From: Chloroflexota bacterium
GTDB taxonomy: Bacteria > Chloroflexota > Limnocylindria > Limnocylindrales > CSP1-4
Length of the DNA: 64,000 bases
Assembly (NCBI GenBank): GCA_003141955.1
Contig: PLOC01000003.1
Coordinates: 462 to 64,461, forward strand
Direction of reading: 5' to 3'
The notes under the pieces were generated by a model. The model worked only from the letters and a program-made list of their open reading frames with translations, was not told the origin of the DNA and ran no database searches. Both the position numbers and the translations under genes were made by a program. The first letter of the stretch is position 1, and the number at the start of each line of letters is the position of its first letter. Positions 1 through 64,000 of the stretch are shown here, piece by piece.

Positions 1-210
1 GCGGCCGGCATTCACAGGCTCGTCGATGAACGAGACCGGCTCGCGCCGCTTCCCGTCCGGCGTGAAGCGCCAGTCGAAGAAGAGCGCGTCGGCCAGGTTG
101 GCCTTGTCGGTGATCTTGAGGAAGCGGGCCGGGCAGATCTGGTCCGTGTCGATGTTGGCGCGGGGGATCGAGATCACGCGGCTGGTGACTCTTGCGAAGG
201 GCTCGGACAT
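1..210 (-). CDS. leuD: 3-isopropylmalate dehydratase small subunit, N-terminal part (3' end lies beyond the window start)
   Basis: Minus-strand translation from ATG at 210-208 gives MSEPFARVTSRVISIPRANIDTDQICPARFLKITDKANLADALFFDWRF..., which matches the conserved LeuD N-terminus. The start lies 1 nt after the leuC stop (TGAcATG). Confidence 0.85.
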   Translation of the reverse strand, partial: MSEPFARVTSRVISIPRANIDTDQICPARFLKITDKANLADALFFDWRFTPDGKRREPVSFIDEPVNAGR

Positions 211-211
211 G

Positions 212-1651
<1,440 letters not shown>

Positions 1652-2130
1652 GTTTCCACTCGCGTTCGATTGTCCCGCCTCACAGCGGACGGGGCCATCG
1701 AGGTTACCAGATGAAGGCAAACGGGCGCCGGGCGGCTTTCGTCGGGCGGCCGCCGGCCGAGTTCGCGGGTCGCCCCAGCCGCGCGAAGCTCCTCAACACT
1801 CATGGAGGGAGTGGTAAGTGGAGCTGAGCGGCCGGCCGTTGCCATCCCGAGGGTCGCCGTGGGCGTCGATTGACCGTTCGCAGCTAACAGCCGCCCCTCA
1901 GGGGCCGAATCCGTATGGCTGAGCGGCCGCGGATCGACCCGCGGCCTCGCCAGCCGCACTTTGCACTCTCTCCATGCGTAATGGGGAATTCCCGGCCGGC
2001 CCCGGCCATTCGGGGCCGCTCTCGGGAGCGAGCGGGCCGTTCGAGCCGGTCCGAGCCGCTCGCCCGGCTCGGCGCGGCCGCCCGCGTGCCCGCGTGCCCA
2101 CTCCGCCGCCCACTCCGCTCGCGCCGCGGG

Positions 2131-4671
2131 CTACTCCAGCTCGAGCGACGCCCGCAGGCGGATGTCGCGCGACGAGGCGCCGACCTGGATCTCGAACCGG
2201 CCGGGCTCGATGCGCCAGCCGCCGCCGGCTTCGTCCCAGTAGGCAAGGTCGCGATCCTGGAGGGCGAAGACGACGTCGATGCTCTCGCCCGGCGCCAGGT
2301 GCACTGCGGTGAAGCCCTTCAGCTCGCGCGGCGGACGCCGGACCGACGACTCCAGGTCGGCCACGTAGACCTGGACGACTTCCTTGCCGGGGCGGCCACC
2401 CACGTTGCGCAGCCGAACCTTCAGCTGGGCCGAGTCGCCCGGGGGCAGGCCGTCGGCCGTGACCTCCAGCGACTCGAACTCGATGCGGGTGTAGCCCAGG
2501 CCATGGCCGAAGCAGAACCTCGGCTCGATCCCCGCGGCGTCGAAGTGGCGGTAGCCAAGGTTGACGCCCTCCGCGTAGACCAGTCTTTCTTCCGCGCCCG
2601 GCGTGGTGCTGAGCGCGGGGTAGTCGCACTCGCGGGCGGCGATCGTGAAGGGCAGGCGGCCACCCGGCTCCGACTTGCCGAGCAGGACGTCGGCCAGGGC
2701 GTTGCCGAACTCCTGGCCCGGCAGCCACGCGTACAGGACGGCGGCCACGCGATCCGCCCAGGGCAGGTCCATCGGGCAGCCGGCGTTGACGACGACGATG
2801 GTCCTCGGATTGGCCGCGGCCACGCGCTCCACGAGCTCGTTCTGGCGGCCGGGCAGCGTGACGGTCCTGCGGTCGCGGCCCTCGGATTCCCAGGCCTCGT
2901 CGTTGCCGACGACGATGATTGCCACGTCGGCCGAGGCGGCCGCGGCGGCGGCCCGAGCCAGCTGATCGCCTGCCTGAGGGGAGCGGCAGCCGATGTTCAG
3001 CTGACACGGGGAATGAGTCGCCGAATGGAGCTCGGCCGCGACCAGGACCGGCTCGCCGGCCCGAAGCTCGAACGTCCCGCCATCCTGGCTGCCTTCGAAC
3101 AGGGCCGTTGGGATGTCGGCCGCGGGCCGGGCGTCCCACAGGTCGGCCGCCACTGCGCCACCCACGAGCAGCCGCCGGCCGCCGAAGCCGCGCAGCTCGA
3201 TGTCATGCGGGCCGCTCTCAGCCGGGGTGAGCCAGCCCGACAGGCGCACGGCGAAGTCGTCCGCCTGGACGCCCTGGGGCAGGTCGCCGAATACGTGCAG
3301 CTCGCTCGAGTCGACATGCCATCTGGCGACCGGCTCGCCGGTCGGCTCCTGACCTCGGAAGAACTCGACGGTCAGGCCGGGCTGGCCGTGGAGGTCTCGC
3401 ACAGCCATTGCGGTCAGGGGCGGCAGAAACAGGTCGATACGGCAGCCCGGTTCGTGGACGATCTCCACTCCCGGAAGCGCGGCCCGAAGCCCCTCGATCG
3501 GGGTGACAGTGGGCGGGGCGGCGATGTGCGCGGCTCCGCCTCCCTGCGCGCAGGGCTTTGCCGCATTGGGCCCGATGACCGCCACCGTGCGGATGCCGGC
3601 CGGCGCGAGCGGCAGAATGCCGTCGTTGGCCAGCAGCACGAACGACTCGGCTGCGGCGCGGCGAACCAGCGCGGAAGCCGCCGCGTCGGAGAGGTGCCAG
3701 GGCTTCGCGGGATCGAGCGGCGTGCCGCCGTCGGCGCCTGGCCCGGCGGTCGCGCCCTCGGCGCCCTCGACCCGATTCGCGGCCAGCGCTCCGACGCGCG
3801 CCGCGAGAAGCAGCATCCGGCGCGCCTTGTCGTCCAGGACCGCTTCGCTCACCTCGCCCCGCCGAACCGCCCCGGCCAGCACCGCGCCGAAGAAGTGGGG
3901 GGGCCCGGGCATCTCCAGGTCTAGCCCGGCCACGGCCCCGGCCACCGTGTCATCGGCAGCGTGCCAGTCGGACATCAGCACGCCGTCCCAACCCCACTCG
4001 CCCTTGAGGATCTCGCCGACGAGATGATCCTGGTCCACGCAGTGGATTCCGTTCACGAGGTTGTAGGCGGCCATGATCGACCACGCCCCGGCGTTCACGG
4101 CGGCCTCGAACGGGACCAGGTAGACCTCGCGCAGAGTCCTCTCGTCGACCCGGCAGTCGACCGAAGTTCGATGGGTCTCTGACTCGTTGGCGACGTAGTG
4201 CTTGGGCGTGGCGGCCACCCCGGTCGACTGCATCCCCTCGACGTAGGCCGCGCCGAGCATGGCGGCCAGAACCGGGTCCTCGGAGTAGGCCTCGAAGTCC
4301 CGACCGCCCAGCGGTGAGCGGACCAGGTTGAGCACCGGCCCGAGCATGTAGTGGACGCCGGCTGACTTCGCCTCCGCGCCGATCCTGGCGGCGACCTCCC
4401 GCACCAGATCCACGTCCCAGGACGCGCCGAGGGCGGCGCCGCAGGGCGTGCAGGTGGCGGTCGAGCCGGCCGGGAAGGTCATGCCGCGGACGCCGTTCGG
4501 GCCGTCCAGCGTGACCATCGGCTCCAGGCCGATCGAGGGCGCGCCGGCGGCGTGCCAGGCGTCGATCCCGGCCGTTAGCCCAGCCTTTTCCTCGATGCCG
4601 AGGGCCCGGAGGAGCTCGTCCAGTCGTTCGGGGCTGATCGGTCTATGGGGGGCGGAGCGGTCGACCTGCAT
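2131..4671 (-). CDS. glycoside hydrolase family 3 beta-glucosidase-like protein
   Basis: 846-aa ORF with GH3 hallmarks: LGPVLNLVRSPLGGRDFEAYSEDP, KHYVANESE, the GVLMSDW nucleophile region, and the C-terminal FGHGLGYT and fibronectin-like tail. Third-codon positions are GC-rich. Confidence 0.85.
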   Translation of the reverse strand: MQVDRSAPHRPISPERLDELLRALGIEEKAGLTAGIDAWHAAGAPSIGLEPMVTLDGPNGVRGMTFPAGSTATCTPCGAALGASWDVDLVREVAARIGAEAKSAGVHYMLGPVLNLVRSPLGGRDFEAYSEDPVLAAMLGAAYVEGMQSTGVAATPKHYVANESETHRTSVDCRVDERTLREVYLVPFEAAVNAGAWSIMAAYNLVNGIHCVDQDHLVGEILKGEWGWDGVLMSDWHAADDTVAGAVAGLDLEMPGPPHFFGAVLAGAVRRGEVSEAVLDDKARRMLLLAARVGALAANRVEGAEGATAGPGADGGTPLDPAKPWHLSDAAASALVRRAAAESFVLLANDGILPLAPAGIRTVAVIGPNAAKPCAQGGGAAHIAAPPTVTPIEGLRAALPGVEIVHEPGCRIDLFLPPLTAMAVRDLHGQPGLTVEFFRGQEPTGEPVARWHVDSSELHVFGDLPQGVQADDFAVRLSGWLTPAESGPHDIELRGFGGRRLLVGGAVAADLWDARPAADIPTALFEGSQDGGTFELRAGEPVLVAAELHSATHSPCQLNIGCRSPQAGDQLARAAAAAASADVAIIVVGNDEAWESEGRDRRTVTLPGRQNELVERVAAANPRTIVVVNAGCPMDLPWADRVAAVLYAWLPGQEFGNALADVLLGKSEPGGRLPFTIAARECDYPALSTTPGAEERLVYAEGVNLGYRHFDAAGIEPRFCFGHGLGYTRIEFESLEVTADGLPPGDSAQLKVRLRNVGGRPGKEVVQVYVADLESSVRRPPRELKGFTAVHLAPGESIDVVFALQDRDLAYWDEAGGGWRIEPGRFEIQVGASSRDIRLRASLELE

Positions 4672-4793
4672 GTCGTGTCCTTCTGGGGGCGATGGCGCCT
4701 GAAATCGTAGCCCAGCCGCGGAAGGGGTGGTCGTCGCAGCGGTCGTGGCCTACCCTTGTTCGGCGTCCAGCGCAGCCGGGAAAGGGGCAGGGC

Positions 4794-5504
4794 ATGGCGA
4801 CCACGAAGAAGGGTGAGGACAACGGTCGAGCTGGCGGAGGAATCCCGGCTTCGAACGCGGGCGGCGCCTGGGGCCAGGGCCTGCCCGCCTACCCGGACTG
4901 GCTCCAGCCCTACCTGCCAGCGATGCACGACGGCTTCAACGGGTTCAACAGGTACGTCAGCGTGCCGGCCCTGAAAGCCGGCATGGGCAGGTTCGTGTCG
5001 AACCCGCTGACGGGCTACCTGATGATCCTGCGGACCCGCGGCCGTAGGAGCGGCGAGATGCGCGACGCCCCGCTCGGCTACATGATCGTCGGCGACGCTG
5101 TGTACGCCATGGCTGGCTTCGGTCGGGAGGCCCACTGGTTCAAGAACATCCAGGCGGACCCCCGGGTCGAGGTCATCCTCCCCGGTCGCGCCTTCTCGGG
5201 CACGGCCGAAGAGGTCACGGACACGGCCGAACGCCTGGCCGTCCTGCCTCCTCTTCTGCGCAGCATGGGCGGAGGCGCTGCGGCGATGGGCATGGGCAAT
5301 GTCTGGCAGATGACGCCTGAGGAGATCTCGGCCAGGTTCGACGGCCTGCCTCTGGTCCGGGTGCGGGCCACCGGCATCGCTGCGGGCCCCGAGGATCCGG
5401 GCGGCTGGTTCTGGGTCGTGCCCATCCTGTTCACGGGCTGGTGGCTGGTGCGATGGATACGAGGCCGCGGGCGCGCGCACAAAGCCCGGCGGGCGGACCG
5501 TTGA
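4794..5504 (+). CDS. deazaflavin (F420)-dependent nitroreductase family protein (DUF385/Ddn-like) with C-terminal hydrophobic tail
   Basis: Core region ...LRTRGRRSGEMRDAPLGYMIVGDAVYAMAGFGREAHWFKNIQADPRVEVILPGR... resembles the Ddn family. Start is chosen at ATG 4794 (MATTKKGEDNG) after the GAAAGGGG RBS; the ORF track extends to 4692. The C-terminus WFWVVPILFTGWWLVRWI is hydrophobic. Confidence 0.7.
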   Translation: MATTKKGEDNGRAGGGIPASNAGGAWGQGLPAYPDWLQPYLPAMHDGFNGFNRYVSVPALKAGMGRFVSNPLTGYLMILRTRGRRSGEMRDAPLGYMIVGDAVYAMAGFGREAHWFKNIQADPRVEVILPGRAFSGTAEEVTDTAERLAVLPPLLRSMGGGAAAMGMGNVWQMTPEEISARFDGLPLVRVRATGIAAGPEDPGGWFWVVPILFTGWWLVRWIRGRGRAHKARRADR

Positions 5505-6862
5505 CCGGGCCCGGCGGGACGTCTAGCGCGGACGGCGAGCCGTCGAGCCGACGCGGCCCCGCGCAACCCGGAGCCGGCGTCTTTGGCGCCGATCCGGCTC
5601 GTCGCCTCTTTGCCCGGGTCGCGTGCCTGGTCGTGGCTGTCATCGGCTGGGCCAACGTGGTGATCCTGGGGCGGGCGATGCTGTCGGCGTCGCCGCCCGA
5701 GGCTGGCTTCGACCTTCAACTCCTGCTCGACGCTGGCAAGCGCGTCGCAGCCGGCGGCTCACCGTACGACCCCAACGCGGTCGCGGCCGGGCTCCAGGCT
5801 CGCGACCTTTTCTTCTCATACCCGCCGGTCGTGGCGCAGATCTTGGCGCCGATCTCGGGTTTGCCGACGTGGCTCGTCCTGGCGGGCTGGTGCCTGGGCG
5901 CTGCAGCCGGGCTGGTCTTGATGGCTGCGCTCCTGCCGCGCTGGCCAATCGGCCGGCCCGCCCGGCCGATCGCCGACCTCTCTCTTGACACTGCGCTGCT
6001 CACACTCGCCGCGGCGCCGTTCTTCTTCCCGTTCGCGGTCGCGCTCCTGTTTGGCAACGTGGATGCCTGGTTCCCGTTCCTGTTCGGGGCGGTCGCGCTG
6101 ACCCTCGCGTCGGGTCGCGCCACTCCTTCGCGCCTGACGTCGGCGGCCGGAGGCGTGGCCCTTGCGGTCGCCTCTGCGGTGAAGCTGCACCCGGCCACGA
6201 TCGCCGTCTGGCTCGCTGCGGAACGACCGGCGCGGCCCGGCCTCCGTCGGCCCGGCCTCTTCGTCATCTGCGCGGCCGTCGCGGCGGGCGCGGCGATCCT
6301 GGCATTCAGCCTCGCCGTTGGCGGCGTTGGCCCCTGGCGCGAGTACATCGACTACCTTCGGGCGAGCGGAAATGCCGATCTGGCCTCGTCGGTGAACATC
6401 GGTCCGGCCAGCCAGCTTGCACTCCTGGCCGGCGACTCGAGTCTGGCTCGCCCGCTCGCGGTCGTTTTCGGCGTGATCGCGGTCGCCGCCACGCTCGCGT
6501 CCGCGAGGCTCTTGCGAGACCCGCTGGAGAGCTTCGGCTGGGCGGTCGTGGCCTCGCTTATCGTGCTGCCCGTGACCTGGTACCACTATCCCGTGGCGCT
6601 GGTACCGGTCGCGCTGGCGGCCTGGACTCGCAGCCGCGGAACGCCGCGCGGGCGCCGGGTCACCTGGGCGTTGATGGCGGCTCTTTTCGTGAGTGATGTC
6701 GCGATCGTGTTGCCGGTGGCGCTCTGGCTGGCCGTGGCGGTGCTGTTCGCCGCGGTTCGGTGGTCGCGCCCGCAACCGGGCCTCGAGCCTGCTCCGGACG
6801 CCGCACCGACGCCTCAGTCGGTTTCGGGCGAGGCGATCGCTCAGGTGCCGGTGCCCAGATGA
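5441..6862 (+). CDS. DUF2029 / GT87-family integral membrane glycosyltransferase (paralog a)
   Basis: Polytopic membrane protein with the DUF2029-type motif DLQLLLDAGKRVAAGGSPYD...LFFSYPP and a KLHP motif. Paralogous to 6859..7920 and 24896..25900. The start is uncertain: a TTG at 5501 overlaps the upstream stop as TTGA and is a plausible alternative. Confidence 0.7.
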   Translation: MAGAMDTRPRARAQSPAGGPLTGPGGTSSADGEPSSRRGPAQPGAGVFGADPARRLFARVACLVVAVIGWANVVILGRAMLSASPPEAGFDLQLLLDAGKRVAAGGSPYDPNAVAAGLQARDLFFSYPPVVAQILAPISGLPTWLVLAGWCLGAAAGLVLMAALLPRWPIGRPARPIADLSLDTALLTLAAAPFFFPFAVALLFGNVDAWFPFLFGAVALTLASGRATPSRLTSAAGGVALAVASAVKLHPATIAVWLAAERPARPGLRRPGLFVICAAVAAGAAILAFSLAVGGVGPWREYIDYLRASGNADLASSVNIGPASQLALLAGDSSLARPLAVVFGVIAVAATLASARLLRDPLESFGWAVVASLIVLPVTWYHYPVALVPVALAAWTRSRGTPRGRRVTWALMAALFVSDVAIVLPVALWLAVAVLFAAVRWSRPQPGLEPAPDAAPTPQSVSGEAIAQVPVPR

Positions 6863-7920
6863 GCATGTCCCGATCCGTCCGGGGGCACGGTGGGAGTTGG
6901 TCCGCAGACCTCATCGCGAGTCGCGTCGGTCGCCTGGTCCGGAGGGCGCTTGCCGAACCGCCGAGTCCACCGCTGCCTGGCGCCTCTCTGGAGCCCGGAT
7001 TCCGGCGTCGCTGGCTGGGGTTCTTCCTGCCCGGCGCGTTCATCCTGTTTTGGGTGATGACCTTCGCCGTCGGCTTCAACTCGCAAATAGTGGGCTTTGA
7101 CGCTCGCATCTACTACGACGGCTCGGCTGCCTGGCTGGCCGGCGGGAACCCGTGGACAACGGGCGCGCTCCTGGACGGACATCTGTTCAGCTATGCGGGC
7201 TTGCCCCCGACGGCGATCCTGCTTGCCCCGATGACGCTACTGCCTGAGGAAGCGTTCCTCTGGCTGTGGCTGGTTTTGTCAGTCGTGGCGGCGATCGTGA
7301 TCGTTCGAGCCCTTCGCTTGCCGGTCATCTGGGTTGTCTACCCGCCTTTGGCTATGGGCTTCATGTCGGCCAATCCGAATGTCGTTGTCGTAGCGCTCCT
7401 GCTTGCCGGCGCAACATGGGGCGGGGCTCTGGCCTCGGTAATCAAGATCGTCGCGATCCCGCCGCTCGTCGGCGAGCGCCGCTGGCGGGCGCTCCTGCTG
7501 GCGGCCACGGTCATGGGCGCATCGGCGATTCTGCTTCCAGGGCTGTGGTGGTCCTTCCTGCATCAGGCCGGGACGGTCCAGAACGCCATCAATGCCGAGT
7601 CCAGCGGCGGTTTCAGTGCCTGGGGCAAGCCGTATCTGCTCATCCCCACGGTCATCTCGCTCGGCGTCCTGGCGTTGCTCGACGTGCGGGCCGCTGCCTG
7701 GCTGGTCGTCCCGGCTCTGTTTCCGACGGCGCAGTACCACTACGCGATGTTCGCCCTTCCGGTCGACCCGTTCCTCGCCGCCTCCATGGCCTTTCCGATG
7801 TACTGGATGCCCCCACTCGCGACCATCGGCTACACGGCCGTGCGAATCGGCATCGTCGCGTGGCGGAGCTCAGGGCGTGCGAGCCCCCACCGTCCCGAGG
7901 CGCTCGGCAACTCCGAATAG
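6859..7920 (+). CDS. DUF2029 / GT87-family integral membrane glycosyltransferase (paralog b)
   Basis: Carries GFDARIYYDGSAAWLAGGNPWTTGALLDGHLFSYAGLPPT and a KIVAIPP motif, with multiple TM segments. Its ATG at 6859 overlaps the upstream stop (ATGA). Confidence 0.75.
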   Translation: MSMSRSVRGHGGSWSADLIASRVGRLVRRALAEPPSPPLPGASLEPGFRRRWLGFFLPGAFILFWVMTFAVGFNSQIVGFDARIYYDGSAAWLAGGNPWTTGALLDGHLFSYAGLPPTAILLAPMTLLPEEAFLWLWLVLSVVAAIVIVRALRLPVIWVVYPPLAMGFMSANPNVVVVALLLAGATWGGALASVIKIVAIPPLVGERRWRALLLAATVMGASAILLPGLWWSFLHQAGTVQNAINAESSGGFSAWGKPYLLIPTVISLGVLALLDVRAAAWLVVPALFPTAQYHYAMFALPVDPFLAASMAFPMYWMPPLATIGYTAVRIGIVAWRSSGRASPHRPEALGNSE

Positions 7921-8079
7921 GGTCGTGCGTCCGAATTCTCGGACTGCCGCCGCGAGAGGCCCAGGGTAACCGCCGAATCGGCGAGCTCCGCGCGGCCGAC
8001 CTACAATCCGACTCGCCGTCCCGCCAGAACGCCCGGCGGCGCGCCCGGTCGGGCGCCAGGAAGCCAGCAGGGAAGCCAG

Positions 8080-10932
8080 ATGTTCGATCGACTCGGCCGG
8101 CTCGTGCTCAAGCTCCGATTCGTGTTGGTCGCCGCATGGGTGGTTGGCGCGATAGCGTTCGGAGCCCTGGGCCCTTCGCTGGCGCAGGTTGGGTCGGCCG
8201 ACGAAACCAGCTTCCTGCCCAAGAACGCGGAGTCGCTGGCTGCGCTCAACGTCCTCGCGGCCGCCTTTCCGAGCGACTCGGCGCCGTCGACGGCGCTGAT
8301 CGTCTTCTCCCGCCAGAGCGGCCTGACCGACGCGGACCGCGCCGCCATCGAAGGCCTGAGCGCCTGGTTCGAAGGGACGAGTCGCCCGGCGGCCGTCCTG
8401 CGCTACGTCACCGCCGAGGGTACTCCCAGCCTGGCCACGATGTTCCGAAGCACGGATGGCGTGGTCGAGCTGGCCGAGGTGGAGTTCGACTCGCCCTCGT
8501 TCCTGCCGCGGACCAACACCGCGATCGACGCCACACGGGCTCATCTCGCCGCGCCGGGCGTGCTGCCGGCCGGGCTCGTGGCCCAGGTCAGCGGCCAGGC
8601 CGGGATCGGCCGCGACTATCTGGGCGCCATCCAGCAGGGCACGAATAGCACGACCCTGGTCACGATCGTGCTCGTCGTCGTGGTGCTGCTGCTCATCTAC
8701 CGCGCGCCGCTGGCGGCCCTGGTGCCGCTGGCCACGATCGGCTGCGCCTTCCTGGTCTCGCGCGGCCTCCTCGGCTTCCTGGCCCAGGGCGGCTGGCAGC
8801 TCTCCTCCGTCCTCGACTCGTTTATCGTCGTGCTCGTCTTCGGCGTCGGCACGGACTACACGATCTTTCTGATATCACGATTCAGAGAGGAGCTGGGCCG
8901 CAACAGCCACGACGACGCGGTCCGCGTCACCGTGAGCCGTATCGGCGCCGTCATCGCCGCCTCAGCGGCGACCGTCATCGTCGGCCTGAGCTCCATGATC
9001 GTCGCCAGCTTCGGCATGATCCAGACGACCGGCCCGGCCCTGGCCATCACGATCTTCATCACGCTCCTGGCCGGCCTGACCCTCACGCCGTCGCTGCTGG
9101 CGATCTTCGGCCGGCGGCTCTTCTGGCCGCTCCACGAGCAGACCAGGACTGCCGGCTCGGACGACAAGGGTTTCTGGGCGGCGGTCGCCCGGCGGATCAC
9201 GGACCGCCCGGGGCTGCTGGCTACGATCGTCCTGGTCGCGCTGGCGGCGCCACTTCTGGCGCTGCCCCAGCTCAAGCAGAACTTCGACGTGTTGCAGGAG
9301 CTGCCCAGCAACGCTGAATCGCGGATGGGTTTCGAGATCCTGAGCCAGCACATGGCCGAGGGCCAGTTGATGCCGGTCAACGTGCTGGTCGAGGTGCCGG
9401 GTGGGAATCTGGCCAGTCCCGCGGAACTGACCCTCATCGGGCAGCTGGAGCAGAAGATCGCGGCGGCGCCGGACATCCAGTCGGTGAGCAGCGTCGTCGA
9501 CCCGACGGGCCAGGGCAAGGTTTCGGACACCCTGAAGCCCGCGGTCCAGCTGGCCTCCATGGCGCAGGCCTTCGCGCAGCCGCCGAGCACGGACCTCAAC
9601 GTCCAGCTGAGCGACGCCTCTCTGGCGGGGATCGAGTCCACGGTCTCGTACGTTGGCGGGTTGGCCGGGGCTTATCCAAACGTGGCAGGCACGACCCTCA
9701 CCGCCGCCGAGGCGGATCTGGCCACTCTCCAGCAGAGCGTTGTGAACGGGCGCAGCCAGGCCAACGCGGCCAACCAGCTCGGCGCACTTGCCGATCAGCT
9801 GCAGGCAGCCGCCACGTCCGGCTCGTCCGCCTCGTCCGGCGACGTGGCCACGCAGCTGGCTCAGCTGAACACGTACCTGAACGAGCTCGGCGCGGCCGAC
9901 CCGGCCCTGACCTCGACCGCTGCGTTCAAGGCGGCTGAGAGCGCCATCCCGCAGGTCGCTGCCACCCGCGATGCCGGGGCCTTCGTGACGCTCGTCTCGG
10001 CTTTCCGCCAGATGCAGACCTGGTTCGAGGCCCAACCGACCGTCTTCTACTTCAGCCCGACGACCACGACGCCGACGGCCGAACAGCTGGCCGCCCAGCA
10101 GGCTACGGCCGCTGCGCGTGTCCGTCTTCCCGATGAGTTGGGCCAGCTTGCCGCCGCGTTCGGCGCCGGCGACCTTTACGCGCCGCCCGATCTGGCGGCG
10201 GCCTATGTCTCCAGCGCCGGGAACGTGACCCAGCTGTACGTAACCACCACGACCAACCCGTACGACACGGCCTCCTTCGACGCCGTTCGCTCGCTGCGGA
10301 CGCTGATGGCCGGCCAGGCGGCCAGTTTCGGGCCGGGGGCCACGACGTACGTGGGCGGCGTGACCGCCGAGTATGCGGACGTGCAATCGACGATTTCGTC
10401 CGACTTCCTGCGCGTGGCCGTGATCACGATTGTGGGCATCCTGATCGTCCTCATCCTGCTCCTGCGGGCCTTCGCCGCACCCGCGTACCTGGTTCTGACC
10501 GTGCTGCTTTCGTACTCGGCCAGCCTGAGCCTGTCGGCGTTCCTAATTCAGACCGTGTTCGGCCAGCCGGGGATCAACTACTTCATACCGCTCATGGTTT
10601 TCGTCCTCCTGGTGGCTCTCGGCTCCGACTACAACATCTTCCTGATGTCGCGGGTCCGGGAGGAAAGCGCCGCTCGGCCGCTGCGGCAGGGGATACGCGC
10701 GGCCTCCGCCCGCACCGGCACGGTCATCACCTCGGCCGGCCTGATCCTGGCCGGAACGTTCGGGGCGCTGATCACGTCGCCGCTCCAGCTGCTCTTCCAG
10801 GTCGGGGTCACGGTCGGGCTGGGCGTGCTGATCGACACCTTCATCGTCCGAAGCCTGCTGGTCCCGGCCATCACCGCCTTCATCGGGGAGTGGGCCTGGT
10901 GGCCGTTCCACCGGCGAGGGGCCGGACAGTAA
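8080..10932 (+). CDS. MMPL family (RND superfamily) transporter
   Basis: 950 aa with two MMPL signature TM bundles (GTDYTIFLISRFREEL and GSDYNIFLMSRVREE) and a large Ala/Gln-rich periplasmic insert. Confidence 0.85.
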   Translation: MFDRLGRLVLKLRFVLVAAWVVGAIAFGALGPSLAQVGSADETSFLPKNAESLAALNVLAAAFPSDSAPSTALIVFSRQSGLTDADRAAIEGLSAWFEGTSRPAAVLRYVTAEGTPSLATMFRSTDGVVELAEVEFDSPSFLPRTNTAIDATRAHLAAPGVLPAGLVAQVSGQAGIGRDYLGAIQQGTNSTTLVTIVLVVVVLLLIYRAPLAALVPLATIGCAFLVSRGLLGFLAQGGWQLSSVLDSFIVVLVFGVGTDYTIFLISRFREELGRNSHDDAVRVTVSRIGAVIAASAATVIVGLSSMIVASFGMIQTTGPALAITIFITLLAGLTLTPSLLAIFGRRLFWPLHEQTRTAGSDDKGFWAAVARRITDRPGLLATIVLVALAAPLLALPQLKQNFDVLQELPSNAESRMGFEILSQHMAEGQLMPVNVLVEVPGGNLASPAELTLIGQLEQKIAAAPDIQSVSSVVDPTGQGKVSDTLKPAVQLASMAQAFAQPPSTDLNVQLSDASLAGIESTVSYVGGLAGAYPNVAGTTLTAAEADLATLQQSVVNGRSQANAANQLGALADQLQAAATSGSSASSGDVATQLAQLNTYLNELGAADPALTSTAAFKAAESAIPQVAATRDAGAFVTLVSAFRQMQTWFEAQPTVFYFSPTTTTPTAEQLAAQQATAAARVRLPDELGQLAAAFGAGDLYAPPDLAAAYVSSAGNVTQLYVTTTTNPYDTASFDAVRSLRTLMAGQAASFGPGATTYVGGVTAEYADVQSTISSDFLRVAVITIVGILIVLILLLRAFAAPAYLVLTVLLSYSASLSLSAFLIQTVFGQPGINYFIPLMVFVLLVALGSDYNIFLMSRVREESAARPLRQGIRAASARTGTVITSAGLILAGTFGALITSPLQLLFQVGVTVGLGVLIDTFIVRSLLVPAITAFIGEWAWWPFHRRGAGQ

Positions 10933-11510
10933 GAGGGCGCGCCGCGACTGCGAGGTGGACCAGCGCGGTCGATGCTGCCCAGCCGGTGGGCAGAACGCGC
11001 GAATGGGCGACTAACGGGGCCGATTGCCCATCAGGCGGGCATATGCGACAACCTCCGGTCGACGACTGGCTGATGGCGTCGGATCTGCCCGGAGCCTGGG
11101 GCAAGTTTCGACATCGGCGGGCGCCGACGGATTCCTCGGGAGTCGTTGCGATCGGAGTTGCCCTGTTGGTGGGCAGGATCGACCGGTGTGGCAAGCCTCC
11201 GCCGCCCTGCGTTGCCGACATGCCCACCAGGTGGGCACCTCAGTCCGCGTGAGCCCGAGATCCAGCACGTGCATGTCCATCCGGGCAGGATCGACGCGGT
11301 GGCGGTCCGGCGGCGACCGGCGGTGGCCGCCCTCCGCCGCGTCCCGCAGCCATGATCTGCTCCAGTCGCGCGTCCGGCGGGCGATACCTCCGGTACCATC
11401 GTCCCACGGTCCCATTACTGGCGCCGGGGACACGGGTTGACCTGTGCTGATACACTCGCCGAACACCGCTCCGCTATGAGTCGGTGTAGTCGCTGTTACG
11501 GAGAACCAGG

Positions 11511-11717
11511 TTGGGTCTGTTCAACAGCAGGAACCGCCGCCACGTCGCCATCCTCGTTCGGACGGATGGTCGTCGCGTGCAGGTCCCCACCGACAACCTC
11601 GGCCTGGTCGACGTGTCCCTCCTCGGTCTACTTCGCACCATCGAGTTCGGTATTGAGCGCGTATTCGTACTCATTACCGGCTCCCGGCGGGAGGCTGGAC
11701 GCAGGGACAAGCGCTGA
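11511..11717 (+). other. candidate ilvB leader ORF rich in branched-chain codons (attenuation leader)
   Basis: TTG-initiated ORF in the 5' leader of ilvB. It encodes VAILV, LGLVDVSLLGLL and VFVLI runs and stops 25 nt before the terminator hairpin. Which internal start is actually used cannot be told from sequence. Confidence 0.35.
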
Positions 11718-11741
11718 CGACGCAAGCCCGAACGACCAGAA

Positions 11742-11768
11742 CCCTCGCCGGCAGGCGAGGGTTTTTTG
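11742..11768 (+). terminator. intrinsic terminator / attenuator hairpin upstream of ilvB
   Basis: CCCTCGCC-ggcag-GGCGAGGG stem followed by TTTTTT (11762-11767), about 80 nt upstream of the ilvB start. Confidence 0.8.
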
Positions 11769-11850
11769 ATGGTCCAGACACACCAGGAACCGTAAGTCGA
11801 GAGCCGAGCACCGCAAGCAGACGAGTGCTAGCGAAAGGAAGGGCGAAGCG

Positions 11851-13842
11851 ATGGGGACCACGGACGACGGACCGGGCCGTTCGCCGACGGCGATATCGGG
11901 CCAGACTCAGGCGACGAGCGGCGCCGGGGCGGCCAGAGGGACCGGTGCTCGCGGCGCGGCCAACGGCGCTCGCGGCGCGGCCGGAGACTCCGCTGCCGAG
12001 CGCGGGCGGATCAACCACATGCCGGGCGCCGGAACGCCGCGCGCAGAGGCGATTAACGCCGGCCGGCGCGAGATGCTGACCGACAGCCACCGCCTCCACG
12101 TCAAGAGCCTGGCGGAGCGCGGCGCGAAGCGGCCTCGCATCGGCGCGGATGCGGTCTGCGAGGCCCTCCTCCGCCAGGGCGTGGAGGTCTTCTTCGGGTA
12201 TCCGGGCGGCGTCGTTTTGCCCTTCTACGACGTCCTCGGCGACTACCCGGAGCTGCGCCACATCCTCGTCCGTCACGAGCAGGGCGGCGCCCATGCCGCC
12301 GAGGGTTATGCCCGCGCGACGGGCAAGGTCGGCGTCTGCCTGGCCACGTCGGGCCCGGGCGCCACGAACCTGGTCACGGGCATCGGCAACGCCATGCTTG
12401 ACTCGGTCCCGATCGTGGCGATCACCGGCAACGTCGTCGGCTCGCTGCTCGGGAAGGACGCCTTCCAGGAGATCGACATCACGGGTATCACCCTGCCGTG
12501 CACCAAGCACAATTACCTGGTCCGCGATGCCAACGAGATTCCCCGCGTCTTTGCCGAAGCGTTCCACATCGCCCGCACCGGACGTCCGGGCCCGGTCCAC
12601 ATCGACCTGACCAAGGACGCCCTGATGGGGGAGTGCTCGGCGGAGCACCCGGACAGCGTGGACCTGCCCGGCTTCAAGCCCACCTTCGAGGGCCATCCCC
12701 GCCAGATCAGGCTGGCGGCCCAGGAGATCGCGAGGTCCGAACGCCCGGTCATCCTGGCCGGCCACGGAGTCCTGATCGCCGACGCCACCGAAGAGCTGCG
12801 CGAACTGGCCGAGAAGGCCCAGATCCCCGTCGCTCACACGCTCCTGGGCGTCAGCGCCATGGACGAGACGAACCCGCTCAGCCTGGGCTTCGTCGGCATG
12901 CACGGCTGGAAGCACGTCAACAAGACGATCCAGTCCGCGGACCTGCTGATCGCCCTGGGAATGCGGTTCGACGACCGCGTCACCGGCCACGTGCCCACCT
13001 TCGCGCCGTACGCCCGAATCGTCCATGTCGACATCGACCCGGCCGAAATCGGCAAGAACGTGGCCGTCGAGATCCCGATCGTGGGCGACATCAAGCGCGT
13101 CCTGGTGGCCCTCATCCCGCAGGTCGAGGCCGTGGCGCCGGAAGCGCGCGCCGCCTACCTCGCGGAGATCGCCGCCTGGCGGGCCGAATCGCAGAAGACG
13201 CCGTGGCACGGCTCGGGGGCGTGGCGCAATGGCCAGCTCTCGGCCGACTTCGTGGTCAGCCGCATAGGCGATGCCACGGGGCACGACGCGACCATCGTCG
13301 CCGACGTGGGCCAGAACCAGATGTGGACGGCCCGCTACGGCGGCTTCCGCCGTCCGAACAGCCACATCAGCTCCGGCGGGCTCGGGACGATGGGCTACGG
13401 CCTGCCGGCCGGAATGGGCGCCGCCGTGGGACGGCCCGACAAGGAAACGTGGTCCATCGTCGGCGACGGCGGCCTGCAGATGACCGTGCAGGAGCTGATG
13501 ACCCTGGTCCAGGAGCACATCCCGCTTCGGATCGCGTTGCTCAACAACCACAAGCTGGGCATGGTCCGGCAGTGGCAGGAACTCGTCTACGCGGGCAACT
13601 ACCATTCCTCGCATCTGCTCGGCCCTGACTGGTGCAAGCTGGCGGAGGCGTACGGCGTCGCCGCCTTCCGCGCCGACTCACCCGAGCAGGTCAACGGCGC
13701 GATCGCTTCGGCTCGCGCCGTTGACGGACCGGCGCTGATCGAGTTCTGCATCGCCCAGGAGCAGAACGTCTTCCCGATGATGCCGGCCGGCAAGGGCCTG
13801 TCGGATCTGCTCGAGGAACAGTTCGAGGAGCCCAACCAATGA
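11851..13842 (+). CDS. ilvB: acetolactate synthase large subunit (biosynthetic AHAS)
   Basis: TPP-enzyme motifs: GVEVFFGYPGG, a GDGG region and GLGTMGYGLPAGMGAAVG. The low-complexity N-terminal extension makes the start uncertain; ATG at 12016 and at 12073 are alternatives. Confidence 0.9.
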   Translation: MGTTDDGPGRSPTAISGQTQATSGAGAARGTGARGAANGARGAAGDSAAERGRINHMPGAGTPRAEAINAGRREMLTDSHRLHVKSLAERGAKRPRIGADAVCEALLRQGVEVFFGYPGGVVLPFYDVLGDYPELRHILVRHEQGGAHAAEGYARATGKVGVCLATSGPGATNLVTGIGNAMLDSVPIVAITGNVVGSLLGKDAFQEIDITGITLPCTKHNYLVRDANEIPRVFAEAFHIARTGRPGPVHIDLTKDALMGECSAEHPDSVDLPGFKPTFEGHPRQIRLAAQEIARSERPVILAGHGVLIADATEELRELAEKAQIPVAHTLLGVSAMDETNPLSLGFVGMHGWKHVNKTIQSADLLIALGMRFDDRVTGHVPTFAPYARIVHVDIDPAEIGKNVAVEIPIVGDIKRVLVALIPQVEAVAPEARAAYLAEIAAWRAESQKTPWHGSGAWRNGQLSADFVVSRIGDATGHDATIVADVGQNQMWTARYGGFRRPNSHISSGGLGTMGYGLPAGMGAAVGRPDKETWSIVGDGGLQMTVQELMTLVQEHIPLRIALLNNHKLGMVRQWQELVYAGNYHSSHLLGPDWCKLAEAYGVAAFRADSPEQVNGAIASARAVDGPALIEFCIAQEQNVFPMMPAGKGLSDLLEEQFEEPNQ

Positions 13843-14447
13843 GCCCCACCGGTTCGACCCCTGGTGGCAGCGCCGATCCGGCCCACCCGGCGCCGGCCCA
13901 CACCGCGCCGCCCGCGCGGGCTCTGCCCGGCCACGGCGAGGCGCACCGTCACGTCCTGGTCGCCATCGTCCTGAACAGGCCCGGCGTCCTCAACCGCGTC
14001 GCCAGCCTGATGCGGGCGCGCAACTTCAACATCGAGACCCTCGCGGTCAGTCACACTGACCAGCCGGAGGTCAGCCGCATGACGCTCACGCTGCGCGGAG
14101 ACGACATGGCGGTCGAACAGGCGGCCAAGCAGCTCTACCGGCTCATCGACGTGCTCAAGGTCCAGGACGTCACGAGCGATCCGACCGTCGAGCACGAGAT
14201 CGCGCTGATCAAGGTCCGCGCCGACGACCGCAATCGCGGCGAGGTGCTGACCATCGCGGACATGTACAAGGCCAAAGTCGTGGATCTTGCGGCCGAGTCG
14301 CTGATCGTGGAGGCGACCGGGACCGAGGCCGAGGTGGACGCGCTCATCGCGCTCCTCCGCGGGTTCGGGATCAAGGAGCTCGTCCGCTCGGGTACCGTCG
14401 TCATGTCCCGGGGTGCCGGGTCGATCGAGGAGGCAGTCAAGCGATGA
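13839..14447 (+). CDS. ilvN: acetolactate synthase small (regulatory) subunit
   Basis: ACT-domain protein ([33 protein letters not shown]). Its ATG overlaps the ilvB stop (ATGA). Confidence 0.9.
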
Positions 14448-15484
14448 CCGCGCGCATGTACTACGACAACGATGCAGATCCCAAAGCCCTCGCCGGCCAG
14501 AAGATCGCCATCATCGGCTACGGGAGCCAGGGCCACGCCCACGCCCAGAACCTGCACGACTCGGGCTACGACGTAACCGTCGTCGAGTCCAACCCCAAGG
14601 CCCGCGCCCTCGCCGAAGAGGCCCGTCTCAAGACGGCCGACATCGCGGACGCGGTCAAAGCCGCGGACGTGATCATGATCCTGGTCCCGGACACCATCCA
14701 GAAGAAGGTGTTCGAGACGTCGATCGAGCCGAACATGCACGCCGGCCAGCTGCTCATGTTCGCCCACGGCTTCAACATCCGCTTCGACCGAATCCGCCCG
14801 GGTGAGGGCATCGACGTCGGCATGGTGGCGCCCAAGGGCCCCGGCCACCTCGTCCGCTCCGTCTTCGAGCAGGGCGGCGGCGTGCCCGCTCTCTTCGCCG
14901 TGGAGAAGGACGCGACCGGCACCGCGCGTGCCCGCACCCTTGCATATGCGCGCGGCATCGGCGCAACCCGAGCCGGCGTTCTCGAGACAACGTTCAAGGA
15001 AGAGACCGAGACGGACCTCTTCGGCGAGCAGGTCGTGCTGTGCGGCGGCGTCACGAGCCTGATCAAGAACGGCTTCGAGACCCTGGTCGAGGCGGGCTAC
15101 CAGCCGGAGCTGGCCTACTTTGAGGTCATGCACGAGCTCAAGCTCATCGTCGACCTGATGTACCGCGGCGGCATGAACTTCATGCGCTTCTCGGTCAGCG
15201 ACACGGCCGAGTACGGCGACTACGTGTCGGGCCCGCGGATCATCGACGCCCGCGTGCGCGCGGAGATGAAGAAGGTCCTCGGCGAGATCCAGGACGGCAC
15301 CTTCGCGGCGGCATGGATCGCCGAGAACGAGGCCGGCCTGCCGAAGTTCAAGAAGATGCGCGAAGCCGGTCGCGACCACCAGGTCGAGCAGGTCGGCGCC
15401 CGCCTGCGCAAGGCGATGCCCTTCCTCAATCCCGTGGAAGTCGTCGACGGCCAGCCGCAGGCTTCGGCAAAGTCCAAGGACTGA
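14444..15484 (+). CDS. ilvC: ketol-acid reductoisomerase
   Basis: [33 protein letters not shown]..., the class I KARI sequence. Start overlaps the ilvN stop (ATGA). Confidence 0.95.
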
Positions 15485-15587
15485 TCGCACCATCGGTCGG
15501 GGAGTCCCCCGGGTCCGTTCGCATCTCTGACACGACGCCGGCGGCGCGAGCCGCCGGCGGTGTCTCCGAACTAATGGAGAAGCTCCC

Positions 15588-16879
15588 GTGACAACGCCAG
15601 GCCAGCCGCTGGATTCAGTCGCCGCTGCGGCGAGCCGAGGCCAAGGTGGATCGAGCACTGAAGGCGAGCGCACTTCGAACGTGCGTGAGCCGAGGAGCGC
15701 AGATCCAACGCCGGCATCGGCCGACCCAGGGGCGACGTATCGCCTCGTCGTCGTTCCCGGTGATGGGATCGGCCCGGAGGTGATTGCGGGCGGCCGGCGC
15801 GTGCTCGAGGCCGCCGGTCGGCTCTTCGGTTTCGGCTTCGAGTGGCAGAAGGTGCTGATCGGCGGCGTGGCCATCGACGCCTACGGCATGCCGCTGCGCG
15901 ACGAGGACATGGCCGCGTGCGCCGCCGCGGACGCCGTCTACTTCGGCGCGATCGGCGATCCCCGGTACGACGATCCAAAGGCGAAGGTCCGGCCGGAACA
16001 GGCGCTGCTAGCCCTGCGCAAGGGCCTCGGTCTGTACGCCAACCTTCGGCCGGTCACTGTCCAGCCGGTGCTGCGCGGCAGTTCGCCGGTCCGCGAGTCG
16101 CTGCTCGAAGGCGTCGACATGCTGATCGTGCGCGAGCTGACCGGCGGGCTCTACTTCGGCAAGCCGTCGGGGCAGAGCGACGGGCCCAACGGCCGCGAGG
16201 TCGTGGACACGCTTTTCTACACGGAAGGCGAGATCCGCCGCGTCGTGAAGCTGGCCTTCGAGCTGGCCCGCGGGCGCCGCAAGAAGCTGACCAGCGTCGA
16301 CAAGGCAAACGTGCTGTCGTCCTCCCGGCTGTGGCGGACGATCGTGGAAGAAGTCAAGCCCGAGTACCCCGACATCACGGTCGAGCACCGGCTGGTGGAC
16401 GCCTGCGCCATGACGTTGATCCAGCGGCCCGCCGTCTTCGACGTCATCGTCACGGAGAACCTCTTCGGCGACATCCTCTCGGACGAGGCCAGCGTTCTGG
16501 CCGGTTCGTTGGGGATGCTGCCGTCCGCGTCCATCTGCGAGCGGCGGACCGCCTACGGCCTTCACGGCCTGTACGAGCCGATCCACGGCTCCGCTCCGGA
16601 CATCGCCGGCAAGGACGTCGCCAATCCCCTCGCCACGATTCTCTCCGGCGCGATGATGCTGCGCTGGTCGCTGGGCCAGCCGGCCGCCGCCGAGGCCATC
16701 GAGAAGGCCGTGGCCGACGCGCTGGCCGGCGGCTACCGCACGCCGGATCTCGTCGCCGCCACGGGCGAGCAGCCAGGCGACAAGAAGGTCGGAACTCAGG
16801 CCATGGCCGACGCAGTCGTCGCCGCGCTCGAGGCGGGCGCCGTCTCGGCTGCCGGCGCCGGAACAAAGGGGGCCGCCCA

Positions 16880-16883
<4 letters not shown>
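15588..16883 (+). CDS. leuB: 3-isopropylmalate dehydrogenase
   Basis: [40 protein letters not shown] and [17 protein letters not shown] start at 15588 sits 7 nt after GGAGAAG. The 50-aa N-terminal extension makes the exact start uncertain. Confidence 0.85.
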
Positions 16884-18547
<1,664 letters not shown>

Positions 18548-18562
18548 CCGGAGGAGGGTTCG

Positions 18563-19459
18563 ATGGCATCGCCAGCGTCCGGAGTTCGATCGGCGCCGGA
18601 GCCGCCCGAAGCCTCGCCGCGCGTCGCGTTCCAGGGAGAGCCCGGCGCCTTCTCGGAGGACGGCGTCCTTTCGGCGTTCCCGGCTCCGGAGGCCGTGGCG
18701 ATGCCGACGTGGCGGGCCGTCTTCGAGGCCGTGCACGAGGGATCGGTCGATGCCGGCGTCGTCCCAATCGAGCGGTCGGCCGGCGGCAGCGTGCGCGAGA
18801 TCTACGACCTGCTCTTCAAGTTCGACGAGATCCGGATCGCGGCCGAGGTGACGGTGCCGGTCCGGCTGGCCCTGCTGGCCCTGCCGGGCCAGACGCTCGA
18901 CCAGATCGAGCGCGTGTACAGCATCGCCCAGGCGCTGGACCAGGCCGACGAGTTCCTGCGCTCCCGGCCGTGGCAGGTCATGACCAGCTACAACACCGCC
19001 GGCGCAGCCAAGTCCATCGCCGAGAAGCGCGAGATGGGCGGAGCCGCCGTGGCCTCCGCTCGGGTCGCCCCGTTGTACGGCCTGGAGGTGCTCGCCGCCG
19101 ACATCCAGACCGGCGACGCGAACCGGACTCGCTTCGCCGTCGTCGCGCGCGATCCACTACCTGATTCGTGGTTCGTCCCGGCGGCGCTGGCGGGCCCGCT
19201 GAAGACGACCCTGGTCTGGGCGGTCCGCAACGTCCCGGGCAGCCTGTATCGATGCCTCGGCTGCTTCGCCGAGCGCAGGATCAACCTGTCGCGCCTGGAG
19301 TCCCGACCCAGCCGGGGCGTGCGCTGGGAATACGTCTTCTGGGCGGATATGGACGCGGACCCCGAGTCGCCGGACTGCGCCGCGGCGCTCGCGTCCCTGC
19401 TGCGCGAGGCCGTGATGGTCCGGGTGGCGGGGGTCTACCACCGAGCCGCCGAAGACTAG
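18563..19459 (+). CDS. pheA: prephenate dehydratase (PDT plus ACT domain)
   Basis: VAFQGEPGAFSE in the PDT domain, and ESRPSR in the C-terminal ACT domain. RBS GGAGGAG lies upstream. Confidence 0.85.
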   Translation: MASPASGVRSAPEPPEASPRVAFQGEPGAFSEDGVLSAFPAPEAVAMPTWRAVFEAVHEGSVDAGVVPIERSAGGSVREIYDLLFKFDEIRIAAEVTVPVRLALLALPGQTLDQIERVYSIAQALDQADEFLRSRPWQVMTSYNTAGAAKSIAEKREMGGAAVASARVAPLYGLEVLAADIQTGDANRTRFAVVARDPLPDSWFVPAALAGPLKTTLVWAVRNVPGSLYRCLGCFAERRINLSRLESRPSRGVRWEYVFWADMDADPESPDCAAALASLLREAVMVRVAGVYHRAAED

Positions 19460-19498
19460 CTGGGCCCAGGCCCGGCGCGCCGCGGGCCCTCGCCCGAG

Positions 19499-20227
19499 CT
19501 ATCGAGATCCGGCGGCTCTGTTCGCGCGGTCGCGCCGGCGGCGCTGCAGCGTGAAGATGTGGCGCACGATTCTGTCCTGCGCCCCTTCTGAGATCGACGT
19601 GAAGCGCATCGCGACCAGCGTCGTGGGGCCGACTCCGGGGCGCGGCAGCCTGGGTCTGCCGCCCGGTCCGAGCTCCGTCATCTCCTCGATGCGTATCACT
19701 TCGGCTTCCGCGGTGACGGCGCCGGGTCCGAGCGCGACGCGGATCTCGAGCTCGTCGCCCGCGGCGACCATCGCCTCGCCCGGTTGAACGACGAACTGGA
19801 TCCCGCCCGCGCTGATGTTGCGCGTCGTCCCCTTGCCGGTCAGGCCTGCGCTCCCGCTGTCGCTCTGGTTGGTGACCGTGTATGCGACCGGACACTGGGC
19901 GTCCAGACGGAGGTGATCTCGCCGCCGGACAAGTTGGAAGTCGCTCGGCCATTCGATCGAGAACAACCGCGAGCGGCTTGCGCCGAGGTGGCTCAGGAAA
20001 GTTGAGGCCGCCACCATCGCCGCCCCCTCGCGCCTGAAGGTCAAGTGCAGCGGTTGGTCCGGCCGCAGCCCCTGCAGGCCGGGATCCGGTCGAACCAGGC
20101 CCAGCCAGAGGCTCGTCGGCATCACGTTGACGACGACCGCGCGCAGGCCAACCACCTTCCCGTCGATTTCGGCCTCGACGAGAACTGGGTCGTGAACGGC
20201 CGGCTGTCCGTTTGTTTCGATCATCAT
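19499..20227 (-). CDS. PilZ-domain protein (candidate c-di-GMP receptor)
   Basis: RRRDHLR (RxxxR) followed by NISAGGIQF (D/NxSxxG), the two PilZ motifs. Transcribed divergently from the TasA-like locus. Confidence 0.65.
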   Translation of the reverse strand: MMIETNGQPAVHDPVLVEAEIDGKVVGLRAVVVNVMPTSLWLGLVRPDPGLQGLRPDQPLHLTFRREGAAMVAASTFLSHLGASRSRLFSIEWPSDFQLVRRRDHLRLDAQCPVAYTVTNQSDSGSAGLTGKGTTRNISAGGIQFVVQPGEAMVAAGDELEIRVALGPGAVTAEAEVIRIEEMTELGPGGRPRLPRPGVGPTTLVAMRFTSISEGAQDRIVRHIFTLQRRRRDRANRAAGSR

Positions 20228-20774
20228 CTCCGCGACCGCTCGTTCGGACGCGCAATGCTGGGATGGCGTGAACGCGCCGGTCCGGCGCCGGTAGCTCGCA
20301 GGTCGCAGGGCACGGACGACCTGACCGGAGGCAGTGGCCGCCGGGCCGAGGATACAGCCTGTCGGACTAAGAATCGGCCTCGGCGCCGGACGGCTTGAGA
20401 AGTCGGGCTTTCGGGGCCCGGCGGGCGCTCGAACCGGGTGTCCAACGTCATTCGGCCCCCGGCCCGGTACCCCTTTGGTCCGGTTCCTGCGCCCGCTTGT
20501 TGCATGAGCCCGAGCAGGACCGCCCGCCAGCCGATGGTCCGGGTGCGGGCCGGCAACGTAATCGGCGATTCACCTACTTAACTTGAGGTGACCAACGTAC
20601 CAGCAGTGCAAACCCGGAGGTCCGGTTGTGAGGTCCTCATTTCGGGGGTTTCATGGCCCCATCGCGTAGGGCCTACTCGGGGGAGCGGTGCCCAAGAGCA
20701 CCTTCGCGGTGGCCCTCGCCGCCCGGCCGACCGGATGTACCGGCCACCGGCCGTGACACGAAGGAAAATGGCGT

Positions 20775-21377
20775 ATGGAAAGCACGAAGGAGACCCACCG
20801 GCGCCGCAGGCGAGGCCTGCTCGCCCTGCTGATGGCAGGGACCGCACTCATCAGCGCCACTGGCGCAACCATGTCGCTGGCTCTGTTCACCGACAGCGTC
20901 TCCGCCAACGCCAACACGTTCACCACCGGTACGATCCACATCGGGATCAACCCGACGGCGACCATCCTGAGCGACGTAACGATGATGCCGGGCGACACCG
21001 TCAACGGGTCCGTCGTCATCACCAACACCGGAACCGCGCAGATGCGCTACGCCGTCTCCGGCTCCGCCACGAACACGGACGGCAAGGGCCTGGCCTCGCA
21101 GATCACGCTCACCATCCGCCAGCCGGATACCGCCGGCGGCACGACCTGCACCAACTTCACGGGCGTGCAGCTGTTCACAGGCGTGGTCCCGTACGCCGAA
21201 GGCAACCTGATCGGAACCTTCGCGACCCACCCGAACGGCGGCCGCACGTTGGGCGCGGGCCTCTTTGAGACCCTCTGCTTCCGGGCGGCGCTTCCGCTCT
21301 TGACACCGAACGCCTACGAGGGTGCATCGACCACGATGACCTTCACCTTCTATGCCGAGCAGACGGCGAACAACTAG
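20775..21377 (+). CDS. TasA/camelysin-like protein with SipW-cognate signal peptide
   Basis: N-terminus [49 protein letters not shown] matches the SipW-cognate pattern (A-x-F-x-D...N-T-F-x-x-G-T). The C-terminus TMTFTFYAEQTANN resembles the TasA end FSFEATQWN. Confidence 0.75.
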   Translation: MESTKETHRRRRRGLLALLMAGTALISATGATMSLALFTDSVSANANTFTTGTIHIGINPTATILSDVTMMPGDTVNGSVVITNTGTAQMRYAVSGSATNTDGKGLASQITLTIRQPDTAGGTTCTNFTGVQLFTGVVPYAEGNLIGTFATHPNGGRTLGAGLFETLCFRAALPLLTPNAYEGASTTMTFTFYAEQTANN

Positions 21378-21467
21378 TAGCGCTTCGGCTGCACCGACGC
21401 CGGCCGTGACTCGTCTTGACGGGTCACGGCCGGCGGTTCGGCACTCTGGAAGGACAAGCAGGGACCC

Positions 21468-22049
21468 ATGAGCACAGCACTGCGAGTGACGCGCTGGCTG
21501 CTCGATCTGGCCCTCATGGTGCTCGTGTTGTCGGTCCTCTCCCTCGTTCTTGCCGCCAACATCGGCCCCGGCGTCGGCCATCAACTGGTCGTCATCCGGG
21601 GCTCCTCGATGTCGCCGGCAATCCCGCTGGGAGCCGTCGTAGACATCACTCGCGTCCAGCCGCAAGACCTCAAGGTCGGCGACGTGGTCACCGTGAAGTC
21701 GCCAGGGGGCACGGTGTACACCCACCGCATCGACCGGATCGTCTCCCTGCCGGACGGGCTGTACATCGAAACCCAGGGCGACGCGGTTGGTCACCCCGAC
21801 ACGCCGCTCCAGCCGGTATCCGAAGTCGTCGGGCGGGTCACGTTCTCCCTGCCGTTCCTGGGGTTCCTGCTGTACATGCTGACCATCCCGACCGGCGTAC
21901 TAGCGATCTTCTCACTGGCCCTCACCATGCTGCTGTGCATCTGGCTGCTGGAGGACCTGGAGCAGCACGCCGTCAGGGTGGAACAGGAACCGTACGAGTG
22001 CGAGCTGGCGAGGACCCTGGACGCGTTGCGGATGGGGAGGCTCGGATGA
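21468..22049 (+). CDS. sipW: signal peptidase I, SipW (archaeal/ER) type
   Basis: [17 protein letters not shown]...[23 protein letters not shown]...TQGDAVG plus a C-terminal TM segment, collinear with B. subtilis SipW (SGSMEPTF, KGDVITF...AVTHRIVDI, TKGDNN). Confidence 0.85.
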
Positions 22050-22513
22050 GCCTGCGTCGGCTGCGTGTCGCCCTCATGCTGGTGCTGGTCCCGGCGACGC
22101 TCTTCGCGCAGTCGGGAACCAGCCTCGCCCTGTTCACCGAAGCCAAGGCTGCTGCCGCCAACACCTTCAGGACGGGCATCTGGGGCCCCAACGTGACGTT
22201 CGCCAGCAAGGCCGCGCCCAGCGGCGACGGCTACCTGTATGACACGATCAGCGGGACGGGCTTCCTGCCCGGCCTGAAGATCGTCATCATCGCCTACGAG
22301 TTCGGCACCGGCGGCTGGATCCCTCTCGGTGACTATGGCCTGAACCCGACCTCTGCCGCGGACGGGTCGTTTACCACCTCGTTCGAGGAGAACTGCATAG
22401 ACGGGGCCGGTGTCCAGCAGACGACCGATCTGCCGGTGACCGTCACGGCGACGGACGGCACGAACACCGCGACCGATGGCGGCACCATCGTCTGCAGCCT
22501 GTATGGACACTAG
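22046..22513 (+). CDS. small secreted protein with SipW-cognate signal peptide (paralog 1)
   Basis: [44 protein letters not shown]... ATG overlaps the sipW stop (ATGA). Two Cys residues (ENCIDGAG and TIVCS). Confidence 0.7.
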
Positions 22514-22552
22514 CAGGACCCTGGACGCATTGCGGATGCGCGAGAGGCTCGG

Positions 22553-23038
22553 ATGAGCGTGCGTCGCCTTCGCGCTCCTCTCGTCCTGACGCTCGCACTT
22601 GCGACGCTGCTGGCCCAGGCCGGATCCAGCCTGGCCCTGTTCACTGATTCGAAGGCCGCCGGCGCCAACACCTTCACGACGGGCACCTGGGGCGGACCCA
22701 CGGTAGCGTTCACCAGCTTCTACTCTGGCGGCGGCAGCCCGTACGGGTCGCAGTACAGCCTCACGGACACGATCAGCGGGGCGGGCTTCCTCCCCGGCCT
22801 CAAGCTCGTTATTGTCACCTACGAGTTCGGCACCAAGGTCCCGATCGCTCTTGGTGACTATGGTCTGAACCCGACCTCTCAAGCGGACGGGACGTTCACC
22901 ATCAGTTTCGTGGAGAACTGTGTCGACGGGGCTGGTATCCAGCAGAACACCGATCTGCCGGTGACCGTCACGGCGACGGACGGCACGAACAACGCGATCG
23001 GTGGGGGCACCATCGTATGCAGCAAGTGGACGTCGTAG
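22553..23038 (+). CDS. small secreted protein with SipW-cognate signal peptide (paralog 2)
   Basis: [44 protein letters not shown]...; roughly 70% identical to paralog 1. Confidence 0.7.
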
Positions 23039-23169
23039 TTCCTGTGCAGCCGCCCGTAGTCCGATAACAGGAAGGGTGACCCCTTCGGCCCTTGAGGTCG
23101 CCAGGCTGGACGTCCGCTGGGCGAATCGGTTGTAGGTAATCCATCCCGCGTGCGCGGTCGCAAAGTGAG

Positions 23170-24846
23170 GTGAGGGTGAGCAGCAACACTCTCTCGGTTG
23201 AGGCGGAGCAAGTCCGCCGACGCGCGGCCGATCTGGCCGGCGAGCTGTCCCGGGCGGCGCGTGGCTCGGCCACGATCGCCCAGGAGCGCGCGATCCTGCG
23301 CATGGTCGGAGTGGACGGCCTGGATCGAGCCGGCCATCCGCTGGCCGCGTCGATGGCCGAGCGGTACTGCAGCCCCGACCGGGACCGGCTGGCGAGTGGC
23401 GTGATCCTGCCGTTCGCCGTGGCCCTGCTCGAATACGACCTGTCCGCTCGAGACCTCGGGCTCGAGGTAGCGTCGGGCGCGGTCGACCTCGGGCTCGAGG
23501 CCGAGTTGCTGGACCGACCCGGGCGGCAGGCCGCCGCCGAGGCTCACGCGTCGCGGCTGCTGGCCGCGGCGCTGGCCCGATTCGACGCCAACCGGACTGC
23601 CGCCCGGGACATGCGCGACGTGCTCGGGCTGGCCGACGAGCCCTGGCTGGGAGTGGCCCTGCAGGCGGCCGAGGTGGGGCCCGCCGCCGAGGAGACGAAG
23701 GCGCTCGTCGGGGAGGGCGCCGACGTCGTCCAGGTTCGAATGCCGGCCAGCTGGGAATTCGCCGAGGCCCGGCGGCATGTGGGCCTCGAGACGCCCGGGC
23801 TCTTCGAGGTCGAGGGGCGGCCGGGCACGGGCGGCAGGAGATCCGGCGCTCGCGGGTCAGTCGGGCGGCTGACCGATCGGCGTCGCGGCGCCCGGGCGCG
23901 TTCGGCGCCCCCGCAGCGGTTCGAGCGCGACCTCGTCCCGGCCGGCAGCCAGCGGGGTCTGGCGGCGCTTCGGAAAGCGGCCGACGACGCGGCCGCGGAA
24001 CGAGGCTGCTACGCCAGCCTGATGACGGTCACCTCCGCCTTCGCCGCGCCCGAGCAGGCCGTCGTTGCCGCGTTCGAGCGGATCGACTTCGTGGAGGCCG
24101 ATCCGATTCGCGAGATCGTCGACGACAACGTCGATCCGGAGCGTGCGCTGGCCGACCACGCCTTTGCGCACCGGCTTCACGCACGGGCCGGTTGCCGGGT
24201 CGTGATGGGTCCCGGGCCGCTGGCGCTCGGCGCCGACGTGGCAAGCGGCATTCCTTCCGACGCCGCGACGCGGGCCGGGCGAGCCCTCGCACTTCAGGCC
24301 CTGGGCGTGGAGCTGGCTCTCGCCGACGGTCTCGCCGCGGACCGGCTGCTGCTGGGCGCGGTGCCCGACTGGGTCGCCGAGGACGGCAACGCGCGCGCCA
24401 TCCTCGTCCAGGCGTGGCTGCGGGGCCTGGTCTTTCCGGGCCACCGCCTGGTCGTCGGCGAGCCACGAGCCGACAATCAGCCGCCCGGTCGAACCACGGC
24501 TCTCGTGACGGCGCTCTCGGGGGCTGCGGCGTCACTCGTGGTCAGGGACAGTGCCGCAGGCAGCGTCTCCGAATCCGCCGCGGACCTGAGAGCGGCCGCT
24601 TCGACGGCCGCGGCCCTGCGGGCGGCGCTGGGCGACGGCATGTTGCACGGAGATGCGGCGGAACTGGCGACACGGACGCTGCGCGCCGCGAACGCGGCGC
24701 TGGAGCGTCTCGCCGGCGAGGGGTGGGGGAGTCTGCTCGGGCCCGCCGGACGTGGCACAGAGGCCGAACCATTCGGCCGCGGCGCGGTCGTCGAGCGCGC
24801 CACAGGCCCAACCTCGAGCTCCCGGCTGCTGGCCGCGCTGAAGTAG
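23170..24846 (+). CDS. hypothetical protein; its N-terminus resembles D-lysine 5,6-aminomutase alpha subunit (KamD family), with no KamE partner nearby
   Basis: Third-codon positions are strongly GC-biased, so the frame is real. N-terminal ...TIAQERAILRMVGVDGLD... resembles the KamD N-terminus as I recall it, not checked against a database. The remainder is Ala/Arg-rich. Confidence 0.35.
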   Translation: MRVSSNTLSVEAEQVRRRAADLAGELSRAARGSATIAQERAILRMVGVDGLDRAGHPLAASMAERYCSPDRDRLASGVILPFAVALLEYDLSARDLGLEVASGAVDLGLEAELLDRPGRQAAAEAHASRLLAAALARFDANRTAARDMRDVLGLADEPWLGVALQAAEVGPAAEETKALVGEGADVVQVRMPASWEFAEARRHVGLETPGLFEVEGRPGTGGRRSGARGSVGRLTDRRRGARARSAPPQRFERDLVPAGSQRGLAALRKAADDAAAERGCYASLMTVTSAFAAPEQAVVAAFERIDFVEADPIREIVDDNVDPERALADHAFAHRLHARAGCRVVMGPGPLALGADVASGIPSDAATRAGRALALQALGVELALADGLAADRLLLGAVPDWVAEDGNARAILVQAWLRGLVFPGHRLVVGEPRADNQPPGRTTALVTALSGAAASLVVRDSAAGSVSESAADLRAAASTAAALRAALGDGMLHGDAAELATRTLRAANAALERLAGEGWGSLLGPAGRGTEAEPFGRGAVVERATGPTSSSRLLAALK

Positions 24847-24895
24847 ATGGGGCCTCCGGCCCCACGCCGCGGAGCGCCGGCGGCAACCGCCGACT

Positions 24896-25900
24896 GTGGC
24901 TACCACGGTCGGCCCCGGTGCTAGGATGGCCGGCGGGACGGGAGCCAGCGCAGAGGAGAGACAACTGAGCAGTTCGAACGAGCGCACGGTCGCGCTCGGG
25001 GGGCGCCGCGTGCCAGTCGTCGTGGTCGCCGGTCTGGTCGCCCTCTTCGCCGTCTGGCTCGGCATCGTCTATTTCGCCGAACCGTGGGCCCAGTCTGCTC
25101 TGCCGTCCGGCATGGACGCTCGGTGCTATTGGGTGCCCAGCCTCTCGAACCCGTACTTGAACTCGACCTGGACCGAGCAGATCGCGTACCCGTACTCGCC
25201 GGCCTTCCTGCAGATCCTGCAGCCGATTCGGCTGCTGCCCTGGCAGCTCTTCATGGCCGTCTGGGCCGCGATCTTGATGGCGGCGATGGTCTACCTGACC
25301 GGCCCGCGGCTGATCCTCCTTGGCCTTGCCTTCTTTGGCCTGATGGAGATCTGGGGCGGCAACATCGAGCTGCTCATCGCGGTGGCGATCGTCCTCGGGT
25401 TCCGCTGGCCGGCGACGTGGGCGTTCGTCCTGCTCACCAAGATCACACCCGGCGTCGGCCTGCTCTGGTTCGCGGTCCGCCGCGAATGGCGCGCCCTGGC
25501 GATCGCTCTCGCGGCGACGGTCGCGGTCGTGGCGGTCTCGGCGGCGATCCAGCCGAACGCGTGGCTGGCGTGGCGCGACGTCCTCGTTTCGAATGCCGGC
25601 AAGAACGGGACCTGGGCCGCGGTCCCGGTTCCGTTCCTGGTGCGCCTTCCGCTCGCCGTCGTGCTGGTCGTGTGGGGCGCCCGCAGGAACCACCGCTGGA
25701 CGGTGCCCGTTTCGGCGATGCTCGCCCTGCCGGCGCTCTGGTACGGCGGCTTGAGCATCATGCTCGCCACGCTGCCGCTGCTGGGAGCGCGGACGTGGGG
25801 TGAGGTTCGCCAGGTGCTGAGTGGCGGTTGGTCGGAGCTTGCCGGCGAAATCGAGCACCTGCCCCGACCGTTCGGCCGCGGCTCCGCTCCCATAGGCTGA
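24896..25900 (+). CDS. DUF2029 / GT87-family integral membrane glycosyltransferase (paralog c)
   Basis: DARCYWVPSLSNPYLNSTWTEQIAYPYSPAFL and a TKITPG motif. GTG start; ATG 24926 is an alternative. Confidence 0.65.
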   Translation: MATTVGPGARMAGGTGASAEERQLSSSNERTVALGGRRVPVVVVAGLVALFAVWLGIVYFAEPWAQSALPSGMDARCYWVPSLSNPYLNSTWTEQIAYPYSPAFLQILQPIRLLPWQLFMAVWAAILMAAMVYLTGPRLILLGLAFFGLMEIWGGNIELLIAVAIVLGFRWPATWAFVLLTKITPGVGLLWFAVRREWRALAIALAATVAVVAVSAAIQPNAWLAWRDVLVSNAGKNGTWAAVPVPFLVRLPLAVVLVVWGARRNHRWTVPVSAMLALPALWYGGLSIMLATLPLLGARTWGEVRQVLSGGWSELAGEIEHLPRPFGRGSAPIG

Positions 25901-26031
25901 GTTGAGGCCGCCTCGGGCCCCGGCGCCACCCCGCTCCGGGCCCCGCCCTGCCCCGGCGCCGAGCGCATGAAGTGGCCTTGCTCGTACGATAGGCGCCAAT
26001 AGCGGTCGAACGCATCAGGGAGGAGAACCAA

Positions 26032-26706
26032 GTGCCCGAACCTTCTCTGTTGCCGGCCCGCGACAGCGCCTGGCCGACGCTTCACGTGTCGCGGCATCCG
26101 GCGATCCTTCACAAGCTCCGGATCCTGCGGGACGAAAAGACCGAGCCCAAGAAGTTCCGCGAGGTCGTCCGCGAGTTGTCGTGGCTGCTCGGCTACGAGG
26201 CGCTGGCCGACGTCGAAGTCCGCCCTCTCACCGTCACCACGCCCCTCGAGACGACGGATGCCCACGAGCTGGGCGTGCGCATCGGCCTGGTACCGATCCT
26301 GCGGGCCGGCCTGGGCATGGTCGACGCCATGCTCGAGCTGATGCCCACGGCCGAGGTCTGGCATCTCGGCCTCTTCCGCGACGAGCGGACGCTGCGGCCG
26401 GTCGAGTATTACAACAAGCTGCCGGACTCGGCGACGGTGGACCTGTGCCTGATCCTGGATCCGATGCTCGCCACCGGCGGATCGGCCACGGCAGCGATCG
26501 AGGTCCTCAAACGCTGGGGCGCGACGCGGATCAAGCTCATCAACCTGATCGTGGCGCCCGAAGGCGTCGACGTCGTCACCGCCGCCCATCCCGACGTCGA
26601 GATCTACTGCGCGGCCGTGGACCGGCAACTCAACGAGCACGGCTATATCATGCCGGGCCTGGGCGACGCCGGCGACCGCCAGTTCGGGACGGGCCGGGCG
26701 GGGTAG
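26032..26706 (+). CDS. upp: uracil phosphoribosyltransferase
   Basis: [13 protein letters not shown]...[11 protein letters not shown]...[19 protein letters not shown] start follows RBS AGGGAGGAG. Confidence 0.9.
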
Positions 26707-26748
26707 CGCCCGGGCTCATCGCCAAAGAGAAGCGGGCGGCCTTTCGGG

Positions 26749-26777
26749 CCCCGGCTCGTAAGGACCGGGGATTTGCC
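26749..26777 (+). repeat. left terminal inverted repeat (itself a hairpin)
   Basis: CCCCGGCTCGTAAGGACCGGGGATTTGCC; perfect reverse complement of 29103-29131. Confidence 0.7.
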
Positions 26778-26913
26778 AGCCGGTTAGGGCACCCGAGCGT
26801 GCCATAGAAGGTGTCACACAGGACGGGCAGGATGAGGAGGTCAAACTCCCCACTCTGACCGTCCCGTTTCACGTCCGCGACTTGCCGCCCACGTCGAACG
26901 CCCGAGCTGCCCC

Positions 26914-28518
26914 ATGGCGGAGCACGCTGGCGGATACGTCTGGTTCGATGGCGTCTACTCCACGAACCAGGTGCACCAGCGAACACGCTTCAAGTGCGCG
27001 CCACACCCCGATCAGAACCAAGCGGATGGCTCACCCGGCTGGAAGCGACACCCGTTCTATGTCCAGATGCCGCGGCGAGAACCGCTCCGCACCCTGGCTA
27101 CGCTCGACCGGATCTGCGACGAGTGCGAGCACCTTCTGGTGCGTTCGGAAGGTCCCGTCACGCCGCATCGGTTCATCTTCTCGGCACGCGAGGCGGCCAA
27201 GGTTCTGGTCAAGGTTGCCACCGGCGAGACATACCGAGACGCGTCACGAGAAGTGCGCGACATCGCCAACCGCTTCGTCGCCACTGGCGCCAACGGCCAT
27301 GGCATTGCCAGCAATAACGGATCACTGGCGGCGGACTATCTCGATCTCTTCGCAGATGTCGTCTACGACCACTACAAACCCGCGGCCTGGCCGGAGATAG
27401 TGGCCCTCGACGCCCTGCCGTTCCGCGTCCGCGACTGGGTAAAGGGCAAGTCGATTCCGGGCGGCAAGCCCGTTGCCAGCATCCTCGGTGCGTTCGGATA
27501 CCCGGCTGCCGGCAAGAAGGGCCGCGTCTGGCACCTCGCCATCTCGGGCGGTCTCGACCGACTCTCGTGGGTTGCGTTCCTTCGCTCGATGCCGACCGAC
27601 CCCAACAAGCCGCCGACGTGGGTCGTGTGCGACGACGACGCGGCAATCCAGGGCGCGGTCAAGGTCGTGTGGCCCGAAGCGACGATCTACATCTCCGACG
27701 GGCACATCCAGCGCAACGGCCTTGACCGGATCCGGGGCGACTTCGGCGGGCGTCGCACGGAGGTTGAGACGGCGATCGAGCACTCGACGAGGGGTCCGGC
27801 CCAATGGGCGGCGCTCGAAACTCTGGCGGCCAGCGTGCCAGACAACGCCACCTTGATCGCTTGGATCAAGGGGAAGCGGCCCCTGATGGCGCGCCAGTTC
27901 GCGGTTGTCAGGCCGGGCCATCCGCAAGGCGCGGGCGCGCTCGAACAGTTCTTCACGGTTCTCCGCGACGCGATCGGGATCCGGCGCTACCGGTTCCGCA
28001 ACGCCGGGCGGCTCGAACGTCTCGCCAAGATGGTCGCCCTCCGTCGTGCGAAGTTGAGCGACGAACGTAGGTTCGCACGCATCATCCGCACACACCTGGA
28101 CGCACGCGCCGGCAGGGTCGGCGTCGGCTTCCGGGAGCGCGCCGATCACGATGGCGTGTCGTCCATTGCTGCGCTCGAACGCGGTGCGATTGTGCGCCGT
28201 GCCGCCGCAGTGGGCTTCAAGTTGGCGCCCGACTTCGACCCCAAGAAGGCTCGATCGCAGGTCTCGGACGCCGCGGGTCGCCATGCGGCCAAACAGCGCC
28301 TGAACGCACTTCCGCCAAGTGAGCAAAGGGCCGTGAAGGAAGCCAAGCGGGCTTACATGCGCGACTACATGGCCAAGCGACGCGAGCGCGAGGACTCCGA
28401 TCGGAAGGCGAAGGGTCTTCCGCCGATCAAACGGAAAGGCGCATACGGACCGAGGAAGCAGAAACCCTTGAGCGTCATCTCGCCCGAGGAGCTGGCCCAC
28501 CCGAGCGAGGACTTCTGA
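26914..28518 (+). CDS. MULE/IS256-related transposase with N-terminal Cys/His zinc-finger-like region
   Basis: WVVCDDDAAIQGAVKVVWPEATIYISDGHIQRN matches the IS256 DDE core (for example SVDNLKGLSEAIKAVYPQTEVQLCVVHQIRN). N-terminal region contains Cys and His residues, including RICDECEH. At 534 aa it is longer than canonical IS256 transposases. Confidence 0.55.
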   Translation: MAEHAGGYVWFDGVYSTNQVHQRTRFKCAPHPDQNQADGSPGWKRHPFYVQMPRREPLRTLATLDRICDECEHLLVRSEGPVTPHRFIFSAREAAKVLVKVATGETYRDASREVRDIANRFVATGANGHGIASNNGSLAADYLDLFADVVYDHYKPAAWPEIVALDALPFRVRDWVKGKSIPGGKPVASILGAFGYPAAGKKGRVWHLAISGGLDRLSWVAFLRSMPTDPNKPPTWVVCDDDAAIQGAVKVVWPEATIYISDGHIQRNGLDRIRGDFGGRRTEVETAIEHSTRGPAQWAALETLAASVPDNATLIAWIKGKRPLMARQFAVVRPGHPQGAGALEQFFTVLRDAIGIRRYRFRNAGRLERLAKMVALRRAKLSDERRFARIIRTHLDARAGRVGVGFRERADHDGVSSIAALERGAIVRRAAAVGFKLAPDFDPKKARSQVSDAAGRHAAKQRLNALPPSEQRAVKEAKRAYMRDYMAKRREREDSDRKAKGLPPIKRKGAYGPRKQKPLSVISPEELAHPSEDF

Positions 28519-28534
28519 CCCCTCTCCGCCGCGA

Positions 28535-28975
28535 TCAGCTCGGCAGCCAGAATGGCCACCATGGTGGCACGGTCCCGGGGCAAATGCCAGGCTGATTGAG
28601 CTTGAACGGATCCGAGTCAGTCTGTGGCAGCAGCCAGATGAACCACAGATACGCCACGATTACTGCCGCAACGAAGCCGATGACTGCCCCGGCCTTGGGC
28701 CAATAGCGCCCGAATACCGCGTCCAGAACCCCGAAGACGATCCATGTTGAGCCAAGGACTAACGGCGACGTGACCAAGAGCCGAAGGCCTTGGACCATCG
28801 ACGCTCCGGCCTGGCAATCAGCCCACGCCTTCGACAGAAGCTGCCACCAGAGGAATGTCAGGGCAACGCCGACCGCCAATCCGCCCAAACATCCTCGGGC
28901 CAGCCAATGCGGCGCAGCGACCCGACGTTGCTGCTGTGGTTCGATCTCCATTTCCATTGACTGACCCCTCGTCAT
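28535..28975 (-). CDS. small integral membrane protein (possible IS passenger)
   Basis: 146 aa with 3-4 predicted TM helices (LGGLAVGVALTFLWWQLL; WIVFGVLDAVF; VIGFVAAVIVAYLWFIWLL). Third-position GC is lower than in host genes. Confidence 0.4.
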   Translation of the reverse strand: MTRGQSMEMEIEPQQQRRVAAPHWLARGCLGGLAVGVALTFLWWQLLSKAWADCQAGASMVQGLRLLVTSPLVLGSTWIVFGVLDAVFGRYWPKAGAVIGFVAAVIVAYLWFIWLLPQTDSDPFKLNQPGICPGTVPPWWPFWLPS

Positions 28976-29102
28976 GCGCTTGCCATCAGCCTACGAGCCT
29001 CGGCGGCAGATAGCAGTCTGCGGGCCGACATGGCGCGACCGCCCAACGCGAAAAGAAGAGACCCGGCCTGCGGACAGGTCGGGTCTTGGTCTTGGACCTT
29101 CG

Positions 29103-29131
29103 GGCAAATCCCCGGTCCTTACGAGCCGGGG
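29103..29131 (+). repeat. right terminal inverted repeat
   Basis: GGCAAATCCCCGGTCCTTACGAGCCGGGG, the reverse complement of the left repeat. Confidence 0.7.
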
Positions 29132-29169
29132 GCGTCTGTGCCGCCCGTTTCGCATCTGCGAGGGTTTTG

Positions 29170-30507
29170 TCAGGAGGCCGCGGCGGGTGACTCCACCTGC
29201 GCGCCCATGCCGAACCTGTTGAGGATCTGGTAGATCACCAGGGCGCCGATGCAGGCGGTGCCGATTCCGGCCACCTGGAAGTCGCCCTGGGTGATGACGA
29301 GGTTGCCGGCACCCAGTGTCAGCGCCACTGCGGCCGTAATGAAGTTCTTGTTGTCCGTGAAGTCGACCCTGTTCTCGACCCAGATGCGGGCACCGGTGGT
29401 GGCGATCAGGCCGAAAAGGACGATCGCCATGCCGCCCAAGACGGCCTGCGGGATCGAATGAACCAGGGCCCCGAACATCGGCGAGAAGCCGAGCAGGATT
29501 GCCACGACCGCGGCGATCACGAAGACCAGGCTGGAGTAGATCTTGGTAACGGCCATGACGCCGATGTTCTCGGCGTAGGTGGTGACGCCTGTGCCGCCGC
29601 CCGAGCCCGAGACCATGGTGGCAACACCGTCAGCGAGAAAGGCACGGCCGATGTACGGATCCAGGTCGCGGCCGGTCATCGTCGCGACGGCCTTGATATG
29701 GCCCAGGTTCTCGGCCACGAGGACGATCGCCACCGGGACGATGAGGATGATGGCGTGCGTGTCGAACTGCGGCGCGGTCAGGGCCGGCCAGCCGAGCAGC
29801 TGGGCGTTGCCGATCGAATTGAGATCGATGTTGGGGCCGCCGAAATGGAGGATGTTCGAGAGAAGGCCGTACAGGCAGTAGCCGAACACGCCGCCGATGA
29901 GGATCGGCAGGCGGCGTGTCATTCCGGGGCCGTACACGGCGATGATCGCCACCGCGAGAGCGGTGATGATGCCGACGAGGATGCCAAAGTTGTCCGTCGC
30001 CGCGCGGCCCGAGGTCATGTACCCGATCGCGGAAGGCGCGAGGTTCAGGCCGACCACCGCGACCACGGCCCCGGTCACGACCGGGGGCATCAGGAACTCG
30101 ACCCATTTGTACCCGACCGCCATGACGATCAGGCCGATCACGGCGTACACCGCACCGCAGGCGATGATGCCGCCCAGGGCGACCGGGATGTTGTGGCCGC
30201 CGCCGATGGCCTCAGCCGACATGACCACGGCGATGAACGAGAAGCTCGAGCCGAGGTAGCTCGGAACCCGGCCGCGGACGAAGACGAAGAAGATCAGCGT
30301 TCCGATTCCCGAGAAGAAGATGGCCGTGTTCGGGTTGAAACCCATGATGACCGGCGCCAGCACCGTCGCCCCGAACATGGCGAAGATGTGCTGGATGCCC
30401 AGCGCCACCGATTGCCCGGCCGGCGGCCGCTCGTCCGGGGCGATGATGCCTTCCCGTTTGACGGTCCACTGGAACATGCCACGGACATACCCGATGGCAG
30501 CAGCCAT
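29170..30507 (-). CDS. uraA: NCS2-family nucleobase permease (uracil/xanthine permease type)
   Basis: 445 aa, about 12 TM helices, NCS2 signature regions (QHIFAMFGATVLAP; AENLGHIKAV). Strong RBS (GGAGGAGG). Convergent with upp. Confidence 0.8.
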   Translation of the reverse strand: MAAAIGYVRGMFQWTVKREGIIAPDERPPAGQSVALGIQHIFAMFGATVLAPVIMGFNPNTAIFFSGIGTLIFFVFVRGRVPSYLGSSFSFIAVVMSAEAIGGGHNIPVALGGIIACGAVYAVIGLIVMAVGYKWVEFLMPPVVTGAVVAVVGLNLAPSAIGYMTSGRAATDNFGILVGIITALAVAIIAVYGPGMTRRLPILIGGVFGYCLYGLLSNILHFGGPNIDLNSIGNAQLLGWPALTAPQFDTHAIILIVPVAIVLVAENLGHIKAVATMTGRDLDPYIGRAFLADGVATMVSGSGGGTGVTTYAENIGVMAVTKIYSSLVFVIAAVVAILLGFSPMFGALVHSIPQAVLGGMAIVLFGLIATTGARIWVENRVDFTDNKNFITAAVALTLGAGNLVITQGDFQVAGIGTACIGALVIYQILNRFGMGAQVESPAAAS

Positions 30508-30770
30508 GAGCGACCTCCTCCGACCTAAGAGCTCTCCTCCGGGCGTGACGGTCCCTTGCGTCAGGGCACCCGGGCGTCCGATTAGGGTCGCAAGAAGGGC
30601 CGGCTCTCGCGCGCCCGCGGCGTAGCCTTGTGTGGGTAAGCGGTGGGCAACTCGTGCGGTTCGTCCCCATGCCAGGCGGCGCGTGCCCTGCCGGGCCTAT
30701 GCTGGCAATATATGGGCAGGCAGGCCGCGCCGCGGGGTCATGGACTGGGCATTGGATCGCGGCCACCCGA

Positions 30771-33554
30771 ATGGCCAAGCATCGGAGCCACATGACTACC
30801 CAGCCGTCTGCACCTCAGGCATCTCCGACTCCGCCAGTCGACCCGACGGCATCCGGCGGCCTGACCTCGGCCGAGGCGGCCCAACGACTTCGCCAGGACG
30901 GTCCCAACGCGTTCGGTGGCGAGGGCCGCCGCGGTCCGCTGAAGGTCCTCCTCAGCCAATTCGCGAGCCCGCTCGTACTGATCCTCGTCGCTGCCAGCCT
31001 GGTCAGTATCGCGGTCGGCGATCGCGTCGAGGCCGGCATCATCCTGACCATCGTGGCCATGAGCGCCCTTCTGGGCTTCGTCCAGGAGGCCCGTTCCGAG
31101 GCGGCCGTAGCCGCGCTCCAGGCCCGTCTGGCACTGCGCGCTTCCGTGATCAGGGACGGCAAGCAGCAGGAAATCCTGATCCGTGACGTCGTCCGCGGCG
31201 ACGTCGTGGTACTCGGCGCAGGCGACATCGTGCCGGCGGACGCGCGCCTGCTCGAAGCCAACCACCTGTTCATCGACGAGTCGTCGCTGACCGGCGAGTC
31301 TGCCGCCGCGCTCAAGACCCCTCGGCCCGGCGTGCTCGATCCGGACAAAGAGGATGATCGAGCCGGGCTGGCCTTCTTCGGGACGAGCGTGGTGAGTGGC
31401 ACTGGGACGGCCGTCGTCACGGCCACCGGCGCCAGGACGAGCTATGGGACAATCGCCCACCGGCTCGCCGAACGGGCGCCCGAGACCGACTTCCAGCACG
31501 GCGTCCGCGCCTTCAGTCTGCTGATCGGCCGGGTCACGCTAATCCTCGTGGTCGGCGTCGTCGCCATCAACGTGGCCCGGCAGCGGCCGCTCTTCGACGC
31601 CCTGCTCTTCTCCATTGCCTTGGCTGTCGGTCTTACGCCCGAGCTGCTGCCGGCCATCGTGACCCTCAACCTGACCCGCGGCGCGCGCGCCCTGACCGCG
31701 CACGGTGTCCTGGTCAAGAGGCTGCCGGCGATACAGAACCTGGGCAGCGTCACCGTCCTCTGCACGGACAAGACAGGCACCCTGACCCTGGGCAAGCTCG
31801 AGCTGGTGAAGGCCGTCGGTGTCGACAAGGACGACGCCGGGGAAGCCTCCCAGGCCCTTGAGCTGGCATATCTGAACAGCTACTTCGAGTCGAGCTTCCA
31901 GAACCCGCTCGATACCGCGGTGCTGGCAAGCGCGCCCAAGCCGGACGACCTGGCAAAGTACAGAAAGCTTGCGGAGCTGCCTTACGACTTCAACCGGCGG
32001 ATGCTCAGCGTGGTTGTCCAGCGCGGCAGCGAGCCGCCGCTGCTGGTGACCAAGGGCGCACCCGAAGCGGTCGTGGCAGCCTCGAGCAGCGTCCGGGAGG
32101 ACCACACGGCGCGGGCCATCCACAAGGCCGAGCACGATCGCCTGGCGAAGCTCGTCAACGGCTCGTCCGCCGACGGATTCCGTCTTGTCGCCGTGGGTTC
32201 GCGGGTGCTGAGGTCCGACGAGCTGACCGGTCTGCAGGACTCGGCTCCAGCGGCGAGCGCCGAACCTACCGCCGCGAAGGCCTCGACTTCCGCCGCGAAG
32301 GCCTCGACTACCGCCGCGACGGCCTCGACTACCGCCGCGACGGCTCCGGCTCCGACGGCGGCCGTCGCCCTTGCCGACGCATCTCGGCTCGAGCGCGATC
32401 TCACCTTCGAGGGCGTCATCCTCTTCAGCGACCCGCCCAAGCCGGACGTCGGACAGGCGATTGCTGACCTGGCCAACCAGGGGATCGCCCTCAAGATCAT
32501 CACCGGCGACAACGATCTGGTCGCCCGCCATGTAGCCGAGCTGGTCGGGCTGCAAGTCGACGGCGTCCTCACCGGCGACCAGATGCGCCGGCTGACCCAC
32601 CCCGCGCTGGTGGCCCGGGCGCCCCGCACCACCATCTTCGCGCGCGTCGATCCCGACCAGAAGCTCCAGGTCATCCGCGCCCTGCGGGAGTCCGGGCACG
32701 TCGTCGGCTACATGGGCGACGGCATCAACGACGCCCCGGCGCTGCACGTTGCGGACGTGGGTATCAGCGTCGACAACGCCACCGACGTCGCCCGTTCCGC
32801 GGCCGACATCATCCTTCTCGAGCCGAGCCTGGCGGCGATCAGCCAGGGTGTCACGGAGGGCCGGCGCACTTTCGCCAACACCCTCAAGTACATCCGCATG
32901 GGCACCAGCTCCAACTTCGGCAACATGATCAGCATGGCCGGCGCCGCGCTCGTGCTGCCGTATCTGCCCATGCTGCCCAGCCAGATCCTGCTCAACAACC
33001 TCATCTACGATGCATCGCAGACGGCGATTCCGACGGACAACGTGGACGCGGACGTGCAAGCCGAGCCGGCTCGATGGGACGTGCACGCCATCGAGCGCTT
33101 CATGGTCGTCTTCGGGCCGATCTCGTCGATCTTCGACTACGCCACCTTCGGCGTGCTGCTGCTCATGCTCGGCACCAGCCCCAAGAACGAGGGCTCGTTC
33201 CAGGCCGGCTGGTTCATCGAGTCGCTGTTCACCCAGATCCTGGTGGTGCTGGTCATCCGAACCCGCGTGTCGCCGTTCTGGCGGAGCCGGCCGAGCAAGC
33301 AGCTGGGAGCGGCTATCGTGGCGGCGCTGGTCGCGGCGGTGATCATCACGCTGAGCCCGCTCGGGCCCGCGCTGCTCTCGTTCGGCGCGCTGCCGTGGCA
33401 GTTCTGGCCGCTGCTGGTCGTCCTGGTGGCCGCCTACCTGACCCTCATCGAGATCGTCAAGCGCATCTTCGATGGCCGCGAGGCGCGGCGACCCGAAGCG
33501 ATCGCCCGTCAGAAGGCCAGGACGTTCCGCCGGCCCAGCGCTGCGAGCCAGTAG
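30771..33554 (+). CDS. mgtA: magnesium-translocating P-type ATPase (MgtA-like)
   Basis: CTDKTGTLT phosphorylation motif, TGES, DPPK, and the GDGINDAPAL hinge, with 10 TM segments. The start could be 30771 or 30792. Confidence 0.85.
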   Translation: MAKHRSHMTTQPSAPQASPTPPVDPTASGGLTSAEAAQRLRQDGPNAFGGEGRRGPLKVLLSQFASPLVLILVAASLVSIAVGDRVEAGIILTIVAMSALLGFVQEARSEAAVAALQARLALRASVIRDGKQQEILIRDVVRGDVVVLGAGDIVPADARLLEANHLFIDESSLTGESAAALKTPRPGVLDPDKEDDRAGLAFFGTSVVSGTGTAVVTATGARTSYGTIAHRLAERAPETDFQHGVRAFSLLIGRVTLILVVGVVAINVARQRPLFDALLFSIALAVGLTPELLPAIVTLNLTRGARALTAHGVLVKRLPAIQNLGSVTVLCTDKTGTLTLGKLELVKAVGVDKDDAGEASQALELAYLNSYFESSFQNPLDTAVLASAPKPDDLAKYRKLAELPYDFNRRMLSVVVQRGSEPPLLVTKGAPEAVVAASSSVREDHTARAIHKAEHDRLAKLVNGSSADGFRLVAVGSRVLRSDELTGLQDSAPAASAEPTAAKASTSAAKASTTAATASTTAATAPAPTAAVALADASRLERDLTFEGVILFSDPPKPDVGQAIADLANQGIALKIITGDNDLVARHVAELVGLQVDGVLTGDQMRRLTHPALVARAPRTTIFARVDPDQKLQVIRALRESGHVVGYMGDGINDAPALHVADVGISVDNATDVARSAADIILLEPSLAAISQGVTEGRRTFANTLKYIRMGTSSNFGNMISMAGAALVLPYLPMLPSQILLNNLIYDASQTAIPTDNVDADVQAEPARWDVHAIERFMVVFGPISSIFDYATFGVLLLMLGTSPKNEGSFQAGWFIESLFTQILVVLVIRTRVSPFWRSRPSKQLGAAIVAALVAAVIITLSPLGPALLSFGALPWQFWPLLVVLVAAYLTLIEIVKRIFDGREARRPEAIARQKARTFRRPSAASQ
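32271..32354 (+). repeat. in-frame tandem repeat of four 21-nt units (heptapeptide repeat) inside mgtA
   Basis: GCCGCGAAGGCCTCGACTTCC / ...ACTACC / GCCGCGACGGCCTCGACTACC / GCCGCGACGGCTCCGGCTCCG, encoding AAKASTS-AAKASTT-AATASTT-AATAPAP. Confidence 0.85.
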
Positions 33555-34423
33555 TCGACCGAGGCGGCCAGGTCGTCGAGGACGCCGGCATCGTCCTGTT
33601 CGAAGGCCGGGATGATCTCGAGGATCAGTGGCAGATCCTCGACCCCGCTCTCGCCCAGGGCGTCGATGAGGCGATCCGCTTCGATGCGGCCGCGCGCGTT
33701 CGCCGCCGGCGTGAAGGGCCAGTGGTGGTCGCCCTCAGCGTCCGACTGCTGGAGCTGGACCTCGAAGGCCTCGCGACCGAGCTCACTCAACCAGGCGTAA
33801 GGGTCGCGGTCGGCTCCCGACGTGCCCGCTACGCACATGTGTCCGACGTCCAGGGCCAGGCGGATCGGAACGTGGCCGCCGTCTCCTCCGGTCAAGAGGT
33901 CCTGGATCATCGCAATGGTCGAGGGCTCGCGGGCCGCGGCCAGGTTCTCGACCAGGAGCGCCTGCTGACCGTGGGCGCGCGCCTCCGCAGCCAGCTGATG
34001 GAGGGCCGCGCGCAGCCCCTCCCATCGCTCCGGTCGCCGTACCGGGTCATTCCAGTCGTTGACCGAGAAGGCTCCGACGTGCCCGCCCGTCGCGACCGCT
34101 CCGACGCCCTCGCTGAAGACTATCGCCCGGCCGAACCACTCCTGAGCATGGGCTCGCTCGTCGGGGTTGGGGCTGAGCAGCAGGTTCGACGAGTAGGCGG
34201 CGAGCCCGGTGAAGGTCGAACGGATCGTCAGGCCGAACTGCCTGGCGGCGGCCGTCACTTCGACAGCCTGGGCCGGGATCGACCCGCCGGCAAGGTCGAC
34301 CAGGTCGAACGAGTGCTCGACCAGCCCCAGGCCCAGCCGGTCTCGGACGATCGGTGCCCAATCGGCCGCAAGAGGCCAGCGCTTGACCGCGAAGCAGGTG
34401 TTGATCCCGAGCTCGAGTCGCAT
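33509..34423 (-). CDS. sugar phosphate isomerase/epimerase (xylose-isomerase-like TIM barrel)
   Basis: MRLELGINTCF..., 304 aa; the 3' end overlaps mgtA convergently. Confidence 0.65.
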   Translation of the reverse strand: MRLELGINTCFAVKRWPLAADWAPIVRDRLGLGLVEHSFDLVDLAGGSIPAQAVEVTAAARQFGLTIRSTFTGLAAYSSNLLLSPNPDERAHAQEWFGRAIVFSEGVGAVATGGHVGAFSVNDWNDPVRRPERWEGLRAALHQLAAEARAHGQQALLVENLAAAREPSTIAMIQDLLTGGDGGHVPIRLALDVGHMCVAGTSGADRDPYAWLSELGREAFEVQLQQSDAEGDHHWPFTPAANARGRIEADRLIDALGESGVEDLPLILEIIPAFEQDDAGVLDDLAASVDYWLAALGRRNVLAF

Positions 34424-34454
34424 GTTCGAACTCCGTTCTCTGGGGGCAGCGCTG

Positions 34455-36029
34455 TCAGCCGCTGGATTCGCCGCGACGCCGCACGACCGTCGAGGTTGCC
34501 AGCTCCATGTAGGCGCCGTAGGCCTCGTCGTACGTGGAGCGCGTCATGGCCGAGGGCTCGATCAGCGGATCGGGCCGGACACAGCGGGCGATCGCCTCGT
34601 CCGGGTTCCGATAGACTCCGGCACCGAGCCCGGCCAGCATCGCCACTCCGATGCCGGCGGCGTCGCCGGGGATCGGCCGGACCGGCAGCCCCGTGACGTC
34701 GGCCTTGATCCGATTCCACGTCGCCAGCCGCGTGTCGCCACCCGACACGCGCAGCTCCGTGGCGGGGGCGCCGGCTCGGCGGAGCAGCTCCAGCTGGCCA
34801 CGGATCGCGAAAGCCGCGCCCTCCAGCATCGCCCGGGCCAAAACGTCGCGGCCGTGCCGCTGCGAGATGCCTGAGAAGGCGGCTCGCAGATCGGCGTCGG
34901 TGCGCTCGCCGTCGCCCAGGACGGGCAGCGCGAGCACCCCGTCGGCGCCCGCGGGAACTGACGCCGCCTCGGTGTCGAGAGCAATGTAGTCGCGCCCGGT
35001 AGCATGACCGGAGCGCCCGCCGTACAGCAGATCGGCCAGCCACGCCACCGCCGCGCCGGTCGTGTTGATCCCCGTTTCGGTCGTGAAGGGCCCGGGAATC
35101 ACGTGCGGGTAGTGGGTGATGAGCAGTTCGGTGAGCGGCTCGCGGACGACGGAATTGAGGCAGGTGGAGGAGCCGGCCATTTCGCTGACCGGCCCCGGCT
35201 CCACGACGCCGGCCCCCAGAGCGCAGGCCTGCGAGTCGGCGCCGCCCAGGACCACGGGCACCGGCAGTGCCAATCCAAACCGTCTGACCAGAGCCGGCCG
35301 CAGCTCGCCGATTACCTCGGCCGAGCGCTGGATTGGCGGAACCGCTCCCGGGTCGATTGCCAGCGCCGCCAGCATCTCCGCGCTCCAACGGCCGGCGTGT
35401 AGGTCGTAGAGCAGGGTTGCCGCGGCGTGGGTGCCGTCCGTGGCGGCGACTCCTGTGAGCGCCAGGGCCGCCAGATCGCGCGGCTGGAGGAACAGCGGGT
35501 CTCTTGCCCAGATGTCCGGCCGGTGGCGGCGCAACCACATCATCTTCGGGGCGATGTGGAAGGCCGCGGGCAGGTGCCCCGTGAGCGAGTGAATCCGCTC
35601 GTCGCCGAAGCGCTCGCGGATCTCGGCCGCTTCGGCCGTGGCGCGGTTGTCCCGGTACATCAACCCGGGTCCGAGTGGCTCGCCGTGGCGATCCACCGGC
35701 ACGACGGACGGGCACTGGCCGGTCAGCCCGATGGCGCGGATGCGGATGTCGCGGCGCGCGCCGCCGCTCGTGCGGGCTGCGGCGCCGGCCGCGGCTCCGA
35801 CACCGGCCGCGGCGCCGACCTTCAGCCGCCTGATCGCCTCGCCCAGCGAACCCAGCGCCGCCGACCGCCAGAGCGCGGCGTCCTGCTCGGCCCAGCCCGG
35901 CGCCGGAGTGATGATCGGGTAGCCCCGGCGGACCTCGAGGACCAGGTGCCCGTCCAGGTCAAACGCCAGGGCGCGCGCGCCGGAGGTTCCGACGTCGATC
36001 GCCAGTAGCACCTCGCCCGGAGCGGACAT
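34455..36029 (-). CDS. FGGY-family carbohydrate kinase (xylulokinase-like)
   Basis: VLLAIDVGTSGARALAFDLDG is the N-terminal FGGY motif. 524 aa. Confidence 0.8.
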   Translation of the reverse strand: MSAPGEVLLAIDVGTSGARALAFDLDGHLVLEVRRGYPIITPAPGWAEQDAALWRSAALGSLGEAIRRLKVGAAAGVGAAAGAAARTSGGARRDIRIRAIGLTGQCPSVVPVDRHGEPLGPGLMYRDNRATAEAAEIRERFGDERIHSLTGHLPAAFHIAPKMMWLRRHRPDIWARDPLFLQPRDLAALALTGVAATDGTHAAATLLYDLHAGRWSAEMLAALAIDPGAVPPIQRSAEVIGELRPALVRRFGLALPVPVVLGGADSQACALGAGVVEPGPVSEMAGSSTCLNSVVREPLTELLITHYPHVIPGPFTTETGINTTGAAVAWLADLLYGGRSGHATGRDYIALDTEAASVPAGADGVLALPVLGDGERTDADLRAAFSGISQRHGRDVLARAMLEGAAFAIRGQLELLRRAGAPATELRVSGGDTRLATWNRIKADVTGLPVRPIPGDAAGIGVAMLAGLGAGVYRNPDEAIARCVRPDPLIEPSAMTRSTYDEAYGAYMELATSTVVRRRGESSG

Positions 36030-36030
36030 C

Positions 36031-36984
36031 TCACCCTCGTACGAGCTGATGGGCCGAGACCTTGTCTTTCTCCAGTGTGATCAACGCGCCGTTCAGTGTC
36101 CCGGTCGAGTAGTCGCTGCCGGGATTGATGACGATTGTCCGCCCCAGGCGCCGGATCCCCGTCGATTCGTGGATGTGGCCGTGCAGACCAAGGAGCGGCT
36201 GGCGAGCGGTCAGGAAGTCGCACACCGCCGTGCTCCCGACCGGCGCCATCTTGACCTGGCCCAGGACCTGCTGGACCTGCAGGTTCTCGTCGAGCACCGG
36301 CGCGTCGTCGAGCTGGGTGTCGAAGGGCGGGACGTGAACGTTGACGATCGCCTGCTCAGGATGGGTCAGCTGGCTCGCCAGCTTGTCCAGCGAGATCGCC
36401 AGTTCAGGCTCAGTCTGCTCGCGGTAGCTGTGCCAGGGGGTGATATTCGAGAAGCCCCAGGACATCATCTCGTGGTTGTCGTCGAGCCAGATGACCTTGC
36501 CCTCGTCGTTCTGGCCCCAGGGCGCTCGGTCCAGCAACTCGGCCAGGGGCGGCGGGTCGTCGTTGCCGAGCATGAAGAAGAGGCGCTTGCCGATGGGCCG
36601 GAGGCGTTCGTCGGCGAGCGTCAGCCAGCCTTCGAGGCGCTGGCGCATGAGGCGGAGGAAGAGCTCGTCGAGTGTTCCCGCCGCCTTGCGCGCCTCGAGC
36701 TCCCCCGGTTCGGCCCGATAGGGGTAGTAGCCGTGATCTTCGATGAGCTTCTCGAGGGCAGTCAATTCCGGCCCGTCTTCGAGTTCGTAGTTGGTGCCTA
36801 TGAAGCTGCAGCTGTACTTGCCGCCGGGCCCGCGCACGATCGTCTGGATCGCCTTGCCGGCGAGATCGCCGCCCAGGACCATGACGTCGGCGCCGTAGAC
36901 GGGACCGCCGTTGATGAACTTGCGGAAGCACTTCGACGACCCGTGCAGGTCGGTGACGAAGTAGAGTCGTGTCTTGCCCGCCAT
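36031..36984 (-). CDS. metallophosphoesterase (calcineurin-like)
   Basis: LYFVTDLHGS, GGDLAGK, GNDDPP and GHIHES motifs. Start set at the internal ATG (MAGKTRLYF); the upstream ORF extension is Gly/Arg-rich junk. Confidence 0.75.
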   Translation of the reverse strand: MAGKTRLYFVTDLHGSSKCFRKFINGGPVYGADVMVLGGDLAGKAIQTIVRGPGGKYSCSFIGTNYELEDGPELTALEKLIEDHGYYPYRAEPGELEARKAAGTLDELFLRLMRQRLEGWLTLADERLRPIGKRLFFMLGNDDPPPLAELLDRAPWGQNDEGKVIWLDDNHEMMSWGFSNITPWHSYREQTEPELAISLDKLASQLTHPEQAIVNVHVPPFDTQLDDAPVLDENLQVQQVLGQVKMAPVGSTAVCDFLTARQPLLGLHGHIHESTGIRRLGRTIVINPGSDYSTGTLNGALITLEKDKVSAHQLVRG

Positions 36985-36995
36985 CGTCTGAGCCG

Positions 36996-37811
36996 TCAGG
37001 CGTCGGCTGAGGCGCGGACCCGGCGGACCGCGTCCATCAGGCGTCGGGCGCGATCTGGATCGACGGCGTTCCAGGTGATGCCGTCCACCTTTAGGCCCGT
37101 CCCGACGATCGCCCCGTCGGCGACCTTGAGGATCTCCGGGATCCGATCCGCAGTGACGCCCGTGTTGGCGATAATCGGCGTCTCCGGAGCCGCCTGTTTG
37201 GCCGCGATCAGGTCGCCCATGGCCATCGGGCTGCCGGCCGCCCAGCCGCTGATCAGGATCGCGTCCATGCCCATGAACGCGGCGCCCCGGGCTCGATCGG
37301 CCACGCTCCGCGTACCGAGAGGGCTGCTGAACTCGGGCGAGATGTTGTCGAAGAGGGCCACGTTCGTGGCACCGATGGCGGTCCGATAGCCGGAGATGTC
37401 GCCGATGCTGGGCGCGATCATTCCCAGGTCCGACTCGTAGACGCCGGTCAGCACCTCGCGGATGAACGAAGCGCCGGTGGCCCGGGCGACCGCCAGGCTG
37501 GCAATGGGGTCCCACAGCAGGTTGACGCCGAAGGGGACGCGGATGCGCTCGCGCAGTCGGCCGACGGTCGCCGCCATCGCCGCCGCGATCTCCACGCCCA
37601 CCTTGACCTGGTACGGGTAGTCCTTCTCATTGCAGAAGAGCACGCCGTCGACGCCGGCTTCCTGCAATGCGTCGAGATCGCGCGCTACCGGGGCCAGGAT
37701 TGCCTCCGGTCCACCGTCGACGTCATGAAGAGGACGTCCCGGCAGACCGGGCAGATGAAGCATCGCGACGATGGGCTTCTTGACGCCGAAGATGCGGTCC
37801 AGGGTGCTCAT
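36996..37811 (-). CDS. BtpA/SgcQ-family TIM-barrel protein
   Basis: MSTLDRIFGVKKPIVAMLHLPGLPG...; start at internal ATG 37811. Confidence 0.65.
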   Translation of the reverse strand: MSTLDRIFGVKKPIVAMLHLPGLPGRPLHDVDGGPEAILAPVARDLDALQEAGVDGVLFCNEKDYPYQVKVGVEIAAAMAATVGRLRERIRVPFGVNLLWDPIASLAVARATGASFIREVLTGVYESDLGMIAPSIGDISGYRTAIGATNVALFDNISPEFSSPLGTRSVADRARGAAFMGMDAILISGWAAGSPMAMGDLIAAKQAAPETPIIANTGVTADRIPEILKVADGAIVGTGLKVDGITWNAVDPDRARRLMDAVRRVRASADA

Positions 37812-37818
37812 GCTGATC

Positions 37819-38628
37819 TCAGGCCTCCGCTGTCTCGTCCTCTTCCGTCCGCCGGCGGTTCCCGGCGACTGCGACAACGACCGTCATGCCCAGTGACCGA
37901 AGCGCGTCCAGCTGCTCCGCCGGAGCGGAGGCGTCGGTAACGAGGGTGTGAATGCTCTGAGCCGGCGCGACCATGGCGCTGGCCGCCTGACCGATCTTCG
38001 ACCCGTCGGCGATCACCATCAGCCGCTCGCTTCTCTCGATCGCGACGCGGTGGATCTCGGCCTCCTCATCGTTGAGGTCGGTCAGGCCCCAGCGGGCGGT
38101 CAATCCGGCCGTGCCCAGCACGGCCAGGTCGAAGCGGTACCGCTCCAGCGTGGCGCGAGCGGCAGGACCGACGCAGCTCAACTCGTCGCGCCTGACGTCG
38201 CCGCCCAGCACGACGGCGCGCGAGGGGCGCGTCCCCATCAGGCCGGCGATCGGCAGTGAGCCGGTCACGACGGTGATGTCGGCCCGGGCCGGGAGATACC
38301 GGGCGAAGTGCTCGGCGGTGGTGCCGATGCCCAAGTAGATCAGGCGCGCATCCTCGATGAGGCCGACCGCGGCGAGAGCGATGAGCCGCTTCTCGCGGGC
38401 GTTGGCCAGGGCGCGGGCGTTGAAGGCCACATCCAGCGAGCGGGTGAGATGGGCCGTGGCTCCGCCGTATGTACGGCGCAGGAAACCATCGCGCTCCAGG
38501 CGCGTGATGTCGCGCCGGATCGTCATCTCGGAGCAGCGGTATTCGCGGGCCAGATCTGCGACCTGGATCGATTCGCCATCTGCGACTCGCTCCAGGATCT
38601 TCACGCGGCGGTCTGCGGCCAGTGGCAT
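37819..38628 (-). CDS. DeoR/GlpR-family transcriptional regulator
   Basis: N-terminal HTH (RRVKILERVADGESIQVADLAREYRCSEMTIRRDITRLE) plus a C-terminal sugar-phosphate sensor domain. Start at internal ATG 38628. Confidence 0.8.
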   Translation of the reverse strand: MPLAADRRVKILERVADGESIQVADLAREYRCSEMTIRRDITRLERDGFLRRTYGGATAHLTRSLDVAFNARALANAREKRLIALAAVGLIEDARLIYLGIGTTAEHFARYLPARADITVVTGSLPIAGLMGTRPSRAVVLGGDVRRDELSCVGPAARATLERYRFDLAVLGTAGLTARWGLTDLNDEEAEIHRVAIERSERLMVIADGSKIGQAASAMVAPAQSIHTLVTDASAPAEQLDALRSLGMTVVVAVAGNRRRTEEDETAEA

Positions 38629-38699
38629 CGGGGAGTCTTCCAAGCTCGGGGCGTTCCCATCTCGACCGAAACGCTCACACACTCGAACATCTGGGGTGA

Positions 38700-38750
38700 T
38701 GATATCGCACATAACTTCATTGACGCTAGGTGTGCGATTGTGTTTACTAT
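38700..38750 (+). promoter_or_regulatory. GC-poor divergent promoter region with inverted repeat ATCGCACA-n19-TGTGCGAT (candidate DeoR operator) and TTGACG / TACTAT promoter-like hexamers
   Basis: Lies between the divergent DeoR gene and the APC permease. GC drops locally; inverted repeat at 38704-38711 and 38731-38738. Confidence 0.35.
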
Positions 38751-38858
38751 CCCGTGGGCCGAATGACTGTCAAGCGGCGGACCCCGCTGGGAGGCCCGGG
38801 CAACAGCCCTACCTCGGCCGGAGAAGCGATCCTCACGAGGACCGCCAGGAGGTGACGA

Positions 38859-40475
38859 GTGGCAGGAGGTAGTCAGCTCTTCGTCCGCCAGAGCACCGGC
38901 CTCGTAAGGGAGGCCAACGCCCTCGACGCGACGATCTTCAATGCCGTGTTCTCGGCACCGGTCGGCGCCACGCTGGCCTGGGGAGTCTTCTTCGCCCTAT
39001 CGGCATTCCCAGGCTCCGACCTGGTGTGGGCGACGATCATCTCCTTCATCATCAACATCCCCGTGCTGCTGATGATGGCGTTGCTGGCGTCGAGCATGCC
39101 TCGCACGGGCGGCGACTACGTCTGGGTGAGCCGCATCCTTTCCCCGCCGCTGGCCCTCGTCTCCAACTTCGGGGCGGCGCTGTCGGCCACGATCGGGGCC
39201 ACGTTCTGGGCTCGTTACTTCCCGGTCTACGCGCTCGGCCCGATTCTGGCGACCCTGGGCATCACCTTCAACAATCACACTCTGATCGACTGGGGCAACA
39301 GCTTCCAGACGGACACCCACTGGGTCTTCGTCGGGGCCATGGTCATGGTCGTCCTGATGGGGGCGATCCTCGTGGCCGGCCTGCGGACGACCTTCCGCTG
39401 GCAGAACGCCTTCTGGATCATCGCCTCCGCCGGCACGTTCCTGGCCTTCATCGTGCTGGTCTTCGGCAGCCACACTGACTTCGTAAACAACTTCAACTCG
39501 GTCAGCGCCACGTACGGCAGCCCCTCCGCCGCGACCCTCATCAGCAACGCCGGGGTCACCCCCGGATCAGGGCCGGACGCAGGCAACATGAACGCCACAC
39601 TCCCGTCCGTCTTCGTGATCATGACCTTCATGATGTGGAACTGGTGGTCGGTGTACCTGAGCGGCGAGCTCAAGAGCGCTGCCAACCGCGCCCGCCAGCT
39701 GACCATCATGTTCGGGGCGCTCGCCTGGGACGTGATCTTCATCGTCGTCGGCGTGATGCTTCTGTTCAAGGTGACCGGCTACGACTTCATGGTCGCGGTC
39801 AACTCGGCCACGTCCGGCTACCTGGTCCCGACAGGGCCCTGGTATCACTTCCTGGCGGCGCTGGTATACAACGCGCCGATCCTCACCTTCTTGATCGTCG
39901 GCTCGTTCCTGTTCTGGAGCCTGCCTGCGATGGTCGGCAACACCTACATGCCGATCCGGTCCTGGTTCGCCTGGTCCTTCGATCGGCTGCTTCCTGAGAA
40001 GCTGTCCGAGGTCAACGAGCGGACCCACTCGCCGGTCTGGGCGATCCTGTTCGAGATGGTGCTGGTCACCGTGATGCTCATCTGGAGCATCATCAGCACC
40101 ACGTTCGGCACCTGGCTCGCGCTGGGCGTCCTAGCGGGCGTCGTCTGCGTCGTGATAGTGGGCTTCGCGGCGATCGCCTTCCCATTCCGCCGGCCGGACC
40201 TGTACCAGGCTTCTCCGGCGAACTGGAAGGTGGCCGGTATTCCGGTCCTGTTCATCGTCGCCCCGCTCTCCATCGTTGTTATGTGCTTCCTGACCTGGTG
40301 CACCCTGGCCTTCCCGGCCCTGGCGATCGGCACCACGGCCAACTACTGGTGGGTCCCGGCCTTCATGGGCATGATCGTAGTGGTCGGCCTCGTCGTCTTC
40401 TACGTCTCCAAATTCGTCAGACGACGGCAAGGGATCGACATCGACCTCGTCTACAAGGAACTTCCGCCGGAGTGA
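38859..40475 (+). CDS. APC-superfamily amino acid/polyamine permease
   Basis: 538 aa, 12 or more TM helices, APC-type N-terminal region. Confidence 0.75.
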   Translation: MAGGSQLFVRQSTGLVREANALDATIFNAVFSAPVGATLAWGVFFALSAFPGSDLVWATIISFIINIPVLLMMALLASSMPRTGGDYVWVSRILSPPLALVSNFGAALSATIGATFWARYFPVYALGPILATLGITFNNHTLIDWGNSFQTDTHWVFVGAMVMVVLMGAILVAGLRTTFRWQNAFWIIASAGTFLAFIVLVFGSHTDFVNNFNSVSATYGSPSAATLISNAGVTPGSGPDAGNMNATLPSVFVIMTFMMWNWWSVYLSGELKSAANRARQLTIMFGALAWDVIFIVVGVMLLFKVTGYDFMVAVNSATSGYLVPTGPWYHFLAALVYNAPILTFLIVGSFLFWSLPAMVGNTYMPIRSWFAWSFDRLLPEKLSEVNERTHSPVWAILFEMVLVTVMLIWSIISTTFGTWLALGVLAGVVCVVIVGFAAIAFPFRRPDLYQASPANWKVAGIPVLFIVAPLSIVVMCFLTWCTLAFPALAIGTTANYWWVPAFMGMIVVVGLVVFYVSKFVRRRQGIDIDLVYKELPPE

Positions 40476-40494
40476 CCCCTCCACTCCGTAGCAC

Positions 40495-40535
40495 GCAGCG
40501 GCCCCGGCTGCAAGGTCGGGGCCGCTGCTGTTACT
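40495..40535 (+). terminator. intrinsic terminator after permease
   Basis: 12-bp perfect stem GCAGCGGCCCCG / CGGGGCCGCTGC with a 10-nt loop, followed by TGTTACTCT. Confidence 0.6.
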
Positions 40536-40581
40536 CTCGGTTCCACTCACGTCCCGCGACTCAACCCCTGGAGCGCAATTC

Positions 40582-41340
40582 GTGCCCGACCACCCGCTCA
40601 TCCTCTCCGATATCCGGGCCGAGGCACAGCGCCTGGCCGAGCTTGCCGTCGAGGAAAGGATTCCGATGCGGCTCATGGGTGGCGTGGCCGTCTGGCTCTG
40701 CTCCGAGTCGGTCCGCAAGCCACCCTTCGCCCGCGACTACGCGGACATGGACTTCGCCGCGACCTCGAAGGGGCGCGCGGCGGTGAAGTGCTTCCTCGAC
40801 GATCAGGGCTATGTCCCCGAGAAGCTCTTCAATGCCATCCACGGCGCCCAGCGCCTCAACTACGCCGAGCCCAACGGCCGCTGGACGATGGACATCCTGA
40901 TCGACGAGCTGGCGATGAGCCACCGCCTGGACCTGCGGGGCCGGCTCGACGGCCCGCAACCCACGATCTCGCTGGCGGACCTGGTCCTGACCAAGCTGCA
41001 GATCTGGGAGATCAACCGAAAGGACGTGGGCGACGTGCTCTGCCTGCTGGCCGACCATCCGCTCGGCAAGGATGGCGTCGGGGCGATCGGGCTCGACCGA
41101 ATCGGAGCCGTGCTCGGCTCGGATTGGGGCTTCTGTCACACGGCCGAGCGGAACCTGGGCAAGGTTGCCGAGCTGTGGGCCGCGGAACCCGCGGATGGTG
41201 CTCCTTTCGACGTCGCGCGCCAGGTCGAGGGGATCGTCGCCGCCATCGCCGCCGCTCCCAAGTCGCTGGCGTGGAAGACTCGCGCTCGGATCGGGGAGCG
41301 GCTTCGCTGGTACGAGACGCCTGAAGAGGTCCAGCACTAG
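40582..41340 (+). CDS. hypothetical protein, possible nucleotidyltransferase fold
   Basis: RLMGGVAVWL...DYADMDFA resembles the minimal NTase signature (GG...DxD). GTG start. Confidence 0.35.
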   Translation: MPDHPLILSDIRAEAQRLAELAVEERIPMRLMGGVAVWLCSESVRKPPFARDYADMDFAATSKGRAAVKCFLDDQGYVPEKLFNAIHGAQRLNYAEPNGRWTMDILIDELAMSHRLDLRGRLDGPQPTISLADLVLTKLQIWEINRKDVGDVLCLLADHPLGKDGVGAIGLDRIGAVLGSDWGFCHTAERNLGKVAELWAAEPADGAPFDVARQVEGIVAAIAAAPKSLAWKTRARIGERLRWYETPEEVQH

Positions 41341-41386
41341 ACTGCGCGCGCGTCCTGCCCCCAGCCGTGCGCCGCGTCGCGGTCCG

Positions 41387-42241
41387 TCACGGGAAGGCGG
41401 CCAGCACCTCGCGACCGAGGACCTCGATGGAACGCGCTGAGACGGGGCCCGGCCAAGCGTCGAGGACGATCCTCTCGACCCCCGCCTGGGCGTAGCTTGA
41501 GAAAAGCCGCCGCTGCTCGGACGGAGTGGCCTCGGCATTCGCTCCGTCCCAGGCCAGCATCGCCGAGCGGCGAATCGTGGCAGGGTCCCGGCTCACTGCG
41601 CGGCAGGCGTCGGCCAGCTGCCCGAACACGTCTCGGCAGTGGTCCGGGCTCGGGTTGTCCAGGTTCAGCTCGTCCGCGTACATCGCCGCCAGGCGGACCA
41701 GCTTGGGCCTGCCGTATCCGCCGACGACGATCGGGGGGTGTGGCTTCTGCACCGGCTTGGGCTCGCACACCGCATCCGTCAGCTGGTAGTGGCGTCCGCG
41801 GAAGCTGAAGCGAGGCCTCGTCCACAGCCCGATCAGGATCTGCAGCTGCTCCTCGAGCAGCTCGAAACGCTCGGCCATCGACGGATACGGGATCCCGAAT
41901 CGCTCGTGCTCGGCGTCGTACCAGCCGGCGCCGATCCCCAGGTCAACGCGCCCCTCGCTTATCTCGTCGACCGTCGTGACCGTCTTCGCGAGCGCGATCG
42001 GCAGCCGGAAGGTGACCGGGCTGACCATCGTCCCAAGGCGGATTCGGGTCGTGTCTCGGGCCAGCGCGGCGAGTGTCGTCCAGGCGTCGGTGGCGTGCGC
42101 GGACCAGTCGCCCTTGAGCGATAGCCAGTGGTCCGATCGAACGAACGACTCGAACCCGGCCGCCTCGGCCATCTGGGCCAGGTCGCGCATGCGCGAGTAG
42201 GGCAGGCCCTCCTGCGGATCGACCATGAACGCAAAGCGCAT
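41387..42241 (-). CDS. LLM-class F420-dependent oxidoreductase (luciferase-like)
   Basis: MRFAFMVDPQEG...HWLSLKGDW...DLGIGAGWYDAEHERFGIPYP. Start set at the internal ATG; the upstream ORF extension is junk. Confidence 0.8.
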   Translation of the reverse strand: MRFAFMVDPQEGLPYSRMRDLAQMAEAAGFESFVRSDHWLSLKGDWSAHATDAWTTLAALARDTTRIRLGTMVSPVTFRLPIALAKTVTTVDEISEGRVDLGIGAGWYDAEHERFGIPYPSMAERFELLEEQLQILIGLWTRPRFSFRGRHYQLTDAVCEPKPVQKPHPPIVVGGYGRPKLVRLAAMYADELNLDNPSPDHCRDVFGQLADACRAVSRDPATIRRSAMLAWDGANAEATPSEQRRLFSSYAQAGVERIVLDAWPGPVSARSIEVLGREVLAAFP

Positions 42242-42482
42242 CAATCGACTCCCATCACTCCCGGCGCGGCGTTCGAGCGCACCTTGACAATTCTGCGCCC
42301 GTTGGTGGCGGGTCGGTCGGGCATGTCCCGCGACACAAACCGGGCCCGCGCCAGCGCGGCGCCCGGTGAGGCGAAGGTGCCCAATCCTTCTTACACTGCG
42401 CTTACATCGAGGCCGTGAGCGAGCCACTTTGGGCCGTCCATCATTGACCGTGTCCAATCGACACGCGCGCCACGGAGGACGA

Positions 42483-42812
42483 GTGCAAACACGACATCGC
42501 ACCCGAGCCGTCGGGTTCGTGGCGGCCGCGCTTCTTCTCGGCGTTGCCCTGGTTTCGTGCGGCCCGCACTCGACGCCCACCGCGAGCCCGACCTTCACAC
42601 CGTCGGCGACCTCGAGTCCGGCTTCGCCCGGCGCCACATCCGGAGAGCTGGATACGGCGTCGCAGAGTTCTGGCGCCTTGGGTTCTGGTTCTGCCGGTCC
42701 GACCGCGCCACCAACGCCGGATCCCGTGGCCAGCGAGCTGGACCAGATCAATCAGCTCATCAACGACCTCAACAACTCGATTTCGTCCTCGTCCGACCAG
42801 GGCGGCGAGTAG
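42483..42812 (+). CDS. small lipoprotein
   Basis: Signal peptide with lipobox (AAALLLGVALVSCG), then a Pro/Ser/Thr-rich linker and a C-terminal ELDQINQLINDLNNSISS. GTG 42483 follows GGAGGA; the upstream ATG at 42366 is less likely. Confidence 0.55.
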   Translation: MQTRHRTRAVGFVAAALLLGVALVSCGPHSTPTASPTFTPSATSSPASPGATSGELDTASQSSGALGSGSAGPTAPPTPDPVASELDQINQLINDLNNSISSSSDQGGE

Positions 42813-42818
42813 GCCTCC

Positions 42819-43601
42819 ATGTCGAAGGAACATCTCATGTACGCCCGCCTTCGCAACGTCATCGCCGCCGTAGGGGCGGCCGCTCTCGTCGTGGTCTCAT
42901 CCTCCAGCGCGGGCGCGGTTTCATCCGCTCCCGTTTCCGGAGGCCCTCTCGGAGCGGGCACCTGCGCAGCTCAGGCGCTGGCGGCGCGAACGCATGGCAC
43001 GGTGGCCGCGCTTCGGAGCTTCGGCGATTGCGAGATCGGGCGTCGCCAGACGACGCTCGCGGGCCTGACCTCCGTCGTGAACGGGTCGCAGGCGCTGACC
43101 GCCTCCGATCGGGCCGCGCTGACGGCCGAGATCGGGGCGGAGTCGTCCGGCCTGGCCGTCCTGAAGACGGCGATTGACGGTCAGACCACGCTTCCGGCGC
43201 TCAAGCTCGAGATCGTCCAGATCGCGTCGAAGTACCGCGTGTACCTGCTGGTCGCACCGCAGGTCTATCTCGTCGATGCCGCCGAGGACGTTCTCGCGCT
43301 GCAGCCGTCCTTCACGCAGACGGCGACCGTTCTGGCGGGGCGGATCGCCACGGCAGAGGCCAACGGCAAGGACGTGACCGCCGCCCAGGCGAGCCTGACG
43401 TCGATGAACGGTGAAGTTGCCGCGGCTATGGCGCTGGCGTCGCCGCTGCCGGGCCGGCTCCTGCCCCTGACCGCCGCCCAGTGGAACGCCGGGACGGCCG
43501 GGCCGGTTATGACGGCTGCGCGCGCGGCGCTCGTTTCGGCGCGCGGCCACCTGCAGGCTGCGGTCAAGTTCGGCCGCGCGGTGATCGTCGCCCTGCAGTA
43601 A
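42819..43601 (+). CDS. secreted hypothetical protein
   Basis: N-terminal signal peptide (AAVGAAALVVVSSSSAGA). No recognisable domain. Confidence 0.5.
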   Translation: MSKEHLMYARLRNVIAAVGAAALVVVSSSSAGAVSSAPVSGGPLGAGTCAAQALAARTHGTVAALRSFGDCEIGRRQTTLAGLTSVVNGSQALTASDRAALTAEIGAESSGLAVLKTAIDGQTTLPALKLEIVQIASKYRVYLLVAPQVYLVDAAEDVLALQPSFTQTATVLAGRIATAEANGKDVTAAQASLTSMNGEVAAAMALASPLPGRLLPLTAAQWNAGTAGPVMTAARAALVSARGHLQAAVKFGRAVIVALQ

Positions 43602-43827
43602 CCGGGGGAGTGGCTGGGCGCCTCGCGCTTCAAGCCGGAACGTTACCGGGGTCGGTCGCCTGCTGGCTGCCGCACGAGGCAGCCTTCACATGAGGATTCG
43701 CCGAGGACAGACCTGCGCTTGAGATCGCATTGACAGCATTGCCCGCGGCGTGATTGACTGCGGCGCGGCCGGCCGTTCCGTGGTCCACGGGATAGAGTCG
43801 GCGGTCGGGCGCGGGGAGGATCCCACG

Positions 43828-45567
43828 GTGGATGGCGCCGACAGACCGTCTCGGTTCGATCCGGAGCCGCCCGGGGCGGGCGTCGGCCGGCTGACCATCA
43901 TCGCCCAGGACCCCGCGGTCATGGTCGACGGCAGGATCCTGCGCGCCGTCGTGACGATCCCACCCGATCGTCTGGAACCGGGCCCACGCGGGCCCAGGTT
44001 CTGGGTCGTGGACTACGACTCGACGGCCCGCCGGGTCGTAGCACCGGCACCCGATCCGTGGCTGGACGCCATCGCCGCCTGCGCGGACGATGGGCTCGCA
44101 GCGGATCCCCGGGTTCGAGCGCAGAACGTCTACGTCGTGGCCGCCCGGACTCTGGAGACCTTCGAGAAGGCGCTGGGGCGACGGCTCAATTGGGGCTTCG
44201 CCGGGCACCAGCTGTACCTGGTGCCGTCAGCCTTTGCGGAGGCCAACGCTTTCTACGACCCGGATTCGTGCGCCGTCATGTTCGGCTACTTCCAGCCGGC
44301 GGAACCGGCCGGGGCAGCCACGGTATTCACCTCGCTGTCGCACGACATCGTCGCCCACGAGACGACCCACGCCATTCTCGACGGACTGCGGCGCCGCTTC
44401 GAGGAGCCGTCGCTGCCGGACCAGGCCGCCTTCCACGAAGCGCTGGCCGACATCGTGGCCCTGCTGTCGGTCTTCTCCATCCGCGAAACGGTTCTCGCGC
44501 TGGTACCCGGCGACCCCGACACGGGCCTGGCGGACGAGTCGAAGGTGACCGCCGGGGAGCTCGGCCGAACCGCCCTTCTCGGCCTGGCCGAACAGTTCGG
44601 GGCCGCTGTCCGCGTCCACGGCGGCGACGCTCTGCGCCGCTCCGTGAACCTGGCTGCAAACCCGGCGCTGCTTTCGGCGCCGGCATATCAGGAGCCCCAC
44701 GCCCGGGGTGAGATTCTGGTCGCGGCCGTCGGCAACGCCCTGCTCGAGATCTGGACCAGGCGCCTGGTGGACGTCCACGCCGCGGGCACGCCGCTCCATC
44801 GGACGCGCGTCGCGGACGAGGGCGTAAAGACCGCCGGCAATGTCCTGACCATGTGCATCCGGGCGATCGACTACCTGCCTCCGGTGGACCTTTCCTTCGA
44901 CGACTTCGCCACCGCGCTGCTGGCCGCCGACGAGGAGGTCGTTCCGGACGACCGACACGACTACCGCGGCACGCTGGAGAAGGCCTTCCGCCGATACGGT
45001 ATCCGGGAGGCCCGGCCGCAGCACGTCGCAACCTTCGGGCGCAGGGACGCCCCGACGTACCGGTCGATCCACGAGGAGGAGCTGCGCATCCGCCGCGACG
45101 AGGTCTTCCGCCTGCTCTGGCAGAACGCGACGCTGCTCGGGATTCCCACCGATTACTACCTGTCGGTCGAGACGGTCACGCCCTGCGCACGCGTGGCACC
45201 AGATGGGTTCGTCGTGCGCGAAGTCGTGGCCACATACATCCAGATGCTCGACGGCACGGCCGCCGAGTTGCGGGCACTGGCGGCGCGCCTTGGCGGTGAG
45301 CTGGTGATCCCCGCCGGCGTCAGCGACGCGACGCGGCTGGAGCTGCTCGGCGGCGGCACGGTCATCTTCGACGAGTTCGGCCGGCTGCGCTACCACCAGC
45401 CCAAGCCGCTCCTGGATTGGGGACGTCAGTCGCGCCGGCTCGACTACCTGGTCCGCAACGGAATGCGCGACACGCACGGTGGCGTGGGTTACTCGCAGGG
45501 GATGCCGCTCGGCCAGCGGTTCGCGGTCATGCACGCCCAGGAGCCCGACACGGGGGAGACATGGTGA
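43828..45567 (+). CDS. thermolysin-like (M4-type) zinc metallopeptidase domain protein without signal peptide
   Basis: NAFYDPDSCAVMFGYF (compare thermolysin NAFWNGSQMVYGDG). VAHETTHAILD is the HExxH motif. AAFHEALADIVA matches GAINEAISDIFG, the third zinc ligand Glu. No hydrophobic N-terminus. GTG start 43828 after GGGAGGA. Confidence 0.65.
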   Translation: MDGADRPSRFDPEPPGAGVGRLTIIAQDPAVMVDGRILRAVVTIPPDRLEPGPRGPRFWVVDYDSTARRVVAPAPDPWLDAIAACADDGLAADPRVRAQNVYVVAARTLETFEKALGRRLNWGFAGHQLYLVPSAFAEANAFYDPDSCAVMFGYFQPAEPAGAATVFTSLSHDIVAHETTHAILDGLRRRFEEPSLPDQAAFHEALADIVALLSVFSIRETVLALVPGDPDTGLADESKVTAGELGRTALLGLAEQFGAAVRVHGGDALRRSVNLAANPALLSAPAYQEPHARGEILVAAVGNALLEIWTRRLVDVHAAGTPLHRTRVADEGVKTAGNVLTMCIRAIDYLPPVDLSFDDFATALLAADEEVVPDDRHDYRGTLEKAFRRYGIREARPQHVATFGRRDAPTYRSIHEEELRIRRDEVFRLLWQNATLLGIPTDYYLSVETVTPCARVAPDGFVVREVVATYIQMLDGTAAELRALAARLGGELVIPAGVSDATRLELLGGGTVIFDEFGRLRYHQPKPLLDWGRQSRRLDYLVRNGMRDTHGGVGYSQGMPLGQRFAVMHAQEPDTGETW

Positions 45568-46847
45568 GCCAATCGCCGGTTCGCATCGACTTTCGCGCCT
45601 ACAACGTCGGGTTCGGCGATTGCCTGCTGCTCAGCTTCACCTACCCGGCCCCGATCGATGGACGAGCGGAGCGCCACGTCCTGATCGACTTCGGGTCGAC
45701 CAAGGCGGCCAGGGGCGGGCCGAGCCTGGCGGACGTCGCCGCTCTCATCGAGGCCGACACGCACGGCAAGCTCGACGTAGTCGTCCTCACCCATCGCCAC
45801 CGCGATCACCTGGCGGGGTTCGACCCGGCCACAGGCGGGGCGACAATCGCCCGCCTTGCGCCCGACGCGATCATTCGACCGTGGACTGAGGTGCCGAACG
45901 GCGCGGCGCCTGCTGCCGCGCCCTCGCCTGGTCGGCGCAAGCTGCTCGACGTCCTGGCTTCGGGGAACGGGTTCGCCCGCAGCATCACCGCGATCCCGTT
46001 CGCCGGCCGGCTCGGCGTCGCCGAATCCGCGCTGATGAGCATGGCGGCGATGCAGCTCGGCAACGATAGGGCCATCGGGCAGCTGGACCAGCTCGCCGCC
46101 GCAAGCTCGGCCCACTACCTGAAGTTCGGCGACCCGCTCGTCCTGGACATGCTGCCCGGAGTTTCCGTCTCGGTCCTCGGTCCTCCGGACCCGGAAACGT
46201 GGCCCGCGGTGCTGCACCAGGCCGCGCAGAGCACCGAGTACTGGCTTGGCGCCGGAAGCGCCGATCCGGCGGCGCTCACGGCCTCCGCCGCCGGAACGCC
46301 TCTCGGCATGGATGGCGACGCCGAATCTCTCCTGGAACCCGGCCCGGGGCGCTGGCTGATCGACCGCCTGGACGACCACCTCGTCCGCTCGGCCGAACGA
46401 TTGGTCCACCAGCTCGACAGCGTCCTCAACAACACCAGCCTGGTGCTGCTCGTGGAGGCCGCTGGCCACAAGCTCCTGCTGCCCGGCGACGCCGAGGTGG
46501 AGAACTGGGGCTACGCGCTGACGGCCGCGCCGGACCACCAGGGCATCTGCGATCGGCTGCGGGGCGTGGACCTCTACAAGGTCGGCCACCACGGCAGCCG
46601 CAACGCCACTCCCAAGCTGTCGCTCTACCCGCTCCTGGCCGTGACGCCGCCGGGCCGCGTCGCCGTTATGTCGACCCTCGTCGGCTTCTACGGCACGACA
46701 AACCCGGTCCCGAGCCAGGCGCTGATCGACAAGCTGTCGCTGCCGCCGTTCACGCTCCTGCGAACCGACGTCGCCGGCTCCACGACCGGTGCACGATCAG
46801 TCCACCTCGCCGCCACCGACTCGACGGCCTTTGCTCCGGCCGACTGA
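45561..46847 (+). CDS. MBL-fold metallo-hydrolase, ComEC/Rec2-like subtype
   Basis: VVVLTHRHRDHLAGF (HxHxDH) and a later KVGHHGSRNATP (HHGS motif). ATG overlaps the peptidase stop (ATGGTGA). Confidence 0.7.
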   Translation: MVSQSPVRIDFRAYNVGFGDCLLLSFTYPAPIDGRAERHVLIDFGSTKAARGGPSLADVAALIEADTHGKLDVVVLTHRHRDHLAGFDPATGGATIARLAPDAIIRPWTEVPNGAAPAAAPSPGRRKLLDVLASGNGFARSITAIPFAGRLGVAESALMSMAAMQLGNDRAIGQLDQLAAASSAHYLKFGDPLVLDMLPGVSVSVLGPPDPETWPAVLHQAAQSTEYWLGAGSADPAALTASAAGTPLGMDGDAESLLEPGPGRWLIDRLDDHLVRSAERLVHQLDSVLNNTSLVLLVEAAGHKLLLPGDAEVENWGYALTAAPDHQGICDRLRGVDLYKVGHHGSRNATPKLSLYPLLAVTPPGRVAVMSTLVGFYGTTNPVPSQALIDKLSLPPFTLLRTDVAGSTTGARSVHLAATDSTAFAPAD

Positions 46848-46990
46848 CGGTCAAGAGCCGATCCCCGCGGCCGCGTCTTCACGAACCGGCTTTCTCTCTA
46901 GGGATTGACCCTCGGTGGGGCCTTCAGCGGCCGGCGCCGAGCGCCGACTATTCCGTACGGAGGGGCCGACACACCGGCAAGGAGCTACGC

Positions 46991-47716
46991 GTGGACGGCT
47001 TGTCATCCGTGCAGCTGAACGTCGCCTCGCTGGGCGCGTCTCAGCTCACAACCACACAGTCCTGGCGCACACACAGCCATCCGGCAATGGATGCCGCTGC
47101 CACGACGCTGGGCATGAGCGCGAGCGACCTCCGCACTGCGCTGCAGAGCGGCCAGAGTCTCGCATCGATCGCCTCCTCGAAAGGCATAAGCGAGACCACG
47201 CTGACCGCGGCGATGGCGGCCGCGATCGAGCAGGCGAATCCCGGCATCTCCGCCGATCAGGCTACCAAAGTCGCGACGGCGATCGCGACCCGCACGCCTC
47301 CGGCGGGCTCCGCGCCCGCCCAGACCGGAACCTCGAGCAGCGCCACCCAGGCGACCACTGGGGCCACCACCGGCACTACCGCCGCCGGCGGCCATCACCA
47401 CCACCATCACCATCACGCCATGAGCACGGCGGTGGACGCTACCGCGCAGCTGCTCGGCACGACGACCACCGACCTCGCCACTTCGCTGCAGAGCGGCCAG
47501 ACCCTCGCCCAGATCGCGTCAGCGCAGGGCGTCAGCCAGAACGACCTGGTCACGGCGATCTCGAACGCGCTCCAGCAGGCCGACTCGAATCTCTCCTCCG
47601 ACCAGGCGACCCAGCTGGCCACGACGCTGGCCACCGGAACGCCCCCGACCGGCGGGACTCAGCCCTGGGCAACCGGGAAGACGGGCACCTCGAGCACGTA
47701 CAACATTCTCGCCTGA
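46991..47716 (+). CDS. His-rich repeat protein (two repeats of about 70 aa flanking an H8 tract)
   Basis: GTG start 6 nt after AAGGAG. Repeats ...TLGMSASDLRTALQSGQSLASIASSKGISETTLTAAM...TPP and ...LLGTTTTDLATSLQSGQTLAQIASAQGVSQNDLVTAI...TPP are separated by HHHHHHHH (47393-47416). Confidence 0.5.
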   Translation: MDGLSSVQLNVASLGASQLTTTQSWRTHSHPAMDAAATTLGMSASDLRTALQSGQSLASIASSKGISETTLTAAMAAAIEQANPGISADQATKVATAIATRTPPAGSAPAQTGTSSSATQATTGATTGTTAAGGHHHHHHHHAMSTAVDATAQLLGTTTTDLATSLQSGQTLAQIASAQGVSQNDLVTAISNALQQADSNLSSDQATQLATTLATGTPPTGGTQPWATGKTGTSSTYNILA

Positions 47717-47735
47717 CGGGCTTCGTCGGACAAAC

Positions 47736-47773
47736 AAGCAGCCGGTCGCGGAGGGGGGAGCGACCGGCTGCTT
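47736..47773. terminator. bidirectional intrinsic terminator candidate
   Basis: 14-bp perfect stem AAGCAGCCGGTCGC / GCGACCGGCTGCTT with loop GGAGGGGGGA, 20 nt after the His-rich gene stop. T-rich (TTTGT) on the minus-strand side. Confidence 0.6.
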
Positions 47774-47942
47774 CTCATTCGCGGCCGGGCTGGATAGTGG
47801 GCTCGGCCACGAGCGCATTGGGCCAGCCAATCCTGATGAAACGCTGAATCTGGACGCATTCGAGGGGATTCCCCGACCTCTTCCGGCGGGCAATTCCGCC
47901 GCGGCCGGGGCGATTGGCTCCCGCGCTCGCCCGTTCCGGCGG

Positions 47943-48839
47943 TCAGACCGTGGCGTCGGCGATAACGACCCGCTTCGGGGCGATAAGGCCGTCGTGCCGG
48001 CCGCGCAGGTACCGCTCCGTGACATCGTCGGCGGAGAGGAACTCGACCGAGCCGAAGCCCGCCGCCTTCAGCCTTGAGGCCACCGTCTCGGGCTCGAAGC
48101 GCGTCCGCCATGGCTCGCCGATCGCCGCCATGCGGGCGGCGGCCGAACCGGGCGGAGGCGAGCCTTCGGTCGAGGCGTCCGGCCGGGAGAAGTTGAAGAC
48201 GAACTCGCTGCCCGCGGCCAGCCTGCCGGCCATGTCGAATAGCCTCTTGGCCGCGCTGTCGCTCAAGTAGATCAGCACTCCCAGGCATGCCAGCAACGCC
48301 GGCTGCGTGGCGTCCAGGCCGGCGGCCTCCAGCTGGCGGCGCAGGTCATCGGCTTCAAGGTCGGCCGCGGCGTAGCGCAGGTTCGGCGGCTCCTCGATCC
48401 CGGCGCGCCGCAGCCGGGCGCGCTTGTCGAGCTGGCTTGCGGCGTGGTCGACTTCGATGATGCGCAGGTCGCCCGCCCAGCCGGGCTGGCGGTAGGCGAA
48501 CGTGTCCAGCCCCGCACCCAGGATCGCGTACTGGCGAATGCCACGGCGAACCGCTTCCACGAGGCGGTCTTCCACGTACCGGCTCCGAACTACAACGTCG
48601 CAGCGCAGGGCGCGGGAGACCGGAGTTCGCAGCCGATCGGCGTGCTCCTGGATCGCTCGCGCCGCTTTCGGGTCAAGGAGGCGCAGTGCCAGCGCGTCGT
48701 CGAGGATGGGCGGTGGATCGTCGATCAGGAGATGCGCCGCCCGCAGCCGCGCGGCCCCGAGGGCGGTCGCGCTGGCGGCTCGCTCGAGGACGATGTCCCG
48801 GGGCGGCTCGACGTTCCGGTGCGCCCGCTCGAAGCCCAT
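47943..48839 (-). CDS. class I SAM-dependent methyltransferase (mycobacterial TIGR00027-like family)
   Basis: YAILGAGLDTFAYR...IEVDHAASQLDKRARL...LIYLSDSAAKRLFDMAG. Start at internal ATG 48839. Confidence 0.7.
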   Translation of the reverse strand: MGFERAHRNVEPPRDIVLERAASATALGAARLRAAHLLIDDPPPILDDALALRLLDPKAARAIQEHADRLRTPVSRALRCDVVVRSRYVEDRLVEAVRRGIRQYAILGAGLDTFAYRQPGWAGDLRIIEVDHAASQLDKRARLRRAGIEEPPNLRYAAADLEADDLRRQLEAAGLDATQPALLACLGVLIYLSDSAAKRLFDMAGRLAAGSEFVFNFSRPDASTEGSPPPGSAAARMAAIGEPWRTRFEPETVASRLKAAGFGSVEFLSADDVTERYLRGRHDGLIAPKRVVIADATV

Positions 48840-48965
48840 CCCGGCACGATACCGCGAACTGGGTCGATCGGGTCGCCGGCGCGCCCGACCGGACGCGGAG
48901 CGGTCGACGGGCGGGTCTAGGATGCTGGGGAAACATTTCGGCCTCCTCGAGCCCACAAGGTAGGT

Positions 48966-49457
48966 GTGGAGATAGCCGCGGTCTCGATCACCAGCGACGA
49001 GTTCGATGAACGCTATCCGGGCCTGTTTGCGGGGCTGACAAGGCTGGGCCGGGCGCTGGGCGCCGGGCCCGAGGCCGAAGACATCGCTCAGGAGGTTCTC
49101 CTCGAGGGGCGTCGCCAGCTTGGCCGGCTTCGAGATTGCGACAAGCTCCAGGCCTGGCTGCGCCGGATGATGGTCCGAGCCTGCTACCGGCACCGAGGCC
49201 GCCGCCGATCCACGCCACTCAATTCCGCGGTTGCGTATGTGCCGCTCGATCTCAGCGGAGCGCTCGACGTCCGAATCGCGGTGGCCCGTCTGCCGCCGCG
49301 AGAACGGCTCCCCGTGGCTCTCGTCTACGGCCTCGGCTATTCGCAGGCCGAGGCGGCCGACGCGATGGGAATAACCCGCGGAGGGCTGGCGACGGCGCTC
49401 TTCAAGGCTCGTGCCCGGCTCGTCCGGGAGCTCGGCGACCGAAGGCAGGTGGAGTGA
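48966..49457 (+). CDS. ECF-type RNA polymerase sigma factor
   Basis: Region 2 (EAEDIAQEVLLE) and region 4 (LVYGLGYSQAEAADAMGITRGGLATALFKARARL). GTG start. Confidence 0.7.
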   Translation: MEIAAVSITSDEFDERYPGLFAGLTRLGRALGAGPEAEDIAQEVLLEGRRQLGRLRDCDKLQAWLRRMMVRACYRHRGRRRSTPLNSAVAYVPLDLSGALDVRIAVARLPPRERLPVALVYGLGYSQAEAADAMGITRGGLATALFKARARLVRELGDRRQVE

Positions 49458-50257
49458 TGAACCCGGCGCAATGGCTGCCTGGCGGCAGGTCGCATCTGGA
49501 CGAGCGGCTGATCATGGCCGCGGCCGATGGCCGCGGGTCGATGGCTGCGTGGTCGGCCGGGCAGCGAACGCATCTGCTCCGTTGCGAACCGTGCCGCTCG
49601 CTGCTCGCGCGGCACGAAGAGCTGGCAGCCGCGCTCGGCGGAGAGTGGGGTCTGCGGGAGGTTCCGGGCGTGTCGCGTGCTTCGTATCGCGCCCCGATGC
49701 GACGAGCCCGGCAGGTTCTTGCCAGTCTCGCCGCGGTCGCGCTCGTCGCCGTGCTGGCGGGGAGCTGGTGGGCATGGCGCTCCAGCCCCTTTGCGGCGCA
49801 GCCGAGCCCGTCCTTCGCGGTGTATGCGGTGAATCCCGATGGCACGTTCGCGTATCTCAACACCTGCGTGATGCCGGCTCAGAACTACGGTCAAGGACAA
49901 CCGGACTGGGGCGAGGATTACCTCATTGGGGCCCGACTGTACCTCAACTTCACCGGCCAACCCGAGGCGCACGTCGCCGCTCTTCGTGCGCTCCTGCCTG
50001 CCGACTGCGCGGTGTACGTCCGGATCGTGCCGGTTTCCTCGGCGGTCGGTCGAGCTCTTCAGGAGCGGATCTCCGACGACGCGGCGTCGCTCCAGGCCGC
50101 GGGCGTCCAACTCACCACCGTTGGCTTCGACCCGATAGCCGACAAGGTCACGGTGAGTGTCTACCCACTAACGCCGCAGGCTCGGGCCGAGCTTGAGCGG
50201 CGCTATCCCGCGCAGATGCTGGAGATAACCGAGCAGGCAACCCTCCCGCCGGTGTGA
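49457..50257 (+). CDS. anti-sigma factor (zinc-finger N-terminus, single TM segment)
   Basis: HLLRCEPCRSLLARHEEL is an RsrA/ChrR-like zinc-binding region. TM segment VLASLAAVALVAVLAG. Overlaps the sigma stop (TGATG). Confidence 0.65.
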   Translation: MNPAQWLPGGRSHLDERLIMAAADGRGSMAAWSAGQRTHLLRCEPCRSLLARHEELAAALGGEWGLREVPGVSRASYRAPMRRARQVLASLAAVALVAVLAGSWWAWRSSPFAAQPSPSFAVYAVNPDGTFAYLNTCVMPAQNYGQGQPDWGEDYLIGARLYLNFTGQPEAHVAALRALLPADCAVYVRIVPVSSAVGRALQERISDDAASLQAAGVQLTTVGFDPIADKVTVSVYPLTPQARAELERRYPAQMLEITEQATLPPV

Positions 50258-50285
50258 GCCGGCCGGGTGGCGCCGCCTCCGACGC

Positions 50286-51377
50286 CTAAGGTTTGGCGGC
50301 CGCCCAGCCCTCGACTGAAGTGGTGACCGGCGCGCCGGTCGAGGCCGACTCTTCGATCGCCAGGCCGATGAGATGGTCCTGGCAGCCCTCGGCCAGCGGG
50401 TACGGCGGCGCGCCCTCGCCGCGACTCCAGGCCGCCATCGCGATTAGCATCGTGCCGATCGCGATCTCCTCGTCACTCAGGCGCAGGCCCGGGAACGGAT
50501 TCCGGTACAGGATGGTGTCGCCCAGGCTGATGTGGTCCGTGTCGAACCCGTCGAGATCGAGGTCGTAGCCGGTCTGGCGGCGGACCAGCGGAGACCGCAC
50601 GATCGTGCGAGGCCCGACGAGCCGAACCACCTCGTCGTTCGCGATCTCTCCCGCGGAGCCGCGGATCACGATCCGGCGCGACCGGAGCTGGTTGTGCCAC
50701 TGGTTGTCGGTGAAGTCGTAGAGCCCCATGGAGCCGCCGAAGTCGATGGTCGCGATGGTCGTCTTCGCGTCCTTTGGCCGGTCGTCGTCGGTCCACGCGT
50801 CCTTCACCAGCGGGTCGATGAGCGGCGCGACGAACGTTCCGGCGCTCACCTTCGCCGTCTCGAACCGGGCGCCCAGGAAGGTCCGCATCAGCGCCACAGC
50901 GTGATAGAGGTGCGTCGAGGACACCTGTACGGACGTCACCGTGCCGATCGCGCCCGGGCGCGCGAGGGCGAGCCTCGATGCGTGGCTGGGCATGAGCGCA
51001 TACTGCTCGGCGACCTGGACCAGGCCGCTCGCCCCCACTACCTGCCAAAGCCGGCGGAGCCCATCGATGTCGGGCGCGGGTGGCGTCTCGGACAGGACCG
51101 GCACGCCGAGCTCGACCGCGGCCTGCACCAGGCCCGGCGTCGCCGGCCACGGCACGCTGACAATCACGAAGTCCGGACGCTGGCTCGCGACCAGTTCCGC
51201 CACGGAGCCGTACGCGGGCACGCCCCACTGCCTGGACGCGGCCTCTGTCCGATCCGGGCTGTGTCCGACGAGTCCGACGACCTCGAGCTGCGCTGGCAGC
51301 AGCCGGGCCAGCCGGAAGTAGAATTGCGCTCGCCAGCCGGTCCCGACGATGCCGAAGCGGCCTCGCCCTGCAGTCAT
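50286..51377 (-). CDS. Gfo/Idh/MocA-family oxidoreductase
   Basis: N-terminal Rossmann fold FGIVGTGWRAQFY...; 363 aa. Confidence 0.75.
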   Translation of the reverse strand: MTAGRGRFGIVGTGWRAQFYFRLARLLPAQLEVVGLVGHSPDRTEAASRQWGVPAYGSVAELVASQRPDFVIVSVPWPATPGLVQAAVELGVPVLSETPPAPDIDGLRRLWQVVGASGLVQVAEQYALMPSHASRLALARPGAIGTVTSVQVSSTHLYHAVALMRTFLGARFETAKVSAGTFVAPLIDPLVKDAWTDDDRPKDAKTTIATIDFGGSMGLYDFTDNQWHNQLRSRRIVIRGSAGEIANDEVVRLVGPRTIVRSPLVRRQTGYDLDLDGFDTDHISLGDTILYRNPFPGLRLSDEEIAIGTMLIAMAAWSRGEGAPPYPLAEGCQDHLIGLAIEESASTGAPVTTSVEGWAAAKP

Positions 51378-51648
51378 CTCATGCTCCTGTCGCGAGGTCT
51401 CTGGACCATCGGACGATATCAGGTGGGCGCCTAGCCGTCCTGGCCCGCCGATGACCAGCGCCGTCCGTAGTTGGGATGTACATGGGGGGTGCGGATCGCA
51501 GCCGAGCCCGCGGACCGGCGGCGCGCGGATCGGCCCTTACGCGAGATTGGCTCCCAGTCAGGCGACGCGAGGCCGCCACGGTGGCAGTACCCACCCAGGT
51601 CCGCCGGCCAACGCACGTGATCTCGGGGCACAACCCCTGGCTGCCCCG

Positions 51649-51679
51649 AAACGAGGAAGGGCACCCAGCTAGGGTGCCC
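51649..51679 (-). terminator. intrinsic terminator downstream of tRNA-Gly
   Basis: GGGCACCC-agcta-GGGTGCCC perfect 8-bp stem, followed on the minus strand by TTCCTCGTTT. Confidence 0.6.
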
Positions 51680-51703
51680 TCACGTTACCGGAACGGAAGA
51701 ATG

Positions 51704-51779
51704 TGGAGCGGGAGACGGGATTCGAACCCGCGACATTCTGCTTGGGAAGCAGACACTCTGCCAGCTGAGTTACTCCCGC
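51704..51779 (-). tRNA. tRNA-Gly (anticodon CCC)
   Basis: GCGGGAGTAACTCAGCTGGCAGAGTGTCTGCTTCCCAAGCAGAATGTCGCGGGTTCGAATCCCGTCTCCCGCTCCA. Cloverleaf with anticodon loop TTCCCAA, a GTTCGAATC T-loop, discriminator U and encoded CCA. Confidence 0.9.
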
Positions 51780-51782
51780 TCG
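51741..51782 (+). repeat. att core copy 1 (inside tRNA-Gly; covers tRNA nt 1-39 plus 3 nt of 5' flank)
   Basis: CTTGGGAAGCAGACACTCTGCCAGCTGAGTTACTCCCGCTCG; identical 42-mers at 54735-54776 and 56923-56964. Confidence 0.85.
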
Positions 51783-51866
51783 ATTCACGCTCGTGGAGAG
51801 CGTCTGCCTTTCGGAGAGGCCCGCCGCGCTGGTCCTGGAGCAGAAAACTGAGTAAGATGGTGCGAG

Positions 51867-52907
51867 ATGCGCGAGCCATCCGACCCAGCCTCGCTGCCAC
51901 CCGTGCGACGTGCCCGACCGAGCGGCGCCCATCCTACACCGCGCCCCGCCGCCCCGGCAACGACCGCCCTCGCCTCCGACATCGCGAGCTTCCGCCGCCA
52001 TCTCGCGGCCCGCAACCTGTCGCCCAAGACCGAGCGGACGTACACCGACGCCGCAGTCCTGTTCGAGGCCTTCATTGCCCGCGAGGGTCCGCCCGCTGCC
52101 CTGCCGGCGATCCGGCGCGAGCACGTCGAGGCCTTCATAGCCGACCAGCTCCGCCGTTACAGGCCCACCACCGCGCACAACCGGTACCGCAGCCTCCAGG
52201 CGCTTTTCAAGTGGGCAGTCGAAGAAGAGATGATTGTGACCTCGCCGATGGATCGGATGAAGCCGCCGATCGTCGGGGAGCAGCTGCCGCCGATGCTGAG
52301 TGACGATGAGATCCGGGCCTTGCTCAACGTCTGTGCCGAAGATCACACGTTCGCGGGCCGGCGCGACGAGGCGCTCGTCCGGGTGCTGCTCGACAGCGGT
52401 GCCCGTCGGGCCGAGATCGCCGCACTGCGCTGGACGCCTGGCAACCCGGAAACGAACGACGTCGACCTCGATGGCCGCCAGCTGCGGGTGCTGGGGAAGG
52501 GCCGGCGGGAGCGCCTGGTGGTGATCGGTCGAGAGGCGGTCAGGGCACTCGATCGTTACCTGCGCTACCGCGACGGCGGAACACGTCATGGCAAGTTGAT
52601 CCCGCCGCACCACTCGGCTCACCTGCCCAACCTTTGGCTCGGACCCAAGGGCGCCTTCACGGAATCCGGGATGGGCCAGATGATCCATGAACGGGGCGTC
52701 GCCGCCGGTCTCGGGCATCACGTTCACCCCCACATGTTCCGCCGGACCTACGCCCACAAGATGCTCGCCGGGGGCATGAGCGAGACCGATCTGATGACGC
52801 TCGCTGGCTGGCGCTCACGGACGATGGTCTCGCGCTACGCCGCGTCGGCGGCCGCTGAGCGAGCCGCCGAGGTGGGTAAGCGGCTGAGCCCGGGCGACAA
52901 GCTGTAG
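51867..52907 (+). CDS. int: tyrosine recombinase / phage-type integrase
   Basis: N-terminal SAM-like domain (ASDIASFRRHLAARNLSPKTERTY). Catalytic region has HPHMFRRTYAHKM and MVSRYAAS (Tyr). Confidence 0.85.
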   Translation: MREPSDPASLPPVRRARPSGAHPTPRPAAPATTALASDIASFRRHLAARNLSPKTERTYTDAAVLFEAFIAREGPPAALPAIRREHVEAFIADQLRRYRPTTAHNRYRSLQALFKWAVEEEMIVTSPMDRMKPPIVGEQLPPMLSDDEIRALLNVCAEDHTFAGRRDEALVRVLLDSGARRAEIAALRWTPGNPETNDVDLDGRQLRVLGKGRRERLVVIGREAVRALDRYLRYRDGGTRHGKLIPPHHSAHLPNLWLGPKGAFTESGMGQMIHERGVAAGLGHHVHPHMFRRTYAHKMLAGGMSETDLMTLAGWRSRTMVSRYAASAAAERAAEVGKRLSPGDKL

Positions 52908-52966
52908 GTGCTGGCGCGTCGGGGGATTACCGAGGCCGGCGTCCAGCCCGGTCGCGTCCGGCGGGG

Positions 52967-53902
52967 TTGCGAGTTCGTCAGGGGCCTCCACCGCCAGTGC
53001 GATCAGGTGCAGGATTCGACGAAGAGCGTGCGATCCTGCCTATGAGCGACCTGGCGGGTCTGACTGTTTGCTCTGCTCGGTCTTGGCCAGCACACATCAC
53101 GACCGGAGAGGTTCACGGACGGCAACCGGCCCTCAGCGTCGCGAGCACGAAGGCAGCGCTCGCGGCCTTGACTGCCACCCTCCGCATCTATACTGTTCGC
53201 ACTATGTTTGAGGATACGTCTTCCCCTGCGCCGGGCTTTCTGCCCATCGTCCCCGCGGCCAAACGCCTCGGCGTCACGCAGGGGCGAGTCCGTCAACTGA
53301 TCAAGTCCGGCGATCTCCTCGCCAACCAGGTTGGCGACATCTGGCTTGTCGAGAGTGAGAGCGTGGAACGCCGGATCGCCCTTGCGCCGGGCCATGGCCG
53401 CAGGCTCACGCCAGCTCGCGCCTGGGGCCTATTGTGCATTGCCGATCACCAGCCGGCTCCGTGGCTCGATAGGTCCGCCCGATACAGGGTGAGGGCGCTG
53501 CTCCGAGATCGCGGTCTTCGCGCCTTGAGTTCGAAGCTGGTCGATCGGGGTCTGCCCGTGCGGCTACGATCCCACCCATCTCTTCTCCGGCGACTGCGCA
53601 ACGATCCCCGCCTCATGCTGACCGGCGCTACGGCCGCGGCCGAACTCGGTCTCGGCCTGCTTGCTGGCGATGTCGTGGAGGCATACATCGAGGGCGGCCG
53701 GTTCGAGGAGATCAGCCAGGAGTATCACCTGCAGCCGAGCCGAGAGACCAACGTCGTGCTGCGTCGGGTTCGGGACTTCGCGGCTACTTGGCCGCTCGCT
53801 CCCAAGACGCCACTGTTGGCCATCGCGCTCGATCTTTCCGAGGATCCCGATCCGCGGGTGCGCGAACTCGGGGCGTCACTGCTCGACCGCATTGACCCGT
53901 GA
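52967..53902 (+). CDS. AbiEi-like type IV toxin-antitoxin antitoxin / transcriptional regulator (excisionase-type HTH)
   Basis: LPIVPAAKRLGVTQGRVRQLIKSGDLLANQVGDIWLV is an excisionase-family HTH, followed by an AbiEi-like C-terminal domain. The true start may be the ATG at 53204. Confidence 0.5.
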   Translation: MRVRQGPPPPVRSGAGFDEERAILPMSDLAGLTVCSARSWPAHITTGEVHGRQPALSVASTKAALAALTATLRIYTVRTMFEDTSSPAPGFLPIVPAAKRLGVTQGRVRQLIKSGDLLANQVGDIWLVESESVERRIALAPGHGRRLTPARAWGLLCIADHQPAPWLDRSARYRVRALLRDRGLRALSSKLVDRGLPVRLRSHPSLLRRLRNDPRLMLTGATAAAELGLGLLAGDVVEAYIEGGRFEEISQEYHLQPSRETNVVLRRVRDFAATWPLAPKTPLLAIALDLSEDPDPRVRELGASLLDRIDP

Positions 53903-54624
53903 CTCAGCCGATCGTCGTCCATTCGGCAAGCGAGGCCGATGCACACCTCTGGCGGCTGACCAAGGAGATCACGGTCTTGTTCGCCGGCCTGCCATGGGTC
54001 CTCATCGGGGGTCAGATGGTCGCCATCCTCGAGGCTGAGCACGGGGCTGTTATTGGCAGGGCGACGGCAGACGTCGACGCGCTGCTCGATGTGCGGGTCG
54101 TGTCCACCGTCGCCCAGGATGCCGCAAATCTCCTCCGAGCTGCTGGCTTCGAGCCTGAGCAGATCGGCGAAGGACTGGCATATCGCTTCAGGCGAGGCGC
54201 TGGCATCGTCGACATCCTGGTTCCCGACCATCTCGGCGGCCGCGCCGATTTGCGGACTGTGCCGCCCGGCATCACGCTTGAGGCGCTTGGTGGCCGCCAA
54301 GCGCTGAACCGGTCTCGCCGGGTTCAGGTGGATGCCGGGGACGGCGTCTTCGAGGTGCCCATCCCTTCGCTCATCGGCGCGATCGTGATCAAGGCCCGCG
54401 TTACCGGGGCCAGCCAGACTGGCGCCGACAAACACCGTCGCGATCTCGCCCGATTGCTCGCCCTGGTCCAAGACCCAACCGCAAGCCGAGGTGAGCTGAA
54501 CAAGGGTGAGCGAGCCTGTTTGCGAGCTCGGACCGAACTTCGGAGCGTCGATCACCCGGCCTGGCGCGGCATCGCAGGAGCGAAAGACGGCGTCCTGGCC
54601 CTCTCGATCCTGGGTGGCTCGTAG
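53899..54624 (+). CDS. AbiEii-like nucleotidyltransferase toxin (DUF1814 type)
   Basis: VLIGGQMVAILEAEHGAVIGRATADVDALLDV is the NTase GG...DxD signature. GTG overlaps the upstream stop (GTGA). Confidence 0.5.
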   Translation: MTQPIVVHSASEADAHLWRLTKEITVLFAGLPWVLIGGQMVAILEAEHGAVIGRATADVDALLDVRVVSTVAQDAANLLRAAGFEPEQIGEGLAYRFRRGAGIVDILVPDHLGGRADLRTVPPGITLEALGGRQALNRSRRVQVDAGDGVFEVPIPSLIGAIVIKARVTGASQTGADKHRRDLARLLALVQDPTASRGELNKGERACLRARTELRSVDHPAWRGIAGAKDGVLALSILGGS

Positions 54625-54734
54625 CCATCGCAGCAGGGGCTGGCTCGTGTCAAGTCGCCAAGAGCAACAGCGTATAACTGGGTGAGAAACCGAGGGGTCG
54701 CCATGAGGGGGGCCGTGGCTGTGGGAGGCTCAGA

Positions 54735-54776
54735 CTTGGGAAGCAGACACTCTGCCAGCTGAGTTACTCCCGCTCG
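54735..54776 (+). repeat. att core copy 2, embedded in a flank of about 150 bp shared with copy 3
   Basis: Identical 42-mer. Flanks GAGGGGTCGCCATGAGGGGGGCCGTGGCTGTGGGAGGCTCAGA and ...GTTATAGCAGATCGCGCGA are shared with copy 3. Confidence 0.85.
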
Positions 54777-54930
54777 GAGCAGAACGAGTTATAGCAGATC
54801 GCGCGAAGGCCGCGGAAGAGCGCGATTGGGCGGAGGTCTGCCAGACGCGAAGAATGTCGGAAGGTCGGTTTGCCGCTGGTCTCCACGAGATGACCCGACG
54901 AAGAACTTCGGCGGCGGCCCGTCCCGAGCC

Positions 54931-55590
54931 TCAGCTAGGCAGCGCCCTGTTCGCCCGTACCCATTCGAGCCAGTGGCGTTCGGCTCCGATGGTGGTTGCC
55001 GCACCGTGGCCGGGCAACACCGTCAGCCGGTCGTCCAGACCGACCAGGCGGCTCAGCGACTCTGCCATCTGCTCCTCGGATCCGCCGGGGAGATCGGTCC
55101 GGCCCCATGATCCTGCGAACAGCGTGTCACCCGAGAGCAGGAGACTGTTCGTGAGGTCGAGCAGACAGACCGAGCCCTCGGTGTGTCCCGGCGTGTGCAG
55201 GACCTCGAGGTCGATCTCGCCGAACTTGACTCGGCCACCCTCGGCCAGTTCCACCGCCGGAACGCTGGGCGGGATGGGAAACGGGGCGAAGAGCGGCTGC
55301 GGGTGCAAGAGCATCTCGCGGTCGAGTGGATGCACGGCGATGCGAGCGTCGTCGCCGCGTTGACGACCGTGCGTCCAGGCTTGCACAGCCGCGTTGTCGC
55401 CCACGTGGTCCCAGTGGCCGTGGGTGGACACGATCAGTTTCAGCCGCCAGCCACGCTCCTCGAGGAGGCCGCCCAGCCAGGCAACCGAGGGAATCGCCGT
55501 GTCGATCGCGATCGCCTCGTGCGTCCGCGAATCGGCGAGGACGTAGACGTTGGTCGCGATCGGGCCAACCGTCCGGCTGAGGAGCTCCAT
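54931..55590 (-). CDS. MBL-fold metallo-hydrolase (glyoxalase II / hydroxyacylglutathione hydrolase-like)
   Basis: VSTHGHWDHVGD (HxHxDH) and later PGHTEGS. 219 aa. Confidence 0.75.
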   Translation of the reverse strand: MELLSRTVGPIATNVYVLADSRTHEAIAIDTAIPSVAWLGGLLEERGWRLKLIVSTHGHWDHVGDNAAVQAWTHGRQRGDDARIAVHPLDREMLLHPQPLFAPFPIPPSVPAVELAEGGRVKFGEIDLEVLHTPGHTEGSVCLLDLTNSLLLSGDTLFAGSWGRTDLPGGSEEQMAESLSRLVGLDDRLTVLPGHGAATTIGAERHWLEWVRANRALPS

Positions 55591-55820
55591 GCTCGGAGAC
55601 TAGCACGGCTTCGAGGTGGTCCCGCTGGCCACCAGCCTGGGCCGTTGCGGCACATGGTCGGCGCCGCGAGTCGGTCCCATCAGACTGGCGCCGGTCAACT
55701 TACGATCCGACGGGCGGCTCACACAGGTTTCGGTCTCGCGTCCGCGACCACGAGGTGGCGCGTTCGGCGTAGGCTGGACAAGTCCGGGTTCATCGCGCCC
55801 TGTGGGCCGCCCATACCGTA

Positions 55821-55925
55821 GCGGGCTGGCGCTCGCGGACGATGGTTTCGCGCTACGCGGCGTCGGCCGCCACCGAACGGGCCGCTGAGGTGGGCAAGCG
55901 GTTGAGCCCGGGCCGACAAGCTTTA
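55821..55925 (+). pseudogene. integrase 3'-end remnant
   Basis: About 85% identical to the last 100 nt or so of the int gene, plus roughly 100 nt of downstream similarity (GCTGGCGCTCGCGGACGATGGTTTCGCGCTACGC...). A 1-nt indel gives GGGCCGACAAG versus GGGCGACAAG. Confidence 0.7.
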
Positions 55926-56111
55926 GGTGCTGGTTCGTGGGAGATTACCCAGCCTAAGGTCCCGCACGGTCGCCTGGGGCGGGGTTGCCGAGTTCGTCTG
56001 TGGTCTCCGCCGCCGGTGTTCGCCGTCCCGAGCCGCAGGGCGAGTCGCCGGAGGCGGTCCTCGACTGCGAGATGCTCACCGCCAGGAGTGCCGTCCGCGG
56101 TGTGTGTGATG

Positions 56112-56669
56112 TCAGGTGTCGGAGCGGAGCGGCTCGAGTGTGAGGGTCAGCACGTCCTTTCGCGCGAAGATGCCCAGGAAGCGAACGCCGCAGAGGAAGA
56201 GCGCGACGCCGAGCCCGCTGTAGAAGAAGGCGATCATCCAGTCCGGCATCAGGTGCGAGAGGCGGAGTGCCATGCCGCCGCCCATCATCACCGCCATCAC
56301 CGCCCAGGACGAGGCGTTGAAGAAGTGCCAGAAGGGGAGCCGATCCTCCGCCCGCGCGCGGATTCGACCGGCGTGCTTCCGGACGAGCCGGGAGAAGATG
56401 ACGAAGTAGAACACGAGGAAGATCACCACCGCGAGCGGGAAGAGGATCAGGTGCGAGGGCGCCAGCCCGAACTCCAACGGCAGCCCGATTATGCAGACCA
56501 TCGCCCCCGCCGCGCACCAGACTAGGCCGGCGATGAGCATCAGGTGGTTCTTGGGAATGTGGACGACTTGCACGCTTCGAACACTCCTGACGCACTGGTC
56601 GATGGGTGGCGCGATTGTACCCACACGGAATGTGAGGTCGCGCGCAGAGGTATCAGCCTGGCGCTCCAC
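56112..56669 (-). CDS. small integral membrane protein (hypothetical)
   Basis: Four hydrophobic helices (MLIAGLVWCAAGAMVCIIGL...). The reported start is GTG at 56669; the internal ATG at 56540 is an alternative. Confidence 0.45.
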   Translation of the reverse strand: MERQADTSARDLTFRVGTIAPPIDQCVRSVRSVQVVHIPKNHLMLIAGLVWCAAGAMVCIIGLPLEFGLAPSHLILFPLAVVIFLVFYFVIFSRLVRKHAGRIRARAEDRLPFWHFFNASSWAVMAVMMGGGMALRLSHLMPDWMIAFFYSGLGVALFLCGVRFLGIFARKDVLTLTLEPLRSDT

Positions 56670-56922
56670 GGCTCGGGGTGCGCATCACTGCCCGTCGGCG
56701 ATGTCCCGCGCTGGTCCGATCTTCCGGCCGGGGATCGTTTGGGACCCTACGGCCGCCCCCGGGTGGCTCCTCGACGAACTGCTGCCGAACCTGGAGATCT
56801 GACGGGCGATTGGGGCGGCATGGCGGTCCACTCGTCTCGAATTGGCCCAGAGTGACAGCGGATAACTGTGGTCGAAACGGAGGGGTCGCCACGAGGGGAG
56901 CCGTGGCTATGGGAGGCTCAGA

Positions 56923-56964
56923 CTTGGGAAGCAGACACTCTGCCAGCTGAGTTACTCCCGCTCG
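56923..56964 (+). repeat. att core copy 3
   Basis: Identical 42-mer. Confidence 0.85.
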
Positions 56965-57185
56965 GCGAGCAAGCGCAGTTATAGCAGATCGCGCGAGAGG
57001 GTCGGAAGGGGGCTGGTCAAGGGCTTTCGGTCGCGCGGACATTCTGCGCAGGAGGCAAAGGCACTCGGTCTATCGGCCTTGTTCTGGTTCTGGCCGAGCG
57101 ACGGGATGGCGCAACGCGCCTGAACCGGTGGCCCGAGGACGGTCGATTCGCTGCCATCCCCGGCCACCGCGGCGTCCAGCGACCC

Positions 57186-57401
57186 TCAGGCGTCGTCCAG
57201 GATCCGGTCGGCCTTCCGGTCGATCTTCTGCTTCTGAGCGCCGGTGATCTTCCCTTCGCTCTCTTGCTGGGACGCGCGTGCCTTGGCATTGCGGGCGTGA
57301 GATTCGTCGGGCATCGGGTACTTGCGCTCGCCGGGTAGCCCGAAATCCGAGCTGGGCAGAGACTCTCGTTTCTTGGGACTCAGCTTGGCCATCTTGGTCA
57401 C
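57186..57401 (-). CDS. small basic hypothetical protein
   Basis: 71 aa, MTKMAKLSPKKRESLPSSDFGLPGERKYPMPDESHARNA... Confidence 0.35.
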   Translation of the reverse strand: MTKMAKLSPKKRESLPSSDFGLPGERKYPMPDESHARNAKARASQQESEGKITGAQKQKIDRKADRILDDA

Positions 57402-58029
57402 TCCTTTGACTAGTGCGCGTGCGCAGAAGCCATCAGCGCTGGGATCGGCACCGGAATGGGCCTGCCTGGCAGGTCTGGTCTCTCCTGCCTCGCTCCGTCG
57501 GCGTCGTCGGCGTCATCGTCTTCGTGGTCATCGTTCTCTGGGTATTCGGCTCATCAGGCTGTAAGCCGAGGCGTCGGGGCCACCACTCGGAACGTTCCTC
57601 GATGAGGTCAGGCGCGGTAGTTAGGAGTGGCAGGCACGACAAGATCGCGTCCTCGCGCTTGGGACGCGATCTCGTTAGGAGTGAGGGATCGGCCCGCGCA
57701 AGATGGCGCGGGCTATCAGCGACGGTAGAGACTGAACCCGCCGCCGAAAAGGAGGATGAGGACCACGATGATTAGCAGGATTTCCATGGGGAACCTTCTT
57801 TCGGCCTCAGCTTGGTCGTCTTCACCCGAAGGAACGAGGATGGAAACTCCATTCCGGAGAACCGCAGTCGACCACAGCCGGCAGTGGGCCGCTCCGCGAT
57901 TAGGGCCGTGCTCCGCCGTTGAGGAGGCGGGTTCTCATCCTCGCGGCCGGCGTCGATGGCGCCCAGACTCAAAGAGCGGCATGAGGATTCATGCCTGACT
58001 TGGGCAAGCGCAGCTAATGGAGTACCGAG

Positions 58030-58203
58030 ATGACCGGTGAGTACAACAAAGGCACTGTCAACAAGGCCAAGGGCAAGGTCGAGGAAGGGCTCGGCAAGTT
58101 GACCGGCAACACGTCGCAGCAAGCCAAGGGCAAGGCAAAGCAGGTCCAGGGTAGCGCCCAGCAGGCCGTGGGCAACGTCCAGGACGCCACCCGACGGCGC
58201 TGA
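58030..58203 (+). CDS. CsbD-family stress protein
   Basis: 57 aa, MTGEYNKGTVNKAKGKVEEGLGKLTGNTSQQAKGKAKQVQGSAQQAVGNVQDATRRR (KxKG repeats). RBS GGAG upstream. Absent from the ORF track because it is shorter than 60 aa. Confidence 0.7.
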   Translation: MTGEYNKGTVNKAKGKVEEGLGKLTGNTSQQAKGKAKQVQGSAQQAVGNVQDATRRR

Positions 58204-58306
58204 CAGGGAGGCCGTCGTCGAAGACGGCATGAAGCGCCCACGCGCTAACGCTCAGCTGGAGCGCGAGGCCCGTTCGTCTAGCTGAGAGCCGCAGTCTGCT
58301 CAACAC

Positions 58307-58777
58307 ATGGCGCTGTGGCGCCTGGAGCGGGGCGCGCGAACTCTGATTGAGCTAGGTGTAGAGGTCCTCGAACGCGGCGAATATCGCGAAGAACAGCCGC
58401 TGCACGATCTCATCGAATCGCCCACTCGTCGCCGTTGGGCGCTCGCCACCGTGGGCCGCCCTGTTCCGAACGACCAGCGCGATCGAGGCGTCGCTCTCAC
58501 GTGGGGTCAGGACGCGTGGGAAGCCCGCGTCTACGACAGCACCCCGGCGCATGCATTCCTGCGGATGCTCGATCCCAAGAACGGGCTCGCCCCGGGCGAC
58601 CCGGCGCGCATGGCGGCCGGAATCATTTCGAGCGTTGACCGAGAGCCCGCTCCCTTGCGCATGATCCTGGGATCCGACGCGCTCCGGAATACCCTCACGG
58701 TACTCAAGGCGCGCGTCGCAGCGTTCGAGGCGCAGACCGAGATCGCTGCCTCGACAGACTTCCCGCCCGGAGAGTGA
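58307..58777 (+). CDS. hypothetical protein; its C-terminus resembles the C-terminal tail of some SDR-family oxidoreductases (possible gene remnant)
   Basis: ...RMILGSDALRNTLTVLKARVAAFEAQTEIAASTDF. No Rossmann N-terminus is present. Confidence 0.3.
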   Translation: MALWRLERGARTLIELGVEVLERGEYREEQPLHDLIESPTRRRWALATVGRPVPNDQRDRGVALTWGQDAWEARVYDSTPAHAFLRMLDPKNGLAPGDPARMAAGIISSVDREPAPLRMILGSDALRNTLTVLKARVAAFEAQTEIAASTDFPPGE

Positions 58778-58818
58778 TGTTCGTGGACACTGAGCGTCGA
58801 CGTTCCAAAGGAGAAGAG

Positions 58819-59217
58819 ATGCAGGTCCTCAAGAAGCAGCCGACGGTGAAGGCTCCGGCCGAGACATTCACGGGCGACGCCTGGTTCGACGTCATCGCCC
58901 GCGGCGAGGAACCGTCGCGGATTCGCGTCAGCGTCGTCCGGTTCGCGCCGGGCGCACGCAATGCCTGGCATGCGCACGCGGTCGGGCAGACGGTGCACGT
59001 GACCGAGGGAGTAGGGCTCATCCAGGCTCGCGGCGAGAAGGTCATCGAGATTCACCCCGGCGACACTATCCACACCCCTCCCGGCGAGTGGCACTGGCAC
59101 GGAGCCGCGCCCGATCGCTTCATGACTCACCTCGCCATGTGGGAGGCGTCGGCCGAGGGCGAGGAAGCTGAGTGGGGCGCACTGGTCACCGACGCCGAGT
59201 ACCTCGGCAGTCGGTAG
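58819..59217 (+). CDS. cupin-domain protein
   Basis: AWHAHAVGQTVHVTEGVGLI...GEWHWHGA are the cupin motifs. ATG 58819 sits 6 nt after AAGGAG. Confidence 0.7.
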   Translation: MQVLKKQPTVKAPAETFTGDAWFDVIARGEEPSRIRVSVVRFAPGARNAWHAHAVGQTVHVTEGVGLIQARGEKVIEIHPGDTIHTPPGEWHWHGAAPDRFMTHLAMWEASAEGEEAEWGALVTDAEYLGSR

Positions 59218-59242
59218 CCGGCAGGAGAAGGAGGTTTGCGCC

Positions 59243-59617
59243 ATGTCCGGCTGGACTGCGGACGAGCTCGCGCGGATAGGCAAGGCCGACGAGCTCCAGA
59301 TCACTTCGCGACGCCGCGACGGTTCCCTCCGGCCCTACGTGACCATCTGGGTCGTCCGCTCGGGCGACGACCTGTACGTGCGCTCAGCCTATGGTCGGCA
59401 CAACGGCTGGTTCCGGCGCGCGCTGTCGTCTGGCGCGGGCCGGATCCGCGCCGGCGGTTTGGAGCGGGACGTCGCGTTCGAGGAGCCAGGTTCCGCCGTG
59501 GACGACGAGCTCCACCGGGCCTACCACGCGAAGTACGACCGCTACGGGCCGACCTTCGTCGGTCCGGTGGTTTCGCCCGAGGCGGCCAGGTCAACCCTCA
59601 GGCTCGTGCCTAGGTAG
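59243..59617 (+). CDS. DUF2255-family protein
   Basis: MSGWTADELARIGKADELQITSRRRDGSLRPYVTIWVVRSGDDLYVRSAYG... Confidence 0.6.
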   Translation: MSGWTADELARIGKADELQITSRRRDGSLRPYVTIWVVRSGDDLYVRSAYGRHNGWFRRALSSGAGRIRAGGLERDVAFEEPGSAVDDELHRAYHAKYDRYGPTFVGPVVSPEAARSTLRLVPR

Positions 59618-59690
59618 ACGTATCTCGGGTCTTGCGATACGGCCTCGAGATGGACGGGGAGGCGAGCCCATAAGCGAGCGTCGTGCCAGT

Positions 59691-59722
59691 CGTGATCACG
59701 ATAGGTGTTGTTATCGTGATCA
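59691..59722 (+). promoter_or_regulatory. palindromic operator-like site
   Basis: TGATCACGATA-ggtgttgt-TATCGTGATCA (11-bp arms), including the perfect 10-bp palindrome CGTGATCACG, in a GC-poor patch 60 nt upstream of the next gene. Confidence 0.4.
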
Positions 59723-59779
59723 GGCCGACCCGGTGGCACGGGATCCGGTTGATTTCGCGACGAGGCCCGATACTGTGAA

Positions 59780-60691
59780 GTGGATATGAGCGAGCCTTCA
59801 TCGGACTCCGATCCCACCGATGGCACGACGAAGCGTAACGGGCCCGAACCTGGATTCGAAGAGATCCCGCTCGACCTCTCCAAGGTGCCCTCGCTCGAAC
59901 AGGGTCTCGCCGACGCCTCGAGGCGTTACCGGGTCTTCATGGAGATCGTTGGCGAGTCCCTGCGGCCGATCAAGGGCGCAGTGATCTTCCGCGAGCACCT
60001 GGCTCTCGTGTCGTTTGTCAACCGAGCATCATCTCTCCACAAGGCGATCGTGTCGGCGGTCGAGGGCGCAAACCCTCATGCGGCCTTCACACTCCTGCGG
60101 GCATACCTCGCACTCGTCGTTCTAGTCCGGTATCTCGACCTACACCCTGGCTACCTCGACGACTTGGAGAAGCCCAGGCCGGCGGGAAAGCGCAAGAGGT
60201 TCAAGGAACTCTTCGAGGACGCCGCCAGCGAGATGGCCGGGGTCCGCCTCGTCTACGCCACCCTGTCGGAGATGGCGCACTTCGGCTCGACAGCCTTGTG
60301 GCACCCCTTCACCATCACGGATGAGGCCGAGCGGACGCTTTCCTTCTCGACTGCGCCGCACTGGAAGCACCCAGATGACGGCCGCATCGCCCTAGCGATG
60401 CTCGCCGAGTCCGACGAGGCAATGATCGAGGTCCTCCACCGCTACTCGGAGCACCACGTCCTGCCCAAGGTCGAGCAGCATCGCAGCGCCGAGCGCATCC
60501 GCGCCGCGTTCGAGGCCGCCGGCGCCACGCCCGGTGAGGTGGGCATCGGGTTCTTGTCACCCGAGCTAGGCCGGGAGGCGCTTGCTGCCGGGCTTGTCGA
60601 GTGGTGCGAGGAGCACGAAGCCATGGAAGTCGCCGAGGGGGTCACCCCCGAGCGGGTCGAGAAGTGGGTGCAGGAGCGTCAAGGCTCGTGA
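59780..60691 (+). CDS. hypothetical protein
   Basis: 303 aa with no recognisable motif. GTG 59780 or ATG 59786. Confidence 0.45.
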   Translation: MDMSEPSSDSDPTDGTTKRNGPEPGFEEIPLDLSKVPSLEQGLADASRRYRVFMEIVGESLRPIKGAVIFREHLALVSFVNRASSLHKAIVSAVEGANPHAAFTLLRAYLALVVLVRYLDLHPGYLDDLEKPRPAGKRKRFKELFEDAASEMAGVRLVYATLSEMAHFGSTALWHPFTITDEAERTLSFSTAPHWKHPDDGRIALAMLAESDEAMIEVLHRYSEHHVLPKVEQHRSAERIRAAFEAAGATPGEVGIGFLSPELGREALAAGLVEWCEEHEAMEVAEGVTPERVEKWVQERQGS

Positions 60692-61099
60692 GAGGTTCGT
60701 AACCCGCTGTGGAGTCAACGGACCGTGTCGTCATCGCGCCCGTGCGGGCGCCCGTCGGTTCACGATAATGAGTTTTATGGTGTTAACCGGCGAGCTCCAG
60801 ACGTCGGCTGCGCGCTCTGGCCGCGCCTGATCGGAGGGGGATTCGCCACGACCTGACTGAGACTGTTTGCCGGCGCGGCAGAATGTCGGGTTCGACGTGT
60901 CGACTACGGATCGTTGGAGGCGGGCGTCGTCATAATGGCCCTGCCCTGCACACTGCTGTTCCTCGGGCTCCAGGGACAGTACGTGCGAGGCTTCATGTCC
61001 GGAGCAATCAAGGGCTGATCGACCAGGGGCTGATCGACGGGGAGTGCGCGGTTCGGGCCCCCGATCGATCGAGACCCTAGATAGTTTGGAGTAGCTGAG

Positions 61100-62608
61100 T
61101 TGAAGGCGCTCGGAGAATTCGAGGTCTGGTTCGTAACGGGCAGCCAGGACCTCTACGGCGAAGAGACGCTCCGCCAGGTGGCCGAGAACTCGGGCAAGAT
61201 CGCGGCCGCCCTCGACTCCGGCGAGTCGATCCCGGTTCGAGTGGTCTGGAAGCCCGTCGTGAAGAACTCGGAAGCGATCCTGGCGACTCTCATCGAGGCG
61301 GGCGCCACGGACAAGTGCGTCGGCGTCATCGCCTGGATGCACACCTTCTCTCCGGCGAGGATGTGGATCGCCGGCCTGCAGGCCCTGCAGAAACCCCTTC
61401 TCCACCTGCACACCCAGTACAACCGCGATCTCCCGTGGGCCGAGATCGACATGGACTTCATGAACCTCAACCAGGCCGCGCACGGCGACCGTGAGTTCGC
61501 CCACATCGAGGCCAGGCTGGGGTTGCGGCGCAAGACGGTTGCCGGCCACTGGCAGGAGAAGGCGGTCCAGGAACGGATCGGAACGTGGTGCCGGGCCGCG
61601 TGCGGACTGCACGAGTCACGCCACCTCAAGCTGGCCCGCTTCGGCGACAACATGCGCAACGTGGCCGTCACCGAAGGCGACAAGGTCTCCGCCCAGGTGC
61701 AGTTCGGAGTCACGGTCAACGGCTTCGGCGTATCTGATCTAAGCGACGCGGTGCGGGCAGTGGCGGACGCAAAGGTCGACGAACTGGTTCGGGCCTATGA
61801 AGCCACATACGAAGTCGCACCGTCCCTCCGAGCCGGCGGCGCAGATCGCGAGGCCCTCCGCGAAGCGGCCCGGATAGAGGCTGCACTTCGGGAGTTCATG
61901 ACCGTGGGCGGCTTCAGCGCCATCACCGACACCTTCGAGAACCTCGATGGGCTCAAGCAGCTGCCCGGCATCGCCGCTCAGCGTTTGATGGCAGACGGCT
62001 ACGGGTTCGGTGCGGAAGGCGACTGGAAGACCGCCGTCATGGTCCGTCTGGTCAAGGTCATGGCGAAGGGGCTGCCGGGCGGAACGTCGTTCATGGAGGA
62101 CTACACATACCATCTCGATCCCGCAGGGCCGAAGGTGCTGGGCGCGCACATGCTCGAGGTCTGCCCCTCGATCTCCGACGGCAAGGTCTCCTGCGAGATT
62201 CATCCGCTGTCTATCGGCGGTAGAAGCGACCCCGTACGGCTGGTCTTTGACGCGGGATCCGGCCCGGCCGTGGTCACGGCCTTGATGGACATGGGCGACC
62301 GATTCCGGATCGTCGCCAACGAGATCGACCTCGTGCCGCCGGACGAGCCGATGGGCAAACTGCCCGTTGGGCGCGCGGTTTGGAAGCCACGCCCGAACTT
62401 CGCCACCGCAACCGAGAGCTGGCTCACAGCAGGTGGCTCTCACCACACAGTGCTGACCCGGGCCGTGGGTGTCGGAGTGATCGCCGACTTCGCCGAGATG
62501 GCCGGTTGCGAGTTTCTGCTTATCGACAGCGACACGACCGTCGCCAGCTTCAAGAAGGAGCTTCGCTGGAACGAGGCTTACTACCACCTGGCCCGTGGCC
62601 TGCGATGA
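61100..62608 (+). CDS. araA: L-arabinose isomerase
   Basis: [21 protein letters not shown]...[10 protein letters not shown]...MEDYTYH... TTG start after GGAG. Confidence 0.9.
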
Positions 62609-62641
62609 ACGCGGCCGTGCCCTGCGAACGGAGGAGACCAA

Positions 62642-63361
62642 TTGGCGTCGCTTTCGCTGGCTGAGTTGCGGGAAGAGGTCCTGCGAGCCAACCAGGCGCT
62701 CGTTCGTGCCGGGCTCGTGACCCTTTCATTCGGCAACGCCAGCGGCGTCGACCGAGATGCCGGCGTCCTCGTCATCAAACCGAGCGGGGTTCCTTACGAC
62801 GAGCTCCGACCGGAGAGCCTGGTCGTCGTCTCGCTCGAGGACGGCCGGGCAGTCGAAGGCCAGCTGAGCCCGTCTTCTGACACGCCCACTCACCTGGTCC
62901 TCTATCGCCGCTTCCCCGAGATTGGTGGCGTGGTCCACACGCACTCACCCGCAGCCACGGCCTGGGCTCAGGCCGGACGATCGATCCCTCCTCTGGGAAC
63001 GACGCACGCCGACCACTTCCTCGGCCCGGTGCCGGTGACGCGGCAAATGACCTCGAGCGAGGTCGCGGGCGAGTACGAGGCCGAGACCGGCGCAGTGATC
63101 ATCGAGGCGCTGGGGCGGCTTGGGCTGAGCGCCACCGAGATGCCGGCCGTGCTTGTGACCTCGCATGGGCCCTTTACCTGGGGCCGCGACGCCTCGGAGG
63201 CCGCGGACAACGCCACCGCCCTCGAGGCCGTGGCGGCGATGGCGGCTCAGACGCTCGCCCTCAACCCGAATGCCGAGCCGATGGCCGACTACCTGCTGGA
63301 GCGCCACTTTCGGCGTAAGCACGGCCCCAACGCTTACTACGGGCAGCGAGGCGGCGGATGA
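62642..63361 (+). CDS. araD: L-ribulose-5-phosphate 4-epimerase
   Basis: Class II aldolase fold: GLVTLSFGNASGVDRDAGVLVIKPSGV...GVVHTHSPAATAW. TTG start after GGAGGAG. Confidence 0.85.
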   Translation: MASLSLAELREEVLRANQALVRAGLVTLSFGNASGVDRDAGVLVIKPSGVPYDELRPESLVVVSLEDGRAVEGQLSPSSDTPTHLVLYRRFPEIGGVVHTHSPAATAWAQAGRSIPPLGTTHADHFLGPVPVTRQMTSSEVAGEYEAETGAVIIEALGRLGLSATEMPAVLVTSHGPFTWGRDASEAADNATALEAVAAMAAQTLALNPNAEPMADYLLERHFRRKHGPNAYYGQRGGG

Positions 63362-64000
63362 GCACCTCGACCGCGCCGGGGAGTGATCAGGCAGAAGAGG
63401 GAGCAGGACAGGGAGAAGGCGCCGCGGCTGAACCTCGCTACACGATAGGTGTCGATTTCGGGACCGAATCAGCGCGGGCCGTGCTGGTCGACGTTGCGGA
63501 TGGGCGAGAGCTGGGTGTGGAGGTCTACACGTATCGCAACGGCGTCATCGACGAGCGACTGCCAGACCCTGACGCAGACGTAATCCTCGCCCCGGACTGG
63601 GCGCTCCAGGATCCGAACGACTACCTGGAAACGTTCAAGCAGGCGGTGCCCGGCGCAGTCACGAAGGCGGGCATCGACCCGGCCGCGGTGATCGGGATCG
63701 GCATCGATTTCACGGCGTGCACGATGCTACCCACCACCAGCGATGGCACGCCGCTGTGCTTCTTGGACCAATATCGCCGTCAGCCGCATGCGTGGGTGAA
63801 GCTCTGGAAGCATCATGCTGCCCAGCCCGAGGCAGACGACATCAACCGCGTCGCGGCCGAGAGGGGGGAGATTTGGCCTGCCCGCTACGGAGGCAGGATC
63901 TCGTCTGAGTGGTTCTTTCCCAAGGCCCTGCAGATCCTGCGCGAGGCACCGGAGATCTACGCAACGGCCGACCGTCTGATCGAGGCGGCCGATTGGGTGG
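63358..64000 (+). CDS. araB: ribulokinase, N-terminal part (runs off window end)
   Basis: YTIGVDFGTESARAVLVD... is the FGGY N-terminus. ATG overlaps the araD stop (ATGA). Confidence 0.8.
   Translation, partial: MSTSTAPGSDQAEEGAGQGEGAAAEPRYTIGVDFGTESARAVLVDVADGRELGVEVYTYRNGVIDERLPDPDADVILAPDWALQDPNDYLETFKQAVPGAVTKAGIDPAAVIGIGIDFTACTMLPTTSDGTPLCFLDQYRRQPHAWVKLWKHHAAQPEADDINRVAAERGEIWPARYGGRISSEWFFPKALQILREAPEIYATADRLIEAADWV

Follow-up and report, generated by a model that had tools for sequence, protein, structure and literature searches.

Organization of the locus

The stretch of DNA analyzed here (the window, 64 kb) comes from a peat-soil Chloroflexota MAG, most likely of the class Limnocylindria. 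An actinobacterial host, implied in the preliminary description by the words 'F420/MMPL-bearing', was rejected in favor of Chloroflexota. The five open reading frames of the SipW/TasA/PilZ locus were found at the positions claimed. A divergent gene on the minus strand (19499-20227) encodes a PilZ-domain protein of 242 aa and lies upstream of a plus-strand cassette (20775-23038), whose order is leader, tasA-like gene, hairpin, sipW, and two accessory genes. The conserved non-coding leader (20597-20774, plus strand, ~180 nt) abuts the TasA-like gene (20775-21377, plus strand; 200 aa; PF12389, TIGR04088), and a stem-loop (21394-21441, plus strand) lies between the stop codon of that gene and the start of sipW. 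sipW (21468-22049, plus strand) encodes a SipW-type signal peptidase I of 193 aa (TIGR02228). It is followed by ParA (22046-22513, plus strand), an accessory protein of 155 aa with a SipW-type signal and an Ig-like domain, and by ParB (22553-23038, plus strand), a chimeric accessory protein of 161 aa.

Family tests bear out the original identification of this as a locus for a SipW signal peptidase, a TasA-family protein, and further SipW-type substrates. In a six-frame translation of the 64-kb window, the pattern [S/T]SLALFT[D/E]...ANTF..G occurs exactly three times, always in this operon. A tasA-like gene with sipW directly downstream is present in nearly all of 80 related loci in Chloroflexota and Actinomycetota. 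Accessory proteins are not obligatory, since a recognizable third SipW-signal gene is found in only about one-third of the related TasA-SipW loci.

Stop/start overlaps (ATGA) had been proposed to join sipW, ParA, and ParB. The overlap between sipW and ParA is real (22046-22049), but the last position of ParA is 22513 and the first of ParB is 22553, which leaves 39 nt between them and no overlap. DNA alignment places a copy of the sipW 3' end at 22515-22555 (plus strand), covering the ParA-ParB spacer and the start of ParB; the ATGA at 22553 is part of this ~40-nt duplicate of 22011-22048, in which ~38 nt of the sipW 3' end, ATGA included, are repeated ahead of ParB. The spacer is also present in locus L007, because window positions 20200-22691 are collinear with 7427-9930 of that locus. 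L007 belongs to the nearest species and has a ParA orthologue.

Alignment of 9-15 relatives revealed leader blocks GTACC, GAGGTCCGGTTG (20617-20628), GGGTTTCATG, CGGTGC...GCA, and CCGGAG. An nhmmer profile of the leader matched upstream of TasA in every cassette-bearing Limnocylindria locus, whether or not PilZ was present, and had no match in cassette-less loci. Rfam models, including those of c-di-GMP riboswitches, had no match at E<=1 across 19400-23300, and RNAalifold gave no covariation support on the leader alignments. Between the tasA-like gene and sipW, a 96-nt stretch (21375-21470) has a folding energy of -53.6 kcal/mol (z -4.9), and none of 200 shuffles was equally stable. The stem-loop is kept in 12 loci with 20 pairs, 7 of which have compensatory double changes; no U-tract lies downstream of it.

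The peptidase and the TasA-like protein

The peptidase scores 74.9 bits against TIGR02228 (cut-off 51.85) and, by sequence, is a SipW-type (archaeal/ER-type) SPase I with Ser/His/Asp. The candidate catalytic residues are S47, H86, and D105, which is Ser/His rather than Ser/Lys, plus a conserved Asp. phmmer aligned SSMSP, THRI, and QGDA with the catalytic boxes SGSMEP, VHRV, and KGDN of human SEC11A/C. Read off the sequence, the protein is hydrophobic at both ends (residues ~10-30 and ~127-160). Its score with the Bacillus SipW equivalog NF046067 is below threshold (56.7 bits, cut-off 190), and by these profile scores it belongs to the family without being the Bacillus orthologue.

The 200-aa protein belongs to the TasA/Peptidase_M73 family. 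It scores 35.9 bits against PF12389 (cut-off 22.5, E 8.6e-9) in an alignment confined to residues 34-98, and 22.6 bits against the SipW-cognate signal model TIGR04088 (cut-off 19). We found 973 homologues, most with a precomputed PF12389 match. The SipW-type signal occupies residues 1-36 (20775-20882), with predicted cleavage after SLA36 and before L37FTD, and is followed by a predicted donor strand at about residues 37-53 (20883-20933) and a jelly-roll core (residues ~62-200), in which C125 and C168 are invariant. AF2 modeled the core blocks with pLDDT ~78-94; residues 21-61 fall below 50 and are unstructured in the monomer. The mature protein has 164 aa, compared with 234 for TasA, and is without TasA's C-terminal extension.

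Structural comparison bears out the similarity to TasA that had been suggested from the two termini. Foldseek against the PDB returned the TasA fiber 8aur_A as the sole match at E<=1e-3 (E 1.3e-4, prob 1.00, TM 0.43/0.38), pointing to a modest but specific resemblance of the modeled protein to the TasA jelly-roll beta-sandwich. The best profile-vs-PDB matches are TasA 8aur and 5of1 (E 0.035), with collinear N- and C-terminal stretches. Conservation peaks at the N-strand and the C-terminal strand. N47, F49, and G52 in the N-strand and S34-L35-A36 in the cleavage motif are invariant in the family, and their equivalents are retained in ParA and ParB. In TasA-like proteins of Bacillaceae, Roske et al. 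found conservation to be highest at residues of the protomer interface (PMC10151520).

The accessory proteins and a predicted fiber

ParA consists of a SipW-type signal (residues 1-28), a TasA-like N-terminal strand of 18 residues, and one Ig-like domain with C117 and C150. In ParB, the signal and N-strand (residues 1-46) are the orthologue of the N-terminal part of the 230-aa 'YLHNNPTPP' protein that relatives encode in their third gene. The Ig-like body (residues 48-161) contains C123/C156 and belongs to the 'SKWT' subtype; the chimera junction lies near 22691. Gene 4 (ParB) appears to have replaced the body of the relatives' conserved third gene. As noted earlier, each small protein contains a Cys pair, which is invariant within its family. 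A shared SipW-cognate signal had been assigned to all three non-peptidase proteins; the motif is present in all of them, but ParA has no TIGR04088 match at E<=1.

The two small proteins were originally called tandem-duplicated. They are paralogous, but they are not recent tandem duplicates: the ParA body shares 82% identity with the C-terminal domain of P0138 (253 aa) but only 69% with ParB. Judged from sequence, they are instead mosaics in which a common signal and N-strand module is joined to Ig-like domains that belong to two older subtypes. The mature N-termini predicted for both match that of the TasA-like protein, and ParB shares with the major subunit the strand L-F-T-D-S-x-x-A-x-A-N-T-F-x-T-G-T, with 14 of 17 residues identical. 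In hhalign comparisons, the accessory families resemble the TasA-like family over the signal and N-strand alone (E 2e-10 and 5e-10), and the bodies have no resemblance to it. The body of ParB is modeled as a confident, complete Ig-like sandwich with an unstructured N-terminus.

These features invite comparison with TapA of B. subtilis, which is made with a SipW signal, donates its N-terminus, and has a complete Ig fold containing the disulfide C92-C188; its gene overlaps sipW (PMC10151520). The TasA donor strand comprises residues 28-38, and the TapA N-terminus resembles it (PMC9674648). ParA and ParB have no detectable sequence or specific structural homology to TapA/YqxM. They do have the same functional anatomy, namely a SipW signal, a TasA-like strand, a complete Ig-type domain with a Cys pair, and coupling to sipW. 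By analogy, this supports the view that they work like TapA, not that they are members of the TapA family. The earlier suggestion that they are accessory or minor subunits fits their TasA-like N-termini and complete Ig-like fold with a conserved Cys pair.

We therefore consider it probable that the locus is a TasA/SipW-type four-gene cassette for an extracellular fiber with TapA-like Ig accessories, and that PilZ is unrelated to it. SipW would cut all three substrates after SLA to expose L-F-T-D/E, whose Phe would occupy P2', as it does in TasA. Once released, the N-strand of the 200-aa protein, the predicted major subunit, would enter the beta-sandwich of the next subunit, and donor-strand exchange would build the fiber. 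ParA and ParB would present the same strand ahead of an Ig-like domain that is already complete and, given the conserved Cys pair, probably disulfide-bonded. They could donate a strand but probably could not accept one, which would place them at one fiber end. Like TapA, they may act as nucleator or cap, possibly with the Ig-like domain exposed as an adhesive tip. The conserved stem-loop that follows the gene of the major subunit may keep the mRNA of this gene in excess over that of sipW and the accessory genes. The fiber model is limited by the modest similarity to TasA (Pfam residues 34-98 only, TM 0.43, profile-vs-PDB E 0.035).

Are these substrates fiber components at all? The 200-aa protein could be a monomeric secreted or surface protein of the camelysin or spore-coat type, such as a protease or coat component, as suggested by the Pfam family name 'Camelysin metallo-endopeptidase' and the JGI names 'spore coat-associated protein N' and 'camelysin-like metallo-endopeptidase' of some relatives. 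We consider this very improbable. Such names trace to TasA and CalY, now known to be fiber subunits (PMC9674648), a metalloprotease HExxH motif is not visible in the 200-aa sequence, and the top structural match is the fiber form of TasA. Moreover, its N-strand and C-terminal strand are the most conserved parts, as is the protomer interface in Bacillaceae TasA-like proteins (PMC10151520). An alternative that deserves more weight, though we still do not favor it, is that SipW secretes ParA and ParB as independent surface or matrix proteins (small adhesins, for instance) that remain unattached to the TasA-like fiber. Their N-terminal likeness to the TasA-like protein would then reflect only the needs of SipW recognition, and post-cleavage conservation could indeed mirror recognition alone because TIGR04088 itself runs past the cleavage site. 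The Ig-like domain mostly forms the C-terminal part of larger secreted proteins, some of which bear another signal (P0125/P0126, 'SAYWT'), its closest folds are adhesin stalk repeats, and bodies are freely swapped behind the same N-terminal module. However, a strand of the same length in ParB and the major subunit, identical at most positions, exceeds what a cleavage site needs, and the corresponding segment of B. subtilis TapA is what complements TasA (PMC10151520, PMC9674648). The accessory genes are also translationally coupled to sipW within the cassette. For these reasons, we favor fiber-associated accessories.

The bodies found behind the signal and N-strand module are diverse. Most relatives carry the 230-aa 'YLHNNPTPP' beta-protein, the window carries single Ig-like domains of two subtypes, and other loci encode proteins with FN3-like and Ig-like domains or, in L048, a protein of ~1500 aa. 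It is possible, though we put this forward tentatively, that the first ~46 accessory residues are a portable fiber-docking tag whose bodies are swapped by recombination in Limnocylindria and related Chloroflexota and Actinomycetota. If so, the window genome would have been caught in the act of swapping its third-gene body for an Ig-like domain, and the cassette would encode a TasA-type fiber with interchangeable end pieces, controlled by a leader and an intercistronic hairpin.

The PilZ gene and known fiber systems

Residues 102-225 of the PilZ protein match PF07238 with 44.7 bits (cut-off 22.5, E 1.8e-11), and both reported motifs, R103-x-x-x-R107 and N137-I-S-A-G-G142, are present. R103 and R107 are invariant and N137 nearly so in 22 PilZ orthologues. 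The protein has a two-domain, YcgR-like layout, and its score with the YcgR flagellar brake model NF047947 is below threshold (18.7 bits, cut-off 400).

From the adjacency of this gene, the preliminary description proposed that PilZ and the cassette form one c-di-GMP-responsive fiber or adhesin system. Under such a reading, c-di-GMP-bound PilZ would govern fiber secretion, processing (e.g. through the SipW cytoplasmic tail), or expression. The divergent gene lies 547 nt from the tasA-like gene, its putative c-di-GMP-binding motifs are intact and conserved, many PilZ orthologues are on the same contigs as TasA-like matches, and c-di-GMP enzymes have been reported near some AbpX/TasA-superfamily loci (bioRxiv 10.64898/2026.01.04.697558). 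The adjacency is retained in 8 of 13 syntenic cassette-bearing relatives and in L092. However, 5 of the 13 (L011, L012, L013, L021, and L023) lack PilZ at this slot. Conversely, among 8 sampled orthologues on long contigs, a sample biased to contigs not already known to carry TasA, 7 (L089, L090, L091, L093, L094, L095, and L096) occupy the slot between pheA and the aminomutase-like gene, and TasA/SipW are absent there altogether. The proposed survey of relatives for a lasting linkage thus found all three states, both, cassette only, and PilZ only, at a single pheA/aminomutase-like slot. An unconserved adjacency, which the preliminary description took to count against its proposal, is largely what we observe, because PilZ and the cassette vary independently in relatives. 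Adjacency in close relatives is expected by shared ancestry, since the whole neighborhood from pheA to the aminomutase-like gene is syntenic. Moreover, the cassette leader is conserved irrespective of PilZ, none of the other 67 TasA-SipW loci has an adjacent PilZ orthologue, and a motif scan of the window found no GGDEF or EAL. We therefore regard a joint c-di-GMP-responsive system as unlikely; the PilZ gene most likely occupies the same chromosomal slot without being related to the cassette. The locus illustrates that a signaling gene lying next door in a handful of near relatives is not proof of a regulatory role.

The claim that such a system is uncharacterized in this lineage was overstated, as TasA (PF12389) homologues have been reported in Chloroflexota and Actinobacteriota (Wang et al. 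2022, PMC9245690). In NCBI and JGI annotation, proteins of close relatives already bear names such as 'TasA family protein' or 'SipW-like signal peptide' protein. The locus is an uncharacterized member of the known TasA/SipW biofilm-fiber family and does not overturn current understanding. To our knowledge, work on TasA-type fibers has been confined to Bacillus and a few archaea. Here the same kit of major subunit, dedicated SipW, and strand-bearing accessory occurs in an uncultured, abundant soil and peat lineage. The tiny mature ParA and ParB (127-133 aa) could serve as a minimal model of TapA-like initiators or caps.

The closest parallel is tapA-sipW-tasA of B. subtilis, in which TasA fibers form by donor-strand exchange and TapA serves as the initiator that donates a strand. 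It likewise has a dedicated SipW-type peptidase beside a PF12389 protein and a SipW-cognate signal with Phe at P2'. The N-terminal segment '[AN]TFxxGT' (ATFASGT in TasA) and the C-terminal 'FxFxAxQ' strand are conserved, and TapA, like the accessory proteins here, joins a SipW signal and a TasA-like N-terminus to a complete Ig-type fold that has a Cys pair; its gene, like that of ParA, shares a stop/start overlap with sipW. However, the gene order here is tasA-sipW-accessory, the major subunit is 70 residues shorter than TasA, has an invariant Cys pair, and ends without the C-terminal extension, and there are two accessory genes, whose products are much smaller than TapA with a single Ig-like domain each. 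The host is a Chloroflexota, and the locus has a conserved leader and an intercistronic hairpin but no evident SinR-type regulator. The B. cereus locus sipW-calY1-bc1280-calY2 also pairs SipW with more than one SipW-dependent matrix protein, one of which has been proposed to take the TapA role (PMC10151520). Whereas the extra substrate in B. cereus is a second TasA paralogue, those in the window share only the signal and N-strand, and their Ig-like bodies are unrelated to TasA by hhalign.

More distant parallels are found among archaeal TasA-superfamily filaments (the AbpA/AbpB bundling pili of Pyrobaculum, AbpX, Tafi, and Saci_0406 threads), which share the jelly-roll/beta-sandwich and the strand complementation that is predicted here. 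The fold search with the major subunit recovered Saci_0406 (7pnb) as one of its weaker matches. AbpB is a minor protein proposed to supply the first strand and to carry adhesive beta domains at the distal end (PMC9245690). Unlike AbpA, whose relations emerge only in profile-profile or structural searches, the window protein matches bacterial TasA directly in Pfam, and its SipW is dedicated, whereas archaeal systems use an AbpX-linked ten-TM peptidase or a generic one. By analogy only, the accessories also recall the terminator and adaptor subunits of chaperone-usher pili (PapH, FimF/FimG), minor subunits defined by strand donation or acceptance, although the locus has no chaperone, usher, or outer-membrane machinery. 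The same fold search with the major subunit returned FimG structures as weak matches.

The TasA-like protein and its signal peptidase

The gene at 20775-21377 (plus strand) encodes a 200-aa protein that scores above the cut-offs of both PF12389 (Peptidase_M73/TasA; 35.9 bits against 22.5) and TIGR04088 (the SipW-cognate signal of NCBIfam; 22.6 against 19), two of the profiles by which the preliminary description had proposed to check it. Its AF2 model, built from an input alignment of 39 sequences, has a confident core at residues ~62-190 (pLDDT about 78-94 in 10-residue blocks) and leaves residues 21-61 unstructured. When this model was compared with the PDB by Foldseek, the sole match at E<=1e-3 was the TasA fibre solved by cryo-EM (8aur_A; E 1.3e-4, probability 1.00, TM 0.43). 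Lower in the same list were donor-strand pilins (FimG) and a Sulfolobus thread subunit. Moreover, TasA (8aur, 5of1) was the top match, albeit a weak one (E 0.035), of the family profile among PDB sequences, with two collinear stretches, FxxGT...PGD toward the N-terminus and yqG...FxFeAxQ at the C-terminal end. The resemblance to TasA noticed earlier at both ends of the protein is real. C125 and C168 are invariant throughout the Chloroflexota/Actinomycetota TasA-like clade.

The next gene, sipW (21468-22049, plus strand), encodes a 193-aa protein that exceeds the cut-off of TIGR02228 (74.9 bits against 51.85), the profile for signal peptidase I of the archaeal/ER type, and falls below the Bacillus SipW equivalog cut-off (56.7 against 190). 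A phmmer search of PDB sequences aligned it with human SEC11A/C, placing S47, H86 and D105 within their SGSMEP, VHRV and KGDN boxes. In 80 fetched loci searched by phmmer in six-frame ORFs, sipW lies directly 3' of the tasA-like gene in nearly all cases in which the contig extends far enough.

Two small genes follow on the plus strand, ParA (22046-22513, 155 aa) and ParB (22553-23038, 161 aa). ParB exceeds the TIGR04088 cut-off (20.6 against 19); no match to this profile was reported for ParA, which has the motif nonetheless. When the complete window was translated in six frames, [ST]SLALFT[DE]...ANTF..G was found only three times, always within the operon, and is therefore no chance pattern. 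ATGA overlaps had been thought to link genes 2, 3 and 4. This is true of sipW and ParA, which starts within the sipW stop codon, but not of ParA and ParB: ParA ends 39 nt before ParB, and the ATGA at 22553 is part of a copy of the sipW 3' end, so there is no stop/start overlap.

Modular accessory proteins

Are ParA and ParB the products of a tandem duplication, as the preliminary description held? Their regions can be aligned as DNA with 86% column identity, and the aligned part takes in the ~40 nt before ParB that were copied from the 3' end of sipW. The identities of the individual modules decide against a recent, simple duplication that would have made ParB from ParA. Between the two bodies identity is only 69%, whereas each comes closer to the C-terminal domain of a different longer protein: at 82% for ParA, with a 253-aa protein of P0138 type (ending SQYxH), and at 79% for ParB, with 259-aa proteins of P0125 type (which end in SKWTP). 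The N-terminus of ParB also opposes duplication, as it is orthologous to that of a different gene: residues 1-46 share 89% identity with the 230-aa protein P0160 and just 67% with ParA. Genes for such ~230-aa proteins ('GTWAFYLHNNPTPPTANTTAQ...'; P0160-P0163) occupy the ParB position in the nearest species (L007) and in 15 other loci; they have a weak Pfam similarity, to PepX_C, under the cut-off (19.5 bits). The window is collinear with L007 over 20200-22691 (88.7%). Collinearity is lost at 22691, exactly behind the ParB signal and the N-strand (the segment following the signal), and regained at 23167, where the aminomutase-like gene starts. In the genome of the window, the body of the 230-aa gene is missing (22553-23166, compared with 9792-10573 of L007), and only its signal and N-strand survive, joined to an Ig-like domain as ParB. 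By these sequence comparisons, the accessory genes are mosaics.

The shared part of these proteins is short. By hhalign, the accessory families match the TasA-like family across signal and N-strand only (E 2e-10 and 5e-10); we rejected a TasA-like fold for the bodies of ParA, ParB and the 230-aa protein because similarity ends past the N-strand. ParB was modelled as a confident seven-strand Ig-like sandwich with an unstructured N-terminus (pLDDT >= 90 in 93 of 161 residues, nearly all at 48-158). Foldseek found no PDB match to this model at E<=1e-3, with adhesin stalk domains among the best, and TapA was absent from the lists of both ParB and the 200-aa protein. The Ig-like domain belongs to no Pfam family. 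A search of 1.84 billion proteins gave only 34 representative clusters with it at E<=1e-3, and in nearly all cases it is the C-terminal domain.

In B. subtilis, SipW cleaves TasA with Phe at P2' (PMC10269814). Residues 28-38 of TasA are donated as a strand to the next subunit, which they complete, and the N-terminus of TapA is similar to this strand and predicted to complement TasA (PMC9674648). TapA combines a SipW signal with an unstructured, donated N-terminus and an Ig fold that is complete in itself and contains a C92-C188 disulfide; the stop codon of its gene and the start of sipW overlap (PMC10151520). By analogy with TasA, we predict cleavage after S-L-A (S34-L35-A36 of the major subunit, all invariant); the mature proteins would then start at L37 (major subunit), L29 (ParA) and L29 (ParB), and semi-tryptic peptides with the N-terminus LFTDSVSANANTF... 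would be expected. The predicted mature N-terminus of ParB is identical to that of the major subunit at 14 of 17 positions, and the invariant residues N47, F49 and G52 are kept in the major subunit, ParA and ParB. The 200-aa protein would, we infer, polymerise by donor-strand exchange, with ParA and ParB as donor-only proteins that would start or cap the fibre with the Ig-like domain exposed. They would thus work in the same way as TapA, without being homologous to it.

A regex survey of 65 loci picked up a further SipW-signal gene at most 3 kb past sipW in about 22 of them, with bodies of 172 to about 1500 residues. In locus L048, an ORF of about 1500 aa downstream of sipW (from about 9327) opens with a SipW-type signal and 'GANGFVVGTW' and may be a giant SipW-dependent adhesin with the same N-terminal tag. 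In locus L066 (contig CAWBLU010000003.1, 5266-6653), P0126 (259 aa) lies with a weak TasA-like ORF between pheA and PilZ, across PilZ from the cassette; P0126 ends in the same Ig-like domain as the accessory proteins and has a variant signal ('VSAYWTG').

The leader and the intergenic hairpin

A non-coding leader of ~180 nt (20597-20774), conserved in relatives, precedes the tasA-like gene. Its invariant blocks are GTACC, GAGGTCCNGTTG, GGGTTTSATG, CGGTGC..GCA and CCGGAG. We found it in every cassette-bearing Limnocylindria locus, with or without PilZ, and did not detect it in cassette-less loci. Neither the leader nor the 547-nt PilZ/tasA intergenic region had an Rfam match at E<=1, so a c-di-GMP riboswitch or other known RNA was discarded for that region. 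With 9 and with 15 leader sequences, RNAalifold energies were weak and the covariation terms positive, leaving covariation unsupported; a conserved RNA structure was therefore rejected, and the leader stands as a conserved sequence element. A promoter/operator is one possible role for it, a sequence-specific 5' UTR another. Predicted sigma-70 promoters and intrinsic terminators did not exceed shuffle expectation.

Between the tasA-like gene and sipW there is a very stable stem-loop (21394-21441) that no U-tract follows. The surrounding 96 nt (21375-21470) fold at -53.6 kcal/mol (z -4.9), and the stem-loop is kept in 12 loci with compensatory changes at 7 of 20 pairs. It could set the ratio of major-subunit transcript to that of peptidase and accessory genes, and, lying behind the major-subunit gene, it would tip the balance toward an excess of major-subunit mRNA.

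Host, chromosomal slot and the PilZ gene

An identical locus is present on six metagenome contigs, including GCA_003154815.1 (PMEU01000147.1) and a 'WOOD18' record. Of the candidate stretches drawn from 185,579 species genomes, 304 encode a relative of the 200-aa protein. In species representatives these relatives come overwhelmingly from Chloroflexota MAGs (labelled Candidatus Limnocylindrales/Limnocylindria, Dehalococcoidia or Thermomicrobiales), with some from Actinomycetota, and the closest (92%) is from 'Chloroflexi bacterium fen_1024'. The host is therefore a member of Chloroflexota, not the actinobacterium implied earlier. Actinobacteriota and Chloroflexota are among the phyla for which Wang et al. 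2022 gave PF12389 homologues, and an AbpX preprint of 2026 maps the TasA superfamily, with c-di-GMP enzymes near some loci. Databases already use the names 'TasA family protein' (NCBI, one relative) and 'predicted ... SipW-like signal peptide' (JGI, many); our literature search found no paper joining Limnocylindr* with TasA. The locus is an uncharacterised member of the TasA/SipW kind, and only the modular accessory proteins, leader and hairpin go beyond existing annotation.

The Limnocylindria neighbourhood is syntenic, with ilvBNC-leuB-leuA-pheA upstream and the aminomutase-like gene, GT87 and upp downstream. These housekeeping flanks and the even, high GC of the window (0.65-0.74) led us to reject a mobile-element or prophage origin.

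The PilZ gene (19499-20227, minus strand, 242 aa; from the ORF list and raw sequence) is separated from the tasA-like gene by 547 nt. Its product exceeds the PF07238 cut-off (44.7 against 22.5), misses the YcgR equivalog cut-off and, as first described (RxxxR ... NxSxGG), has intact c-di-GMP motifs: R103xxxR107, with both arginines invariant, and N137xSxxG142. A crude regex scan found no GGDEF/EAL motif among window ORFs. The proposal of a PilZ-coupled, c-di-GMP-responsive fibre system failed the comparative test. Among 13 syntenic cassette-bearing loci, eight have the PilZ orthologue (L007-L010, L014, L020, L027, L066) and five lack it (L011-L013, L021, L023); none of the other 67 TasA-SipW loci has an adjoining one. 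A metagenome scan with the PilZ protein returned two short loci only and was replaced by protein search and contig look-ups. In the resulting sample of eight orthologues on long contigs, which is biased toward contigs not already tied to TasA matches, seven have the order pheA-PilZ-aminomutase without TasA or SipW within 5 kb (L089, L090, L091, L093, L094, L095, L096) and one has the cassette. A functional link between PilZ and cassette could exist but has no comparative support, and PilZ is a resident of the slot between pheA and the aminomutase-like gene. From the seven cassette-less genomes it follows that the cassette was gained or lost en bloc at a fixed site between PilZ and the aminomutase-like gene, where, together with its leader, it behaves as an all-or-none unit. 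One 12-nt leader motif at this site in L091 (4987-4998, minus strand) may be a remnant or chance.

Downstream of the cassette, the gene at 23170-24846 has similarity to the alpha TIM-barrel domain of D-lysine 5,6-aminomutase; of its 558 residues, 13-189 match best (two stretches, 98 bits). Next comes a GT87-like membrane glycosyltransferase gene at 24896-25900. This pair adjoins the slot in all relatives.

Follow-up and report, generated by a model that had tools for sequence, protein, structure and literature searches.

A distant relative of IS256-family insertion sequences between convergently transcribed upp and uraA in a Chloroflexota bacterium

Insertion sequences (IS) of the IS256 family are typically 1.2–1.5 kb in length and encode a single open reading frame (ORF), as in ISfinder. 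Elements of other families, including IS1397 and ISKpn1 of the IS3 family and REP-targeting IS of the IS110 type, target the loops of palindromic or REP hairpins for insertion. IS that carry passenger genes have reportedly been termed 'transporter IS', a concept of Siguier, Gagnevin and Chandler from 2009. The IS256 family corresponds to p-MULT 1 of Guerillot et al. 2014 (PMC3942029). Structures from the family are described in PMC7780238, according to which ISCth4, which comprises 1,503 bp, prefers A/T-rich sites and the subterminal motif of the IS256 family is TGTAAA.

Here, we describe a segment of a 64-kb stretch of DNA (hereafter, the window) that is flanked on one side by upp (PF14681, E 1e-74) and on the other by uraA, which encodes a uracil/RutG-type permease (PF00860, E 2e-86), with both assignments made by profile search and the two genes convergent. 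An earlier reading made from the sequence alone proposed an IS-like insertion between these genes, and this is borne out by empty sites in syntenic relatives. Collectively, our findings make it highly probable that positions 26749–29131 comprise a 2,383-bp IS with one passenger gene, in the apex of the upp/uraA terminator hairpin, and that this copy is probably immobile or decaying. The element, which contains a second, convergent ORF within its repeats, is a real and fairly ordinary insertion, while its transposase clade is not yet recognized by curated databases. For this genome the insertion is a small matter, in that the terminator between two pyrimidine-salvage genes was disrupted and a membrane-protein gene was gained.

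Terminal repeats and the site of insertion

The ends of the element are formed by a perfect 29-bp inverted repeat, CCCCGGCTCGTAAGGACCGGGGATTTGCC, which is present exactly twice in the window, at 26749–26777 (left end, plus strand) and at 29103–29131 (right end, minus strand). As the sequence-only reading had reported, both copies are exact (0 mismatches; 0 such matches expected by chance), and a third copy was not detected in the 64-kb window even when three mismatches were allowed. The core of the repeat, TCGTAAGGACCGGGGA, is located at 26756–26771 in the left copy and is shared without change by both ends of a related element at locus L013 and by the left end of each of those at L011 and L019. 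Because elements in other contexts, with transposases only 56–57% identical to that of the window, have this core at their ends too, the 29-mers were interpreted as the terminal repeats of the element. L013 and L019 represent the same element with unrelated flanks, and the tip was placed at the C-run because identity between these two loci begins sharply there.

Exact-pattern scans for the repeat core yielded one distinct solo site, on two contigs, among metagenome contigs and one solo site among genome contigs, with no new full element in either dataset. The solo repeats are intergenic in other organisms, where they are positioned between convergent genes (L016/L017) or in a metagenome-assembled genome (MAG) of Acidobacteriaceae (L018); neither a second repeat (up to three mismatches) nor, by tblastn, a transposase remnant was identified near them. 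Such solo copies, the capacity of each 29-mer to form a CCCCGG/CCGGGG stem, and the placement of the element between convergent genes, a setting in which terminators would be anticipated, would be consistent with the 29-mers being host hairpins (REP-like or upp/uraA terminators) that flank, or were captured with, a transposase gene, as are REP with RAYT. However, several observations render this explanation very improbable. The repeat folds, as had been suggested from the sequence, with 6+2 pairs at −14.6 kcal/mol, but its stability does not exceed that of shuffled sequences (z of −0.2 and −0.9), and its stem is not conserved, with C-C or U-C mismatches in L011, L013, and L017. Furthermore, the 29-mer has a 10-nt loop, is followed by only ATTT (tail AUUUGCC) rather than a U-tract, and was not called by a terminator scan, which argues against the suggestion that the repeats act as terminators. 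A captured terminator is likewise not supported, since the host genes had their own, much stronger hairpin terminator, distinct from the repeat and split by the element, and the empty sites described below lack the 29-mer. With two copies in the window and a core that is tied to transposase-encoding elements with unrelated flanks, the 29-mer does not behave as a common REP-like repeat. An Rfam scan of 26600–29300 returned nothing relevant, which suggests that the repeat does not belong to any known RNA motif.

The two closest syntenic relatives, L035 (UraA 91% identical) and L032 (93%), lack the segment, including both the transposase and the passenger gene, and have an intact, strong hairpin in its place. 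L035 has the same gene order, with uraA and upp just 93 nt apart and this entire spacer forming one long hairpin; in L032, GAAGCGGGCGGCC-AGGC-GGCCGCCCGCTTC adjoins uraA. The predicted folding energies of these unbroken hairpins are about −40 to −51 kcal/mol; for L032, on which a shuffle control was conducted, z is −3 to −4. When the element is removed from the window, the remaining sequence aligns colinearly with both relatives, such that the arms of the native upp/uraA terminator can be recognized in host DNA on the plus strand as GAAGCGGGCGGCC at 26729–26741 (left arm) and TGCCGCCCGTTTC at 29139–29151 (right arm). The native arms were not found as a repeated family in the window. Because L035 and L032 lack the segment and the arms of the hairpin now flank it, we interpret the segment as an insertion. 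Alignment with the empty sites shows the apical part of the upp/uraA terminator hairpin to be where the element landed, with the arms now 2.4 kb apart.

The inverted symmetry of the segment extends outward from the repeats (26719–26784 and 29096–29161; 66 nt, 77%). Longer terminal repeats of this extent were considered and rejected, since the outer part aligns with the empty sites and L013 and L019 diverge sharply beyond the C-run. By these alignments, the outward extension corresponds to the split host hairpin and is outside of the element.

That the segment is instead ordinary conserved chromosomal content, with inverted repeats that are coincidental or structural, might be suggested by the observation that all retrieved contigs encoding the protein show the same locus. 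This has next to no probability, however, given that the empty sites in the two closest syntenic relatives refute it, that homologous elements occur in unrelated contexts, and that the third-position GC content (GC3) of the segment is foreign. While the sequence-only reading had remarked on a noticeably lower GC content, the difference in bulk composition is modest (0.653 for the segment versus a window mean of 0.685, sd 0.021, with 7% of same-size windows equally low). It is clear at GC3, which is 0.80 and 0.71 in the genes of the element versus 0.90–0.91 in upp and uraA; this points to a foreign origin of the element.

The same reading had named two further places to look, namely the upp–uraA region of relatives, which yielded the empty sites at L035 and L032, and target-site duplications, which yielded none at the window copy. 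The left flank, CTTTCGGG, and the right flank, GCGTCTGT, share no direct repeat, and a duplication with the ends of the element shifted by a few bases inside the C/G runs was rejected, with chance-level matches of 1–4 bp only. The loop of the hairpin varies among relatives from 4 to 28 nt and the pre-insertion sequence is therefore uncertain. These results concern the one complete copy of the window-type subfamily for which both flanks were examined. The motif GTCTG recurs in three flanks, which is probably a coincidence or a weak target preference.

The transposase, its passengers, and a mobile sister subfamily

The transposase gene (26914–28518, plus strand) encodes a 534-aa protein that was assigned to the Mutator/IS256 superfamily of DDE enzymes based on profile, conservation, and fold. 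Residues D166, D240, E344, N363, and R366 are invariant in 50/50 aligned family sequences. An AF2 model generated from 50 sequences (pLDDT 91) was used in place of an earlier model from six sequences that was poor in the N-terminus (pLDDT 64), and the top five Foldseek matches to this model were all ISCth4 chains (E 3.6e-9 to 4.7e-7, probability 1.0). Likewise, the family profile matches PDB 6xg8 (ISCth4; E 4e-4). As judged from conservation and the modeled fold, the protein is a DDE transposase that is distantly related to MULE and IS256, in keeping with the IS256/MULE core first noticed in the sequence. The N-terminal Cys/His region noticed at the same time is also real and is family-wide, with C28 and H46 present in 50/50 sequences and C68 and C71 in 49/50; this conservation suggests that the cluster is zinc-binding.

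Curated models detect this protein weakly. The window protein scores 16.9 bits against MULE (PF10551; cut-off 27.6), 11.7 bits against Transposase_mut (PF00872; cut-off 21), and 12.8 bits against IS256 (NF033543; cut-off 150), with best E values among the 50 relatives of 1.6e-6, 1e-7, and 1.3e-10, respectively. MULE and IS256 models each matched 26/50 family members and IS1249 matched 24/50. The family profile recovered 1,196 cluster representatives (50% identity clusters), 280 of them at E ≤ 1e-30; relatives were found neither among plasmids (tblastn) nor among viral contigs. The transposase is thus a member of a large clade of Mutator-like DDE enzymes from prokaryotes that is missed by curated models and whose nearest relatives are IS256, IS1249, and ISH6. 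That a clade of this size falls below Pfam and NCBIfam thresholds means that its members are annotated as 'hypothetical protein', and naming it and providing it with its own model would allow IS to be annotated better in high-GC genomes, including environmental Chloroflexota-like ones.

By analogy with IS256 and ISCth4, the element would move by a copy-out/paste-in route via a circular intermediate. The N-terminal Cys/His and helical domains may recognize the repeat core, TCGTAAGGACCGGGGA, and, based on conservation and fold, D166, D240, and E344 in the RNase-H fold would cut and join the DNA.

The passenger gene (28535–28975, minus strand) encodes 146 aa (140 aa from the second Met) and, as had been read from the sequence, its product is predicted to be a small membrane protein, with three to four hydrophobic (TM) segments. 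Homologs of this protein are 44–80% identical, one of which is encoded on a 1.4-Mb NCBI contig. The two-gene layout is shared by L011, L012, and L013, and each subfamily carries a different passenger, including 146-aa and 193-aa membrane proteins, a 215-aa lipoprotein-like protein, and a 221-aa soluble protein that are mutually unrelated. The slot that they occupy is constant, being convergent with the transposase gene and 3–19 nt from its stop codon. None of the passengers is a resistance gene or known accessory gene, and none of their proteins was assigned to a family in Pfam, NCBIfam, or PADLOC.

A sister subfamily comprises one identical 482-aa protein in at least five contexts, with 40-bp repeats. 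Target duplications of 9, 8, and 8 bp were identified in L020, L029, and L030 (GCAATCGGA, CACGGTGA, CGGCGGAG), and the flanks carry CTGAG/CTCAG, with insertion at the center of CTGAG-N8-CTCAG palindromes. Such contexts and duplications indicate that the sister subfamily is clearly mobile, and its position at palindrome centers suggests that this preference is probably a trait of the family. Members of the clade appear to aim at palindrome centers and to shuttle variable single-gene cargo, and naming and modeling the clade would also offer a tractable case for how a Mutator-type enzyme reads palindromic targets. While the same element was identified in different contexts at L013 versus L019 and at L020–L030, the window element was identified at one site only.

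The lost start codon, internal hairpins, and the state of the copy

An in-frame remnant of the ancestral N-terminus, VSRPRLAAHVERPSCP, was identified at 26866–26913 (plus strand) by comparison with relatives, in which the N-terminus begins MPRPR..RPxCPxxxH. The pattern CPxxH is present in 25/50 relatives, and on visual inspection an N-terminal Cys closely followed by His is present in about 37/50; most of those without this Cys-His pair look truncated by gene calling. The ancestral GTG start codon is GTT in the window copy and, as a result, the conserved N-terminal Cys is now upstream of the first usable start codon. All 10 of the loci that were retrieved, from 22 contigs with the protein, have the element at the same site and are at most one SNP apart. 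Because this is the only copy found, at one site, with no target duplication and with its ancestral start lost, the window copy is probably immobile or decaying.

The repeats, the catalytic triad, and the 534-aa frame from ATG 26914 are nevertheless intact. It is possible, if rather doubtful, that the element is a fully active IS with a working enzyme translated from this ATG, and that the missing duplication reflects a property of the subfamily, namely a 0–2 bp stagger, or a later IS-mediated rearrangement. The 534-aa ORF, the perfect 29-bp repeats, the DDE triad, and C28/H46/C68/C71 would all be in place for such activity, GC3 shows no drift toward that of the host, and the variable loop of the ancestral hairpin leaves the pre-insertion sequence uncertain. 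In contrast, a single copy in 22 contigs, retrieved contexts that all represent one site, loss of the ancestral start codon along with the conserved N-terminal Cys, and the clear 8–9 bp duplications made by the sister subfamily favor the immobile or decaying state.

A conserved 44-nt hairpin is located at 26821–26864 (plus strand), just upstream of the ancestral transposase start. Its 106-nt context folds at −42 kcal/mol (z of −2.3; −4.4 in L013 and −4.1 in L011), and 4 of its 17 pairs show compensatory changes among three sequences. In L013, the 3′ arm of this hairpin ends in the GTG start codon, and the hairpin probably masks the start codon and restricts translation from transcripts that read through into the element. 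Near the other end, a canonical intrinsic terminator faces inward at 29051–29086 (minus strand), comprising AGACCCGACCUG-UCCG-CAGGCCGGGUCU followed by CUUCUUUU. It was identified by a terminator scan (call at 29075–29061, minus strand) and by folding, with the 136-nt right end at −60.4 kcal/mol (z of −3.2), and a hairpin resembling it is located after the L017 solo repeat. This terminator is separate from the repeat and, positioned 45–80 nt inside the right end, would stop read-through from uraA. Together, the inward terminator at the right end and the start-burying hairpin near the left end may protect the element from outside transcription.

Since this canonical terminator faces uraA and the native arms now stand apart, the host could have co-opted the element, retaining it for the membrane protein or for termination of uraA (through the internal terminator) and perhaps of upp (through the repeat and pre-start hairpins) after the native bidirectional terminator was destroyed. 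A copy that is fixed and nearly invariant across samples, with perfect repeats despite loss of the transposase start, would fit such retention. This scenario is improbable, however, as a low-diversity population can fix an insertion without selection, upp is not followed by a canonical terminator, and inward terminators and start-burying structures are ordinary self-protection in IS. More speculatively, and in our estimation unlikely as a whole, the roughly 1,200 cluster representatives would constitute an unnamed IS family of the Mutator superfamily (which may be named in ISfinder) that combines a zinc Cys/His N-terminal DNA-binding domain, a fixed one-gene cargo slot, and targeting of the centers of palindromes or terminator hairpins, with the fixed, start-codon-less window copy kept because its own inward terminator replaces the destroyed hairpin.

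Comparison with known insertion sequences

The element is most similar to the IS256 family. It shares with that family a DDE transposase of RNase-H fold, matched best by ISCth4 in both structure and PDB profile, and a D..D..E triad with a conserved N/R motif after it. Its terminal inverted repeats of approximately 30 bp with a GTAA core may be a further similarity to the repeats of that family, which span about 25–40 bp and contain TGTAAA. The core in the window contains CGTAAG, which matches 4/6 positions of TGTAAA, and the repeat of the sister subfamily contains AGTAAC. The 8–9 bp duplications of the sister subfamily likewise resemble those of IS256 and the 8-bp duplication of ISCth4. Unlike IS256, however, the window protein scores far below the IS256, Transposase_mut, and MULE cut-offs and is longer at both ends, with about 90 additional aa that form the Cys/His domain at the N-terminus and a helical extension of about 130 aa at the C-terminus. 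The element is also 2.4 kb in length with a convergent passenger, as opposed to 1.2–1.5 kb with one ORF, has C-runs at its tips, and lacks the 8–9 bp target duplication. Moreover, relatives of the window element insert at palindrome centers, whereas ISCth4 prefers A/T-rich sites (PMC7780238).

Similarity to IS1249 and ISH6 consists of weak profile matches (24/50 members for IS1249, best E 6e-9; 6/50 for ISH6), and is a likeness by protein profile alone in which no member approaches curated cut-offs; the window protein itself has no match to either model at E ≤ 1. REP/RAYT systems differ in both components, given the two repeat copies in the 64-kb window and a DDE rather than an HUH/tyrosine enzyme. 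As in transporter IS, the terminal repeats enclose one gene without a role in transposition, which differs between related elements, although here the slot is a constant, convergent one located 3–19 nt from the transposase stop and contains no resistance or known accessory gene. Finally, while its transposase is of another class than those of palindrome- and REP-targeting IS and its targets are not a dispersed repeat family, the element resembles them in its insertion into a hairpin apex, as do its relatives in their position at the center of CTGAG-N8-CTCAG.

Insertion between upp and uraA

The 64-kb window contains two copies, and no more, of the 29-mer CCCCGGCTCGTAAGGACCGGGGATTTGCC, at 26749-26777 (forward strand) and 29103-29131 (reverse strand); no match is expected there by chance, even with three mismatches allowed. 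Between the copies lie a forward open reading frame (ORF) of 534 aa (26914-28518) and, convergent with it, a reverse ORF of 146 aa (28535-28975) whose product has three to four hydrophobic segments. The flanking genes, upp (PF14681, E 1e-74) and a uracil/RutG-type permease gene (uraA; PF00860, E 2e-86), converge on the segment. The sequence-only reading was thus right in its structural description, including inverted 29-mers at both ends. Its remark that the segment is noticeably lower in GC holds clearly only at third codon positions (0.80 and 0.71 in the element genes versus 0.90-0.91 in upp and uraA); the drop in bulk GC is small (0.653 versus a window mean of 0.685, sd 0.021, with 7% of equal-sized windows as low) and was overstated.

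Two retrieved contigs, L035 and L032, are syntenic relatives that lack the element. L035 encodes a UraA 91% identical to that of the window, in the same gene order (FGGY kinase, AP endonuclease, cation ATPase, uraA, upp, GT87, lysine aminomutase), and its uraA-upp spacer of only 93 nt is a single long hairpin, GAAGCGGGCGGCC...GGCCGCCCGCTTC (-50.7 kcal/mol). In L032 (93% identical) this stem closes on a loop of 4 nt and adjoins uraA (-40 to -43 kcal/mol, z -3 to -4). The arms of this host hairpin lie at 26729-26741 (left) and 29139-29151 (right) in the window, and in silico deletion of 26749-29131 leaves a sequence colinear with L035 and L032 over the whole interval between the upp and uraA stop codons. 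The segment is an insertion, as had been proposed. The outer symmetry reported by a repeat finder (66 nt, 77%) exists because the host hairpin was split at its tip; its arm was not found as a repeated family within the window.

The closest named relatives of UraA (81-82% identity) are from MAGs of 'Candidatus Limnocylindrales', and an identical element is present on a contig of MAG GCA_003154815.1; a Chloroflexota-like source of the window is therefore likely. Between upp and the terminator hairpin, L032 carries 1.2 kb (6336-7594, equivalent to window ~26707-26728) with a GGDEF diguanylate-cyclase gene and a 101-aa ORF. Since nothing occupies this position in the window or L035, the spacer appears to be a hotspot of gene gain and loss.

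Terminal repeats, hairpins and terminators

A word-indexed search of 5.8 billion proteins identified few close relatives of the 534-aa protein, in seven clusters. The related element L013 (transposase 57% identical) ends in 36-bp inverted repeats, CCCCCTGATCGTAAGGACCGGGGAGAAC..., and the left end of L011 (56% identical) is CCCCCCCGCTCGTAAGGACCGGGGA; L019 holds the L013 element in another place, beside a MerR gene. A 16-nt core, TCGTAAGGACCGGGGA, is identical in these three and the window element. Because identity between L013 and L019 is 100% on the inner side of the C-run and their sequences are unrelated on its outer side, the tip of the element falls where the sequence-only reading had placed it, within 2 nt. 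These comparisons indicate that the 29-mers belong to the element.

Exact-pattern scans of public collections recovered the repeat only as solo copies of 31-33 nt, ~90% identical to that of the window, in L016 (904-936), L017 (3831-3863) and L018 (5642-5672). The first two represent one site between convergent genes, and the third comes from another phylum, in a MAG assigned to Acidobacteriaceae. Neither a transposase nor a second repeat was found near them, and we read them as relics. The L017 copy is followed by a terminator resembling that inside the right end of the window element.

Each repeat had been described as a hairpin that may double as a terminator. The 29-mer does fold (-14.6 kcal/mol), but shuffled sequence folds about as well (z -0.2 and -0.9), such that the hairpin was overstated. 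With this fold, a 10-nt loop, an AUUUGCC tail and no call in a terminator scan, the proposed terminator role was not borne out. Since the CCCCGG/CCGGGG stem is mismatched in L011, L013 and L017, and hence not conserved, the repeat looks like a candidate protein-binding site rather than a structure.

The scan did call a terminator inside the right end, on the reverse strand (full stem 29086 to 29059, then CUUCUUUU), which faces incoming uraA transcription and is predicted to function as such. A more modest version does hold, in that the element destroyed the host terminator at its insertion site and carries one itself. Immediately inward of the right end, L013 (3760-3823) and L019 (5820-5867) have a long perfect hairpin (GGCCGGCCGGTCCA..TGGACCGGCCGGCC), positioned like the inward-facing terminator of the window element; the L019 contig breaks at this hairpin.

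A further 44-nt hairpin directly 5' of the transposase start (26821-26864) is conserved in L013 (1360-1411) and L011 (89-140), with four compensatory pairs among the three sequences; in L013 the GTG start codon is the end of the 3' arm. Burying the start codon in such a structure is a known way for insertion sequences to resist read-through activation. This hairpin probably controls translation.

Mobility, target sites and cargo

A sister subfamily (L012, L020-L030; e.g., L029 327-2650 and L030 2947-5269) encodes transposases with 37-39% identity to that of the window. One of its proteins, 482 aa long, recurs unchanged in five or more contexts, each time with 40-bp repeats (GAAGTAACGCGCC...) and a 215-aa gene in convergent orientation, and clean target duplications of 8-9 bp flank three sites (GCAATCGGA, CACGGTGA and CGGCGGAG). 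CTGAG lies 8-9 nt before the element in four of five distinct left flanks and CTCAG 8-9 nt after it in four of six distinct right flanks, relative to a background of 0.0015 per position for either pentamer. Given this enrichment, insertions of the sister subfamily fall midway within CTGAG-N8-CTCAG. At its single site, the apex of a GC-rich hairpin, the window element is in keeping with this preference for palindromes.

Many metagenome contigs of the sister subfamily are chimeras between different copies, as their left and right flanks derive from different sites. At one site (L020 9-1112, L025 2-913, L026 2-952) the element adjoins an IS1595-family transposase gene (Zn_ribbon_IS1595 and DDE_Tnp_IS1595), suggesting a region rich in insertion sequences.

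All 10 retrieved loci (of 22 contigs with the protein) represent one site, with at most one SNP across the element and 60 nt on each side. No target duplication was found flanking the window element, and the pre-insertion sequence is not reconstructable because the hairpin apex varies from 4 to 28 nt among relatives. Related transposases start 17 codons upstream of the window ATG, at GTG or TTG, yielding MPRPR..RPxCPxxxH. The window has GTT at this position and no in-frame start codon before ATG 26914, and the conserved N-terminal Cys is therefore encoded yet untranslatable. The reading frame from ATG 26914, the catalytic residues and the repeats are intact. The single site, missing duplication and untranslatable Cys lead us to favor, with some reserve, an immobile window copy.

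A second gene accompanies the transposase gene in all four element types, convergent with it and 3-19 nt away from the transposase stop codon. It encodes an unrelated protein in each type (146-aa membrane, 193-aa membrane, 215-aa lipoprotein-like and 221-aa soluble), and none of the four matched a Pfam, NCBIfam or PADLOC family. Homologs of the window passenger are 44-80% identical, one being on a 1.4-Mb NCBI contig.

The transposase among Mutator-type enzymes

Alone, the window protein gave sub-threshold matches (MULE E 0.0086, IS256 0.042, Transposase_mut 0.11). A six-member family profile recovered 1,196 representatives among 1.84 billion proteins; 280 reached E <= 1e-30, and most of these 280 are full-length. 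Residues D166, D240, E344, N363, R366, C28 and H46 are invariant in a 50-sequence alignment, while C68 and C71 are present in 49 of the 50. Among these 50 members, Pfam models match 26 (MULE) and 13 (Transposase_mut), and insertion sequence models match 26 (IS256), 24 (IS1249) and 6 (ISH6); none match ISLre2 or ISKra4. The profile matches the ISCth4 'Mutator family transposase' structure (E 4e-4). An AlphaFold model from the same alignment (pLDDT 91, pTM 0.86) has ISCth4 transposase chains as its best five Foldseek PDB matches (E 3.6e-9 to 4.7e-7, TM-score 0.50-0.55 on the target). The invariant DDE residues and the matches to ISCth4 show that the protein is a Mutator-superfamily DDE transposase, bearing out the suggested MULE/IS256 relationship. 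The zinc-finger-like N-terminus that had been pointed out is a family-wide Cys/His feature, and its conservation suggests that it may bind zinc.

Among the 50 distant members, 18 (e.g., P0153, P0167-P0169 in alignment A3) carry C-terminal DUF4379 treble-clef zinc-finger repeats, in place of which the window protein has a Lys/Arg-rich helical tail of ~130 aa.

Collectively, the findings describe a genuine insertion sequence whose general kind is known but whose clade is uncurated. Among its habits, the Cys/His N-terminal domain, the cargo slot and the targeting of palindrome centres are unusual. In the prokaryotic Mutator scheme, where p-MULT 1 is IS256 and p-MULT 2 is ISH6 (PMC3942029), its enzyme is nearest to these two groups, yet outside every curated model.

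Follow-up and report, generated by a model that had tools for sequence, protein, structure and literature searches.

Why a cytoplasmic thermolysin-like peptidase should be encoded in overlap with an MBL-fold hydrolase, and whether the His-rich protein encoded beside them belongs to the same unit, are the questions raised by this locus. Within the window (the whole 64,000-nucleotide stretch analyzed), gene A (43828..45567, + strand) encodes a 579-residue protein that its ORF, homologues, Pfam, hhalign and an AF2 model assign to the cytoplasmic M4-like gluzincin peptidases. Its GTG start lies 7 nt downstream of a Shine-Dalgarno-like GGGGAGGA (43813..43820, +), as read from the sequence. Gene B (45561..46847, +) encodes a 428-residue ComEC-like MBL-fold hydrolase, a putative gated pro-nuclease according to its structure match, HMMs and AF2 model. 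The two genes share ATGGTGA (45561..45567, +), where gene B initiates before gene A terminates, a start/stop overlap that suggests translational coupling. A third gene (46991..47716, +) encodes a His-rich protein of 241 residues and lies outside the module, as indicated by the locus census. These three genes, their motifs, the overlap and the His8 tract were all recovered where the initial annotation had placed them, and they are far beyond chance because they are conserved family-wide.

The peptidase and the hydrolase

The exact gene A protein is present in public data with an identical start (P0001), and a sequence search returned more than 4309 homologues. Pfam Peptidase_M4 matched 18 of 23 family members (best E 7.3e-6), and hhalign against thermolysin gave 87% probability with the HExxH and E166/D170 motifs aligned, which upholds the M4-like gluzincin identity proposed earlier. 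By alignment, the NAFY element (44245..44256, +) corresponds to N112-A-F-W115 of the thermolysin substrate-binding strand, and its residues N140, A141 and Y143 do not vary among 113 sequences. HETTH (44356..44370, +), with zinc ligands H177 and H181 and catalytic E178, aligns with thermolysin H142-E143-xx-H146, and EALAD (44437..44451, +), the ExxxD of the 'glutamate helix' with third zinc ligand E204 and D208, aligns with E166 and D170; all five residues are invariant across 113 pairs.

With the thermolysin family (MEROPS M4; Pfam PF01447, PF02868) the protein therefore shares HExxH, the downstream ExxxD glutamate helix and the NAF[WY] strand, and its AF2 model (pLDDT 76.8, pTM 0.84) runs in the same order from beta subdomain through active-site helix and glutamate helix to helical subdomain. 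Unlike that family, it is cytoplasmic, without a signal peptide or FTP/PepSY propeptide; its Pfam score (16.9) falls short of the gathering threshold (22.4), and it has no Peptidase_M4_C match, places 23 rather than 20 residues between His and Glu, and carries additional N- and C-terminal domains. The lack of a signal peptide holds for the GTG start and the upstream in-frame start alike, the top 12-residue Kyte-Doolittle average being 1.1-1.5, compared with 2.8 in the secreted protein encoded just upstream.

Three regions can be distinguished in the peptidase: an N-terminal beta region (~20-71), the thermolysin-like catalytic core (~95-390) and a C-terminal alpha+beta domain of ~180 residues (~398-579; 45019..45564, +). 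The last, first noted as an uncharacterized extension, is a real domain conserved across homologues. It matched no known family by Pfam or PDB sequence comparison and gave weak NTF2-like Foldseek matches; it is a candidate sensor or oligomerization domain. Its sequence differs in more distant zincin-MBL subfamilies, and plasmid relatives of the peptidase align over residues ~10-400/436 only. PADLOC contained no model covering the peptidase.

The gene B product (AF2 model, pLDDT 78.5) has its top structural match in the ComEC MBL domain 9ic4 (E 2.4e-11, TM-score 0.74 normalized to target), in agreement with the ComEC-type assignment made from the motifs, and its second-best in the phosphorylcholine esterase Pce. 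HMMs of defense MBLs also match it, namely LmuA-type (1.5e-14), Avs1a (5.8e-9), RT-associated MBL and PDC-M48B. HRHRDH (45792..45809, +) forms MBL motif 2 with H78, H80, D82 and H83, and NNTS (46428..46439, +), aligned to NNNS of 9ic4, contributes N290 and N291, where Asn presumably replaces the motif-3 His, as in the Pce structure. GHHGS (46584..46598, +) forms motif 5 with H343 and H344, and motif 4 is D310 of PGDA (46488..46490, +). These residues, together with D43, are invariant across the 113 pairs. By motif, D310 matches the catalytic D276 of VcMBL, whose D276A variant lost nuclease activity (PMC12642450).

The motifs HxHxDH, NNxS, GD and GHHGS, like the match to 9ic4, are held in common with the MBL domain of the ComEC/Rec2 DNA-uptake channel. 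In contrast to ComEC/Rec2, gene B encodes neither a transmembrane competence domain nor an OB fold, scores 30 bits against ComEC TIGR00361 (cut-off 190), and spaces HxHxDH and NNTS by ~207 residues where ComEC has ~70, a surplus of ~135 to 160 residues spread over two insertions. Insertion 1 (residues ~108-200; 45882..46160, +), delimited by spacing relative to 9ic4, includes a hypervariable, indel-rich loop at ~111-160 in which pLDDT falls to 60 (111-120). Insertion 2 (residues ~212-288; 46194..46424, +), delimited by pLDDT and the conservation profile, consists of a disordered hypervariable loop (222-260; pLDDT <50 at 222-251, conservation 0.22-0.25 with indels) followed by a long helix that runs up to the metal-ligand strand. 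By analogy, this two-insertion layout is that of the 'gated' pro-nucleases of Hachiman, AVAST and Canu. Because the Avs1a and ComEC HMM scores are similar (35 and 30 bits), the affinity of gene B to the 'gated' radiation rests on anatomy and context and not on a tree.

Pairing, distribution and genomic context

The neighborhood census proposed in the initial annotation revealed that the pairing recurs. The MBL gene lies directly downstream of the peptidase gene at 79 of 83 genome loci, and the remaining four stop at a contig edge, so that the pair is present wherever enough sequence is available (79/79); among metagenome loci found via the MBL, 53 of 54 have the peptidase upstream. In effect, the pairing is an obligate one. 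The peptidase and MBL also co-evolve: their distance matrices show a correlation of r=0.84 (n=113), which none of 999 permutations attained. The module is present in at least 13 phyla amid unrelated neighbors and is common in Actinomycetota and Chloroflexota, and an 80%-identical copy is located at a different locus. Viral contigs yielded no copy.

The neighborhoods themselves are of mixed character. In the window the pair is surrounded by transporters, a DeoR regulator, a luciferase-like oxidoreductase, a methyltransferase and an ECF sigma factor; both here and in a relative whose peptidase is 90% identical the surroundings are housekeeping, with no other defense gene within ~5 kb, and most immediate neighbors in other genomes are ordinary metabolic genes. 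Copies on plasmids, including conjugative plasmids with Hachiman/CBASS/SIR2 islands, adjoin Hachiman, CBASS cyclase, SIR2 and PD-(D/E)XK/UvrD genes. HamA, caspase, bGSDM, TIR, PycC, DarG and ZorD matches are among the immediate genome neighbors, and one copy lies within a toxin-antitoxin-rich island. Co-occurrence with defense islands holds for the plasmid copies but not for the window or its 90% relative. A phospholipase accompanies the pair at about one locus in four, with a patatin adjacent in 18 and a Tle1-like protein (PF09994/DUF2235) in 6. Fused forms also exist, joining the zincin to S8, to a zinc PLC or, in P0277, to the MBL.

Comparison with known protease–nuclease pairs

It had been stated that the peptidase–MBL combination is not a described module. 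Pairs of a protease and an MBL pro-nuclease have in fact been known since 2025, when activation of MBL pro-nucleases by partner proteases was demonstrated for Hachiman, AVAST and Canu; the statement stands insofar as the proteases in those pairs are of serine or cysteine type only (trypsin, caspase and subtilisin types), a metalloprotease partner being unreported (PMC12799240, PMC12642450). The new aspect of the present locus would therefore be a putatively protease-licensed MBL whose partner is a metalloprotease.

Trypsin-type pairs occur in Hachiman (HamMAB), AVAST (Avs1a/Avs1b, Avs2, Avs4), Lamassu and DRT (Tuck et al. 2025, PMC12799240; Evans et al. 2025, PMC12642450). In the module, as in those systems, a putative MBL nuclease of ComEC-like type bears two insertions beside its active site and is encoded next to a co-evolving protease, and gene B matches the LmuA-type, Avs1a and RT-associated MBL HMMs, although its scores are far under the family cut-offs (Avs1a 35 vs 420 bits). 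The gene B loops (~115 and ~235) lie near the mapped cleavage sites I118/I218 of HamM, I134/I234 of EpiAvs1a and I133/I232 of VcMBL (PMC12799240, PMC12642450), but they lack a conserved Ile. The module further differs in that gene A encodes a zinc metallopeptidase rather than a serine protease, that this protease stands alone and is not fused to a STAND, HamA or LmuA sensor, and that the protease gene precedes the nuclease gene.

The latter order is that of Canu (PMC12799240, PMC12642450), the caspase-nuclease system CanABC, which likewise is compact, has no classical NTPase sensor, and places a stand-alone protease gene upstream of a gated MBL nuclease gene. The Canu protease is a caspase/MALT1-like cysteine type that carries an Ig-like domain and is partnered by CanB, in contrast to the two genes and metalloprotease found here, and accessory phospholipases such as those of the present module are undescribed for Canu. 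The nearest relatives are probably the 'Clade 3' protease-associated MBLs, for which linkage to S8 subtilisin-like proteases is a computational observation (PMC12799240, PMC12642450). The window peptidase has no S8 domain, and published Clade 3 descriptions name S8 only and no zincin. On Methylorubrum pCMU01, a protein annotated as S8 peptidase also bears the zincin domain seen here, with HETTH...FHEAFAD intact; next to it comes an MBL that shares 29% identity with the window MBL (E 2e-23).

Proposed function, alternatives and the His-rich gene

An obligate, co-evolving gene pair, intact catalytic sites, a ComEC-like fold with two variable loops and a defense-island context on plasmids were established by this analysis, and defense, one of several roles considered in the initial annotation, is now the best-supported candidate. 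We consider it somewhat probable that the two genes form a self-contained, protease-licensed anti-phage abortive-infection module. The trigger, cleavage of the gene B product by the peptidase, its DNase activity and the defense phenotype are what we infer in this proposal. The gene B product would be a ComEC-type metal-dependent nuclease synthesized as an inactive zymogen, the two insertions between HxHxDH and the NNTS metal-ligand strand gating its active site, and the start/stop overlap would maintain co-expression of the two proteins. Upon an infection cue, the cytoplasmic thermolysin-like zinc endopeptidase would cut the exposed hypervariable loops, and the cut product would act as an indiscriminate DNase, leading to cell death or arrest. 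The module encodes no sensor NTPase or helicase of the type controlling the protease in characterized systems; the cue is therefore probably sensed by the N- and C-terminal domains of the peptidase itself. The phospholipase present at about one locus in four (patatin, Tle1-like/DUF2235 or fused zinc PLC) may serve as a second effector, possibly licensed likewise.

The same defense-type context and modularity would also suit a conflict system with other wiring, in which the zincin is the effector, cleaving a host or phage protein (compare Lit and CapP-type metalloproteases), and the MBL is an independent second effector or regulator rather than its substrate. The loops carry no conserved residue marking a cleavage site in the conservation profile (n=113), and the zincin is also fused to S8 and PLC and found beside phospholipases, so that its target need not be the MBL. 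However, the obligate 1:1 pairing, the tight co-evolution and the natural zincin-MBL fusion P0277 indicate that the two proteins are direct partners, physically as well as functionally; the two-insertion anatomy is that of proven zymogens, and hypervariable loops suit a co-evolving protease–substrate interface. We therefore regard this wiring as unlikely.

A housekeeping or catabolic role has a slimmer chance. In that case the MBL would have phosphodiesterase activity towards phospholipid head-groups or small phosphoesters, like Pce/NAPE-PLD-type MBLs, and together with the cytoplasmic peptidase, and sometimes with phospholipases, it would serve to turn over the membrane or envelope and not to provide immunity. 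The metabolic neighbors in the window and elsewhere, the rank of Pce among the structural matches, lipases as the sole recurrent accessory genes and the viral contigs devoid of the module are in accordance with such a role. It would not lead one to expect the patchy spread over at least 13 phyla with shifting neighborhoods, the conjugative-plasmid copies inside defense islands, or top structural and HMM matches to nucleases and defense MBLs, and it leaves unexplained the strict coupling to an endopeptidase and the two hypervariable loops in an otherwise invariant enzyme. Tle1-like (PF09994) and patatin phospholipases are classic T6SS effectors, and by that token the peptidase and MBL might be toxins exported in competition between bacteria. 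Such a role is very improbable given that both proteins lack a signal peptide, that the neighborhood census shows no recurrent secretion-system or immunity genes, and that Actinomycetota and Chloroflexota, in which the module is common, are not known to carry a T6SS.

The abortive-infection module we favor consists of two genes. The His8 protein had been thought a possible metal chaperone or buffer of the unit, but neither that role nor a place as third member is supported: its gene is missing from all 166 related loci, including that of the relative with the 90%-identical peptidase, where an ABC transporter occupies its position, and the locus is therefore not organized as 'two zinc enzymes plus a metal buffer'. 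The protein, whose exact sequence is also in public data, comprises two repeats of ~72 residues flanking the H8 run (47393..47416, +) in a His-rich linker, and it belongs to a small, lineage-restricted family of 208 members in which that linker is conserved.

Organisation and recurrence of the gene pair

The peptidase gene (43828..45567, + strand) encodes 579 residues from a GTG start behind GGGGAGGA, and an identical protein with the same start is present in public data. Its stop overlaps the start of the gene for the hydrolase of the metallo-beta-lactamase (MBL) fold in the sequence ATGGTGA (45561-45567). The MBL gene ends at 46847 on the same strand and encodes 428 residues; it is followed by a third gene (46991..47716, + strand, 241 aa), in which two repeats of about 72 residues flank a run of eight histidines. 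The motifs NAFY, HETTH, EALAD, HRHRDH and GHHGS were all found at the expected codons, and the three genes of the initial annotation, with their motifs, overlap and His tract, are present as claimed. The peptidase indeed lacks a signal peptide, as had been proposed, with a 12-residue Kyte-Doolittle maximum of 1.1-1.5 from either start compared with 2.8 in a secreted protein encoded upstream. The window has a G+C content of ~69%, and its closest relatives are Candidatus Limnocylindrales metagenome-assembled genomes (Chloroflexota). A promoter and terminator scan yielded nothing informative.

A degenerate-pattern scan, restricted to a single genome for each species, found more than 566 peptidase relatives, from which 80 loci were kept; together with three further loci they form a genome set of 83. 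In 79 of these the MBL gene lies directly 3' of the peptidase gene and in the same orientation, the other four stopping at a contig edge; it is thus present in all 79 genome loci with enough sequence. In the reverse test, which started from the MBL in metagenomes, 54 loci extended far enough upstream to include the peptidase, and 53 of them carried it immediately ahead of the MBL gene. The pairing suspected from the single locus is thus recurrent. Pairwise distances of the two proteins were also correlated (Mantel r=0.84 for 113 pairs, a value reached by 0/999 permutations), and the MBL gene therefore adjoins the peptidase gene, co-oriented and co-evolving, as is required of protease-gated MBL pro-nuclease modules. 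At 50% identity the peptidase family falls into 4309 clusters (E<=1e-3), of which 1186 reach E<=1e-30, and it is spread over at least 13 phyla.

The His-rich product of the third gene had been considered a possible metal chaperone or buffer beside two putative zinc enzymes. This part of the proposal has to be abandoned, because tblastn gave no match to the His-rich protein in any of 166 related genome and metagenome loci, and we rejected it as a module member. In L084, a relative with a 90%-identical peptidase and shared upstream genes, an ABC transporter occupies its place. Given the recurrent pairing, the missing His-rich protein and the shifting neighbours, the unit is two overlapping genes, moving as one. 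The His-rich family itself is small (208 matches) and seemingly restricted to Limnocylindrales-like genomes, and some pipelines label its members 'YidB/DUF937'. Most members have a His-rich linker between the repeats, containing 2-8 histidines in a row, and this linker is kept in kind (HGHHHHHGHH or HKHGHHRHR), not in length. Pfam returned only short LysM-like or HTH-like matches. The protein may bind metal; nothing links it to the module.

In an alignment of 23 peptidases, every sequence has E-x-W as its last residues, immediately ahead of the MBL-overlapping stop (45553-45567 in the window), and the conserved Trp may reflect the ATGG overlap or a functional C-terminus. More distant members have another C-terminal tail, and 30-200 nt separate their two genes. 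Upstream of the module, two genes are syntenic in L084. The product of one (40582-41340) has 252 residues and matches NTP_transf_5 faintly; that of the other (42819-43601) is helical, has 260 residues and an evident signal peptide, and falls in no family. The latter was rejected as a module member, since it is syntenic in the 90% relative only and absent elsewhere.

Identity of the two enzymes

Judged by its sequence, the peptidase is an M4-like gluzincin. All 113 sequences compared share H177-E178-xx-H181 and E204-xxx-D208, and likewise H291, D348 and Y349. In an hhalign comparison with thermolysin (87% probability, E 3.8e-6), HETTH fell on H142-E143-xx-H146 and FHEALAD on INEAISD (E166, D170). 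The HExxH and downstream ExxxD of an M4-type zinc site are thus both found, spaced by 23 residues, not 20. PF01447 (Peptidase_M4) matched 18 of 23 family members at E<=0.1, with a best E of 7.3e-6, and a family profile run against PDB sequences placed aureolysin and thermolysin on top, weakly. The hhalign and family-wide PF01447 matches, together with the invariant zinc-site residues, bear out the M4-like identity assigned initially. The peptidase is outside M4 proper, because it has no signal or propeptide (no FTP or PepSY match, and no hydrophobic N-terminus from either start), no M4_C domain (no match to PF02868) and a PF01447 score of 16.9 bits, under the gathering cut-off of 22.4. No NCBIfam or PADLOC model matched it. 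The 'zincin' of Kaur et al. 2020 was set aside as an earlier mention, since it concerns FxSxx-COOH peptide processing and is another family.

The AF2 model of the peptidase (pLDDT 76.8, pTM 0.84) shows, in order, a beta region at the N-terminus, a beta subdomain, the helix carrying HExxH (172-186), the glutamate helix (197-216), a helical subdomain and a separate C-terminal alpha+beta domain (~417-545). A Foldseek search of the full-length model against the PDB gave no significant match, and its weak NTF2-like ones concern the C-terminal domain only; profile searches of Pfam and the PDB found no sequence relatives of this domain. A phage origin received no support: no relatives turned up in IMG/VR, and the peptidase had no PHROG match.

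The second enzyme proved to be a ComEC-type MBL, as first annotated. Foldseek ranked the ComEC beta-lactamase-like domain 9ic4 first (E 2.4e-11; TM-score 0.74 when normalised to the target of 266 residues), followed by Pce esterase and then by RNase J and CPSF-type nucleases, and the profile match to 9ic4 spans both core halves. D43, H78, H80, D82, H83, N290, N291, D310, H343 and H344 are invariant in 113 MBL sequences. The MBL resembles ComEC/Rec2 in its HxHxDH, NNxS, GD and GHHGS motifs and its fold; unlike ComEC/Rec2, the 428-aa protein is no full-length channel with an OB fold, a transmembrane competence domain and an MBL. ComEC_Rec2 (TIGR00361) accordingly matched through only the last ~100 model positions (E 1e-7, 30.5 bits vs a cut-off of 190). 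Defence MBL models match the same two core halves: PADLOC gave LmuA-type at 1.5e-14 (core segments only), RT-associated MBL at 2.9e-8 and PDC-M48B at 3.6e-8, and NCBIfam gave Avs1a (NF041809) at E 5.8e-9, with 35.2 bits vs a cut-off of 420. Under the curated gated-MBL cut-offs, the protein is a sequence member of neither NF041809 nor the PADLOC LmuA-type. The 6A-MBL system of Pseudomonas jumbo-phage defence was rejected, its match being weak and N-terminal only. The C-terminal core of the MBL (window 46419-46604, residues 287-348) also matches positions 767-820 of the 1077 in phrog_7043, a 'tail protein' (E 8.7e-11); because of this match, a ComEC-like MBL domain may be present in some tail proteins of phages.

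Putative gating insertions and genomic context

ComEC-like MBLs encoded beside proteases have been shown in two 2025 studies to be 'gated' pro-nucleases, whose active site is blocked by two insertions (PMC12799240, PMC12642450). The partner protease cuts each insertion once, at I118/I218 in HamM, I134/I234 in EpiAvs1a and I133/I232 in VcMBL, yielding a Zn-dependent DNase which brings about abortive infection (PMC12799240, PMC12642450). The MBL of the window shares this architecture, its loops lying at similar positions, and the protease-MBL gene order is that of the caspase-type system Canu. From the HxHxDH motif to the NNTS strand it has ~207 residues vs ~70 in ComEC, and the ~135 extra residues form two insertions. 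In insertion 1 (~108-200), the loop at ~111-160 is indel-rich and pLDDT is 60 at 111-120; in insertion 2 (~212-288), the loop at 222-251 has a pLDDT below 50 and conservation at 231-260 is 0.22-0.25. Two insertions as in gated MBLs are therefore found, with loops 111-160 and 222-260 both of low pLDDT and hypervariable. In 113 sequences, no loop position rose above ~50% conservation, and a conserved P1 residue (Ile; Gly in Canu) was not found; a metalloprotease may read P1' hydrophobics instead. The difference lies in the partner, which is a HExxH zincin, whereas both studies list trypsin-like, caspase/CHAT and S8 subtilisin-like proteases only (PMC12799240, PMC12642450). No metalloprotease appears in either text or in the supplements of Tuck et al. 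A tblastn of plasmids for Avs1a/HamM sequences, for a joint tree, returned zincin-associated MBLs only.

All-vs-all ORF clustering of the 83 loci revealed phospholipases as the only recurrent extra genes, with a patatin in 18 loci, mostly directly upstream of the pair, and a Tle1-like/DUF2235 gene in 6. In a PADLOC scan of neighbour ORFs, none of the 25 families listed, out of 30 found, had matches in two or more ORFs at E<=1e-5; the 17 patatin-like neighbours therefore share no CBASS CapV-type model, and they seem to be a distinct patatin clade (e.g. L012 5802-6971 and L086 6961-8001). The remaining neighbours are unrelated housekeeping genes, apart from single matches to HamA, caspase, bGSDM, TIR, PycC, DarG, ZorD, MADS and type IV restriction models among immediate genomic neighbours; one module copy lies inside a toxin-antitoxin-rich island. 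Upstream of one patatin-zincin-MBL locus lies a group of LanC-like, HopA1, APH-type kinase and astacin-like peptidase genes (L003 1847-7970), possibly a cluster in its own right for peptide modification or conflict.

Plasmid copies also lie in a defence-island or mobile setting. In Agrobacterium vitis pAvCG78b, the peptidase, MBL and DUF2235 genes follow one another in this order, each with an overlap of 4 nt, and are located between PD-(D/E)XK/UvrD genes and a DEAD-box helicase. On Rhizobium leguminosarum plasmids, relatives adjoin Hachiman (DUF1837 + helicase) and a CBASS cyclase, one with a patatin directly upstream. On plasmid pCMU01 of Methylorubrum extorquens CM4 (L168 6705-11247), a 1032-aa 'S8 family serine peptidase' carries the same zincin domain, HETTH...FHEAFAD being intact, and is thus an S8 and M4-like zincin fusion with both motif sets. 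Next comes an MBL that shares 29% identity with that of the window (E 2e-23), and the pair is flanked by a DUF2235 gene and two SIR2 genes. Because this S8 peptidase carries a zincin and precedes a related MBL, a zincin domain, with a possible two-protease cascade, may lie hidden in the 'S8 clade' published for protease-associated MBLs. Other architectures include a zinc phospholipase C joined to the N-terminal side of the zincin (P0270), a zincin fused directly to the MBL (P0277), proteins of 1000-1200 aa with a ~500-aa N-terminal extension lacking a Pfam match (P0294, P0295, P0315 and P0335), and zincin cores with different C-terminal domains.

Proposed mechanism and alternatives

We observed linkage and co-evolution of the two genes, intact active sites, the ComEC-like fold and insertions of the MBL, and the contexts of related copies. 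On this basis we favour, with moderate confidence, a protease-licensed gated-MBL abortive-infection system. Among the roles suggested at first, which also included processing or degradation of an unknown substrate and metal-dependent nucleic-acid processing, defence is the best supported. The initial interpretation stood in part, in both enzyme identities, the recurrent pairing and the defence candidate, and failed in its third gene. We infer the cleavage of the MBL, its DNase activity, the trigger and the phenotype as follows. In the resting state, peptidase and MBL would be co-translated, the MBL inactive with its insertions gating the metal site, and the zincin kept inactive by its own accessory domains. 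The zincin would then respond to an infection cue, and its variable C-terminal domain is the leading candidate for a sensor or oligomeriser. The activated zincin would cut both exposed MBL loops, and the freed MBL would degrade DNA, leading to cell death or arrest. The phospholipase, where present, would be an optional second, membrane-directed effector.

Several results count against this mechanism: no NTPase or helicase sensor was found in the window's pair by Pfam, NCBIfam and PADLOC profile searches, the MBL loops hold no conserved cut-site residue, the thermolysin fold has no fold-level confirmation by Foldseek, and no defence genes adjoin the pair in the window or in its closest relative. 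A conflict system with different wiring would share the plasmid and island settings and dispense with a cut site, and would leave the two gate-like insertions aside; we consider it unlikely. A housekeeping pair is less probable still: an 80% relative carries the module in a different setting, beside an FtsZ/FtsA division cluster, and plasmid copies adjoin Hachiman, CBASS and SIR2 genes. Exported toxins are highly improbable, the peptidase having no signal peptide.

The zincin-MBL module is widespread and unannotated, and is probably a variant of the recently established protease-licensed pro-nucleases. We propose, tentatively, that the M4-like zincin could be a fourth, overlooked protease class licensing MBL pro-nucleases, in an NTPase-free two-gene immunity where one polypeptide both senses, through the variable C-terminal domain, and activates; it could also license phospholipase zymogens (patatin, Tle1-like, PLC) and be the hidden conserved partner in the 'S8 clade', which would imply two-protease cascades in S8-zincin fusions. 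Proteolytic licensing of death effectors as a general bacterial immune logic was established only in 2025, for serine and cysteine proteases only; a metalloprotease version, if true, would add a third catalytic class, and two genes without an NTPase sensor would be among the simplest systems for protease infection sensing. The phospholipase add-ons suggest that lipases too may be protease-gated zymogens, and the S8-zincin fusions point to protease cascades. The peptidase family probably escapes current defence-finding pipelines, because no Pfam, NCBIfam or PADLOC model detects it above threshold. A cytoplasmic thermolysin-like protease that cuts site-specifically and has its own cognate zymogen could also serve as a tool.

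Elsewhere in the window, a tRNA-Gly(CCC) (51704-51779, - strand) is followed by a tyrosine integrase gene (51867-52907). The 42 nt that span the tRNA 5' half (51741-51782) are repeated exactly at 54735-54776 and 56923-56964, and these two sites share a 126-nt repeat of 89% identity. By its sequence, 51704-57013 resembles a tandem of two small elements integrated at the tRNA, the second of which contains a canonical Lactamase_B gene (54931-55590, - strand). The G+C content of the window falls to 0.65-0.67 beyond 52 kb.

What the first reader, a model, noticed from the sequence alone, without database searches (positions are those of the whole stretch)
51649..56964. tRNA-Gly(CCC) integration hotspot: integrase plus AbiEi/AbiEii element, a decayed second element, and three direct repeats of the tRNA 5' half
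A 42-bp sequence covering tRNA positions 1-39 plus 3 nt of 5' flank is repeated exactly at 54735 and 56923. Integrase att cores normally duplicate the tRNA 3' end. Here the duplicated part is the 5' half, and the integrase gene sits just upstream of the tRNA 5' end. The element would therefore have displaced the original tRNA promoter region and must now supply its own. Copies 2 and 3 share homologous flanks of about 150 bp. Element 2 keeps only a roughly 100-nt integrase 3' remnant (55821-55925, about 85% identical, with an indel), which indicates serial integrations with decay of the older copy. Element 1 carries an apparent AbiE-type (type IV TA / abortive infection) pair: an HTH antitoxin and a GG...DxD nucleotidyltransferase toxin. 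The GC-poor region with small orphan genes (CsbD, cupin, DUF2255, an SDR-like fragment) runs on to about 61080 and may be older island debris.
Basis: seen in the sequence. Interest (0 to 1): 0.6.

Follow-up and report, generated by a model that had tools for sequence, protein, structure and literature searches.

The report
Reverse-oriented integrative elements at tRNA-Gly
A tRNA-Gly(CCC) gene of a Chloroflexota bacterium carries a small integrase element and a decayed, host-DNA-carrying second unit that inserted on the tRNA's 5' side, a documented but minority orientation that here turns out to be the rule for a whole clade of integrases.

Summary
One intact tRNA-Gly(CCC) lies at 51704-51779 on the minus strand. 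An exact 42-nt block (tRNA positions 1-39 plus 3 nt of 5' flank) occurs three times, at 51741, 54735 and 56923. The tRNA 3' half occurs once.

Element 1 (51783-54734) holds an intact tyrosine integrase and an HTH plus nucleotidyltransferase gene pair. That pair is only a remote relative of AbiE: the window proteins miss every AbiE model.

Eleven metagenome contigs show the empty site, with the intact tRNA followed by a conserved AGTTATAGCAGAT promoter region. So these are true insertions that push the native promoter 3 to 5 kb away.

Unit 2 (54777-56922) is not simply a decayed element. It starts with a native-type tRNA promoter and a metallo-beta-lactamase-fold gene. That same pair is the chromosomal flank of an empty site in contig L104. 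It is joined to an integrase 3' remnant, which suggests aberrant excision that carried off host DNA.

Among 74 evaluable related integrase loci, 66 face away from a tRNA 5' end. All 16 distal repeats found are 5' halves.

The orientation itself is known (Zhao and Williams 2002; 159 of 3919 Islander islands). This is a new member of a known kind.

The parts
51704..51779 (-). Intact tRNA-Gly(CCC). Its 3' half (51704-51740) is chromosomal. Its 5' half (51741-51779) is copy 1 of the repeat and was supplied by element 1.
   Evidence: ARAGORN; Rfam RF00005, 68 bits; the 3' half is unique in the window
51741..51782 (.). Repeat copy 1 (C1): tRNA positions 1-39 plus 3 nt of 5' flank. This is the attL core.
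51783..51866 (.). Integrase-proximal arm of element 1. It is conserved among related elements and contains the inverted repeat ACGCTC-N5-GAGCGT and a palindrome GCCTTTCGGAGAGGC. It replaces the native tRNA promoter.
   Evidence: Comparison of upstream regions in 70 loci; sequences
51867..52907 (+). Tyrosine integrase, 346 aa, XerC/D-like. It has a SAM-like N-terminal domain and a catalytic domain with R180, K211, H289, R292, W315 and Y324.
   Evidence: PF00589 E=4e-23 and PF13495; conserved columns in A1; homologues
53204..53902 (+). 232-aa protein with an excisionase/MerR-type HTH (HTH_17) and a C-terminal domain. Presumed antitoxin or regulator. Its stop overlaps the start of the next gene.
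   Evidence: Sub-threshold HTH_17, Rv2175c_wHTH and TIGR01764 hits; most homologues carry PF12728 and 2 of 44 carry PF09952 AbiEi_2
53899..54624 (+). 241-aa nucleotidyltransferase of the Pol-beta fold (LIGGQ...DVDALLD, DILVPD). It belongs to an unannotated family distantly related to AbiEii. Presumed toxin or effector.
   Evidence: No family hit for the window protein; 6 of 32 homologues hit PF08843; AF2 pLDDT 86; Foldseek best hits are ANT(2'')-Ia, TUTases and CCA enzymes; sits in TA/defence-rich neighbourhoods
54652..54734 (.). Distal arm ('end') of element 1. It is conserved in all related tRNA-Gly elements and contains GTATAACT and the inverted repeat GCCAYG-N8-CGTGGC.
54735..54776 (.). 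Repeat copy 2 (C2)
54777..54830 (-). N2: a native-type tRNA promoter region (TGCTATAACT on the tRNA strand, about 15 nt upstream of the 5'-half copy)
   Evidence: The same motif follows the intact tRNA in 11 empty-site contigs; alignment
54931..55590 (-). Metallo-beta-lactamase-fold hydrolase, 219 aa. It is a chromosomal neighbour of the tRNA promoter in related genomes and appears here inside the array.
   Evidence: PF00753 E=8e-26; window 54735-55609 is 90% identical to the empty site in L104, and 54667-55675 is 94% identical to the distal flank in L019
55676..55820 (.). Junction interval with no detected homology. Presumed illegitimate joint between captured host DNA and the truncated element.
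   Evidence: Ends of the homology blocks
55821..56018 (+). Integrase 3' remnant (last ~35 codons, to 55925) plus the region downstream of int. It is 76-87% identical to element 1, with a 1-nt indel.
   Evidence: D2, D11, D5, D7
56112..56669 (-). 185-aa predicted membrane protein with no family match: the remaining cargo of unit 2
   Evidence: its last 32 codons also lie next to the geneA homologue in L103
56840..56922 (.). Distal arm ('end') of unit 2, 89% identical to that of element 1
56923..56964 (.). Repeat copy 3 (C3): the displaced original 5' half
56965..57066 (-). N3: the native tRNA promoter region (AGTTATAGCAGATCGCGCGA on the + strand), followed by a decayed tRNA-Gly-like relic at 57008-57066
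   Evidence: The flank continues at 87-90% identity in empty or near-empty sites L103, L099, L101 and L098; relic alignment score 39 vs shuffles 18.2 +/- 3.5, 0 of 500

Best explanation
tRNA-Gly(CCC) is an attachment site for small integrative elements whose tyrosine integrase recombines at the anticodon loop in the mirror image of the usual configuration.

How integration works. The element's attP carries the tRNA 5' half (positions 1-39 plus 3 nt) rather than the 3' half. Integration therefore rebuilds the tRNA from the chromosomal 3' half and the element's 5' half. It places the integrase gene 87 nt upstream of the tRNA, facing away. It also pushes the original 5' half and its promoter to the far end of the element.

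Element 1 (about 3.0 kb) is intact and was the last to enter. It carries a two-gene HTH plus nucleotidyltransferase module that probably acts as a toxin-antitoxin or abortive-infection addiction/defence module. This function is inferred.

Unit 2 (about 2.1 kb) entered earlier. It is most likely a defective derivative made by aberrant excision in a donor genome. In this model, an illegitimate break inside int and another beyond the host MBL gene produced a circle: int remnant, membrane gene, element end, 5' half, native promoter, MBL. That circle then recombined through the 42-bp core into this tRNA.

Shown: the repeats, the integrase, the empty sites, the native status of the promoter and of the MBL flank, and the clade-wide 5' orientation.

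Inferred: crossover in the anticodon loop, the order of events, the aberrant-excision origin of unit 2, the function of the cargo, and how the tRNA is now transcribed.
For: Repeats and tRNA. Three exact 42-nt copies, with a unique 3' half.

Integrase. Intact, with catalytic residues conserved.

Related elements. Integrases 78-92% identical show the same layout at tRNA-Gly(CCC): tRNA, divergent int, 2.5-7.5 kb of variable cargo, the conserved 'end' arm, then a 5'-half copy. This holds in L006-L008, L012, L013, L015-L018 and L053.

Empty sites. Eleven contigs have the intact tRNA directly followed by CTCGG..AGTTATAGCAGAT. L103, L099 and L101 continue into the window's N3 flank. L104 continues into N2 plus MBL.

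Clade survey. Of 74 evaluable species-representative loci:
- 66 have a tRNA on the opposite strand within 300 nt upstream of int;
- 3 have it on the same strand;
- the 5 others have the Gly 5' half next to int.
A distal repeat was found in 16 loci. All 16 cover tRNA positions about -4 to 42, across Gly, Ala, Val, Lys, Arg and Pro tRNAs.

Aberrant-excision model. L096 has the same architecture as unit 2: tRNA, native promoter, a truncated host thiolase gene fragment, int-less element cargo, 'end', 5' half, promoter.

Int-less and truncated units in other arrays. L022 has a truncated core copy directly before the same HTH-NTase module at 95% identity. L053 has a second integrase remnant.
Against: No circular form or excision product was observed.

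No convincing promoter for the tRNA was found in the window's integrase-proximal arm, so expression of the rebuilt tRNA is unproven.

The aberrant-excision history of unit 2 is one of several paths that need one illegitimate joint. The junction interval 55676-55820 has no homologue to pin it.

L103 shows only an 87-nt fragment of the membrane gene next to the geneA homologue. The history of these flanks is therefore more tangled than a single event.

All comparison loci are metagenome assemblies. Repeats can cause misassembly, and L019 has an NN gap inside the tRNA.
Confidence: 0.8

Rival explanations
1. Unit 2 is not a transduction-like product. It is the result of a deletion between two neighbouring tRNA-Gly loci. 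In this view the ancestor had tRNA_a (promoter N2, then MBL) and, further upstream, tRNA_b (promoter N3) carrying an element. One deletion removed tRNA_b's 3' half, its core copy and most of int.
For: One deletion suffices. A decayed tRNA-Gly-like relic lies just upstream of the N3 promoter (57008-57066), which shows that tRNA-Gly sequences have been duplicated at this locus. N2 and N3 share a homologous promoter segment of about 50 nt.
Against: No related contig shows two functional tRNA-Gly(CCC) genes separated by MBL. In empty sites N2-MBL (L104) and N3-geneA (L103, L101, L098) are alternative flanks of a single tRNA. L096 shows the same architecture with a truncated host gene, which is better explained by capture.
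Confidence: 0.15
2. Int-less units that begin with a native-type promoter (window unit 2, L096, L099) are a regular class of satellite. Their attP is 'end-core-promoter', and they are mobilised in trans by the integrase of elements like element 1. On this view the MBL gene is ordinary cargo, not captured host DNA.
For: Three loci have a promoter-type left arm. Such a unit would restore a native-type promoter next to the tRNA, which could be selected. The distal 'end' arm is conserved in unit 2 and in L096.
Against: L104 has N2-MBL at a site with no second core copy in the 4.3 kb of sequence held to its right. L096 carries a truncated thiolase fragment, and the window unit carries a truncated int. 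Both are signs of illegitimate joints rather than a designed element. L099 lacks the 'end' arm.
Confidence: 0.2
3. The 42-nt copies are remnants of tandemly duplicated tRNA-Gly genes that lost their 3' halves, and the integrase is an unrelated neighbour.
For: A tRNA-like relic exists at 57008-57066.
Against: Copies 2 and 3 are exact over 42 nt and stop sharply at tRNA position 39. The sequence to their left is the conserved element arm, not a T arm. The same boundary (positions 37-42) recurs for six other tRNA species next to related integrases. Empty sites exist.
Confidence: 0.02

Closest known systems
Reverse-orientation tDNA islands (Zhao and Williams 2002, J Bacteriol 184:859; the '5' tDNA fragment' class of the Islander database)
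   Same: The displaced fragment is the 5' part of the tRNA gene and lies upstream of the intact gene. The integrase is inside the island, and the native promoter is displaced. Islander counts 159 such islands among 3919 (PMC4383910). [quoted passage not shown]
   Different: Here the orientation is the rule for a whole integrase clade in Chloroflexota, covering at least 16 tRNA anticodon types. I could not read the 2002 paper (not held), so details of its element are from memory only.
pTN3-like integrases of Thermococcales (Cossu et al. 2017, as reviewed in PMC8371274)
   Same: attB is the 5' half of a tRNA gene and the tRNA is rebuilt after integration. The review states that the recombinant tRNA is expressed from the integrase promoter region. 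Here too the int gene is divergent and immediately upstream of the tRNA.
   Different: The pTN3 group is archaeal and of the 'suicidal' type, where int is split by integration. Here int stays intact, 87 nt from the core. No sequence relationship was tested.
Conventional anticodon-loop (class A) tRNA integrases
   Same: The inner boundary of the identity block falls at the anticodon stem-loop (positions 37-42). In several loci the same tRNA also carries conventional 3'-half repeat arrays (positions 30-77) on its other side. Integrases 45-49% identical sit mirrored on that side.
   Different: The half of the tRNA carried by attP and the side on which the element lies are reversed.
AbiE (AbiEi/AbiEii) type IV toxin-antitoxin / abortive infection system
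   Same: Two overlapping genes: an HTH protein followed by a Pol-beta-fold nucleotidyltransferase with GG...DxD motifs. The module sits in defence- and TA-rich neighbourhoods. A minority of homologues touch PF08843 and PF09952.
   Different: The window proteins match no AbiE model. The HTH is excisionase/MerR-type (HTH_17), not the AbiEi winged helix. The toxin is 241 aa, against about 300 aa for the annotated AbiEii genes seen in L013 and L107.
Tycheposon arrays in Prochlorococcus (bioRxiv 10.1101/2020.12.28.424599)
   Same: Serial integration at one tRNA pushes older elements outward. Fragmented integrases and partial tRNAs mark the remnants.
   Different: A different integrase family and host. 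Whether tycheposons leave 3' or 5' partial tRNAs was not checked here.
Lambda dgal-type specialised transducing derivatives
   Same: The proposed origin of unit 2: illegitimate excision that keeps one hybrid att site, takes adjacent host DNA and loses element genes from the other end.
   Different: No virion is involved as far as can be seen. This is inferred from architecture only.

Membership tests
Tyrosine recombinase / phage integrase (PF00589) | Catalytic domain matches the family model above its curated cut-off | tested here: met
   PF00589 82.3 bits vs cut-off 27.1, plus the SAM-like N-terminal domain PF13495
Tyrosine recombinase / phage integrase (PF00589) | Catalytic residues R-K-H-x-x-R-(H/W)-Y are present | tested here: met
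   R180, K211, H289, R292, W315 and Y324 are invariant or nearly invariant in the 16-sequence alignment A1, numbered on the window protein. Assignment to catalytic roles is by motif (GxRxxE, GKG, HxxR, Y) from general knowledge.
XerC/XerD chromosome dimer resolvases | Score reaches the equivalog cut-off | tested here: not met
   TIGR02224 134 bits vs 335; TIGR02225 122 vs 330. The protein is XerC/D-like in architecture only.
tDNA-integrating genomic island, 5'-fragment (reversed) class | Intact tDNA plus a cognate fragment in direct orientation, with an integrase gene between them | tested here: met
tDNA-integrating genomic island, 5'-fragment (reversed) class | The fragment is the 5' part and lies upstream of the tDNA | tested here: met
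   The fragment covers positions 1-39 plus 3 nt. Copies lie on the 5' side at +2994 and +5182 nt.
tDNA-integrating genomic island, 5'-fragment (reversed) class | An unoccupied site exists in related genomes | tested here: met
   11 contigs have the intact tRNA joined to the native upstream region. Two flank types match the window's N2-MBL and N3 flanks at 87-90%.
tDNA-integrating genomic island, 5'-fragment (reversed) class | The element supplies a promoter for the rebuilt tRNA | tested here: inconclusive
   The consensus scan finds nothing. TATAGT-like motifs occur about 65-70 nt upstream of the tRNA in the arms of the tRNA-Ala group but are degenerate in the window's arm.
tDNA-integrating genomic island, 5'-fragment (reversed) class | Excision to a circle and re-integration | not testable with these tools
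   Needs reads or PCR across the attP and attB junctions
AbiE type IV TA / Abi system | Toxin matches AbiEii (PF08843) | tested here: not met
   No hit for the window protein at E<=1. 6 of 32 family members hit, best E=1.9e-6. The PADLOC search at E<=0.01 also gave nothing.
AbiE type IV TA / Abi system | Antitoxin matches an AbiEi model (PF13338, PF09407, PF09952 and related) | tested here: not met
   Only sub-threshold HTH_17 and Rv2175c_wHTH hits. 2 of 44 homologues carry PF09952.
AbiE type IV TA / Abi system | Pol-beta nucleotidyltransferase fold in the toxin | tested here: met
   AF2 model pLDDT 86. Foldseek top hits are ANT(2'')-Ia, TUTases and CCA-adding enzymes at E about 1e-3. The GG...DxD and D motifs are visible in the sequence.
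AbiE type IV TA / Abi system | Overlapping bicistronic antitoxin-toxin arrangement | tested here: met
   The stop of the HTH gene (53900-53902) overlaps the GTG start of the NTase gene (53899). The same 4-nt overlap with an upstream partner is seen in L106, L107 and L109.
AbiE type IV TA / Abi system | Growth arrest by the toxin, neutralised by the partner; phage protection | not testable with these tools
   Needs an experiment

The most novel reading that the evidence does not exclude
A clade of Chloroflexota tyrosine integrases is dedicated to mirror-image integration at the anticodon loop, carrying the tRNA 5' half in attP. In this configuration the distal junction (element end, 5' half, native promoter) is itself a complete, promoter-bearing substrate. 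Illegitimate excisions would therefore repeatedly generate int-less units that carry off the host gene next to the tRNA promoter and re-insert it in other genomes. This would be a virion-independent analogue of specialised transduction, one that also puts a native promoter back in front of the tRNA. The window's unit 2, L096 and possibly L103 would be three products of this process.
Probability: 0.35. Interest if true: 0.65.

Novelty: new member of a known kind. Interest (0 to 1): 0.45.

Why it matters
Integration on the 5' side of a tRNA gene separates the gene from its promoter. Such elements must either supply transcription or live with a weakened tRNA. That is why this orientation is rare (about 4% of Islander islands).

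Here a whole integrase clade makes it the default, and related integrases use the mirror orientation on the other side of the same tRNA. This gives a natural system for asking two questions: what sets insertion orientation at a nearly symmetrical core, and how the tRNA stays expressed.

The promoter-armed, int-less units suggest a route by which host genes next to tRNA promoters are moved between genomes.

For annotation, island finders that only look for 3' fragments will miss these elements in Chloroflexota.

Tried and rejected

Promoter search. The sigma-70 consensus scan of 51500-57300 found no site on either strand. It also missed the native tRNA promoter, so it is uninformative here.

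Whether copies 2 and 3 are degenerate tRNAs. Rejected.

L019, which seemed to lack the 5' half next to int. This is an NN assembly gap.

The idea that L103 is a clean aberrant-excision product of a window-like unit. Weakened, because only 87 nt of the membrane gene are present there.

Papers. Zhao and Williams 2002 and Williams 2002 could not be read because they are not held. A search for literature on Limnocylindrales integrases found nothing relevant.

Synteny. I could not define a single ancestral right flank. Flanks on both sides of this tRNA differ between even close relatives.

Full report
**1. The observation**

ARAGORN finds one tRNA in the 64-kb window, tRNA-Gly(CCC), at 51704-51779 on the minus strand. 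Rfam finds the same gene and nothing else between 49000 and 62000.

The 42-mer CTTGGGAAGCAGACACTCTGCCAGCTGAGTTACTCCCGCTCG occurs exactly three times, at 51741, 54735 and 56923, all in the same orientation. No match appeared in 100 dinucleotide shuffles. Read against the tRNA, it covers positions 1-39 plus three bases of 5' flank.

A 31-mer from the tRNA 3' half occurs only once, even with three mismatches allowed. The sequence to the left of copies 2 and 3 bears no resemblance to a T arm.

Copies 2 and 3 share 83 nt of left flank and about 47 nt of right flank. The integrase remnant at 55821-55925 is real and continues, after a 1-nt indel, into the region downstream of int up to about 56018.

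**2. What the parts are**

The ORF 51867-52907 is a tyrosine integrase: PF00589 at E=4e-23 with a SAM-like N-terminal domain. The catalytic R, K, HxxR, W and Y positions are conserved in an alignment of 16 relatives. It is XerC/D-like but far below the XerC and XerD equivalog cut-offs.

The next two genes overlap by 4 nt. The first, most likely starting at 53204, has only sub-threshold matches to excisionase/MerR-type HTH models. The second matches nothing in Pfam, NCBIfam or PADLOC.

Homologue searches give a more graded answer.
- The 241-aa protein belongs to a populous unannotated family. 6 of 32 sampled members touch PF08843 AbiEii (best E=1.9e-6).
- The partner family mostly carries PF12728 HTH_17. 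2 of 44 carry PF09952 AbiEi_2.
- An AlphaFold model (pLDDT 86) resembles Pol-beta-fold nucleotidyltransferases such as ANT(2'')-Ia, terminal uridylyltransferases and CCA-adding enzymes, at weak Foldseek E-values.
- In three unrelated contigs the gene again overlaps an upstream partner and sits among AbiE, PIN, BrnT, Phd/YefM, Fic and restriction genes.

I therefore read the pair as a toxin-antitoxin or abortive-infection-like module that works like AbiE but is not a demonstrable member of that family.

**3. These are insertions: empty sites and the native promoter**

In every related element the distal 5'-half copy is followed, 10-14 nt later, by AGTTATAGCAGAT. On the tRNA strand this reads TGCTATAACT, an extended -10-like motif about 15 nt upstream of tRNA position 1.

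A scan of metagenome contigs for the intact tRNA joined directly to this motif returned 11 contigs. So the motif belongs to the native upstream region of tRNA-Gly(CCC), and unoccupied sites exist.

Two of these empty-site flanks match the window.
- L103, L099, L101 and L098 continue into the window's sequence to the right of copy 3, at 82-90% identity. In L103 and L099 this includes the 71-aa ORF at 57186-57401 (geneA).
- L104 continues, at 90% over 878 nt, into the window's sequence to the right of copy 2, through the whole MBL-fold gene 54931-55590.

**4. Element 1 and its relatives**

Integrases 78-92% identical to the window's occur in peat and fen metagenomes and in Limnocylindrales MAGs. 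Wherever the contig allows, the layout is the same:
- tRNA-Gly(CCC) on one strand and int on the other, 87-88 nt away;
- a conserved 84-nt proximal arm;
- variable cargo;
- a conserved distal arm of about 85 nt ending in GGGAGGCTCAGA;
- the 5'-half copy.

Cargo differs between elements:
- HTH_17 plus PIN, a primase-helicase, and DUF6364 plus PIN in L001;
- a DUF6036-like NTase plus a MarR-like protein in L006, L012 and L019;
- Fic in L013.

The window's HTH-NTase module is 95% identical to one in L022. There it forms an int-less unit behind a truncated core copy. Small integrase-plus-addiction-module elements in arrays, with frequent loss of int, are thus the norm at this site.

**5. Unit 2 is a composite**

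The interval between copies 2 and 3 reads, from left to right:
- native-type promoter N2;
- the MBL gene;
- a 145-nt interval without homologues (55676-55820);
- the last 35 codons of an integrase and its downstream region;
- a membrane-protein gene;
- the distal arm.

The block from core through N2 to MBL is contiguous at 94% identity at the distal end of an integrase element in L019. It is also the flank of an empty site in L104. It is therefore chromosomal DNA of a related genome, not original element DNA.

The arrangement is what one expects if, in a donor with an element next to N2-MBL, illegitimate recombination joined a point inside int to a point beyond MBL. The resulting circle would then recombine through its core copy into a tRNA-Gly whose native flank was N3.

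L096 shows the same design independently: tRNA, native promoter, a truncated thiolase gene fragment, int-less element cargo, distal arm, core copy, promoter.

I give this model about even odds. Two rivals also need one illegitimate joint: a deletion between two neighbouring tRNA-Gly loci, and a regular class of promoter-armed satellites. L103 shows only an 87-nt fragment of the membrane gene next to geneA, which shows that these flanks have been reshuffled more than once.

**6. The orientation is a property of the integrase clade**

A scan of one genome per species with an integrase alignment returned 80 loci, almost all of them Chloroflexota MAGs, at 45-88% identity.

- Six loci have too little upstream sequence to judge.
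- Of the remaining 74, 66 have a complete tRNA on the opposite strand within 300 nt upstream of int.
- Three have it on the same strand.
- The five without a called tRNA all have the Gly 5' half next to int.

Targets include Gly-CCC and -TCC, Ala-GGC and -TGC, Thr-CGT, Val-GAC, -TAC and -CAC, Pro-TGG and -GGG, Arg-TCG and -CCG, Lys-CTT and -TTT, Asn and Gln.

A distal repeat on the int side was detectable in 16 loci. In all 16 it covers tRNA positions from about -4 to 37-42. None reaches the 3' half.

The inner boundary at the 3' edge of the anticodon loop matches the anticodon-centred class of att sites. I infer that the crossover is in the loop, as for conventional class A integrases.

In several loci the same tRNA also carries arrays of conventional 3'-half repeats (positions 30-77) on its other side (L012/L016, L006, L020, L033, L060). 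Integrases 45-49% identical sit mirrored on that side in L104, L018 and L033, and one 33% identical in L047. The two configurations are mirror images about the anticodon stem-loop.

**7. The promoter question**

The native promoter is displaced 3.0 kb (N2) and 5.2 kb (N3) from the intact gene. The consensus scan is uninformative.

Across the clade, the proximal arm carries two direct copies of an AGTTAT-type motif, at about -70 and -33 relative to the tRNA, and a palindrome of variable sequence just upstream of the tRNA.
- On the int strand the distal motif reads CTATAAC, like the native tRNA promoter, and sits about 25 nt before the int start. It is probably the int promoter.
- In the tRNA-Ala group the same motif reads TATAGT towards the tRNA and could work in both directions.
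- In the window's arm it is degenerate (CAGTTTTCTGCTCC).

How, or whether, the rebuilt tRNA-Gly(CCC) is transcribed is open. In L020 the two tRNA halves are separated by an 874-bp insert. In L001 no tRNA 3' half is present in the 10 kb held to the left of the integrase. This suggests the gene may be dispensable or duplicated elsewhere.

**8. Comparison with what is known**

Recombination with the 5'-distal part of a tRNA gene is documented and rare.
- PMC6563490 cites Zhao and Williams 2002 and four archaeal studies and calls it 'considerably less frequent'.
- Islander lists 159 islands with a 5' tDNA fragment against 3760 with a 3' fragment.
- The review PMC8371274 says that, with very few exceptions, the bacterial recombinant tRNA keeps its original promoter. 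It also says pTN3-like archaeal integrases use the 5' half, with the tRNA expressed from the integrase promoter.

Arrays of elements and remnants at a tRNA are known from tycheposons.

The window's element is therefore a new member of a known, minority kind. Two things appear undescribed in the papers I could search. One is the clade-wide consistency of the orientation in Chloroflexota. The other is the set of promoter-armed, host-DNA-carrying units.

**9. Verdict**

- Observation: confirmed.
- Interpretation: right in its core, corrected on the AbiE assignment, the nature of unit 2 and the 'island debris'.
- Novelty: new member of a known kind.
- Interest: 0.45.

Noticed in passing
window 57008-57066: A decayed tRNA-Gly-like relic lies just upstream of the native N3 promoter, in the same orientation as the tRNA. 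It aligns from the tRNA 3' end to about position 22 (score 39; shuffles 18.2 +/- 3.5; 0 of 500 reach it). Its core GGACATTCTGC is conserved at the same place in L101, L103 and L022, with one mismatch in L098. The N2 flank shows no significant match.
   Followed up: partly
L012/L016 3718-7131; L006 2579 and 4159; L020 3426-9000; L033 383; L060 7560: The same tRNA that carries 5'-half arrays on one side carries arrays of conventional 3'-half repeats (positions about 30-77) on the other side. In L012 these fill the 7.8 kb between the tRNA and the GFO/Idh/MocA gene, which in the window lies only 326 bp from the tRNA.
   Followed up: partly
L104 7567-8424(-); L018 8810-9669(-); L033 8730-9600(-); L047 8827-9633(-): Integrases related to the window's (45-49% identical in L104, L018 and L033; 33% in L047) sit on the 3' side of the same tRNA, also facing away from it. 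The tRNA is thus bracketed by two divergent int genes with mirror-image att configurations. L018 and L033 look frameshifted.
   Followed up: partly
L020 8964-9913: The tRNA-Gly is split. The 3' half is at 8964-9000, followed by an 874-bp insert that may encode a small toxin-antitoxin-like gene pair on the opposite strand (read by eye, not tested), and then the 5' half at 9875, directly before int. CTTG is present at both joints, as if a unit with only the loop core had integrated without rebuilding the gene.
   Followed up: no
L001 9740-9839; L022 9820-9875; L041 8230-8284: A second type of element end, with the hairpin CGGAAGGCTAGCCTTCCG, precedes the 5' half next to int in these loci. No tRNA 3' half lies within 10 kb in L001, where the neighbouring 6 kb holds a different integrase, a ParB-methyltransferase and unknown genes. 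Nature unknown.
   Followed up: no
window 51783-51866 and the equivalent arms of 70 loci: The integrase-proximal arm carries two direct copies of an AGTTAT(N3)CT(C/G)T motif about 37 nt apart. It also carries a palindrome whose sequence differs between tRNA-specificity groups but whose position (about -40 to -10 from the tRNA) is kept. The distal arm has the same motif (GTATAACT) in the same orientation. These are candidate promoters or protein-binding sites.
   Followed up: partly
window 58307-59617: A truncated SDR gene (only the C-terminal ~82 aa are homologous), followed by cupin and DUF2255 genes, lies about 1.4 kb to the right of copy 3. In L013 and L017 the full SDR-cupin-DUF2255 cluster, and in L103 its cupin and DUF2255 genes, lie on the other (3') side of the tRNA in the same relative orientation. 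In L015 it lies on the 3' side inverted. This suggests a translocation with a breakpoint near 58528.
   Followed up: partly
L099 5050-6620 (minus strand as read): A single Kelch-repeat-like secreted protein gene lies between the tRNA and a second core copy. The direct repeat here is about 66 nt and includes the leader and the promoter -10. There is no conserved distal arm.
   Followed up: no
L103 11251-11337 vs window 56105-56191: The last 87 nt of the window's membrane-protein gene sit, at 90% identity, 12 nt beyond the homologue of window 57506 in an otherwise empty site. In L103 a fragment of the unit 2 'cargo' is therefore adjacent to the native flank gene.
   Followed up: partly
window 59780-60691 and 61100-63361: A DUF5677 protein lies at 59780-60691. 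L-arabinose isomerase and a class II aldolase follow from 61100, so ordinary metabolic genes resume there. G+C stays at 0.61-0.67 from about 57000 to 62900, against 0.69-0.72 to the left of the tRNA.
   Followed up: no
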